Shown: positions 1-27,825 of the stretch, piece by piece
Layout: the number at the start of each line of letters is the position of its first letter
How positions within the stretch are numbered: position 1 is the first letter of the stretch
Assembly (NCBI GenBank): GCA_043805855.1
Contig: JAZDHP010000012.1
Span: 1-27,825, forward strand
Length of the DNA stretch: 27,825 nt
Source: Candidatus Micrarchaeota archaeon
GTDB lineage: Archaea > Micrarchaeota > Micrarchaeia > Norongarragalinales > UBA8480
Reading direction: 5' to 3'
Position numbers and translations under genes: made by a program
Notes under the pieces: generated by a model
Database searches by the model: none
Seen by the model: only the letters and a program-made list of their open reading frames with translations
What the model was told of the DNA's origin: nothing

Positions 1-1518
1 GACTTTATACAAACAATGAAATTCAAACCACTAGAAGTCGAATCTACAAACTACGCTAATGACTTCTCGTGTTCAAACACGCAGCAACTCTGTGGAAAGC
101 TCTCAATCGGCGGAGGCCAATGCGTGAGAAACTGCGGAGACGGATGGTACTACGACGCGCTAGTTGGCACTAAAACTGGAACGCTTTGCGACGGTAAAAC
201 TGACGTAAAGGTACAAGCTACTTATGACGATCATGATCGGTGGGGATACATGGGTGGTGTTCTTTTAAAAACAGCTGAAAATGCAGCATCTTGCGTTACA
301 GCTGAGACTGTTGGAATTGGCGCTGGCTGTAAAGTTGGACGCGCTTGGGGTCCACTTGGAGCTGCAATAGGTTCTGGAGTTGGAGCATTTGTAGCTGGCG
401 CAGCTGCAGATAGAGCCTTTGACGCGGTTAATTCTGATAGTATAAAAGAATCTTTTGCAACTAACATGGGGCAATTGCCTTCATTCATTAAAAATTGGCA
501 AACCATTTGCGGCTACGCTGCAACTGTAGAAAAAGCATATTCAGTTTACCAAACATATCAAGTGTATATGGCTGCTAGTGGCGAGCCTGAATGGAAAATT
601 CAATACCAGCAAGCAGGGTCAAACTGCTTATGTTTATCGCCAGTACCTGGACAAGCGTTTTCAGGCACAAGCGGTTGGGGCAAAGCAGGTGGCTTTAGCA
701 GTTGCGTCTTGAAATCAATGTTCTTAACTGCGTTCTCTTCAACAACACAAACCCAAAGCCTCATGAAAGAAAACATTCAAAGTTATAATGATAAGAAAAA
801 AGCAGCGGAAGATGCTAGTACGCTTGTAAGAAGGAAAGATGCTGAACGTAGTGCGGCAGTAAGTGCTGTTGGCTTTGATTCAGCTCCGGTTGGTAGTCCA
901 GAGCATACTGCTAAAGTGGCCGCGGCAGATGAGGCTATAATTGCATCTCAACATGCTGGCGACTACCTTGCAGAAACTTCTAAAGATGAACAACTAGCTC
1001 GTTCTGAAATGTGTGGAGGCATGAGCTCAATAGATTGCGGTACGTTATTAGAGGGTACTAACGAGAAGCTTGACACGTTAGCTGATGTGGATGCGTGGTT
1101 CGACGCTCTTTGCAGTTATCCGTTCATCGTGCTCGGTGCAAACCAGTTCTTTGGTGGAGCAATCTACCAACCGCCAGCGCGTATGCACCTAGCGGTTTTA
1201 AATTCAGAAGAGAAGAAAGACACGTTCCTAGAAGGAGTTGGCGGCTGGGTGACTGACGACGATAGCAGTGCAGTTGACTGTACGGACAGTTCACTAACGC
1301 CGTCTAGTGGTAAAGACTACACTTGGCAAGACTGGGACATGACCAGCTTAAGGGCGTACCCTGGAGAAACTCGCGAATGTATGGACTACCCCGTTGTAAG
1401 AGCGTACACACCTAACCCTGATGAAATTGGTTTCACTGAAGATGCGGGTGTAATTAAAGACGGTAAAGCCGATAGACTAGTCGCAACCTTCTACATAACC
1501 TCGGAAGACCACGGCTGA
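1..1518 (+). CDS. C-terminal part of a large Cys-rich, glycine-zipper-containing hypothetical protein (probably extracellular/surface); likely 5'-truncated by the window edge
   Basis: Frame is open from base 1 (gac ttt ata caa aca atg), so the ATG at 16 may be internal. Many Cys; GIGAGCKVGRAWGPLGAAIGSGVGAFVAG glycine zipper; Ala-rich helical segment. Confidence 0.6.
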   Translation, partial: DFIQTMKFKPLEVESTNYANDFSCSNTQQLCGKLSIGGGQCVRNCGDGWYYDALVGTKTGTLCDGKTDVKVQATYDDHDRWGYMGGVLLKTAENAASCVTAETVGIGAGCKVGRAWGPLGAAIGSGVGAFVAGAAADRAFDAVNSDSIKESFATNMGQLPSFIKNWQTICGYAATVEKAYSVYQTYQVYMAASGEPEWKIQYQQAGSNCLCLSPVPGQAFSGTSGWGKAGGFSSCVLKSMFLTAFSSTTQTQSLMKENIQSYNDKKKAAEDASTLVRRKDAERSAAVSAVGFDSAPVGSPEHTAKVAAADEAIIASQHAGDYLAETSKDEQLARSEMCGGMSSIDCGTLLEGTNEKLDTLADVDAWFDALCSYPFIVLGANQFFGGAIYQPPARMHLAVLNSEEKKDTFLEGVGGWVTDDDSSAVDCTDSSLTPSSGKDYTWQDWDMTSLRAYPGETRECMDYPVVRAYTPNPDEIGFTEDAGVIKDGKADRLVATFYITSEDHG

Positions 1519-1528
1519 GGTTCCCTTT
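1492..1528 (+). repeat. Junction repeat copy 1 (ORF1 3' end + stop + GGTTCCCTTT)
   Basis: tacataacctcggaagaccacggctgaggttcccttt; 28/37 identical to 2891-2927; 14-nt core ctgaggttcccttt identical to 4432-4445. Confidence 0.75.
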
Positions 1529-1563
1529 CTTTTTTTTAATATTTTTTTAATTTCTTTCTTTTT
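1526..1563 (+). terminator. Oligo-T archaeal terminator-like tract
   Basis: Several T runs directly after the ORF1 stop. Confidence 0.55.
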
Positions 1564-1576
1564 CAACGTTCTTAGC

Positions 1577-1650
1577 AAAAGCTTTAAATAGTTAATGTTA
1601 TCAATGATTAACATTAAAACAGATTTATTGATGATTGCTATGAACATTAA
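1577..1650 (+). promoter_or_regulatory. BRE/TATA promoter followed by paired inverted repeats (candidate operators)
   Basis: aaaagc-tttaaata (TATA 1583-1590); ttaatgtta-N8-taacattaa (1592-1617); degenerate copy ttattgat-N10-aacattaa (1625-1650). Confidence 0.55.
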
Positions 1651-2917
1651 TGTTAAAGCCGCGTTGTTTGATTATAACCCTTTTTGGACGGGTAGTTTTG
1701 AATTTCCTTATAGGGAGAGGACAATTTACTCTACTTTAGCTCCTTTTATAAAAGAAAAGCAAATTGTTTCCCTTTGTGGCTTACGGAGAGTTGGCAAAAC
1801 TACTATTTTAAAAAAAATAATTTCTAATTTAATAAAAGACAACGTTAATCCAACTGACATTTTATATTTTTCTTTTGATGATTTTCCTTCAAGTGAACCG
1901 AGAGAGGTAATTGACGTTTTTAGGGAAATTCACGGAAAAGAACCTAAATTTGTTTTTTTTGATGAAGTACAAAAAGTTAACAATTGGGCTGGAAAGATAA
2001 AGATACTTTATGATGTTAAAGGGTACAAGATTTTCGTTTCTGGTTCTGAATCTTTGTTCCTTCGCAAAGGTGCAGGAGAAAATTTAGCGGGGCGTATATT
2101 TGAATTTGAAGTACGGCAGCTATCCTTTTACGAATACTTGCATTTTATCGAAAAGGGCAGTTGGTTAGCTAATATGAAGTTGTTTGAACGAGAGTTAACC
2201 GCCGCTCTTAATGATTACTTGTTAATTTCGGGGTTTCCAGAGTTAATAGGCAAAAAAGACGAAGTGTTTATCCGTCAATATCTGCGCTCACTACTTGAAA
2301 AAGTAATTTTTTCTGATATGCCTGCGCTTTATTCTATTGATGAGCCGAAAAATCTAGTCAATATGCTAGACGTGTTAATAGATCGTCCCGGGATGCTAGT
2401 TGACTTTGTTTCACTTTCCCAAGAATTGGGTATATCACGTCAAACTCTTTCCAAGTATTTTGAGTTCCTCGAAGCCGCGCATCTTATTATTAAGGTTTAT
2501 AACTATTCGGCCAATAGGTTAACTTCGGAAAAGAAACTGAAAAAGTTTTACCCCGTTTTTTTGAGTTCCGCACTGTCGCATTCTAGTAATGAAAATTATT
2601 TATCAAAAGTAGTGGAGGCTGTTTGTGTTATTAGTAGCGGAGCAAAGTTCTTCTGGCGTGACGTTTATAAAAATGAAGTTGACATTATTCTCTTGCAAAA
2701 CAATAAGATTTTGCCGGTGGAAATTAAGTATAGCTCGCATCCAGAGCCAAAGAGGGGGCTTCAAAGATTTTGCAAAAAATACGCGTGCAAGCGAGCTTTA
2801 GTTGTGACAAAAAACACTAGGAAAACTGAAAAAACTTACGCTGAAGTAAAATGGATTCCTGTTTTTGAATTTCTGCTAAATCCAATGAGTTACATTATCC
2901 CAGAAAATCACAACTGA
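1640..2917 (+). CDS. AAA+ ATPase (AAA_14) with wHTH and DUF4143/PD-(D/E)xK-like C-terminal domain
   Basis: NPFW N-terminal motif, Walker A GLRRVGKTT, Walker B FFDEVQ, SGS, LAGR, GFP, EVDII..PVEIK. Start moved from 1595 to ATG 1640 (1631 also possible) because 1595 is too close to the TATA box. Confidence 0.9.
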   Translation: MNINVKAALFDYNPFWTGSFEFPYRERTIYSTLAPFIKEKQIVSLCGLRRVGKTTILKKIISNLIKDNVNPTDILYFSFDDFPSSEPREVIDVFREIHGKEPKFVFFDEVQKVNNWAGKIKILYDVKGYKIFVSGSESLFLRKGAGENLAGRIFEFEVRQLSFYEYLHFIEKGSWLANMKLFERELTAALNDYLLISGFPELIGKKDEVFIRQYLRSLLEKVIFSDMPALYSIDEPKNLVNMLDVLIDRPGMLVDFVSLSQELGISRQTLSKYFEFLEAAHLIIKVYNYSANRLTSEKKLKKFYPVFLSSALSHSSNENYLSKVVEAVCVISSGAKFFWRDVYKNEVDIILLQNNKILPVEIKYSSHPEPKRGLQRFCKKYACKRALVVTKNTRKTEKTYAEVKWIPVFEFLLNPMSYIIPENHN

Positions 2918-2927
2918 GGTTCTCTTT
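2891..2927 (+). repeat. Junction repeat copy 2
   Basis: tacattatcccagaaaatcacaactgaggttctcttt; encodes YIIPENHN* versus YITSEDHG* at the ORF1 end. Confidence 0.75.
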
Positions 2928-3008
2928 TTGTTTTCTTTCTTTTTTGATTTTTTCTAATTTCTTTTAATCTTTTTTTAATCCGTCTTTTAATTTTTAAGCT
3001 AATTGGTG

Positions 3009-3068
3009 TATTCCAGTTACTGGAATATAAAAGGCTATTTTTGTTCCAGTTACCGGAACGTTTATAAG
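3009..3068 (+). promoter_or_regulatory. Two palindromic operator-like sites plus TATA box
   Basis: tattccagt-t-actggaata (3009-3027, perfect 9-bp arms); gttccagt-t-accggaac (3043-3059, one mismatch); TATA tttataag 3061-3068, 23 nt before ATG 3092. Confidence 0.7.
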
Positions 3069-3091
3069 TGTGTTTCTTTACTTATTTTGAC

Positions 3092-4402
3092 ATGGAAGAT
3101 GAAGATTTAATCAAGGAATTAATAAGCCAAAACCCCTGGTGGAATACTGGCAAAGTAGAGCTTGAAAAAAACGTTGTTCAGCACAGTGTGTTTCCCATTA
3201 TTGAAGGTCAACTTCAAGAAAAACAAGTGCTAGCACTTGTTGGACTAAGGTCAGTTGGCAAAACAACTCTTTTAAGACAATTAATCCAAAAACGCTTAGA
3301 AACTGGAACAAAACCAAGTCATTTATTTTACTTTTCTTTTGACGGTTTCAAAAAACAAAGCGAAGTAATAAGCAAAGCACTAGCTCTTTATTCTAGTTCT
3401 ATTTTAAAACTACCTTTAGCGGAAATTGATTCAACGGTTTACGTGTTTTTGGACGAAGTGCAAAAAATTCCGGATTGGAGCGAAGAAGTAAAACGTTTTT
3501 ACGACAAAAATTTGAAACTCAAATTCATTGTTTCAGGTTCTTCCAGTATGAATATACTTAAGGGAAGTGGTGAAAGTCTAGTTGGGAGAATAATTATTAA
3601 CAAAATTTACCCATTTTCGTTCAGGGAATTTTTAAAGTACAATGGCTTAGAAGTTAAACAGCAAAACCCCTGGAATTTTGAATATCCGTTAAGCGCCGAC
3701 AAAATAAGCATTTTATTCAACCAATATTTGACAAAAGGCGGCTTTCCTGTTTTGTATCCGGTAAAAGAAGACGCACGTAAAGCACTTCTCAAGAGTATGG
3801 TTGACTTAACGTTCTATAGGGACATTGTAAACGTTTTTGACATAAAACGGTCGGACGTTTTAGAGGGGCTTTTTAGCATATTTGTACGTGAATCTGGAAA
3901 TGTTGTCAATTATGCTAATTTATCCGGAGCTTTGCAAGCGAAATTTGAAACAATTAAGCAGTATGTAGACTATCTGGAAGCTTCATTTTTAATTTCAAAA
4001 ACTCGATTTTATTCAAACAGTGTTTCAAAAACCCGGCAAAAAAATGAAAAGCTGTACGTTGCAGACCATGCGTTTAGCATGTTACAAGAAACTAAGTCAG
4101 GGAATTTAGTTGAAACAATTGTGCATAATGCTTTGAGAACTACTGGCTTTGAATTATTTTACTGGCAAAGTGACAAACAACGAGAAGTTGATATAGTTAT
4201 GACTAGCAAAAGTATAGTTCCGATAGAAGTTAAATATCAATCAAAAATTGCAGCAGAAGATTTTAAAAATCTACTTGAATTCATGGACGAATTTTCTGTA
4301 AAAAAAGGCGTGTTGGTAACAAAGAACCTTTTTGAAGTAAAAAAGCAAAAGGGTAAAGAGATTCACTGTGTTCCCGCTTGGTTATTTCTCTTGTCCATTT
4401 AA
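3092..4402 (+). CDS. AAA+ ATPase (AAA_14) with wHTH and DUF4143/PD-(D/E)xK-like C-terminal domain
   Basis: QNPWW, Walker A GLRSVGKTT, Walker B FLDEVQ, SGSS, ESLVGR, GGFP, EVDIV..PIEVK. ATG 3092 preferred over GTG 3068, which overlaps the TATA box. Confidence 0.9.
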   Translation: MEDEDLIKELISQNPWWNTGKVELEKNVVQHSVFPIIEGQLQEKQVLALVGLRSVGKTTLLRQLIQKRLETGTKPSHLFYFSFDGFKKQSEVISKALALYSSSILKLPLAEIDSTVYVFLDEVQKIPDWSEEVKRFYDKNLKLKFIVSGSSSMNILKGSGESLVGRIIINKIYPFSFREFLKYNGLEVKQQNPWNFEYPLSADKISILFNQYLTKGGFPVLYPVKEDARKALLKSMVDLTFYRDIVNVFDIKRSDVLEGLFSIFVRESGNVVNYANLSGALQAKFETIKQYVDYLEASFLISKTRFYSNSVSKTRQKNEKLYVADHAFSMLQETKSGNLVETIVHNALRTTGFELFYWQSDKQREVDIVMTSKSIVPIEVKYQSKIAAEDFKNLLEFMDEFSVKKGVLVTKNLFEVKKQKGKEIHCVPAWLFLLSI

Positions 4403-4417
4403 AAATAAAGAAAATTT

Positions 4418-4445
4418 ACTTCAGAACAGCACTGAGGTTCCCTTT
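4418..4445 (+). repeat. Junction repeat copy 3 (non-coding)
   Basis: acttcagaacagcactgaggttcccttt; reads T-S-E-Q-H-stop, like ORF1 T-S-E-D-H-G-stop; followed by a T tract. Confidence 0.7.
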
Positions 4446-4652
4446 TCTTTCTTTTTGTTTTCTTTTCTCTTTTTTCTTCTTTTTATGCCGGCGTTAGTCT
4501 TCTTTTGAGGGCTAATTTCTTCAACATTCGTTCTATAATGAGGGCGAAAGTATTGTTGATTAGACTCATAAGCATTAGGTTTATGAGTATATTTCTTGAC
4601 TTTAGTAGATAACTGAATCAGATATTCTAGTTAGAGTATAGTTGACCATTTT

Positions 4653-4671
4653 CATTCCAGTAACTGGAATG
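4653..4671. promoter_or_regulatory. Third copy of the TTCCAGT(W)ACTGGAA palindrome, with no adjacent gene start
   Basis: cattccagt-a-actggaatg, perfect 9-bp arms. Confidence 0.6.
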
Positions 4672-4815
4672 TTTATTTTTTTTTTCTAAATATTCATTTT
4701 ATAGGGAAACAATAGTTCATGTTACTTACAATTACCGTTAAATCGATTTCAAGGTCATTGCAATGGCCGTGGATTTAGGTAGTTTGTTTTGAAAATTCGC
4801 GTTTCTTGTTCTTGC

Positions 4816-5493
4816 TTAAAGCAGTTTTCTAAACGCTTCTACGTGTTTAATGTAAGTTTTGTTATCTACGAAGCCGTATACTCCTTCGAGGTTTTTCTTA
4901 AAGTCACTTGAGAGAATGGTAACCGCAGCGCGTTTCAACGCTTTTTCCAAGTTAGTGCGCTTTTCAACTTCTCGCTTTACAAATTCCATATTCTTAACTA
5001 GTGGCAACAGCATAAAGACATCGCGCACGTCGGTTTTACGGCAAGCAACTAACTTCAAAACTACCAACGCGTCAAGGTCTATAATTCTAGTTGTAATTGT
5101 TTCTGGAAATGTTTTACCCTTTAAAGATTTTACAGAAGAATTGTTGAAAATCCATTCGGCTGAAAAACTAGCGTTTGTTCGCCGGTCAAGCACTTCGTCA
5201 ATGAGAATGTCAAAACTAGCGCTGAAGTTTGGCTCAATTTCGTGTTCAAGCCGTTCAAATTTTGAATAATTTCCGCTAGCGTTATTTGCAACTGCAGTAT
5301 ATTGGCGTTTTTTTAATGTGCTTTCTGCTTGCTCAGCAGCTTTCTTTGTCTTTACTACTAAATCGCAGTCAACCGAAAACCTTGGCAGTGTATAGGTGTT
5401 TACTGCGTAGCCGCCGATAACTACAAATTCAATGTTGGTAAGTTCTTTAAGCGCTTCAAAAATCTCCTTCTCACGAATTGAAAAATTGTTCAC
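4816..5493 (-). CDS. Nucleotidyltransferase, AbiEii/DUF6036-like putative type IV TA toxin
   Basis: VVIGGYAV..RFSVDCDL (pol-beta-like GG/DxD), LKLVACRKTDVRD (K..R.KD.D-like motif). Confidence 0.75.
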   Translation of the reverse strand: MNNFSIREKEIFEALKELTNIEFVVIGGYAVNTYTLPRFSVDCDLVVKTKKAAEQAESTLKKRQYTAVANNASGNYSKFERLEHEIEPNFSASFDILIDEVLDRRTNASFSAEWIFNNSSVKSLKGKTFPETITTRIIDLDALVVLKLVACRKTDVRDVFMLLPLVKNMEFVKREVEKRTNLEKALKRAAVTILSSDFKKNLEGVYGFVDNKTYIKHVEAFRKLL

Positions 5494-5494
5494 G

Positions 5495-6091
5495 TTAAAA
5501 ATCTCCTTTGTATTTTTTCTTTATGTACCCAAAAGCGTAGGTGTATAAATAATTTGCACTTGCGGTTTTTACAGTTTCTTTTAATGGTTCAACTTTAAAA
5601 CCGTCTTTTTCAATGAAATTTAACTTAGCTACTGGCTGTAAAATAACGAATTCCCCAATTGTGCTTCCCTTCAATACATAATTTGTAATGCTGGCGGCGT
5701 TCAAGTATCGCTGCCATTTTTTCACGTCGCGCTTCAAAACTTTTATAAAATACGGCGATCGTTCAATGCCACGCTGAACGTAGCTGTAATCGCTCCATAA
5801 TTCCACTGCGCTTAATCCAGTCATTGCATATGACATTGTCGCTTTTTTTAACGCTTCTGGAACTCGAAATTCTAATATACCTTTTACTGCGTTTTCCGGA
5901 GATGTGCATTTGTATTCAGTTTTACTAATTTTTGAAATCCACCCTGAGTTTAATAACAATGCAAAAATTTTCTTGCGCATAGGTTCGGAAACAATCCAGT
6001 CTAATTCACTTTGTTTAAAAGCTTCGCTAATTCCATGACGGCTGAAGAACAACGCATACGCGCGCATGCCAAAAGCAGGCAATTCAATCAT
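5495..6091 (-). CDS. Putative AbiEi-like antitoxin (wHTH + C-terminal domain)
   Basis: N-terminal wHTH-like segment (LLNSGWISKISKTEY), AMTGLSAVELW motif; 1 nt from the downstream NTase gene. Confidence 0.55.
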   Translation of the reverse strand: MIELPAFGMRAYALFFSRHGISEAFKQSELDWIVSEPMRKKIFALLLNSGWISKISKTEYKCTSPENAVKGILEFRVPEALKKATMSYAMTGLSAVELWSDYSYVQRGIERSPYFIKVLKRDVKKWQRYLNAASITNYVLKGSTIGEFVILQPVAKLNFIEKDGFKVEPLKETVKTASANYLYTYAFGYIKKKYKGDF

Positions 6092-6125
6092 AGTTACTTA
6101 ATAGGTAACTGAGCATATTTAATCT
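6092..6125 (-). promoter_or_regulatory. TATA box and inverted repeat directly upstream of the start codon
   Basis: agttac-N7-gtaact (6092-6110); minus-strand ttaaatat about 25 nt upstream of the ATG. Confidence 0.45.
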
Positions 6126-6163
6126 TATTGTTTAGTTTAAGCTATCTGAAGTAAATTAGTTTT

Positions 6164-6925
6164 CTAGGGGAATGAATTGTTTTTGCTCCATTGTATTAAG
6201 GTTTTTTCCACGATTTTAAATTCCGGCAGTTCTGCAAATATGAGCCCGGATAGTTCTTTTTTCCAAGCTTGTTGTTTTTCAGTTATCTTTTTGTTAAATA
6301 GCGTTTGTGAAAATGCTATTTGGTAATATTCTAATTTTTTTGCTACTAATTCTTTTTTAAATTTAACTTGTTGTGAATTTATTAAAAAGTATAAATCGTA
6401 CACGTCGCGTGGTGCGTTACGGGTTAAAATTGCGCGGGTTTTTTCGGCAGCAATTTCGTCCAAGGTCATGCCGTTAATTATTTTCACAGGTAAGACGTAT
6501 GCATCTGCTTCGAGTTTGAGTGCAAGTGGCTTTTCAATAACTTGTTCTCGTTTGCTTATTTCAACATAAACGTGACATAAATCTTTTATAGATGTATTCA
6601 AGGGGCCTCGTGCGCTTATTCGAAAAGATAGAGAAACGTCACTGTTACATATTGGTTTAACTGTGTTTTCAACGCCAAATAATTTCAAGTTTTCAGAAAC
6701 ACGTTTTGCGAGGTCATCTTCTATAGGGCTAAGCATAGTGAAATCGAGATCTTCGGAAAAACGCGGCAAGTTGTAGTAAAACCAAAGGTAAGTGCCGCCT
6801 TTAAAAACAAGCGGGTAATCAGCTAGCGTTTCAAGTATTAAATTTTGCAAGTAGTGTTTTTCCTGTTGCCAAATGCGTAAGTTATTCAATTTAGCGATTT
6901 GTCCTAGTTTATCTTTGTCAATCAT
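6164..6925 (-). CDS. abiEii: AbiEii/AbiGii-family nucleotidyltransferase toxin (type IV TA)
   Basis: EKHYLQ, LVFKGGTYL, RFSEDLDF, AEKTRAILTRNAPRDVYDL are canonical AbiEii motifs. Confidence 0.92.
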   Translation of the reverse strand: MIDKDKLGQIAKLNNLRIWQQEKHYLQNLILETLADYPLVFKGGTYLWFYYNLPRFSEDLDFTMLSPIEDDLAKRVSENLKLFGVENTVKPICNSDVSLSFRISARGPLNTSIKDLCHVYVEISKREQVIEKPLALKLEADAYVLPVKIINGMTLDEIAAEKTRAILTRNAPRDVYDLYFLINSQQVKFKKELVAKKLEYYQIAFSQTLFNKKITEKQQAWKKELSGLIFAELPEFKIVEKTLIQWSKNNSFP

Positions 6926-7497
6926 AACAAGTACCTCTCAAGTTTTTTCTTTCCCTTGCCTTTAAATCGTTTCAAAAAATCGGTAACTTTTTTTAGGTCT
7001 ATCTTTTCGAGAATTTCCAAAGCATTGGGTTTATTCAGTGCATTTAGATAAATGGCGTCTATTAAAGCTTTTTCAGGCTCTGCTACTAAAATGTAGCTAT
7101 TTCCCTTTTTGTGTTTTTCATAACCGAAAAATAGTGAAGGGGGAATTTTGTGATATGTTATTCCTAACTTCGGAAAGCGGAAACTGTTTTTAGTTGTAAT
7201 GCACTCTACTTGTGTTGGAATTTGTTGAATAAGGCCGTGGAACAACAATGCGGAATTCAATGAAATATAACTTGGTTCAACCATTTGTGTTGCAATAATG
7301 TAGTCGTCGTCAGTAAAGGATATTCTACCGCGTAGCAATCTTTTTGCTAGCTTTTTTTTAACTAGACGACTAAAATATACTTTTGTGATCCTTTTTGGTT
7401 TTCCAATTAGATTAGCGAGTTGTTGAATAGAGTAGATCTCTCGTCCACTTTTCATGGCTTTGTCTCGAATTTCGTACAAATTAAGTTGTTTTGTCAT
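6922..7497 (-). CDS. abiEi: AbiEi-family antitoxin / transcriptional regulator
   Basis: N-terminal HTH; PSYISLNSALLFHGLIQQIP; AEPEKALIDAIY; ATGA overlap with abiEii. Confidence 0.88.
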   Translation of the reverse strand: MTKQLNLYEIRDKAMKSGREIYSIQQLANLIGKPKRITKVYFSRLVKKKLAKRLLRGRISFTDDDYIIATQMVEPSYISLNSALLFHGLIQQIPTQVECITTKNSFRFPKLGITYHKIPPSLFFGYEKHKKGNSYILVAEPEKALIDAIYLNALNKPNALEILEKIDLKKVTDFLKRFKGKGKKKLERYLL

Positions 7498-7501
7498 GTC
7501 C

Positions 7502-7540
7502 AGGTAACAATATGGTTACTTCCCAGTGATTTAAAAGGTT
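7502..7540 (-). promoter_or_regulatory. Imperfect palindrome and TATA box upstream of abiEi
   Basis: aggtaacaat/atggttactt (7502-7521, 8/10 paired); minus-strand cttttaaat around 7529-7537. Confidence 0.45.
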
Positions 7541-7577
7541 TTTGGCGCTTGTTGTTTTTGTTGTTTGTTTGGTTTTA

Positions 7578-7722
7578 TAGCAGAACGCGAAAGTCTTTCG
7601 GACTTCAGCATTTTGCCCTTAGCAAAATGTCTGAGTCACAAAGCGAAGCTTTGTGCTCATTTGCGCTTTCTGCTAGATAGCAAAAGGCCGAAAAGTCCCA
7701 AAAGACTTTTCGGTTTTGCTAT
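7578..7722. repeat. Structured cloverleaf element copy A plus adjacent hairpin (REP/MITE-like element or ncRNA)
   Basis: Outer stem tagcagaa/ttctgcta enclosing aagtc/gactt, cattttgc/gcaaaatg and cacaaagc/gctttgtg; second hairpin atagcaaaa..ccgaaaagtc/gacttttcgg..ttttgctat (7677-7722); homologous to 13573-13655. Confidence 0.7.
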
Positions 7723-7878
7723 AATGTCGTTTGTTATCATTTTTGATAATAAAGTGAGTAGTTTGTCTCTTTGTCTAATTTTTTCAGCGGTTTAAATTTT
7801 ATTTAGCGGTTAGTTTAAACTAATTAACGCATTTAACGAAATGCCACAATCTTTAAATAATGGTGATTTCTTACATTT

Positions 7879-8127
7879 ATGGTGAATTTAGTGGAAGTTG
7901 GAGTTTACGAGAAGAGTCTTGACAACCAAGGTAGGTTTGTCGTTCCAGTTGCACTTCGTTCAACGTTGAAAGAGTTTCTAATGCTAGTTTACAAAGACCA
8001 CGTGAAACTCGTGCCAAAAAAGCACGTTAAGTTAACTGATTTGTTTGACTCTGTTGAAGTTCCGAATCTTCCAGCTGACTATAAACAACTAAAACGCGAA
8101 TTAATGCGCAAATATGAGGTTGAGTGA
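7879..8127 (+). CDS. vapB: AbrB/MazE/SpoVT-family antitoxin (VapB)
   Basis: KSLDNQGRFVVPVALR swapped-hairpin motif; GTGA overlap with the PIN gene; TATA ctttaaata 7851-7859. Confidence 0.75.
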   Translation: MVNLVEVGVYEKSLDNQGRFVVPVALRSTLKEFLMLVYKDHVKLVPKKHVKLTDLFDSVEVPNLPADYKQLKRELMRKYEVE

Positions 8128-8552
8128 GACACTTGCGATTTGTAGATTCTAATATATTGATATATGCGTTGCTTAAATCGCAGCGGGAACTTACCTCTGA
8201 AGTGCGCGCGATAAAAAGTTCAGCTCAAAACATACTTGCCCGAGTTGAAAAAGGTGAAAAGGTGATAACTAGCGTGGTTCATTTATCTGAATTTGTCAAC
8301 GTGCTTGAACGTCATATTTCAGCTAGACAACAGCGAGCTACTTTAGAGTCTATATTGTCAAATAAAAATATTGAAATTGTATCTGTAACTAGAGAAAGTT
8401 ATGATTTGGCTATTGAATTAGCTCGAAATAGTGAATTAGGTATAAATGACGCTCTTGCTGTAGTGATAATGCAACAAAGAGAGGTTAGTGAGATTTACTC
8501 TTTTGACAAAGATTATGATTTAGTTTCAGGCGTAATTCGACTTACTAAATAA
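8124..8552 (+). CDS. vapC: PIN-domain VapC toxin
   Basis: FVDSNILIY, HLSEF, INDALAV, IYSFDKDYD acidic PIN motifs. Confidence 0.9.
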   Translation: MRHLRFVDSNILIYALLKSQRELTSEVRAIKSSAQNILARVEKGEKVITSVVHLSEFVNVLERHISARQQRATLESILSNKNIEIVSVTRESYDLAIELARNSELGINDALAVVIMQQREVSEIYSFDKDYDLVSGVIRLTK

Positions 8553-8606
8553 GTAACTATTTCACTATGTTTAAATGCCTTACTTGCGTTACTTTTAGGT
8601 ATACAC

Positions 8607-11600
8607 ATGTTTGGGCGTAATAAACCTGAAAAGCAAAGTGGGTTGGGAGACAAGTTTAAAGAGCTAGAGGAAGCCAAGCCAACTCAAGTTGAAAAAGTTG
8701 ACACTGGTTTTGGCAAAAAGGATTACTATTTACAAGAGCAAGAGCAAGTTGAACTTGGCAAAAGCGGGTTATACAACAAAGGCGGCAAAGGCAAGATAAA
8801 ATTCGAACTGCCAAAAATAAATCCCCTGCTAATTGCGGGAATTTTGTTAGTTATTATTGGCGTTGCTGGCTTTCTATTTTTTTACAAGCCAACGCAAGTT
8901 GTTGCAGGTGGTTTTGAAATTGTCGTATTTGCAGGAGAAGCGAAGTTACCAAATGCAGTTGTAACTGTTTACGATGGCGAAATCGCTATTGCTAACGCAA
9001 CTACTGATTCCAGCGGCCGCGTGTCTTTCTCTGGGCTTCCGAATAAAATATTGAAATTTGAAGTTTCTACAAGCAGTGGCAAAGTGAACAAATCAATTAA
9101 CACAAGAGGAAGAAAAGCTTATTCTTTCAACGTCGGCGGTGCAGGGATAATTGCAGTTGACGAGTTGGTTTTTTCAATTTTACAAGAGGGAACTCGCGAG
9201 CCAATTGAAGGAGTTAAAATTTCTTATTCTCTTGGAAGTGAAGTAGCGCGTCGTTTTGTTGACAGTGCAAGCGACGGCAAAGCAGTTATTCCATTGGAAG
9301 GGGAAAGTATTGTTCGTTTACGTATTGTTGACCCACAGCGTCGCTTCCAGCCAGAAAGTTTTTCAATCCTGGCAAGTAAAGCGCCGAGGGAGATTTTACT
9401 AAAACCTCTTGAACGCAGTGCCACGCAGGCGAATGTTGAACCGCTAACCACTAGTGTAATTGTCAAGCCTCGTTTTGAAAGTGCAGTTGTTCCAAATGCA
9501 ATTGTAACCGCGAGTTACGTTTTTACTGGCGGTGAAATTAATTCAGTTGCAGCAACTAATGGTGAAGCGCGTTTTGAAAACTTATCAATAAACTCTCTTA
9601 TTTCATTTACAGTTCAAGCTCCTAGTTTTTATCCAAAGTCTAACCAAGTGCAATTAACAAAAGAAATGCAGCCAATTGTAATTTCTTTGAATAAAATTCC
9701 TCCAGAGGCGCCAAGGACAAAAATAGTTGCCAATGTTGGCAGTGGCGAAGTTTACATTTTCCAAAAAGGCAATTTGACTAAACTTGTTTCAACAGTTTTA
9801 GTAAATGGTTCAGCTCAATTTGTGCTTGAAGAAGGAGCGTACTACGCGTTGGTAATTGCGCAGGGTTACTTGCCGTTTACGACAAGTGAGTTTACAAATG
9901 GTGAACAAGTTAATGTTGAACTATTGCAATCAAGTGAAGAAAATTCAGTTAACTTAGAAGTTAACGTAACTGACGAGGACGGTGCGTCTCTCTCAGGCGC
10001 AAGTGCAGTTGTTTTAAACGCAGATGGTTTACTAGCGAGCTTACCAATTGAAACTCAACTTGACGCGCCGGTTACTTTTGTACTGCCGGTTAATTTACAA
10101 GCCGAAGCACGTGCTGTTTTTGAAGGCATTGAAGCTTCGCAAGTGGTTGATTTATTTCAAGACGCGTCAGTTCAGTTACAGCTAAGTACAAAAGCAGCGT
10201 TTCTTGACTTACAAGTTCGCAGCTTAAAGGACAATTCGTTAGTAAGTGTAACGTTAACGAGTTTTTACAACGGTGCAGCTTACAATTCCTGCAGTGGTAA
10301 TGGTGGTTGTACTGTTCGTGTTAAAGGTAATGAAGACATTGCAGTTCAAGTTGAAGGAGCTGGTTACTTGCCTTACACTTTTTACAGCGAGTCAATTCCT
10401 GAACGAACTGCGAAAAGCGACGTTGTGCACGTTGTGCCGTCAAGTTTAGCAAATGCTGTTGATGTTAAGTTACTTGAAGTTAAAAACAGCGAGAGCAATG
10501 TTGTTACTGGAAATGTTTTACGTCCAGGTAAGTACAACGCGCGTTTTTTTGTATCTGGAATTAATGCAGAGCAACTTTCACTTTATGTTCGCATTGGCGA
10601 TGGAAAGCAAAACTCTTCTTTATCTGCAGTGCATTTACTTGAGCCACTTTCTGTAAATGATGTAGATGTAGCAAAGTCAAAAGTTTACCTTGGCGAAAAG
10701 CCACAGTGTGAAGATTTGCTAGATCCAGCAATGGAACCGCCGTACAAGTGGGTTGAGTTAACTTTCTTTAACACTTCAACGCAAGAAGTTGACATTCCAT
10801 TTGAAATTCCGCAAAACATTCGTGGAAATTCAACATTTACACTTGAATACCGAGGTAAAATAGTTGCAGGCAATGCAGTTAGCCGCTTTCCGCAAGATTC
10901 AGTTCTTGGTTTTGAACCAGCTTCTCTAACGCGCGCAAATTGCTATGCTGAAACAACTGGCCAACGTTTTACAATTTCCGAAAGCCAAGCGCCGTCAATT
11001 GAAAGCGTGCTTCCGCTAGTTGAAGGTCAGTTTACAAGCAGCGACGGTATTGTTTTTGATCCAGTGCAAGGCAAGATAAAATCGCAAAATGGTTTAACTG
11101 CGTTTGAATTGCAAGTTGACTCAATTTTACCCGGAGACGCCATGCCTTTAGCGTTGCAATCCGACGACCAGTGTTCAATTTTAGTAAAACAGCCAAACAC
11201 TACGTCTAATGATCCAACTGCGTCTTGCTATCGTTATGATTCAGCAAAGTCAATGCTGGTGTTTGAAACTAAAGAGTTGAACTCCATTTGTCCAATTTAC
11301 TTGAAAAACGATAAGTTCTATTCAAAAAATGGAGCAAGGGTTCTACGCAGCAACGCGACGTTATCTATATTGGCAACTTGCTCTCCTGAAGCAAAAATGG
11401 AAATGCCAATAACTGTCAAATTTGTTTCTGACGTTGTTTCTCTTACAGTGAAGCCAGAGTCAGATCAACTTGGTGAAGGCGACGCGGCGAAGTTACTTTA
11501 TGTTATAAACAACCGCCAGCTACAGCGCCGTAACATAGAAGCAACATTCCAGTCAACTAAAAACTACCAGTTGTCTGGCGTAAGTGCAAAAGCAATAGCT

Positions 11601-13397
11601 TGGCGCGGGCCGGGCGATTTGGAGTTCAGCGAAAACGGGGATTTAATTGAACAGATTACCTTCGAAGGTACGCCTAACAATTTCTTGAAAACTGGAATTG
11701 GCATTTTAAGCCACCGTCAAACTACTTGCGGTGCAAGCGACGTTTACTGCTGTGCAAATGGCTGGTGTACGCGTAAAGCGCTTGAAGAGTTTATTCCCTC
11801 GTTTAAAGAAATCGCGTTGAAAACTGCAAAGGCAACTGCATTTCGTCGCGGTAGCGGCCAACCATTGGCTTACTTTTCGTCAACTCCGTTTAAATTCGTA
11901 ACAGTTGTACAAGCAGCTCAAGGCAGCCAAACGGCGCTCACTGTACAGGGAACGACTTTTTCACAGCCAGTAACTTGCCTACCTGGAAACCCGGGCGTTT
12001 ATGAGTTAACTGCTTCTTCGCTTGACAATGGCGACGATTCATGGAACTACTCTGCGCGTGCACTTGAATTGAAAAGCGGCGATTACATTCAAGCGCCTTC
12101 AGGTTGCGGCGGGGGCTCAAATGTAACTCAATTTAGCGCGACGGCGCCAAACGGTGAAGTAACGTTGTGCAACTTCTTGCAGCCGAAGAACAATTGCATT
12201 GAGTCAACTAAAAACGCGTCGATTGTTTCAATTGACCAAGTTGAAACACTAACGTTTGAATTTACTAACTGCATGTATCCAGTTTTCCCGGGTGCGCCTG
12301 TATGTCCTGGGATAAAAATGGTGCTTCCTGCTGTTAACATTGGTAACTTAGAGTCAGAAGCTGAGTTTAACCCTGCGGACGCTCCGAACGCGTTTGAAAA
12401 AATCTGGGAGGGGTTCAGCGATAGAAGTAATTCAAACTTTTCGATATTTTCTTGGAGCGGGCAACTCAAATGCATTGTGCCGCCTTCAGTGCAGCAGTTT
12501 GCAATTACAGCAGCAGCTTCTGGGATTAATTTAATGCCAGGCGCAGCTGACGAGGAAGCTAAAACGAGAACCGCAGCGCCAGTAACCGCAGACGTGTGCA
12601 AACAATCGGACTTCTTTAACCTTGGAGTGATACCTAACATGGATACACTCATTCCGCTTGCGGGAGTATGCTGTCCAGAGGGGATAACCGCCCAAATTTG
12701 TACTCCAAAGCGCGGTAAATTCTTCGTTAGCTCTCGTGATAACAAAGTGAAAATAATAACCCAATGGGGTTTAACCGAAGGTTGCTACCCGTACTGGCCG
12801 TTCCCAACAACAATTAAGGGTTTAATGCAAAGCCAAAACTTGGTAAGCGCGGCGTTTGGACTTGGCGAGTTCATCACTTCCAACGGCGCGAATTTTGAAA
12901 TGTCCCTATCTTCAGAAACGCCAGGCGAAAAGCCAGTTGCCGCAGCTGGTCTGTCAAGCAAAGCATGCCGCGGTGATGGCGAATGTGCAGCTTACGAGCA
13001 ATGTGCGGTTAACTCGATTTATTCCTATAAGGGAAGCGGTGCAGGTGGAAGCGGTAAATGCGTTGGTGCTAGCTCGACTCCGGGAGTTTGTACATATTCA
13101 AACGTAAAAGAAAAAGAGAAGTGCACTGGTGGCATGCAATGTGAAACCAGCGGCGACAAAACTGCAACTTGCAAAGAATGCGGAAATGCAAACGAAGCGT
13201 CATGCTGTGTAAGCGACACCAACGCCTACTGCAAAGGACATTTAGGTTGTTTCCAAACTGGAACGGTTTTCAAGTGCACTTCTAATTGTGGTGACGAAGA
13301 GCAACCGCCATGTGCGGATACAATGTGCAATTCAGGCTTGCGTCCAACTTCTCCAACATTTACTGGCGACACAGGCAGTTCAAAATGCGTTAAGTAA
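8607..13397 (+). CDS. Giant single-pass membrane surface protein with carboxypeptidase-regulatory/PEGA-like beta-sandwich repeats and a Cys-rich C-terminus
   Basis: Charged ~70-aa N-terminus, TM helix LLIAGILLVIIGVAGFLFFY, repeats such as LPNAVVTV..TTDSSGRVSF, PIEGVKI..SDGKAVI and SLSGASAV; dense Cys motifs at the C-terminus. Confidence 0.75.
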   Translation: MFGRNKPEKQSGLGDKFKELEEAKPTQVEKVDTGFGKKDYYLQEQEQVELGKSGLYNKGGKGKIKFELPKINPLLIAGILLVIIGVAGFLFFYKPTQVVAGGFEIVVFAGEAKLPNAVVTVYDGEIAIANATTDSSGRVSFSGLPNKILKFEVSTSSGKVNKSINTRGRKAYSFNVGGAGIIAVDELVFSILQEGTREPIEGVKISYSLGSEVARRFVDSASDGKAVIPLEGESIVRLRIVDPQRRFQPESFSILASKAPREILLKPLERSATQANVEPLTTSVIVKPRFESAVVPNAIVTASYVFTGGEINSVAATNGEARFENLSINSLISFTVQAPSFYPKSNQVQLTKEMQPIVISLNKIPPEAPRTKIVANVGSGEVYIFQKGNLTKLVSTVLVNGSAQFVLEEGAYYALVIAQGYLPFTTSEFTNGEQVNVELLQSSEENSVNLEVNVTDEDGASLSGASAVVLNADGLLASLPIETQLDAPVTFVLPVNLQAEARAVFEGIEASQVVDLFQDASVQLQLSTKAAFLDLQVRSLKDNSLVSVTLTSFYNGAAYNSCSGNGGCTVRVKGNEDIAVQVEGAGYLPYTFYSESIPERTAKSDVVHVVPSSLANAVDVKLLEVKNSESNVVTGNVLRPGKYNARFFVSGINAEQLSLYVRIGDGKQNSSLSAVHLLEPLSVNDVDVAKSKVYLGEKPQCEDLLDPAMEPPYKWVELTFFNTSTQEVDIPFEIPQNIRGNSTFTLEYRGKIVAGNAVSRFPQDSVLGFEPASLTRANCYAETTGQRFTISESQAPSIESVLPLVEGQFTSSDGIVFDPVQGKIKSQNGLTAFELQVDSILPGDAMPLALQSDDQCSILVKQPNTTSNDPTASCYRYDSAKSMLVFETKELNSICPIYLKNDKFYSKNGARVLRSNATLSILATCSPEAKMEMPITVKFVSDVVSLTVKPESDQLGEGDAAKLLYVINNRQLQRRNIEATFQSTKNYQLSGVSAKAIAWRGPGDLEFSENGDLIEQITFEGTPNNFLKTGIGILSHRQTTCGASDVYCCANGWCTRKALEEFIPSFKEIALKTAKATAFRRGSGQPLAYFSSTPFKFVTVVQAAQGSQTALTVQGTTFSQPVTCLPGNPGVYELTASSLDNGDDSWNYSARALELKSGDYIQAPSGCGGGSNVTQFSATAPNGEVTLCNFLQPKNNCIESTKNASIVSIDQVETLTFEFTNCMYPVFPGAPVCPGIKMVLPAVNIGNLESEAEFNPADAPNAFEKIWEGFSDRSNSNFSIFSWSGQLKCIVPPSVQQFAITAAASGINLMPGAADEEAKTRTAAPVTADVCKQSDFFNLGVIPNMDTLIPLAGVCCPEGITAQICTPKRGKFFVSSRDNKVKIITQWGLTEGCYPYWPFPTTIKGLMQSQNLVSAAFGLGEFITSNGANFEMSLSSETPGEKPVAAAGLSSKACRGDGECAAYEQCAVNSIYSYKGSGAGGSGKCVGASSTPGVCTYSNVKEKEKCTGGMQCETSGDKTATCKECGNANEASCCVSDTNAYCKGHLGCFQTGTVFKCTSNCGDEEQPPCADTMCNSGLRPTSPTFTGDTGSSKCVK

Positions 13398-13572
13398 CTC
13401 ACTTAGCTAATCGATTCTAATTAAAAATAAGTTAAGGTATACCGCGCGTTTATTGAGTTATGGCTAGGCTAATTGTAAATCAAAAGTTAAAATTATAAAA
13501 AAAGGGAAAACGGGAACAAAAAAGAAAAGTCCCCGTTCGGAGAAAAAATTATTTTAGGTTAGCTCTTGGCCG

Positions 13573-13655
13573 AGGTCTCAATGAGCACAACGCTTTGCGT
13601 TGTGACTCAGTCACAATTCCGCGGAATTGTGCTGAAGGCCCGGCCTTGAGGGCCT
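13573..13655. repeat. Structured cloverleaf element copy B (inverted relative to copy A)
   Basis: aatgagcacaa-cgctttgcg-ttgtgactcag-t-cacaattccgcggaattgtg-ctgaaggcc-c-ggcctt; outer stem aggtctca/tgagggcct. Confidence 0.7.
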
Positions 13656-13660
13656 TTGTT

Positions 13661-14719
13661 CTAGTACTTTATAGCGTCTAGGTTGTAGGTTGGCATTGCT
13701 GGTTTGGCGGCTACTTCGTGGCCAACAAGTTGGTCACTTTGGATGCCAGTGAGCACAGCAGTGACGACGATTTTGTCGCCCATTTCTGGAACTAAACGCG
13801 CTCCCCATTTCACGTATGCGTTTGAGTCAAACGATGAAGTTATACCTTCTCCAATTTTAACAGCTTCGCCTAGTGTTAAGTTCGAGCCACCTTGAATTAA
13901 GATGAGCCCTCCCTTTGCTCCAGCGTAGTCTACGTCAAGCAGCGGGTGTTCAAGCGTTGATTTAATAACGTCGTCAACCTTGTCGTTGCCCTTGCCTTCG
14001 CCAATGGAAATCATTGAAACTCCACCGCCTGACATGATCATCCTCAAGTCTGCGAAGTCAATGTTCATCAAGCTAGGCAGCATGATTGTGTCTGCAATGC
14101 CTTTAACTGCCCGAGCAACTAGCGTGTCTGCAACTGCAAAAGCTTGGTTCATTGGAAGATTCGGTACATAAGATACAAGGCGGTTGTTGTCGATAATTAC
14201 AACTGTGTCGCATACCTTTGTTAGTTCTTCAATTCCCCAGTCTGCTTTTGACAAACGCGCGCGTTCAAGAACAAACGGGAAAGATACAATTGCGATTGTA
14301 ATTGCTCCAGTTTTCTTTGCAATATCTGCAATAACTGGTGCTGCGCCTGTACCAGTTCCGCCTCCCATACCTGCGGTTATGAAAACTAGTTCATTATCTC
14401 CAAGTAGTTCAGCGAGTTTCTCGCGAGAGCTTTCAGCTGCTTTCATTCCAATTTCGGGAAAGCCGCCAGCGCCCATACCCTTAGTAAGGTTAGCTCCTAT
14501 AAGCACTTTTTTGTCAGCGTCAATTAGTTTCAAGTGGTTCGCGTCAGTGTTTATCGCAATGGTTCTTGCACTTTCCAAGCCCATTGATTTTAACCTGTGC
14601 ACGGTGTTTGTTCCAGCGCCTCCAACTCCAACAACGCTAATGCGAATGTCAGACGGTGCTAGGCTCTTTACTGTTTTTGGCGTCGAGTTTCTCATCGCGT
14701 CAGCAATTAATCCATCCAT
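13661..14719 (-). CDS. ftsZ: Cell division GTPase FtsZ (FtsZ2-like), second copy
   Basis: [22 protein letters not shown] signature, IDNNRL, NIDFAD T7 loop. Confidence 0.96.
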   Translation of the reverse strand: MDGLIADAMRNSTPKTVKSLAPSDIRISVVGVGGAGTNTVHRLKSMGLESARTIAINTDANHLKLIDADKKVLIGANLTKGMGAGGFPEIGMKAAESSREKLAELLGDNELVFITAGMGGGTGTGAAPVIADIAKKTGAITIAIVSFPFVLERARLSKADWGIEELTKVCDTVVIIDNNRLVSYVPNLPMNQAFAVADTLVARAVKGIADTIMLPSLMNIDFADLRMIMSGGGVSMISIGEGKGNDKVDDVIKSTLEHPLLDVDYAGAKGGLILIQGGSNLTLGEAVKIGEGITSSFDSNAYVKWGARLVPEMGDKIVVTAVLTGIQSDQLVGHEVAAKPAMPTYNLDAIKY

Positions 14720-14770
14720 TTTATTTTTGATACCTCTTTTTCTCCGTTTTTTCCCTACCCTCCTTGTGTT

Positions 14771-14904
14771 TAGCCCGCTTTCGCGAACTATGGTTAATCA
14801 TTGCGCGTGAAAAATTAGCGCACGGATTCCTTTCTACGTTCTGCGCTATATGCAGCGCAACGAGTTTCACAACCCTGGTGGGGAATTTTGGGTTGTTCGC
14901 CCCG
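14771..14904 (-). ncRNA. Candidate structured leader/intergenic RNA between the two ftsZ genes
   Basis: GC-rich island in AT-rich spacer; minus-strand UAGUUCGC-GAAA-GCGGGCUA hairpin with G-U pairs; further stems ttgcgc/gcgcaa, tagcgca/tgcgcta, acaaccc/gggttgt. Confidence 0.4.
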
Positions 14905-14969
14905 TTTTTTTCCTTATATTAAAAAAAATGGAAAAAATCAAAAAATAAAAAAATATAAAATTTTGAACT

Positions 14970-16040
14970 CTATCCTAGGATTTCAATGTCGTATCCGGGT
15001 TCCTTTGTGGCTTTCTTTTGAACTGGTCCATGGCCGACCACGTGTGGTGATTTAACTCCAGTTACAATTGCCGTAATCTCGAGCTTACCGTCGTAGTCTG
15101 GGATTAACCTTGCTCCCCATTTGACACTTGCGTTGGGGTCCATTTGTTCGGTTATAATTTCACCTGCTTTAATTGCATCTCCTAGTGTTAAGTCAGCGCC
15201 GCCTGCGATGTGAATAATCGCACCTTTAGCACCTGCAAAGTCAACGTCAAGCAAACGGTTCTTCATAACGCCGTTTACTGCGTCTTCAACTTTATTCGAG
15301 CCCTTGCCACTGCCTACTGCGATCATTCCAACGTCTCCATTGCCCATGATTGCCCTGACATCAGCAAAGTCAATGTTGACTAGAGAAGGTTGTGTAATGG
15401 TGAACACGAGGCCTCCGATTGCTTTGCCAAGGATTTCATCGGCAACTAGAAACGCTTGGTTCATAGGTAGGTTTGGCACAATCTCAACTAGGCGATTGTT
15501 GTCAAGTATAATTACGGAGTCTGCAACTTGGCGTAGGCGTTGAATTCCTTCGTCTGCTTTGAATACGCGAGCGCGTTCAAGTGCAAATGGATAAGAGACC
15601 ATTGCAACTACAATTGCGCCTTGTTCCTTTGCAATTTGTGAAATAATTGGCGCTGAACCAGTTCCAGTTCCGCCTCCCATACCTGCGGTTACGAAAACTA
15701 AGTGAGAGCCGCTGAGAACTTTTTCCAATTCTGGTCGGTCAACTTCTGCGCATTTAGCTCCAATTTCTGGGAACCCGCCTGCGCCAAGGCCTTTTGTTAT
15801 ACTTTTTCCAATTAGAACTTTGTGAATGCCTTCTTCCATTAGCGAAAGGTGCTGTCGGTCAGTGTTACATGCTACTAACTCTGCGCCTTTTACGCCGAGG
15901 CGTTTCAAGCGGTTAATTGTGTTATTGCCTGCTCCACCGCATCCAATTACCACTATTTTGATTTCTTCAAAATCGTCATTGTTGCTAGTAGACTTCGAAG
16001 AACCGTTGCCTTGCATTGCTGATTTTACTATATCTTCCAT
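14970..16040 (-). CDS. ftsZ: Cell division GTPase FtsZ (FtsZ2-like)
   Basis: [41 protein letters not shown]-like aggagttga upstream. Confidence 0.97.
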
Positions 16041-16100
16041 TTCTAAATTATCAACTCCTTTTCAGAAAAATTTTAAGTAATTATAGCCACGAGATATTTG

Positions 16101-16116
16101 TTTATAAATCTTTCGC
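16101..16116 (-). promoter_or_regulatory. BRE-TATA promoter of ftsZ
   Basis: Minus strand gcgaaaga-tttataaa. Confidence 0.6.
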
Positions 16117-16378
16117 CCTTTTTTTTCGATTTTTACATGGTTTTGTGTCGTTTTTTCACGACAAATAGTGGAAGTGCAGTACCTCTACCCTAAACCAATA
16201 GGTTTATATATAAATTCATATAAACAATTCTGGTGTGTTTTTCGGCACAAGGTTTAAAAGACTTGCGCCTTGATTTTTATCAAAGGTTGTTTTTGTAAGT
16301 TGAAAAATTAAAAAAATAAAATAAAAATAGAGAACAAAATAAAAAGTATTTTTGTAAGTGGTTGGAGAGTGTTGAGAA

Positions 16379-16570
16379 ATGGCTGATTCTGAATCTTATC
16401 TTGTAACTATACCTGGCGAATGGAAGCTAGAAGAATATGCAACTACTACTCGTAAATTTCCATCTATTCAAGACTACGTGCGTGAACTAATACGCAGAGA
16501 TATAGAAGCGTACGAAAAAGAACACGGTGCGCCTGTAGAACAGACAAACGGCAACGGAAAGAAAAAGTAA
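16379..16570 (+). CDS. Small ribbon-helix-helix regulator, CdrS-like
   Basis: beta strand YLVTIP then helices, FPSIQDYVRELIRRD; SD-like ggagag; adjacent to ftsZ. Confidence 0.65.
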   Translation: MADSESYLVTIPGEWKLEEYATTTRKFPSIQDYVRELIRRDIEAYEKEHGAPVEQTNGNGKKK

Positions 16571-16635
16571 AAGTTTCTGTTTGTCCACTTTTTTTGTAGT
16601 TTTTGTTTTAAACTTAAAATTCATTGCTAGTGTAT

Positions 16636-16980
16636 ATGGGTTTTTCTGTAAAAGGCGTTCCGGAGTTTGATTTTCAATATGCTGAGCTAAAGAGATCTGC
16701 TGACGAAGGTAATTATTCTAGTCAAATTTTGTTCAAGAAATTAAACAAGGCAATTGAAAAGTTGAAATTTAATTATAGGAGTGGCGAACACATCTCTAAA
16801 GATAAAATTCCAGCTTTTTATGTAGTTAATTATGGTGTTGAAAATCTCTGGAAGCTTAACCTTGATCGCGATTACCGTTTAGTTTACACTCTTCGTGGAA
16901 ATGAAGTTGAAGTTATTTCAGTTCTGCTTGAGTTCTTTGATCACAAAGCTTACAATAAACGTTTTGGTTATCGCGGTTGA
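16636..16980 (+). CDS. RelE/ParE-superfamily toxin-like protein
   Basis: NLWKLNLDRDYRLVYTL and FFDHKAY fit the RelE fold; ATG 16636 lies about 24 nt after an AT-rich TATA-like box (TTG 16624 is an alternative start). Confidence 0.6.
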   Translation: MGFSVKGVPEFDFQYAELKRSADEGNYSSQILFKKLNKAIEKLKFNYRSGEHISKDKIPAFYVVNYGVENLWKLNLDRDYRLVYTLRGNEVEVISVLLEFFDHKAYNKRFGYRG

Positions 16981-17005
16981 TTAGAGCGTAATGACTTGTT
17001 TAGAA

Positions 17006-17266
17006 TTAGTATTTTTTTCCATATGTAGTTGCTTTGTCAAGTTTTGCATTGGTAAAAATCCAAACTATTTTGTTTTTTGCGAAGGTTATCTTATTGGATT
17101 TTTTTAGGTATTCTAAAATCACTTTTAAAGTTTGGTACATTATCCTTCCTTGTAATGATAAATAAAGTGCGGTTGGCGTTAATTCTGTTTTTGATTTTCT
17201 AATTGTTTCTTCTACTAGCAGTATTGTGTCAAGGCGAGGGTAATGTAAAACTTCCGTTTGTTGCAT
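17006..17266 (-). CDS. Small winged-helix protein (possible antitoxin/regulator)
   Basis: HYPRLDTILLVEETI..IMYQTLKVILEYLKKSNKI wHTH-like pattern. Confidence 0.55.
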   Translation of the reverse strand: MQQTEVLHYPRLDTILLVEETIRKSKTELTPTALYLSLQGRIMYQTLKVILEYLKKSNKITFAKNKIVWIFTNAKLDKATTYGKKY

Positions 17267-17310
17267 GCAGTTACTATTGAGTTTAATATTAATAAACTTA
17301 TCTATACTTC

Positions 17311-17877
17311 TTATTTTAGCAAAGGCACAAAAGGTACTCCGTCTTTTCTCCGGTGCATTTTTACGCCTAATTGTTTACATGCGGTTTCTAAATCTCTATC
17401 GAATGAACTGTTATCTTTTCTTCTGTAGAATTTGGTTAATACTGTCAGTGGAACGCCTTGCGCTTGTGTAAGTTCAATTGCGTGTTTTAGTGCTCTTATT
17501 CTCCAGCCAGCGTAGTGCGTCATTAATCCTCGCGGTGTTGTTTTGTGTGAGTAGTGCGCTTGTGCAAACCGCAGAGAAATGTTGTCGCGTAAATTTGTTA
17601 TGCTTATTGTTCCAACTGCGCCTGGATGACGCTCAGCTGGGCCGTACTTTTGTAGTTTTTTTGAACGTGCAACTCTTCTAAAATGCGGAATGTGTTCGGG
17701 GCGTGGAAAAACAACTATTTCTTCAAGAGCTACGTAGGGTTTTTCTAATTGTTTCGGCCCAACGAGAACCATTTTGCTGTCGCGCTTTATTTCTAAATGA
17801 GGATATCTTTTTCTAGCGTGTGTTTCGTTTTTCCAAGCTTGTCGCGCAGCTTTGTAATATTCGGGTAACTTTAGCAT
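17311..17877 (-). CDS. Basic hypothetical protein
   Basis: 188-aa ORF, R/K-rich, co-oriented with neighbours. Confidence 0.6.
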   Translation of the reverse strand: MLKLPEYYKAARQAWKNETHARKRYPHLEIKRDSKMVLVGPKQLEKPYVALEEIVVFPRPEHIPHFRRVARSKKLQKYGPAERHPGAVGTISITNLRDNISLRFAQAHYSHKTTPRGLMTHYAGWRIRALKHAIELTQAQGVPLTVLTKFYRRKDNSSFDRDLETACKQLGVKMHRRKDGVPFVPLLK

Positions 17878-17909
17878 TTGTATTAATTGAATTATTTTTT
17901 TGTAGTAGT

Positions 17910-18779
17910 TTATCGGCCTCTAGCGCTTCCGTGCATTGCTCCTTGTCCTCGTCTTACGTAATCTCGAGCGTATTGGAAACCTAGATGTACGGGGTGAAAG
18001 TTTTCGTCGGAATATATTCTCCTTGGGAAAGTTACTGTTATTCCAACTTTACCTTCGGTTAATCTTGGAATTTCAGTTTTTGGAATTTCTTGTGCTGGGT
18101 CTCTACCTTGTTCAGATTTTAATTTATAGCCATGCAATCGGGTACGCAGCAATGGGCCTCTTTCCCTTTTTAAGGTATATTCGCTGTCGTCGTCTGCGCT
18201 TATTAGATTTTGACTGCTTAGGAAACCTATTAGTGAAGCTTCTACTGCTTGGCTTTTATCTGCGGTTGTTAAAACAGTTAAACCATTTTGGTTACTTTCT
18301 TCACCTACCGTAGTTGTAAAAACCGGAATTGCGCCTAGTGCGTGTAATTCTGTTGCTAGTAATTTTGCATCGTCTTTCATAACTCGTAAGCGATTTTTTG
18401 CAACAGTTATTGCTTTGCTGGCTTCTGTAGGGTCTAAACCGTTTTTATCTCGATCAACTTCTTTAATTAACGCACTTAGCGCGTTTGCATAGCGACGGTC
18501 GTTTACGTCAACTTGCTGATATGGATATTTTAAAGTGCCAGTTGGCGATAGTTTAATTTGTCCAGTCAACAATCCATGTGCTGCGGTTAAACGAGCAAGT
18601 GTTAATTTTTGTTCCTGTGGCGTACCGCGTAACGGTAAAGGTGGTTTTGGAGGTTTAGCTTCAACTGCCATTTTGGCAGTGGCGATTGTTGGTTGCATTT
18701 CTATTTTTGGCGTTGCAGGTGTAGCGCAACCTGCAGCGATAAAAGCAGCTAATAATGTTGAAGGAACGCGCATTTTCAT
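17910..18779 (-). CDS. Putative lipoprotein, unknown function
   Basis: MKMRVPSTLLAAFIAAG-C signal/lipobox followed by a Pro/Ala-rich linker. Confidence 0.6.
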   Translation of the reverse strand: MKMRVPSTLLAAFIAAGCATPATPKIEMQPTIATAKMAVEAKPPKPPLPLRGTPQEQKLTLARLTAAHGLLTGQIKLSPTGTLKYPYQQVDVNDRRYANALSALIKEVDRDKNGLDPTEASKAITVAKNRLRVMKDDAKLLATELHALGAIPVFTTTVGEESNQNGLTVLTTADKSQAVEASLIGFLSSQNLISADDDSEYTLKRERGPLLRTRLHGYKLKSEQGRDPAQEIPKTEIPRLTEGKVGITVTFPRRIYSDENFHPVHLGFQYARDYVRRGQGAMHGSARGR

Positions 18780-18821
18780 AATTACTATTTACCTGTCGTG
18801 GTTTTTTAACTTTAGTTTTTT

Positions 18822-19169
18822 TTAAAGTAGTTTAAGTTTTCCGGTAATTACGTCGATTTCGTCTTCTTCTGCTGGTCCGATTCCAACTGTGGTTATTGTT
18901 CCAGGTTCAACTTGAGTGTGGCCAGCGTCGCGGATAAGCGCCGTAGATAGTTTTCTTTTTTTCGCCGCGTTGAAAATTTCTATAAGTTCATTTTCGCTGT
19001 TTACTTTTAGCGTGATTTTTTTCATTCCCTCGTTTTCCCATTCGTCTCGCGTTTCTTCGTCTGTTTTCAAATACGCTTGTAAACTCGCGTGTGAAGCTTG
19101 GCTAGCGATTTTTCCCTTTCCCATTTGTAAATCCGCGCGGATTATAATTGCTTGTTTGTACATTTTCAT
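18822..19169 (-). CDS. pth2: Peptidyl-tRNA hydrolase Pth2
   Basis: KQAIIIRADLQMGKGKIASQASHA, DAGHTQVEPGTIT, TGKLKLL. Confidence 0.97.
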   Translation of the reverse strand: MKMYKQAIIIRADLQMGKGKIASQASHASLQAYLKTDEETRDEWENEGMKKITLKVNSENELIEIFNAAKKRKLSTALIRDAGHTQVEPGTITTVGIGPAEEDEIDVITGKLKLL

Positions 19170-19666
19170 TTTCCCTCTAAATATCTCAATAACTCTGCTC
19201 TTTGCGGTTCAGTTATAACTTTGTTTTCTCTAATTTGTCCGCTCATATATTCAACATCTCGTCGGTCTAAAAACGCACGAGCGAGGTTTATGTGTTCAAT
19301 AACATTCGTTACTGGATTGCGTGCGAATGTAGTTTCTATTTTACGCTCATCTAAATGCAATGCTAATTTTCTACTTGCGCTTTCAATTGAGGTTAGCACG
19401 TGTTCTTTTTTCTCTTCTCTAAAGCGAAGCGCTTCAAGGTAAGACGCCAGAAGTTGATGGTATGAAATTTGACCTTTTTCGTCGTAACTAGTTGTTGCGA
19501 GGAACTTCTTTGCTTCGCGTAAATCTGCTTTTGGTGCTTTTTCTCGTTGCATTACGCGTAGAATTGCTTTTACTGTAGCAGCGTGCGCTGGTTTGAACAA
19601 TTGCCATGGACTTTCAGTTTTTCCGCGGGTTTCAAATTCTTTTATTTCTCTAGCATAGCGTTGCAT
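19166..19666 (-). CDS. Hypothetical helical protein, paralog 3 of a tandem family
   Basis: FKPAHAATVKAI; NP..ARAFLD..LEGK shared with neighbours. Confidence 0.7.
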   Translation of the reverse strand: MQRYAREIKEFETRGKTESPWQLFKPAHAATVKAILRVMQREKAPKADLREAKKFLATTSYDEKGQISYHQLLASYLEALRFREEKKEHVLTSIESASRKLALHLDERKIETTFARNPVTNVIEHINLARAFLDRRDVEYMSGQIRENKVITEPQRAELLRYLEGK

Positions 19667-19669
19667 TTT

Positions 19670-20194
19670 TTATTTCCCTCTTAAATGTGCGATTAATTTA
19701 GCTTTTACGTGCGCTGGCACTTTGCTTTGTTCAATTTTATCGATGAAGAATTCTGCGTCTTGTCTGTTTAGAAAGCTTTGTGCATTTATTGCGCCTGCAA
19801 TTATGCCTATTGCGGGATTTGCAGAAATAGTTGAATCAGCGTGTTTTCTAACGTGCACTAACATTGAATTCGTTACTTTTTCTATTTCTTTTAACACGTT
19901 TGCAGCTCCTTTTTGATGTAGTGTAAGTGCCTTTGTGTATCCGACTATGCTTTTATTTTCAGTTACTATGCCTGCGCGATTGTGGCGAGTTACTTCTAGC
20001 CATTGTTTAACGAGTTTTAAATGTTCTTGGGGTACTTTTTTGGCTGCTAATTTGCGGTAAATTGCTTTGCTCCATGCAGCGTGCGCGCGCCGGAAATATG
20101 GAAATACTTGTTCTTCCTTTCCATTCCATTTTTTCATTAGGCCGTGTAATTCGTTTGTTAATATTTCAACGTGTTTTTTCATTTTAGTTCTCAC
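19670..20194 (-). CDS. Hypothetical helical protein, paralog 2 of a tandem family
   Basis: FRRAHAAWSKAI; NP..AQSFLN..LRGK. Confidence 0.7.
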   Translation of the reverse strand: MRTKMKKHVEILTNELHGLMKKWNGKEEQVFPYFRRAHAAWSKAIYRKLAAKKVPQEHLKLVKQWLEVTRHNRAGIVTENKSIVGYTKALTLHQKGAANVLKEIEKVTNSMLVHVRKHADSTISANPAIGIIAGAINAQSFLNRQDAEFFIDKIEQSKVPAHVKAKLIAHLRGK

Positions 20195-20207
20195 TTTTTT
20201 ATAATTT

Positions 20208-20705
20208 TTATTTCCCGCTTATTTCTTTTATTGCGTTTAACAATATTTGTTTTTCTTCTTCATTTAAAGCACTTGCTTTGATTTCGTACTGGTAACTTGG
20301 AGCGATTTTTGGATTTAGGAAGCTCTGTGCGTCGCGGCAGGCGCTTGTTATTTTTTGCAATGGATTTAAGATAATTTCTGGGTTGTTCCACTGACGTTGC
20401 GTTACTTCTATTGTTAGTATTTTGCAATATTCAGTCATTCGTTGTAACATTGTTGAGTTTAGTTTGCGGATTTTTACTGTTGCAATTAGAAACGCGAGCG
20501 CTGGGTGTTTTCCCTTTCCGTTTTCTTTAAACGCTAGTTTTTCAAAAAACAAATCAAACGTTGGTTTTTCTTCAGGCGTTATTGCGACTTCTTTTTCAAT
20601 TTCTTTTTTTAGTACTTCTAGCGAGGTTTGGAAATCTACTCCGGTTATTCTTCCAGTGTGGCGGCGTATTTCGTTTTCAATGTTTTCCAGCGTTTCGTGT
20701 ATCAT
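20208..20705 (-). CDS. Hypothetical helical protein, paralog 1 (more divergent)
   Basis: NP..AQSFLN..ISGK; ATGA overlap with the lig stop. Confidence 0.65.
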   Translation of the reverse strand: MIHETLENIENEIRRHTGRITGVDFQTSLEVLKKEIEKEVAITPEEKPTFDLFFEKLAFKENGKGKHPALAFLIATVKIRKLNSTMLQRMTEYCKILTIEVTQRQWNNPEIILNPLQKITSACRDAQSFLNPKIAPSYQYEIKASALNEEEKQILLNAIKEISGK

Positions 20706-22453
20706 TCAGTTGCTTCGCCTTTTGTTGTTGGCTGCATTTTGTAAAGTTGTATTACTTCTTTTTCAGTTGTTGCATCGTTTGCGTTTTTATCTTCGCGTAT
20801 TTGGGTTAATCGCGGGAATCGCAGCGCGAGCCCTTCGTTTTCTTTTTTGCCGCATGTGTGCGTTGGCGAGCGTGTTATTTCGTCTGCGGTTAGTGTTACG
20901 ACTAGTTTTGGCTGTACCCATTCGTCTGGCGTTAATTTGCTGTCGACGTTGCATGGTTTTTCTTTTGTTTTTATTTTTGTTAGTGTGTCGTTAAACCATT
21001 GCATTTGTTCTTCGGTAAATCCAGTTCCAACTTTTGCAATTGTTTTGAAAATGTTTTTCTCGTCGTCGTAAATTGCAGTTAGTAGCCCGCCGAATCCAAA
21101 TTCAGTTCGCTTTCCTTTACCGCGGTAAAATCCAATTACAACGGCGTCAATTGTGTCTGCCAAGTTTCCTTGGTAGGAGCGTTTTAGTTTAATCCACGCG
21201 TATTTTCTCGCGCCTGCAGCGTACGGCGCGTTTACATCTTTTGCTATTATTCCCTCTAGTCCATTGGCAACGCTTTCGTCGAAAAATTCTTGTAATTCCT
21301 TTGTACTGCGTGCAGTTATTGTTTGTGACATTTTTATCGTTTTGCCGTTTTTTATAATTGCTTCAAGTGTTTTTCTCCGCTCGTGGAATGGCTTTTGCGT
21401 GTAATCTTCTCCATTTGCATATAGGAGTTCAAATGCAAATAATATAAGTGGAATTTCTTTTGCTTTTGCGATTACGCCGTGTTTTCTCTTGCGGGTAATT
21501 GTAGTTTGAAAAGGTAAGTACATTTGCGTATCTTCGTCGAATGCAATTGCTTCGCCTTCTAGAATTGCGTTTTTCGCGCTTATCTGCTGTCTCACTGCGT
21601 CGACAAGGTCTGGAAACATGTGGGTCATTGGCTCCTGTTTACGGGAATAAATTTCAACTCGTTCGCCTTGCTTGTGCAATTGCAAGCGGAATCCATCGTA
21701 CTTTGCTTCAACTGCACATTCGCCTAATTTTTCTATAATTGCAGCTGCGTCTGGCAATCGCTCTGCAAGTGCTGGTCGAATTGGGTTAAATGGAGTTGGT
21801 TGTATTTTTTCAATTCCGTCTAGCCCTTTTTCGTAAAACGTTTCTGCAATTATCCCTAAGTCGGAAGTTAAGTTGTACGCGCGTTCGATTACTGCTCGCA
21901 GTTCTTTTGTACCTGTTTTCATAACTGAAAACGCGTCTAGAATTGTCGCTTCTGCAGTACCAAGGCGTAGCTTACCTGTAACAAAACGGATTATTGTTTT
22001 TGGTTCTGTTTCTTGTGAATTTACAAGTAACTCTGCTAGTAGCTTTATTTTAGTTTCTTGACTTCCTTGCCCACTTAGCGTTGCAATTTTGTAAAAATTG
22101 TCGTAAACTTTGGCAACTGTTAGGGTTTTTTGCGATAAACTTGTTTGCGTTCGCTTTGCCATTAAGAATTGCGCCGTGTCTCCCAAATCGCCGGTTTTAC
22201 GATAGTGTTTTTCTATATCTTTTAATTTTGATCCTGAAGCTAAGGCGATTGCCTGTTCTGCGAATTTTTCTCCCATCCCGAGGTCAATTCCAGTATAAGG
22301 GGGAGAGATTATTCCCTGGCATAAATATACGAGTTTTTTCACTTCACTTTTGTGCGTTTCTTCGAATAACTTTGCCAATAGGTCAGTAAGTGCTAGGCGT
22401 GAAGACGTTTCTTCCATGACGTCGAAGATCTTGCAAACCTTTGAAAATTCCAT
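20702..22453 (-). CDS. lig: ATP-dependent DNA ligase
   Basis: Motif I EAKYDGFR, ILEGE, FELLY, EGIIAK, WIKLK, ALRFPR; N-terminal DNA-binding domain. Confidence 0.97.
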   Translation of the reverse strand: MEFSKVCKIFDVMEETSSRLALTDLLAKLFEETHKSEVKKLVYLCQGIISPPYTGIDLGMGEKFAEQAIALASGSKLKDIEKHYRKTGDLGDTAQFLMAKRTQTSLSQKTLTVAKVYDNFYKIATLSGQGSQETKIKLLAELLVNSQETEPKTIIRFVTGKLRLGTAEATILDAFSVMKTGTKELRAVIERAYNLTSDLGIIAETFYEKGLDGIEKIQPTPFNPIRPALAERLPDAAAIIEKLGECAVEAKYDGFRLQLHKQGERVEIYSRKQEPMTHMFPDLVDAVRQQISAKNAILEGEAIAFDEDTQMYLPFQTTITRKRKHGVIAKAKEIPLILFAFELLYANGEDYTQKPFHERRKTLEAIIKNGKTIKMSQTITARSTKELQEFFDESVANGLEGIIAKDVNAPYAAGARKYAWIKLKRSYQGNLADTIDAVVIGFYRGKGKRTEFGFGGLLTAIYDDEKNIFKTIAKVGTGFTEEQMQWFNDTLTKIKTKEKPCNVDSKLTPDEWVQPKLVVTLTADEITRSPTHTCGKKENEGLALRFPRLTQIREDKNANDATTEKEVIQLYKMQPTTKGEATE

Positions 22454-22475
22454 TATAAGGTTTAATCTGAATATG

Positions 22476-22483
22476 TTTATAAA
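22476..22483. promoter_or_regulatory. Palindromic TATA box shared by divergent genes
   Basis: tttataaa with exactly 22 nt to the lig ATG (22453, -) and 22 nt to ATG 22506 (+). Confidence 0.6.
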
Positions 22484-22505
22484 GTTAAAAATGCAGAGTT
22501 TCTAC

Positions 22506-22940
22506 ATGGCAAGACTTTTTAAGGGTTTTAAAGAAAGACCAGGGGGTTTATCTTCAGTTTCGCTTGGTGACGTCGTTGGACTTTTACCTGGCGGTGGTGT
22601 AGCTAAAGTTGCCTATCGTGTTTTGTCCGGTCAGCCTAGGTCTGAAGACGTTTATCGTGGCGTTGCTCACAATGCATTAAGGCGCATTGCAGTTGATTCC
22701 GTAGTTTCTCCTTCGCGGCCGCGTTTTCCATTTTCTGCTAATTTGCGTCCAGTTGAATCGCGTACGGTTGCTGAACCGCGCAAAATTGCGGATTATATTG
22801 CTGCAAGGAGAGCTAAAATGCAAGCCGTTGGGCGTGTGGCGGTTTCTCTACGCCCAAAGCCACTTCGGCCCATTCATGTACGTGCGCCTAATGTATTTTT
22901 GTCAGTTAGGCCGACGGTTAGGCAAAAGAGAGTAGCATAA
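22506..22940 (+). CDS. Arg/Pro-rich basic hypothetical protein
   Basis: ORF 22350-22940 trimmed to ATG 22506 (the upstream part overlaps lig and the TATA box); followed by a T-rich terminator-like tract. Confidence 0.55.
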   Translation: MARLFKGFKERPGGLSSVSLGDVVGLLPGGGVAKVAYRVLSGQPRSEDVYRGVAHNALRRIAVDSVVSPSRPRFPFSANLRPVESRTVAEPRKIADYIAARRAKMQAVGRVAVSLRPKPLRPIHVRAPNVFLSVRPTVRQKRVA

Positions 22941-23059
22941 TTATTGTTTCTGTTTTTTGTCGATCAGCTTTTTTTCCTTTTGTTTTTCTTTTAGGTTTCT
23001 TTTTGTTTTACTTTTTCAAGTGTCATATTTAAAAACCTAGCTTTCCTTTTTGTAATCCT

Positions 23060-24007
23060 ATGAGCATTACCCGCCTACAGGTTAGAGAGTTTCTCATTTA
23101 CCTAGGTTTAATTGGTCTAATTGCAATTGCGTTTTCTTCGTTTGTAAACGCTAGTTTTGAAGAAGTTAAATCAACTGACGTGAATGTCATTTCGCCTAGT
23201 TCACTTGTTGTTGTTAATGGCGATTTAAATTTCGATGCTGTTTTGCCTGGCTATAATTATGAACGTGTTTTAAACGTTTCTCTTAACTTAGCTCCGTCTT
23301 CATTGAATGGCTTAACTGCTAATAACGTAGAGGTGTTTGTAAAAGTTTCAGCGCTTAAGTATGAAAATTCTTCTATTGTGCTTGAATCTAATAACGAAAC
23401 GGGAAAAGTAATTCGTTTTTCTTTTAATTGCATTGTAGTTAATGGAACGTGCGGTGTTGGTTCAATTTCTTCACAAATTGTTAAAGTTAAACTCGCTGCG
23501 CCGATGGTTGATTATCCTTATAGTGACAAAGTTATTGTAAATGCGAGTCTAAGTAACATTCCGGTTGACGTTATAGAAGCACAGTCTCGCGATGTTTTAG
23601 CTGCATTGTCAGTTTTGCAAAAGCAGCTTGAAGAAGTTAAAAAGAATATTGAAAGCAGTGGAAAATCAACGCAATTAAATGGCAATATTTCTAGCATTGA
23701 ATCGCTGTTTAATGACGCGCAGCGTTCTGCAGTGATGTTTGACGTTAACGGCGCGAATAAATCACTGTCAAAAGCTGAAAGTGATTTGGAGAAATTACAA
23801 TTAAGCACGAATGACAATAAGTCGCCTGCTGCTAATGGAACAATGTTCACCGCGCATGTTTTGGGCTACAATTTACCAATTTCTTGGGAAGCTGCGTTGA
23901 TTGTTTTACTTGCAATTGCCTTGGTTTCAGTTTACATTCATCATGCTAGTGACGGTAAAAAACGTAAGCATGATATTAATAAGTTTATGAAAGATGCAGA
24001 GCAGTAG
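23060..24007 (+). CDS. Membrane-anchored hypothetical protein (N-terminal signal/TM, beta domain, coiled coil, C-terminal TM)
   Basis: Hydrophobic LIYLGLIGLIAIAF and AALIVLLAIALVSVYI segments; heptad-like region; many N-x-S/T sequons. Confidence 0.7.
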   Translation: MSITRLQVREFLIYLGLIGLIAIAFSSFVNASFEEVKSTDVNVISPSSLVVVNGDLNFDAVLPGYNYERVLNVSLNLAPSSLNGLTANNVEVFVKVSALKYENSSIVLESNNETGKVIRFSFNCIVVNGTCGVGSISSQIVKVKLAAPMVDYPYSDKVIVNASLSNIPVDVIEAQSRDVLAALSVLQKQLEEVKKNIESSGKSTQLNGNISSIESLFNDAQRSAVMFDVNGANKSLSKAESDLEKLQLSTNDNKSPAANGTMFTAHVLGYNLPISWEAALIVLLAIALVSVYIHHASDGKKRKHDINKFMKDAEQ

Positions 24008-24012
24008 AAAAG

Positions 24013-24561
24013 ATGAAACAGATTTTCGTGGTGTTTGTAATTGGCGTTTTCGTTGGTTTTGCCATTGCTTTGAGCGACGCTTCTTTCACTTCTTTTTTCA
24101 CCGCTTCGCCAGTTACTCTTGGTGTTGCTGAAGTTACTCCAGTTTTTTCGCCGGGCAGTGAAGATGTTGTTGTTAATTTAATGCGCGGCAGCCGCAGCGA
24201 GCTTGACTTGGAAGTTTACACTTTATCCTCGCAAGTTTTGCAAGATGAGCTTAAAGGCGCGGCACAGCGCGGCGTAAATGTTAATGTTATTTTAGAGAGT
24301 TCAATTGCGTCTAATATCAAGCCGTTTAAGGAACTCCAAGCGGCGGGGGTTAAAGTTCGCTGGGCTTCGCGCAGGTTTGCGCTTACACACTCAAAATTTT
24401 TAATTGTTGACAACGAAACGGTTTTCGTCGGTAGTAACAACTGGTCTTTTCATTCGTTTAACTTGAACCGCGAAGCAAGTGTGAAAATACGTAGCGTAGA
24501 GATTGCGCGTGAATTTTTAAACGTGTTTTACGATGATTTTGCAAAGGGTGCGGCAAGTTGA
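24013..24561 (+). CDS. Phospholipase D-superfamily (Nuc-like, single HKD) exported protein
   Basis: HSKFLIVD..VFVGSNNWS..NRE; N-terminal hydrophobic signal. Confidence 0.88.
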   Translation: MKQIFVVFVIGVFVGFAIALSDASFTSFFTASPVTLGVAEVTPVFSPGSEDVVVNLMRGSRSELDLEVYTLSSQVLQDELKGAAQRGVNVNVILESSIASNIKPFKELQAAGVKVRWASRRFALTHSKFLIVDNETVFVGSNNWSFHSFNLNREASVKIRSVEIAREFLNVFYDDFAKGAAS

Positions 24562-25037
24562 ACGCTAATGTTGAGATTAAACGGGCGGATAAGAAGAACT
24601 TGCACACGCTTACTGTGCTAACTAAAACTTTTTTTCCCTATGTTAACTTTTCAAGTGACGAGATTAACCGTCGGCTAACAAGTAATGAAATTGCTTACTT
24701 TGTTGCGCTTCACGACGGTGCGACGGTTGGCTTTGTAGATTATGAAATCATCCGTTCATCTCCAGAACAGCCGCGTTGTCGTTGTAAATTAATTGGTTTA
24801 GCTGTGCTTCCTGAATTTCGGCAAAAAGGTATTGCACGTAAACTAATTGAAAGAGTTTTGCAAGAAACGCAATTGGAAAAATGTAATAGTATATTTCTCT
24901 TAGTTGCAGAAGATAACGCTATAGCGATTAAACTCTATACTTCGCTTGGGTTTTCTTCTCGCGGTTCTGCTGATAAAGTTCTCGGTGGGAAAAAGATATT
25001 GATAATGGAAAAATTTCTCGGAAGCAATTCAATTTAA
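24558..25037 (+). CDS. GNAT acetyltransferase (RimI-like)
   Basis: LAVLPEFRQKGIARKL (motif A), V..DNAIAIKLYTSLGF (motif B). Confidence 0.88.
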   Translation: MNANVEIKRADKKNLHTLTVLTKTFFPYVNFSSDEINRRLTSNEIAYFVALHDGATVGFVDYEIIRSSPEQPRCRCKLIGLAVLPEFRQKGIARKLIERVLQETQLEKCNSIFLLVAEDNAIAIKLYTSLGFSSRGSADKVLGGKKILIMEKFLGSNSI

Positions 25038-25066
25038 ATTCCGGCGTTTAAATAAATGTGATTGAA

Positions 25067-26245
25067 ATGGATGTTGAAACTCGTTTACAGTTGTTAAAAG
25101 GCATTTCGCAGGAGATTGTCACTGAAGATGAACTGCGCCAGCTGTTGGAAACTAACTCAAAGCCAGTTGCGTATGACGGTTTTGAACCTTCTGGTTTAGC
25201 GCATTTGCCAGCTGGAGTTTACCGGCCACTTTTGTTGAAAGATTTGCTCAAGGCTAATGTAAAATTCAAACTTTTACTTGCTGATTCATTTGCTTGGATT
25301 AATGAAAAGATGAACGGCGACTTGGACAAAATTCACGTTGTTGGCGATTATTTCATTGAAGTTTGGAAAGCTGCGGGGCTTGACACAAAGAAAGTTGAAG
25401 TAATTCACCACATGGACTTTTTTGAAGATAAGGAATACTGGAAACTCGTTTTATTAGTGGCGAAGAATCACACTGAAGCGCGGACGAAACGCGCGTTGCA
25501 AGTTGCCGGTCGCAGCGAGGGAGATGTTAAGCAGACCGCACAGTTATTCTATCCTTCGATGCAAGCTGCTGACGTGCTTTACTTAAATGTAGACATTTGT
25601 CAATTGGGAATGGACCAGCGTAAGGCTAACATGCTCGCGCGTGAAGTTGCTGAAAAAATCAAGAGGAAAAAACCAGTTGCAGTTCACCATAGAATGTTAT
25701 TTGGATTAGATGGAATGAGCAGTGCGTCTGCAAGCGATGAAGTATTGAAAATGCCAGTTTCATTTCCTACTGGCAAAGATGGTCATTTACATGCAAAAGG
25801 CGAACGGGGCCGAGTTATTGACGGTAATTTCGTAAATGAATATGATTTAGAAATAAACGCAAAAATGAGTAAGAGTAAGCCAAACACTTGTATTTTTGTC
25901 CATGATTCAACTGAAGAGATTAAGAAAAAAATCAGTTCAGCTTTTTGCCCAGCTAAAGTAGTTACGGGCAATCCTATTTTAGAGTACAATAAGGAAATTG
26001 TTTTCCGTGCGTTGAAAGATGTTACAATTGAGCGTCCTGTGAAGTTCGGCGGCGACGTTACTTTTGCAAGTTACAGTGAAATGGAAAACGCGTTTGTCGA
26101 GGGTAGATTGCACCCGATGGATTTGAAAAACTCAACAGCGGCTAATCTTGACGAGTTAATTGCACCGATTCGTTCACATTTTGAAAAGGACAAAACTGCT
26201 AACAAGTTGTACGAGCAGGTAAAGTCCTTCAGTGTAACGCGTTAA
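25067..26245 (+). CDS. tyrS: Tyrosyl-tRNA synthetase (archaeal type)
   Basis: AYDGFEPSG..H, YPSMQAAD, GMDQRK, KMSKS, AFCP, LHPMDLK. ATG 25067 preferred (GTG 25058 is an alternative). Confidence 0.95.
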   Translation: MDVETRLQLLKGISQEIVTEDELRQLLETNSKPVAYDGFEPSGLAHLPAGVYRPLLLKDLLKANVKFKLLLADSFAWINEKMNGDLDKIHVVGDYFIEVWKAAGLDTKKVEVIHHMDFFEDKEYWKLVLLVAKNHTEARTKRALQVAGRSEGDVKQTAQLFYPSMQAADVLYLNVDICQLGMDQRKANMLAREVAEKIKRKKPVAVHHRMLFGLDGMSSASASDEVLKMPVSFPTGKDGHLHAKGERGRVIDGNFVNEYDLEINAKMSKSKPNTCIFVHDSTEEIKKKISSAFCPAKVVTGNPILEYNKEIVFRALKDVTIERPVKFGGDVTFASYSEMENAFVEGRLHPMDLKNSTAANLDELIAPIRSHFEKDKTANKLYEQVKSFSVTR

Positions 26246-26409
26246 ACTTTAAGAGTTCGCCTTGTAGATTCTATTTTTATTCGCGTGTTTTCCTTCTTTT
26301 GTCAATGATGACACTTATGAGTTATGAGCAGCTAACGCTGTTATGATTTAGATCTTGAGTGCTGAACACTAAAGTGAACGCTTTTATGCTGACACTTTTT
26401 TAATATATT

Positions 26410-27672
26410 GTGACGAAAAACAACCTTGTTGACGCGTACGATGCACGTGCGGAACTAATGGTGCAGCGCATGCTTGAGAACAAAATGGGCGCTGACGACG
26501 CGAATGTTGACAAGCGAAACAAGTATGCGCTTGACTTCAAGTTTACTACTGGCCAAATAAAAGTTGTTTCTGAATTTGACCGCTTTAAAACACTAAAAGG
26601 CGTAAAGCCATGGACTCGCTATTCTTACGTTGTTTGGTGTCGCCAATTTCTAGCTTTTGTGAAGAAACCTTTTGAAAAAGTTACGGGGCGAGACCTTGAA
26701 GATTATTTTCTTTCACTGCAGGGCAAAAGTCCTGTTACGCAGTTTAGGCACAGAACTTACGCTAAGTTTTTCTTTACTTGGTTCTATGAAACTTACCTTC
26801 AACAGCCTTTGCCCGACTGGGTGAGAAAAATTCCGCGCAATAAGCCAAATACAAAACGTTCGCCACAGGAACTACTGACAAAAGAAGAACTTGAGAAGCT
26901 CTATGCAGTTGCAAGGCATCCCATGCATCAAACTATGATTCGTTTACTTGCTGAATCTGGCTTGCGCCGTAAAGAGCTAATTAGCTTGCGCATCGGCGAT
27001 GTTAGTTTTGAGGGTCCGCTAACTACTATTTGGGCTAATGGTAAAACGGGGGAAGGGGCTGTTTTTCTTTACGATGCAACGCCGTACTTAATGAGCTGGC
27101 TTAGGGTGCATCCTGCTCGGAACGACAAAGAGGCGCCAGTATTCTACGTTATTGATAAAGTAACGAAAAAACCAAAGCCGCTTGGCTTAACAACACCAAA
27201 TAGAATCATCAAAGTGTTGGCTGAACGCGCGGGAATTGAAGATAAGCGAATTTATGGTCATCTCTTTCGGTTTACTGCAGCTACTAACGACGCTGTTTCA
27301 ATGACTGATGCTATGATGCGGTTGAAGTATCGTTGGAGTAGCTATTCGCAAATGCCAGCGCACTACGCTTCGTTGCATAATGGTGCGTTGAAAGAGCAGG
27401 TTATGCGACATCATGGAATACTTAAGCCAGAAGAGCAAAAAGCAAAGCCAATTGAGTGTCCAAGTTGTCATTTTGTGAACTTACCAGGCGAACGTTTCTG
27501 TACTAATTGCTATCGGGGCATTACTTTGGAAGCAGTTCAAGAAGTTGACGACCGCCGGAAAGCTTTGGAGTTAATTCAGGTAATGGCTTACAAGCGAAAG
27601 AAAAGCGTTTCCCTTGATGATGTTGTTGACTTAATTCATGAAATTGAAACGGCCAAACCGCCCAAAAAATAA
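26410..27672 (+). CDS. Tyrosine recombinase/integrase with C-terminal zinc ribbon
   Basis: SGLRRKE (R), GKTG (K), HLFR (HxxR), YRW, HYA (Tyr nucleophile); CPSC..CTNC. Confidence 0.9.
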   Translation: MTKNNLVDAYDARAELMVQRMLENKMGADDANVDKRNKYALDFKFTTGQIKVVSEFDRFKTLKGVKPWTRYSYVVWCRQFLAFVKKPFEKVTGRDLEDYFLSLQGKSPVTQFRHRTYAKFFFTWFYETYLQQPLPDWVRKIPRNKPNTKRSPQELLTKEELEKLYAVARHPMHQTMIRLLAESGLRRKELISLRIGDVSFEGPLTTIWANGKTGEGAVFLYDATPYLMSWLRVHPARNDKEAPVFYVIDKVTKKPKPLGLTTPNRIIKVLAERAGIEDKRIYGHLFRFTAATNDAVSMTDAMMRLKYRWSSYSQMPAHYASLHNGALKEQVMRHHGILKPEEQKAKPIECPSCHFVNLPGERFCTNCYRGITLEAVQEVDDRRKALELIQVMAYKRKKSVSLDDVVDLIHEIETAKPPKK

Positions 27673-27825
27673 ACCTTTGTTTGAGAAAGCACTAGATAAT
27701 AGTTTTAGGGGAGGTACTTGTTTTGATGCATGTGGGCGGCTTAAATATATAGAGCTATCCATTTGATTATGCTCAGTGAAGATTTAGCGAGAAAGTTAGA
27801 TGTCTTTTCTTATTTGTACAATCAG

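Follow-up and report, generated by a model that had tools for sequence, protein, structure and literature searches.

Two single-gene cassettes were probably inserted one after the other, each with a long target duplication, at the 3' end of a large gene (ORF1) of a Candidatus Micrarchaeota archaeon, thereby giving rise to three direct repeats. The locus lies in a window of 27,825 nt, the whole stretch of DNA that was analyzed (GCA_043805855.1, contig JAZDHP010000012.1, positions 1 to 27,825). An earlier note on this DNA had proposed serial addition at the ORF1 3' end with the ORF1 end copied each time, and we retain this part of its proposal. The target would consist of the last 27 nt of ORF1 and a pyrimidine-rich tract, ~70-85 nt in total. 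Two unrelated cassettes of ~1.3-1.45 kb, each carrying its own promoter/operator region and one PDC-S01 ATPase-nuclease ORF, would have entered successively at this gene end, every insertion duplicating the target without a recombinase. The right end of a cassette would coincide with the very end of its ORF, so that ATPase 1 reads into target copy 2 and stops there.

Three copies of a gene end and two cassettes

The features of the locus and of the rest of the window are shown in Table 1. The core motif CTGAGGTTCYCTTT starts at 1515, 2914 and 4432, three occurrences in the window, and reading of the sequence confirmed all three repeat copies at the positions previously proposed (1492-1528, 2891-2927 and 4418-4445). 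Copies 1 and 2, recounted by hand, match at 28/37 positions with eight of the nine differences being transitions, and the 14-nt core is the same in copies 1 and 3, as the earlier note had described; in copy 2 the core has one C>T. Copy 1 ends ORF1 (translation ...FYITSEDHG, then stop), copy 2 ends ATPase 1 (...SYIIPENHN, then stop), and copy 3 is non-coding and begins 16 nt past the ATPase 2 stop. By comparison with relatives, copy 1 is the native ORF1 3' end and copies 2 and 3 its putative duplicates, since the ORF1 homologs of five of the 11 other genomes of the family (G001, G002, G003, G005 and G009) end in TFYI(T/S)S plus three residues.

Table 1. Features of the window and their positions
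Feature	Position	Strand	Remarks
ORF1 3' part, large protein, cut by contig start	1..1518	+	no Pfam family; C-terminus ...TFYITS... conserved in relatives
Target copy 1: last 27 nt of ORF1 including stop, then pyrimidine-rich tract	1492..1563	+	ungapped 1492-1528
Cassette 1, ~1.33 kb	1564..2890	+	TATA-like box 1582-1590, palindrome 1592-1617, ATPase 1 ORF
ATPase 1 ORF	listed 1595-2917	+	likely true start ATG 1631 or 1640 (inferred)
Target copy 2: last 8 codons and stop of ATPase 1	2891..2977	+	ungapped 2891-2927
Cassette 2, ~1.44 kb	2978..4417	+	operator-like palindromes 3010-3026 and 3043-3059; TATA-like box 3061-3067
ATPase 2 ORF, own stop	3092-4402	+	in cassette 2
Target copy 3, non-coding	4418..4485	+	core 4432-4445; left part with 3-nt deletion relative to copy 1
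Third copy of cassette-2 palindrome (16/17), then TTTAT box	4654..4670		no ATPase remnant follows
Remaining variable island	4816..8552		two unnamed genes (-), AbiEii/AbiEi pair (-), 82-aa gene and PIN gene (+)
1596-aa protein	8607..13397	+	conserved right-hand island anchor in same-genus relatives
Tyrosine recombinase gene, the "resident integrase" of the earlier note	26410..27672	+	22 kb from array; XerA-like, below curated cut-off

The repeat is not dispersed in the genome. With at most one mismatch, the motif gave three forward and no reverse matches in the 1.03-Mb genome, all at the ORF1 locus, and a reversed-pattern control gave none; the shorter core GGTTCYCTTT likewise occurs just three times in the whole genome, and CTGAGGTTCYCTTT was found in 0/67 other genomes of the order. 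In a chance control, three exact matches and one 2-mismatch match on the opposite strand stood against 0.40 expected, and four matches were reached in 1/100 shuffles. The possibility that the motif is a terminator signal common at gene ends genome-wide, which the earlier note had named as one outcome that would speak against its proposal, was not borne out, as the motif was found at the ORF1 locus alone.

When gaps were allowed, the repeat extended into the pyrimidine-rich tract, with a score of 47 for 1492-1563 against 2891-2974 (shuffle maximum 27) and of 45 for 2913-2977 against 4431-4485 (shuffle maximum 34). The repeats of this locus are longer than 30 bp: 37 nt ungapped, and 72-84 and 55-65 nt gapped. 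The 14-nt core is better preserved than the left 23 nt, which is unexpected for a plain neutral duplicate, and copies 1 and 2 are, at 28/37, too diverged to show that they were identical when the insertion took place. An alternative reading takes the repeat as an RNA 3'-end element, a hairpin with a U tract kept by selection, that would end or stabilize each of the three transcripts. By reading, the left arm differs among the copies at five positions, and four of these changes are transitions compatible with pairing to the invariant right arm CTGAGGT. Every copy is followed by a T-rich tract, and the folding energies of copies 1 and 3 are -10.4 and -10.8 kcal/mol. However, 20/200 and 16/200 shuffles fold as well as copies 1 and 3 (z -1.45 and -1.51), copy 2 does not fold (-4.3 kcal/mol, z +0.84), no other gene end in the genome carries the motif, and an Rfam search of 1300-5000 at E<=1 gave no match, which makes an RNA element highly improbable.

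Each interval holds one ATPase-nuclease gene, as described before, in the form of a single ORF with AAA_14 and DUF4143 domains, and neither the inserts nor their immediate surroundings contain a gene for an integrase or transposase. ATPase 1 matched AAA_14 at 1.5e-31, DUF4143 at 4.9e-15 and the PADLOC model PDC-S01 at 2.4e-63; the values for ATPase 2 were 8.2e-34, 3.4e-26 and 4.6e-71, respectively. With both Pfam domains above cut-off and full-length PDC-S01 matches, the two proteins belong to the PDC-S01/AAA_14-DUF4143 (COG1373) family. Their Walker A/B and D...ExK motifs are conserved, with G62, K68, D123, E124, E361 and D363 invariant. The tabulation of PD-(D/E)XK families in PMC3424549 gives DUF4143 as one of unknown function. 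Nuclease activity of AAA_14-DUF4143 proteins is predicted, and the cassettes carry candidate anti-virus genes, for which the defence role is a database label. The single promoter per interval described in the earlier note would correspond to the TATA-like boxes of the two cassettes (1582-1590 and 3061-3067), which were identified by reading the sequence.

ATPase 1 and ATPase 2 are 29% identical (123/430), and a paralog on contig C51 resembles ATPase 1 more (39.6%) than ATPase 2 does (28.6%), which agrees with the earlier description of separate single-gene cassettes. The homology between the two ATPases stops at residue 429, so the last residues of ATPase 1 come from copy 2, as does its stop, which the earlier note had already proposed. 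An old local tandem duplication of the ORF1 end together with an ATPase gene, followed by divergence while selection or gene conversion kept the junctions, would fit the same layout and comparable length of the units (1399 and 1518 nt between core starts). We give this reading very little credence given the closer match of ATPase 1 to the C51 paralog, the unrelated promoter and operator regions of the two units, and the fact that neutral junctions would be unrecognizable at 29% protein identity.

The surroundings of the array were searched as well. The palindrome copy at 4654-4670 is not followed by an ATPase remnant, and when 4446-4830 was searched by blastx for a third, decayed gene, no match was better than E 0.99. 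Around the other island modules (4400-8700), direct repeats amounted to just three 18-20-nt pairs at chance level, and a tRNA scan of the window found none.

Direct repeats around paralogs and in relatives

All six complete AAA_14-DUF4143 (PDC-S01) genes of the genome are bracketed by direct repeats of their own, unrelated in sequence and 34 to ~360 nt long, with repeat scores of 45-170 compared with shuffle maxima of 27-37. Scores of at least 45 were reached by 10/229 ORFs of 300-600 aa, namely the six ATPases and 4/223 others, two of which are tandem paralogs. Outside the array, the four other complete paralogs have flanking repeats of 34, 36, 97 and ~360 nt with unrelated sequences. The 34-nt repeat (contig C8) is the end of a 66-aa gene, which we read as rpoN-like, and the 36-nt repeat (C47) is the start of another gene. 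The cassettes measure 1272-1524 nt from repeat to repeat at nine of the ten repeat-flanked loci, the exception being C10 with 1944 nt, and terminal inverted repeats were not detected at the 10 loci (best scores 15-23). Since the repeats at paralogs and in relatives are unrelated, and the recombinases do not lie beside the other paralogs, the repeats behave as locus-specific target duplications and not as a recognized site. A recombinase-free mode of moving probably marks the PDC-S01 gene family across the genome.

Two of these loci have counterparts in same-genus relatives without the ATPase. On C8, the 34-nt repeat (34/34) is single-copy in G001, G002 and G003, all of which are without an ATPase there. 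At the C47 locus, the 36-nt repeat (34/36) aligned once each in G001 and G002, the two genomes checked for copy number, and no ATPase lies between the flanking genes in G001, G002 and G003. Both intervals differ in other genes too in the relatives, and are not exact pre-insertion sites.

In same-genus relatives, the ORF1 locus has a single ORF1 end and lacks an ATPase; their ORF1 proteins, at 33-37% identity, are too diverged for base-by-base alignment of the site. Their gene content diverges directly past the ORF1 stop, so the other outcome that the earlier note had named as speaking against its proposal, synteny breakpoints away from the repeats, was not borne out either. No close strain with zero or one cassette at this locus was found in the genomes or reads searched, so serial insertion at ORF1 is argued by analogy with the other loci of the genome. 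The only sequencing run found contained 8% of the sampled words; for positions 1-9000 it yielded only short, low-depth contigs, together with two weak joints with sides of 22-23 nt. The ORF1 protein gave 108 pattern matches against metagenome contigs, none of which was confirmed. We infer that both events at ORF1 were of the same kind. The copies offer too few sites to order the two cassettes: copies 2 and 3 agree in two bases that differ from copy 1, and copies 1 and 3 have identical cores.

The six-ATPase alignment lacked a conserved stretch suitable for a search of related loci, and single proteins were used as queries. Within the family, the repeat footprint was present at 5/18 ATPase loci, including one (L031) whose repeats lie far out, 667 nt upstream and 408 nt downstream of the gene, and 13/18 were without a detectable repeat. 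In the phylum, 5/22 loci had the footprint and 17/22 had no repeat (reverse-complement control 0/22); on metagenome contigs it was seen at 9/50 loci, eight of the nine being distinct, with 41/50 lacking a repeat (control 0/50). In relatives, the repeat may consist of a complete tRNA gene or of a different gene end. Copies of the cassette that are 86-90% alike occupy different contexts, and their homology breaks ~150-170 nt upstream of the ATG and within the stop codon. A cassette like that of ATPase 2 had no repeat in either of its two metagenome contexts.

Possible routes of insertion

The serial additions had been ascribed in the earlier note to a dedicated att site worked by the resident integrase, and this part of its proposal was not supported. 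In such a system, the tyrosine recombinase of the window (26410-27672) or the one on C32 would add cassettes in an integron-like manner. PF00589 had these two matches in the genome, both far from the cassettes but one of them indeed within the window, and the 14-nt core is common to the three junctions (13-14/14 identical). On the other hand, 22 kb separate the window recombinase from the array, and its scores fall short of the cut-offs for XerA and for integron integrases (for the latter, 47.6 bits versus 265). The repeats of the other paralogs and of relatives share no core sequence, none of the contigs that carry the four other complete paralogs has a tyrosine recombinase gene, and the motif recurs neither elsewhere in the genome nor in 67 genomes of the order. 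Copies 1 and 3 are able to form a hairpin of 7-8 bp, but the hairpins of the three copies are no better than shuffles. An att site is therefore a very unlikely explanation. Of the recombinase and transposase families searched, tyrosine recombinases alone were detected; DDE_Tnp_1, TnpB-type and serine resolvase families had no match in the genome, which is 92% complete.

Long target duplication remains our preferred reading, and its enzymology may be that of the host, in replication or repair involving template switching or staggered breaks. Two insertions at the same target need either a target preference or homologous re-integration. The latter would be of Campbell type: a cassette loops out as a circle with one target copy and, after transfer, recombines with resident copies, so that each ORF1-end copy is a landing pad for host homologous recombination and arrays grow. 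This would naturally yield the arrangement T-E1-T-E2-T and account for reuse of the same target, and a cycle of invasion, repeat-mediated amplification and release is proposed in the portions of Furuta et al. 2010 (PMC2853133) consulted. Two relatives offer some support, both for serial insertion with duplication and for re-integration. In G084, the second ATPase of a tandem pair is inserted in the 3' end of the first, with ~115 nt duplicated as a near-identical 115-nt stretch shared by the pair. In G005, an unrelated ATPase (25.6% to ATPase 2) stands at the end of the ORF1 homolog and is followed by a second ORF1 end. This displaced fragment is nearer the ORF1 of another genome, G009 (40/53 aa), than the adjacent ORF1 end (30/51), as if it had travelled with the cassette; its sequence agrees better with a gene end that was brought in, or with a deleted paralog, than with duplication in situ. 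However, no circle or excision junction was seen in the one low-depth run (8% of words), the copies, 76% alike over 37 nt, are a poor substrate for homologous recombination now, and the first insertion at each new locus still requires a different mechanism. We consider re-integration unlikely.

It is a speculative idea, and on balance a doubtful one, that PDC-S01 genes are autonomous single-gene mobile elements, whose product would combine an AAA+ motor, a palindrome-reading DNA-binding part and a PD-(D/E)XK nuclease, and whose site-regenerating insertions would grow recombinase-free, integron-like arrays. The cassettes are in any case substrates for asking whether the ATPase-nuclease itself or host replication/repair drives insertion.

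Comparison with known insertion systems

Insertion with long target duplication of restriction-modification (R-M) gene units was reportedly described by Nobusato et al. in 2000 in Gene 259:99. In the portions of Furuta, Abe and Kobayashi 2010 (NAR 38:2428, PMC2853133) consulted, this mode is characterized by repeats of >30 bp that vary in length, by the lack of a mobility gene and by one copy of the repeat at sites without the insert. Likewise, the cassettes described here are small defence-type units without a mobility gene, flanked by variable, genome-unique direct repeats of >30 bp that often span a neighbor's gene end or a whole tRNA gene. At the two loci checked in related genomes (C8 and C47), the repeat occurs once in the matching interval, which also differs in other genes. 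Unlike in R-M insertions, the cargo is one PDC-S01 gene instead of an R and M pair, which places it outside the R-M set, and the right end of the cassette falls at the ORF end. The host is a small archaeal genome, whereas no archaeal case survived the screen of Furuta et al. 2010. In addition, one target stands in three copies beside two different cassettes, and the word "tandem" is absent from the main text of that paper. We accordingly regard the array as a variant of the published R-M insertion mode with other cargo, an archaeal host and stacked cassettes.

The array also resembles other systems in part. Tandem accretion of integrative elements and integrase-less CIMEs occurs at gene or tRNA 3' ends, and here, too, elements stand in a row with the same gene end copied at each junction and the gene left intact. 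The elements of the array differ in being single genes of ~1.4 kb, with no integrase in or beside the array and a junction sequence that is not common to family members elsewhere. Integron arrays are similar in having single-gene units in one orientation behind a fixed point, each ending near the end of its ORF. They differ in their adjacent integron integrase, their structured attC sites and the logic of a common Pc promoter, for none of which an equivalent is present here; on inspection, both cassettes show a separate TATA-like box and separate palindromes. IS1634 of Mycoplasma leaves long, variable direct repeats as well, but has a DDE transposase and inverted ends, in contrast to the cassettes. 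"The transposon of Mycoplasma" is mentioned in the part of the discussion of Furuta et al. 2010 (PMC2853133) consulted.

The spread of single defence genes without a recombinase of their own is poorly understood. Literature listings, which for the most part formed the basis of the search, contained no paper linking DUF4143 or COG1373 to mobility under those names. One small archaeal genome here provides a compact natural data set, with six cassettes of one family and their own target duplications, two loci comparable with ATPase-free relatives, and one locus in which two cassettes are stacked on three gene-end copies. The data define the mobile unit as a promoter region of ~70-170 nt plus the ORF, ending at the stop codon, and the array also bears on whether a duplicated target is a reusable landing pad. 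ATPase matches are patchily distributed, from 0 to 13 per genome among 12 genomes of the family.

Motif and ATPase genes at the end of ORF1

The motif CTGAGGTTCYCTTT, which the earlier note had placed at three junctions around two ATPase genes, was indeed found on the + strand at positions 1515, 2914 and 4432, compared with 0.40 occurrences expected by chance in the window. With at most one mismatch allowed, the whole genome (G000; 1.03 Mb in 67 contigs, 41% G+C, 92% complete) contained these three matches only, and a reversed-pattern control gave none. The 10-nt core GGTTCYCTTT likewise occurs three times in G000 and no more. No exact match was present in the 67 other genomes of the order, three of which matched the reversed control. 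The motif is real, far above chance and strictly local. Its candidacy as a genome-wide terminator signal was rejected, as all three genomic matches lie at the locus of ORF1, the large protein gene at the start of the window.

Recounting by eye gave the agreement reported earlier between copies 1 and 2 (28 of 37 positions, with transitions making up 8 of the 9 differences). The 14-nt core is more conserved than the left part of the repeat. Gapped similarity continues into the pyrimidine-rich tract 3' of each copy (1492-1563 against 2891-2974, score 47, shuffle maximum 27; 2913-2977 against 4431-4485, score 45, shuffle maximum 34), and the duplicated unit is therefore approximately 70-85 nt long, comprising the last 27 nt of ORF1 and the downstream tract. 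ORF1 homologs, present in 5 of the 11 other genomes of the family, have C-termini similar to the one encoded by copy 1 (TFYITSRGK*, TFYITSRNQ*, TFYISSKIQ*, TFYISSKLS*), which identifies this copy as the native gene end and copies 2 and 3 as its derivatives. That the repeat is a terminator hairpin is very unlikely, given folding z-scores of -1.45, +0.84 and -1.51 for the three copies and no support from Rfam in a scan of positions 1300-5000.

Features of the array at the ORF1 end (window positions)
Feature	Position	Strand	Remark
Target copy 1	1492-1528	+	end of ORF1, ...FYITSEDHG*
TATA-like box, cassette 1	1582-1590		by inspection
Palindrome, cassette 1	1592-1617		by inspection
Target copy 2	2891-2927	+	end of ATPase 1, ...SYIIPENHN*
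Palindromes, cassette 2	3010-3026 and 3043-3059		by inspection
TATA-like box, cassette 2	3061-3067		by inspection
Target copy 3	4418-4445	+	non-coding, 16 nt past ATPase 2 stop

Each interval between copies holds one ORF with AAA_14 and DUF4143 domains, and both proteins gave full-length matches to the PADLOC candidate defence family PDC-S01 (ATPase 1, 2.4e-63; ATPase 2, 4.6e-71). Walker A, Walker B and the D...ExK nuclease motif are kept when the six complete G000 paralogs are aligned; DUF4143 is described, in the entry for this family in PMC3424549, as a PD-(D/E)XK family of unknown function. The two ATPases are only 29% identical, and ATPase 1 has more in common with a paralog on contig C51 (39.6% identity). 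They are thus not recent tandem duplicates, as the earlier note had also argued, and tandem duplication of ATPase units, which these protein relationships do not fit, is a highly improbable origin of the array. Homology of ATPase 1 to the other paralogs stops at ...FEFLLN, before the codons of copy 2, so that copy 2 supplies its last 8 codons and its stop, the latter in line with the earlier reading.

The boxes and palindromes preceding the ATPase genes are putative promoters and operators. The cassette-2 palindrome ATTCCAGTTACTGGAAT occurs a third time (16/17) at 4654-4670, 250 nt past ATPase 2, with a TTTAT box after it. No trace of an ATPase gene could be recognised behind this copy, which may have been the promoter of a cassette since lost or may be an additional binding site.

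Direct repeats at other ATPase loci

The 700 nt upstream and the 700 nt downstream of each ATPase gene were aligned, and direct repeats were found at all six complete paralogs of G000, with a repeat sequence that differed from locus to locus. The window is contig C12 of G000, and its two cassettes, C12a and C12b, share one repeat family consisting of the ORF1 3' end plus downstream tract (scores 47 and 45). The duplicated sequence is the last 34 nt of a 66-aa gene, read as rpoN-like, at C8 (34/34 nt); the first 36 nt of a divergent neighbour gene at C47 (34/36 nt); an internal part of a flanking ORF at C10 (97 nt, about 80% identity); and part of paralogous flanking genes at C51 (about 360 nt, about 70% identity). 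Scores of at least 45 were reached by 10 of 229 ORFs in a control set (300-600 aa, with enough flank), namely the six ATPases, two tandem paralogs on C54, an HTH protein on C22 and a gene with SLFN_AlbA_2 and HATPase_c_4 domains on C31. The direct-repeat footprint is not special to the ORF1 locus. The C31 gene (29826-31211; L174:701-2086, minus strand), which also encodes an HTH domain, has flanking direct repeats of ~80 nt (score 113), and insertion with long duplication is therefore not confined to DUF4143 genes in G000.

From the combined analysis, the three repeats at the ORF1 end are probably target duplications from two serial insertions of unrelated PDC-S01 cassettes, each insertion having duplicated the target. 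The serial addition of single-gene cassettes envisaged in the earlier note is thus supported. Its other element, the motif as a dedicated att site worked by the resident integrase, was not borne out, because the repeats flanking the other paralogs are unrelated in sequence; for the same reason, an att site served by any integrase is improbable. Two PF00589 matches are present in G000, one on C32 and one at 26410-27672, 22 kb from the array; the latter recombinase resembles XerA, below the cut-off (89 bits against 220).

Repeats also flank ATPase genes beyond G000: at 5 of 18 loci in other genomes of the family (including L031, where the repeat is far from the gene), at 5 of 22 loci in a phylum sample (reverse-complement control 0/22), and at 9 of 50 metagenome-contig loci found with ATPase 2 (control 0/50), the nine representing eight distinct loci and many of the 50 being copies of one locus. 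One family repeat is a whole tRNA gene (105/107 identity). The ATPase family itself is patchy, with 0 to 13 matches per genome in 12 genomes of the family, none in G002 (91% completeness), and a match in 114 of 301 genomes of the phylum, a tally that takes in the unpublished genome G241.

Proposed insertion sites and cassette boundaries

At C8 and C47, three genomes of the same genus (G001, G002 and G003) have no ATPase gene. The 34-nt sequence at C8, which lies on either side of a 1370-nt insert in G000, is single in all three and joined directly to the rpoN-like gene body. These intervals differ in further genes, as G002 does not have the 122-aa gene beside the G000 insert and G003 has other genes. 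At C47, where 36 nt lie on either side of a 1420-nt insert in G000, the sequence gave one alignment each in G001 and G002, in the latter directly 3' of the preceding gene's stop; in all three genomes, the genes that flank the site have no ATPase between them.

The interval from ORF1 to a conserved 1596-aa gene is a variable island, whose left breakpoint is the ORF1 stop in G000 and these three relatives. It contains nothing within ~112 nt (partly masked) in G003, a VapBC-like pair in G001, and a 109-aa gene, two PIN genes and an AbiE-like pair in G002; in G000 it holds the two ATPases, two unnamed genes, an AbiEii/AbiEi pair and an 82-aa gene with a PIN gene. In the G002 island (L016, contig C24), two AGTTTCC...GGAAACT palindromes without an ATPase gene were seen between the ORF1 homolog stop and a T-rich tract; they may be what is left of the operator of a cassette since lost. 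G005 belongs to another genus; its ORF1 homolog is followed by an unrelated ATPase gene (25.6% identity to ATPase 2) and then by a second ORF1 3' end. This displaced fragment resembles ORF1 of G009 (40/53 aa) more than it does the G005 ORF1 end next to it (30/51). The pattern does not match a simple duplication in place; it does match a gene end brought along by the cassette, or the loss of a tandem paralog. The ORF1 end would have been a target three times, twice in G000 and once in G005. Reuse of the same target would be accounted for if a cassette had looped out with one copy of the target and then re-integrated in the Campbell manner, a route that we regard as possible, though rather unlikely, for the second event.

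Under serial insertion with target duplication, the inserted unit would be the segment between repeats, which measures 1272-1524 nt in 9 of 10 repeat-flanked loci and 1944 nt at C10; none of the 10 has terminal inverted repeats. The left repeat ends 44-300 nt upstream of the ATG, and the right one mostly starts from 45 nt before to 94 nt after the stop codon, which lies inside the duplicated target at C8, C47, C12a and L083. The boundaries also show without reference to the repeats: copies that are 86-90% alike but stand in different metagenome contexts are homologous only from 151-169 nt upstream of the ATG to the first T of the stop codon (TAG or TGA, depending on the context). Two metagenome cassettes, L100:2832-4321 and L104:1849-3338, are 89.6% alike in different contexts and have no flanking repeats, one stop being TAG and the other TGA. 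Of 15 repeat-positive loci (C8, C47, L062, L066, L083 and L051 among them), 6 have a duplication whose outer edge is only 0-3 nt away from the start or stop codon of a neighbouring gene, a closeness that is not predicted by selection for intact neighbours alone; the native junction at C47 is an ATGA stop/start overlap. In G084 (L089, C27:1-6000), adjacent minus-strand ATPases at 151-1467 and 1649-2983 are 52% identical overall and near-identical over the last 75 coding nt and ~40 nt downstream, as though the second gene had inserted into the 3' end of its neighbour.

Probable mode of insertion and other features of the window

Insertion with long target duplication of restriction-modification units was reportedly described by Nobusato et al. 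in 2000. Searches for DDE_Tnp_1, TnpB-type and serine resolvase families gave no match in G000, which is 92% complete. The closest published parallel to the ORF1 array is the 'insertion with long target duplication' of Furuta et al. 2010 (PMC2853133), who describe repeats that exceed 30 bp and vary in length, the absence of a mobility gene, and one copy only at the empty site; repeats at C8, C47, C10 and C51 similarly span 34 to about 360 nt. The mode is reported for restriction-modification types I-IV, and the screen as presented there passed no archaeal case.

Elsewhere in the window, several short inverted repeats lie at 7560-7740, between the AbiEi gene and the 82-aa/PIN pair (e.g. around 7570-7600 and 7690-7720). 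A 118-aa ORF at 16624-16980 matches the ParE toxin weakly (E 8e-4, which does not reach the cut-off) and is a toxin-antitoxin-like candidate. Two tandem FtsZ-family genes, of 352 and 356 aa, occupy 13661-16040 on the minus strand.

Follow-up and report, generated by a model that had tools for sequence, protein, structure and literature searches.

A small double-hairpin unit nested in hairpin repeats of a Micrarchaeota genome, probably a REP-like non-autonomous mobile element

Insertion sequences of the IS200/IS605 group, such as IS608, are marked by subterminal hairpins with extrahelical bases; they make no target duplication and, on one strand, insert next to a short target word. Integron attC sites are single folded hairpins with R and L boxes and extrahelical bases, which occur in arrays next to intI. 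REP repeats are described, in a survey devoted to them, as short imperfect palindromes, often in inverted doublets, mostly intergenic and carrying a GTAG or CGTC tag; some lie in genes, and the survey notes REP families that have no dedicated transposase (PMC3733652). For the DPANN archaea, a MITE census reports high MITE densities in some genomes, obtained with a tool that requires inverted repeats (PMC11602168).

We analysed two copies of a double-hairpin unit in one stretch of 27,825 nucleotides (the window) from a Candidatus Micrarchaeota genome, G000 (1.03 Mb in 67 contigs, 41% G+C, 92% complete). A first-pass annotation of the window had described a dispersed cloverleaf with conserved junctions and covarying arms, in copies A and B, and had proposed either a REP/REPIN-like non-autonomous element or a structured RNA family. 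Our analyses indicate that copies A and B are probably insertions of a non-autonomous mobile DNA element, taking the anatomy, targeting and mechanism proposed below as a whole. That the unit is mobile DNA we regard as very probable; a single-strand, hairpin-recognising mechanism is offered tentatively and may well prove wrong.

PTH2, two FtsZ genes and an ATP-dependent DNA ligase are among the genes of the window and mark it as archaeal. The FtsZ paralogues stand in tandem on the minus strand (13661-16040), with copy B located 25 nt past the first one's stop codon, and two paralogues of an ATPase with AAA_14 and DUF4143 domains are likewise in tandem (1595-4402). Copy A lies about 100 nt upstream of a gene pair formed by an AbiEii-type nucleotidyltransferase toxin (6164-6925) and its 191-aa upstream partner (6922-7497). 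A small ORF (7879-8127) and a PIN-domain gene (8124-8552) resemble a VapBC-type toxin-antitoxin pair and, since 794 nt (7765-8558) are skipped in a contig of a related strain, look like a presence/absence cassette beside the hairpin block.

The unit extends over 51-58 nt, from an invariant T to an invariant A, and consists of two abutting bulged hairpins of about 25 nt each, related by a pseudo-dyad and sharing the C of CTCAG. Hairpin 1 comprises TGAG, a stem-loop opened by C and closed by G, a bulged A, and CTC; hairpin 2 comprises CAG, a bulged A or T, a second stem-loop opened by C and closed by G, and CTGA. The invariant words are TGAGC, GACTCAG and GCTGA, TAGG, TCGG and TGGG occurring as variant starts besides TGAG, and the ends resemble an inverted repeat (TGAGCA against TCAGCA). 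The unit is near-identical on its two strands, such that a covariance model of it matches both. Among 47 units, with boundaries taken from the model, the commonest lengths are 54 nt (14 units) and 55 nt (10 units). Copy A begins with TGAG, has GACTCAG followed by A at its centre and ends with CTGA, the bulged A of hairpin 1 being on the 3' side and that of hairpin 2 on the 5' side. Copy B has the same invariant bases but a T as the bulge of hairpin 2, so that its centre is a perfect palindrome except for the middle base. A strict core pattern, consisting of the invariant bases and two free gaps, matches the window twice, at copies A and B, and matches none of 100 dinucleotide-preserving shuffles of it. 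The letters on which the first-pass annotation had relied, namely the reverse complement of 7603-7661 and the plus strand at 13580-13637, are correctly quoted, and the GCGAAGC stretch that it pointed out at copy A is present on the plus strand.

The covariance model was built from 18 aligned copies of this genome, in which the T before hairpin 1, the basal C/G of each stem, the central ACT.AG and the CT.A after hairpin 2 are invariant. Standard pairs fill 97.9% of 382 pair cells and both-sided changes are found at 15 of 22 pairs, values that none of 500 shuffles reached; when partners are slid by 1-3 columns, pairing falls to only 30-38%. The combination of invariant junctions with arms that differ and still pair, which had been described from two copies, is thereby upheld on eighteen. 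Variation in the stems rises from foot to tip, the basal pairs being invariant and the tip pairs the most variable. There are few stem types, and these serve as first or second hairpin in varying combinations. Loops change freely on identical stems, one 8-bp stem type having five different 3-nt loops in six copies. Centres of 3 nt are present in 35 of 82 distinct hairpins, TTC or GAA being the commonest; the statistics of perfect palindromes are mixed, centres without a spacer being in excess (7 of 23 even-length centres) and one-base centres in deficit (2 of 37 odd-length centres). The gradient from foot to tip fits recognition of the feet only, and also fits re-synthesis of the tip from the other arm. 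Stem differences this wide among the copies of one genome are unusual for recent amplification; they call either for several source lineages present together or for a step that diversifies the stems.

Plain pattern searches of G000 already revealed many further copies, and searching it with the model returned 53 matches over both strands, which were merged to 25 loci. Twenty-two have two hairpins and three (C31, C59 and C66) carry two extra hairpins at the centre; in G000 these extra hairpins occur at those three loci only and none stands alone. Matches are confined to 8 genomes among 101 relatives. Within the genus, and after merging, the 25 loci of this genome compare with about 14, 3 and 2 in three congeners; outside it there is one locus in a genome of a neighbouring genus, and one or two weak matches in each of three genomes from other families. 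When 185,579 species, each represented by one genome, were scanned with a pattern, 44 loci came up. On re-scoring with the model, all 20 archaeal loci scored 43-72 bits, 13 of them from two Micrarchaeota MAGs, 3 from one further archaeon and 4 from three Altiarchaeota-labelled MAGs; the 24 bacterial loci gave 17-26 bits in eight cases and no score in sixteen. The distant archaeal copies keep the invariant bases on wholly different stems. Searching for further copies with a covariance model, as the annotation had suggested, has thus added loci both here and in other DPANN genomes.

On rough ORF maps most copies are intergenic and three or four overlap long ORFs. Two units, C1:2506-2561 and C4:7155-7210, are near-identical together with their flanks, as the result of either a recent segmental duplication or assembly redundancy, and the former is situated some 110 nt upstream of the SRP RNA gene (C1:2670-2935). 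Elsewhere on C4 (526-1255) two opposed units flank a gene for a 170-aa lysine-rich zinc-ribbon protein (659-1171), a layout that is REPtron-like; no HUH-like motif was seen by eye in that protein.

Three sites allow the extent of the inserted DNA to be resolved. Copies A and B both sit within other small hairpin repeats, families F3 and F4, of which empty members exist. When copy A is compared with the empty F3 on C64, the flanks are 97-98% identical and contiguous and only 55 nt are missing; when copy B is compared with the empty F4 on C47, the flanks are 100% identical over 17 and 24 nt, and again contiguous. The third unit, C10:4381-4434, lies in a conserved 246-aa gene which in G001, G002 and G003 is without exactly 18 codons at that place: the protein match in G001 and G002 falls into two pieces that abut in the target, 18 query residues being absent, the same gap is seen in G003, and the codon alignment gives exactly 54 nt extra in G000. 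Each comparison carries a one-base ambiguity, and only an insert running TGAG...CTGA is compatible with all three; none of the sites has a target-site duplication. A 9-nt direct repeat around a copy on C45 was considered as a target duplication and dropped, given these three duplication-free sites. A fourth unit, of 57 nt, lies on C56 (about 5628-5684) in a conserved winged-helix-like gene, six homologues of which, from other genera, are without 18 residues there. Both in-gene copies have lengths that are multiples of three and are open in frame.

The public runs found to cover window 6000-15000 are three sets of DNA contigs, all from one groundwater study, and none of RNA. Contigs of a related strain agree with this picture of insertion without being independent proof of it. 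One, from a groundwater run (X1), skips the 146 nt of 7576-7721; another skips exactly 7605-7659, and may represent that strain's copy of the C64 paralogue; in a contig from run X1, 17 nt stand in place of 13549-13661. In G002 and G003 the orthologous spacer downstream of ftsZ does not contain copy B (the spacer of copy A is too diverged in G002 to align), and all four G002/G003 loci that can be placed by synteny fall where G000 has no match. The turnover of copies therefore outpaces divergence among the species of the genus. A multi-copy unit, varying in number within the genus, with empty sites and with insertion that is precise even in frame, supports the REP/REPIN-like non-autonomous element of the first-pass annotation.

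The same annotation had offered a structured RNA as its second reading, and the covariation lends this some appeal. The units would then be small structured RNA genes or a small self-cleaving ribozyme, with the invariant junction as core and the variable stems as scaffolds. Invariant junctions and fully covarying stems are found in several DPANN lineages, many copies are followed on the canonical strand by terminator-like T-run hairpins, and two copies are near RNA genes: one, with four hairpins, directly borders a tRNA gene at its 5' end, and the other is that upstream of the SRP RNA gene. The T-run hairpins, however, belong to pre-existing hosts, the two in-frame copies of 54 and 57 nt interrupt conserved protein genes and are absent from relatives, copies are not kept at orthologous sites, and a unit that is near-identical on both strands is bordered, beyond T...A, by sequence unrelated between copies. 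Rfam 15 has no match in the window at gathering score, and at E values up to 10 only chance-level, microRNA-like long-hairpin matches; the annotation had not recognised the element, and no Rfam family proved to match it. Rfam on the flanks of 20 other copies gave nothing relevant, ARAGORN found no tRNA in the window, and a scan for T-arm motifs near the units found none adjoining, the nearest being 416 nt from C31:2752. Box C/D sRNAs combine a C box (RUGAUGA) and a D box (CUGA) with internal C' and D' boxes and single-stranded guides of about 12 nt. In the unit, a 5' AUGAGCA fits five of the seven C-box positions and CUGA stands at the 3' end, yet on inspection the C' and D' boxes are absent and the would-be guides are self-paired, and this candidate was set aside. 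The hammerhead (whose core words are absent), twister and hairpin ribozymes were dropped by eye against their consensus motifs. A K-turn was dropped on the strength of copy C4b, in which G replaces C at the centre and a matching change is present at both possible partners; this is what Watson-Crick pairing in hairpin feet would give, and not what a K-turn would. We conclude that RNA is very improbable as the primary nature of the unit.

Excision at the RNA level would be another way for insertions in tRNA and protein genes to be harmless. Such an intron-like cassette would be excised by the archaeal splicing endonuclease and would owe its spread to reverse splicing and reverse transcription, and a genome rich in multi-intron tRNA genes would suit it. 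Reverse transcriptase (Pfam RVT_1), though, was found in none of the five genomes searched, and lengths in multiples of three with an open frame, as in both in-gene copies, are expected if the unit is translated and needless if it is spliced. In the archaeal bulge-helix-bulge motif, a 4-bp helix at the exon-intron borders separates two bulges of 3 nt. Judged by inspection against this motif, the unit has no bulge-helix-bulge, its one-base bulges being internal and its T and A borders unbulged; moreover the helix would need pairing with the exon, yet the exon differs at each site. We accord this cassette scarcely any probability, and return to insertion at the level of DNA.

The sites of insertion are not random. 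In 47 units the preceding base is A in 30, and the following bases are A or T in 40, then G in 29, G in 25 and C in 31. A^AGGCC and A^AGTCC, where the caret marks the insertion point, are typical; copy B, for example, interrupts an A-tract of F4 at CTCAA^AGGCC. Insertion is strand-specific and mostly just 5' of a WGGC motif, and apart from this bias the sequences outside T...A are unrelated among copies. The WGGC flank could stem partly from co-mobilised host hairpins instead of target choice. Once the unit is taken out, the joined flanks of 22 sites have a mean folding energy of -10.5 kcal/mol, compared with -4.2 kcal/mol at 600 random intergenic sites (Mann-Whitney p = 7e-9), and the insertion point usually falls in the A-tract of a hairpin's 5' arm or just before its 3' arm. 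The landing sites were thus already hairpins: terminator-like GGCC hairpins, T-run hairpins or other small hairpin repeats, with occasional sites in frame in genes.

For copies A and B the host hairpins are members of F3 and F4 (Table 1). From the left part of F3 come one side of copy A's closing stem and the third hairpin, and the other side of that stem lies in the right part; the span flagged at the outset (7578-7722) corresponds approximately to a 146-nt composite (7576-7721) of an F3 of about 91 nt and the 55-nt unit. The existence of unit-free hosts and the folding of the rejoined flanks together identify the closing stems and third hairpins as the halves of split host hairpins, F3 for A and F4 for B. 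The first-pass annotation was right that third hairpins and closing stems are there in the sequence; they are not part of what is dispersed, which is a two-hairpin unit smaller than was drawn. Its claim of dispersal stands, at 25 loci, and its cloverleaf does not. The cloverleaf is an accident of nesting, a unit plus the host hairpin that it has split.

Table 1. Copies A and B of the unit and the host elements around them (window coordinates)
Feature	Coordinates	Strand or side	Basis or remark
Copy A, 55-nt double-hairpin unit	7605..7659	-	Pattern match; covariance-model match, 74.4 bits
Copy B, 54-nt double-hairpin unit	13582..13635	+	Pattern match; covariance-model match, 77.2 bits
Host element F3, left part	7576..7604	plus-strand left	F3 without unit on C64, C48 and C10
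Host element F3, right part, including its own second hairpin (~7680-7721)	7660..7721	plus-strand right	
Host element F4, left arm	13566..13581		Unit-free F4 copies on C47, C9 and C22
Host element F4, right part	13636..13658		Supplies third hairpin (aaggcc/ggcctt) and closing stem of copy B

Several such hairpin families coexist in the genome. F3 is a double-hairpin repeat of about 91 nt, bounded by TATAGC...GCTATA, with four copies (C64:25531-25625, C48 at about 5569-5662, C10 at about 36272-36323, and window 7576-7721); it looks mobile too, since the whole 146-nt block is missing from the contig of the related strain. F4 is a palindrome of about 39 nt, rich in GGCC and with a T run after it (C47:15926-15965, C9 at about 30540-30580, C22 at about 4452-4490), and on C47 and C9 it directly abuts, by eye, apparent 5' halves of tRNA genes that tRNA finders miss. 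F2, a third double-hairpin family of about 11 copies, has the palindromic centre AAGGCCTT; four copies (C1, C4, C8 and C31) carry the unit at this central AAGGCCTT, in either orientation, and seven are without it (C5:57975, C5:63180, C10:25274, C10:42116, C19:2571, C45:9810 and C62:1762). Overall, the genome contains 229 perfect hairpins of at least 8 bp, compared with 105 in a Markov control, and 26 hairpin doublets, compared with none. About 40 hairpins of a pyrimidine run and a purine run, of the type CTTTTCTTTT...AAAAGAAAAG, are spread genome-wide, many of them beside or inside tRNA genes (for example C45:6087-6109, C53:5756-5777 and C10:43969-43995); since they yield a T run on each strand, they probably act as bidirectional terminators or as processing stems. 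The tRNA genes themselves are split by several introns, and at C31:1-245 a four-hairpin unit abuts position 1 of the tRNA. In G000, which is 92% complete, ARAGORN reports 10 tRNA genes and the Rfam tRNA model gives 14 matches, five of them above threshold.

How the unit moves can be outlined as follows. A trans-acting enzyme would work on single-stranded DNA, reading bases in both bulged hairpins, cutting at the T and the A, and pasting or copying the unit elsewhere. Recognition of the foot bases would explain why these alone are invariant, and stem tips that need only pair, or that are regenerated from the opposite arm, would explain why the tips vary while pairing stays near-perfect. Bulged ends, the lack of duplication, a strand-specific word and hairpin targets together suggest an enzyme that, like HUH enzymes, recognises the feet of hairpins on one strand, and target DNA that forms hairpins would be transiently single-stranded. 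Formally, the process would resemble the peel and paste of IS200/IS605 or REP-RAYT systems, in that no duplication is made and the unit lands beside a short target word. By inspection, there is no clear guide-like base pairing between the target word and a hairpin foot.

The first-pass annotation had connected the element with HUH/Y1 enzymes, and co-occurrence lends this connection no support. Pfam Y1_Tnp (PF01797) is found in none of the four genomes of the genus (completeness 92% for G000, 91% for G002, 71% for G001 and 62% for G003), G010 being the only genome to contain it in that search; across the 101 relatives, the 22 genomes with Y1_Tnp comprise 2 of 8 that bear the unit and 20 of 93 that do not, which is no association. 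The mobilising enzyme would accordingly seem, from these gene inventories, to be something other than a recognisable Y1 transposase of these genomes. No member of the TnpB zinc-ribbon family exceeds the cut-off in G000-G003, where one weak match, of 18.6 bits, was obtained in G000. Isolated half-units flanking a gene, as in an autonomous form, do not occur in this genome, and neither the profile searches of G000-G003 nor the half-unit search in G000 revealed a full-length TnpA/TnpB element sharing the ends of the unit. Viral contigs contain two pattern matches; at 15.8 and 19.5 bits, and without paired stems, these are attributable to chance. Phage and plasmid records hold no match to the 146-nt block. 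A metagenome scan for the four-hairpin variant returned at least 118 loci; among the matches listed, the gap holds a hairpin in one case, a GC-rich match attributable to chance.

These searches bear directly on a miniature element of IS200/IS605 type, akin to PATE or REP, whose Y1 HUH transposase (TnpA or RAYT) would be encoded elsewhere, whether by the symbiont's host cell, by a virus or plasmid, or in sequence missing from the assembly. Bulged hairpins at both ends, the absence of target duplication and strand-specific insertion by a short word (on the opposite strand the unit follows GGCCT or GGACT) are what such an element would display, and Y1_Tnp genes do exist in the order, in the 22 genomes already mentioned. 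The gene was nonetheless found in none of the four genomes of the genus, including the most copy-rich, and does not co-occur with the unit; the TnpB zinc ribbon does not reach its cut-off in G000-G003, the unit was not found in viral contigs (two chance-level matches aside) or in phage and plasmid records, and stems differ widely among the copies of one genome. We hold this source of mobility to be decidedly unlikely. A bolder proposal, which we consider unlikely but would not pass over, is that the unit represents a class of mobile DNA new to prokaryotes, whose enzyme, none of the known transposases, would read only the bulged feet on single-stranded DNA, with the tips re-made at each move. 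Were this true, the enzyme might be a housekeeping or symbiosis-linked nuclease or ligase of DPANN archaea; copying of tips from the opposite arm would produce instant covariation and hypervariable loops; and landing in hairpins, in the surroundings of tRNA genes and in gene loops would make the unit one of the chief ways in which these reduced genomes acquire new introns, leaders and protein inserts.

The preferred reading, a non-autonomous mobile unit, has consequences for the genome and for its annotation. DPANN genomes of about 1 Mb are thought to be streamlined, yet this one has at least four nested families of tiny hairpin repeats, among which the unit has the cleanest anatomy, with exact ends, a target word and invariant feet. 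Terminators and leaders are interrupted by units, which also lengthen proteins by 18-19 residues and lie next to tRNA and SRP RNA genes. The units further confuse gene and RNA finders and, through perfect covariation, mimic structured RNAs, which is a warning for covariation-based RNA discovery. The main interest lies in which activity mobilises the unit, a question that can now be tested: with no recognisable transposase in the four genus genomes, REP-like mobility without a RAYT is open to experiment with defined 54-nt oligonucleotides. A literature search found no published account of such elements in archaea, Micrarchaeota or DPANN.

Set against known systems, the unit resembles classical MITEs in being non-autonomous, short and multi-copy, with ends like inverted repeats, but differs in that the three resolved sites have no target-site duplication. 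By inspection, it is unlike integron attC sites, being a doublet where these are single hairpins with R/L boxes, and being scattered where these form cassette arrays. With IS200/IS605 elements and PATEs it shares the absence of target duplication (three of three sites) and insertion beside a short word on one strand (47 units); it differs from them in that it has no cargo, that TnpA and TnpB are not found in the genus and that its ends lie only 4 nt from the hairpin foot. Mitochondrial double-hairpin elements and related hairpin repeats of fungi, sponges and algae, compared here by description, are likewise two adjacent hairpins, mobile-looking, nested and non-coding, though they are organellar, and none was found described in archaea. 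The RPEs of Rickettsia, as summarised in the REP survey, are small palindromic repeats that lie in frame in protein genes and have no known transposase, in all of which they resemble the unit (PMC3733652). They are longer, sequence-conserved and proper to an intracellular bacterium, whereas the unit has 51-58 nt, exact T...A ends and a target word.

The likeness to REP, BIME and REPIN repeats lies in bulged imperfect palindromes arranged as inverted doublets, dispersed, and varying in copy number between close relatives (PMC3733652). In size too, the two hairpins of about 25 nt fall within the 20-40 bp given for REP/REPIN palindromes in inverted doublets. The differences are that the unit begins with TGAG and ends with CTGA in place of a GTAG or CGTC tag; that no RAYT/Y1 gene is found in the genus genomes (62-92% complete) and no gene is flanked by half-units; and that its stems are not conserved in sequence, its hairpins overlap by one base, and its bearer is a DPANN archaeon. 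Its closest analogues are REP/REPIN repeats, Rickettsia RPEs, mitochondrial double-hairpin elements and the miniature derivatives of IS200/IS605, and the unit is a real element of a known kind, in an apparently undescribed variant.
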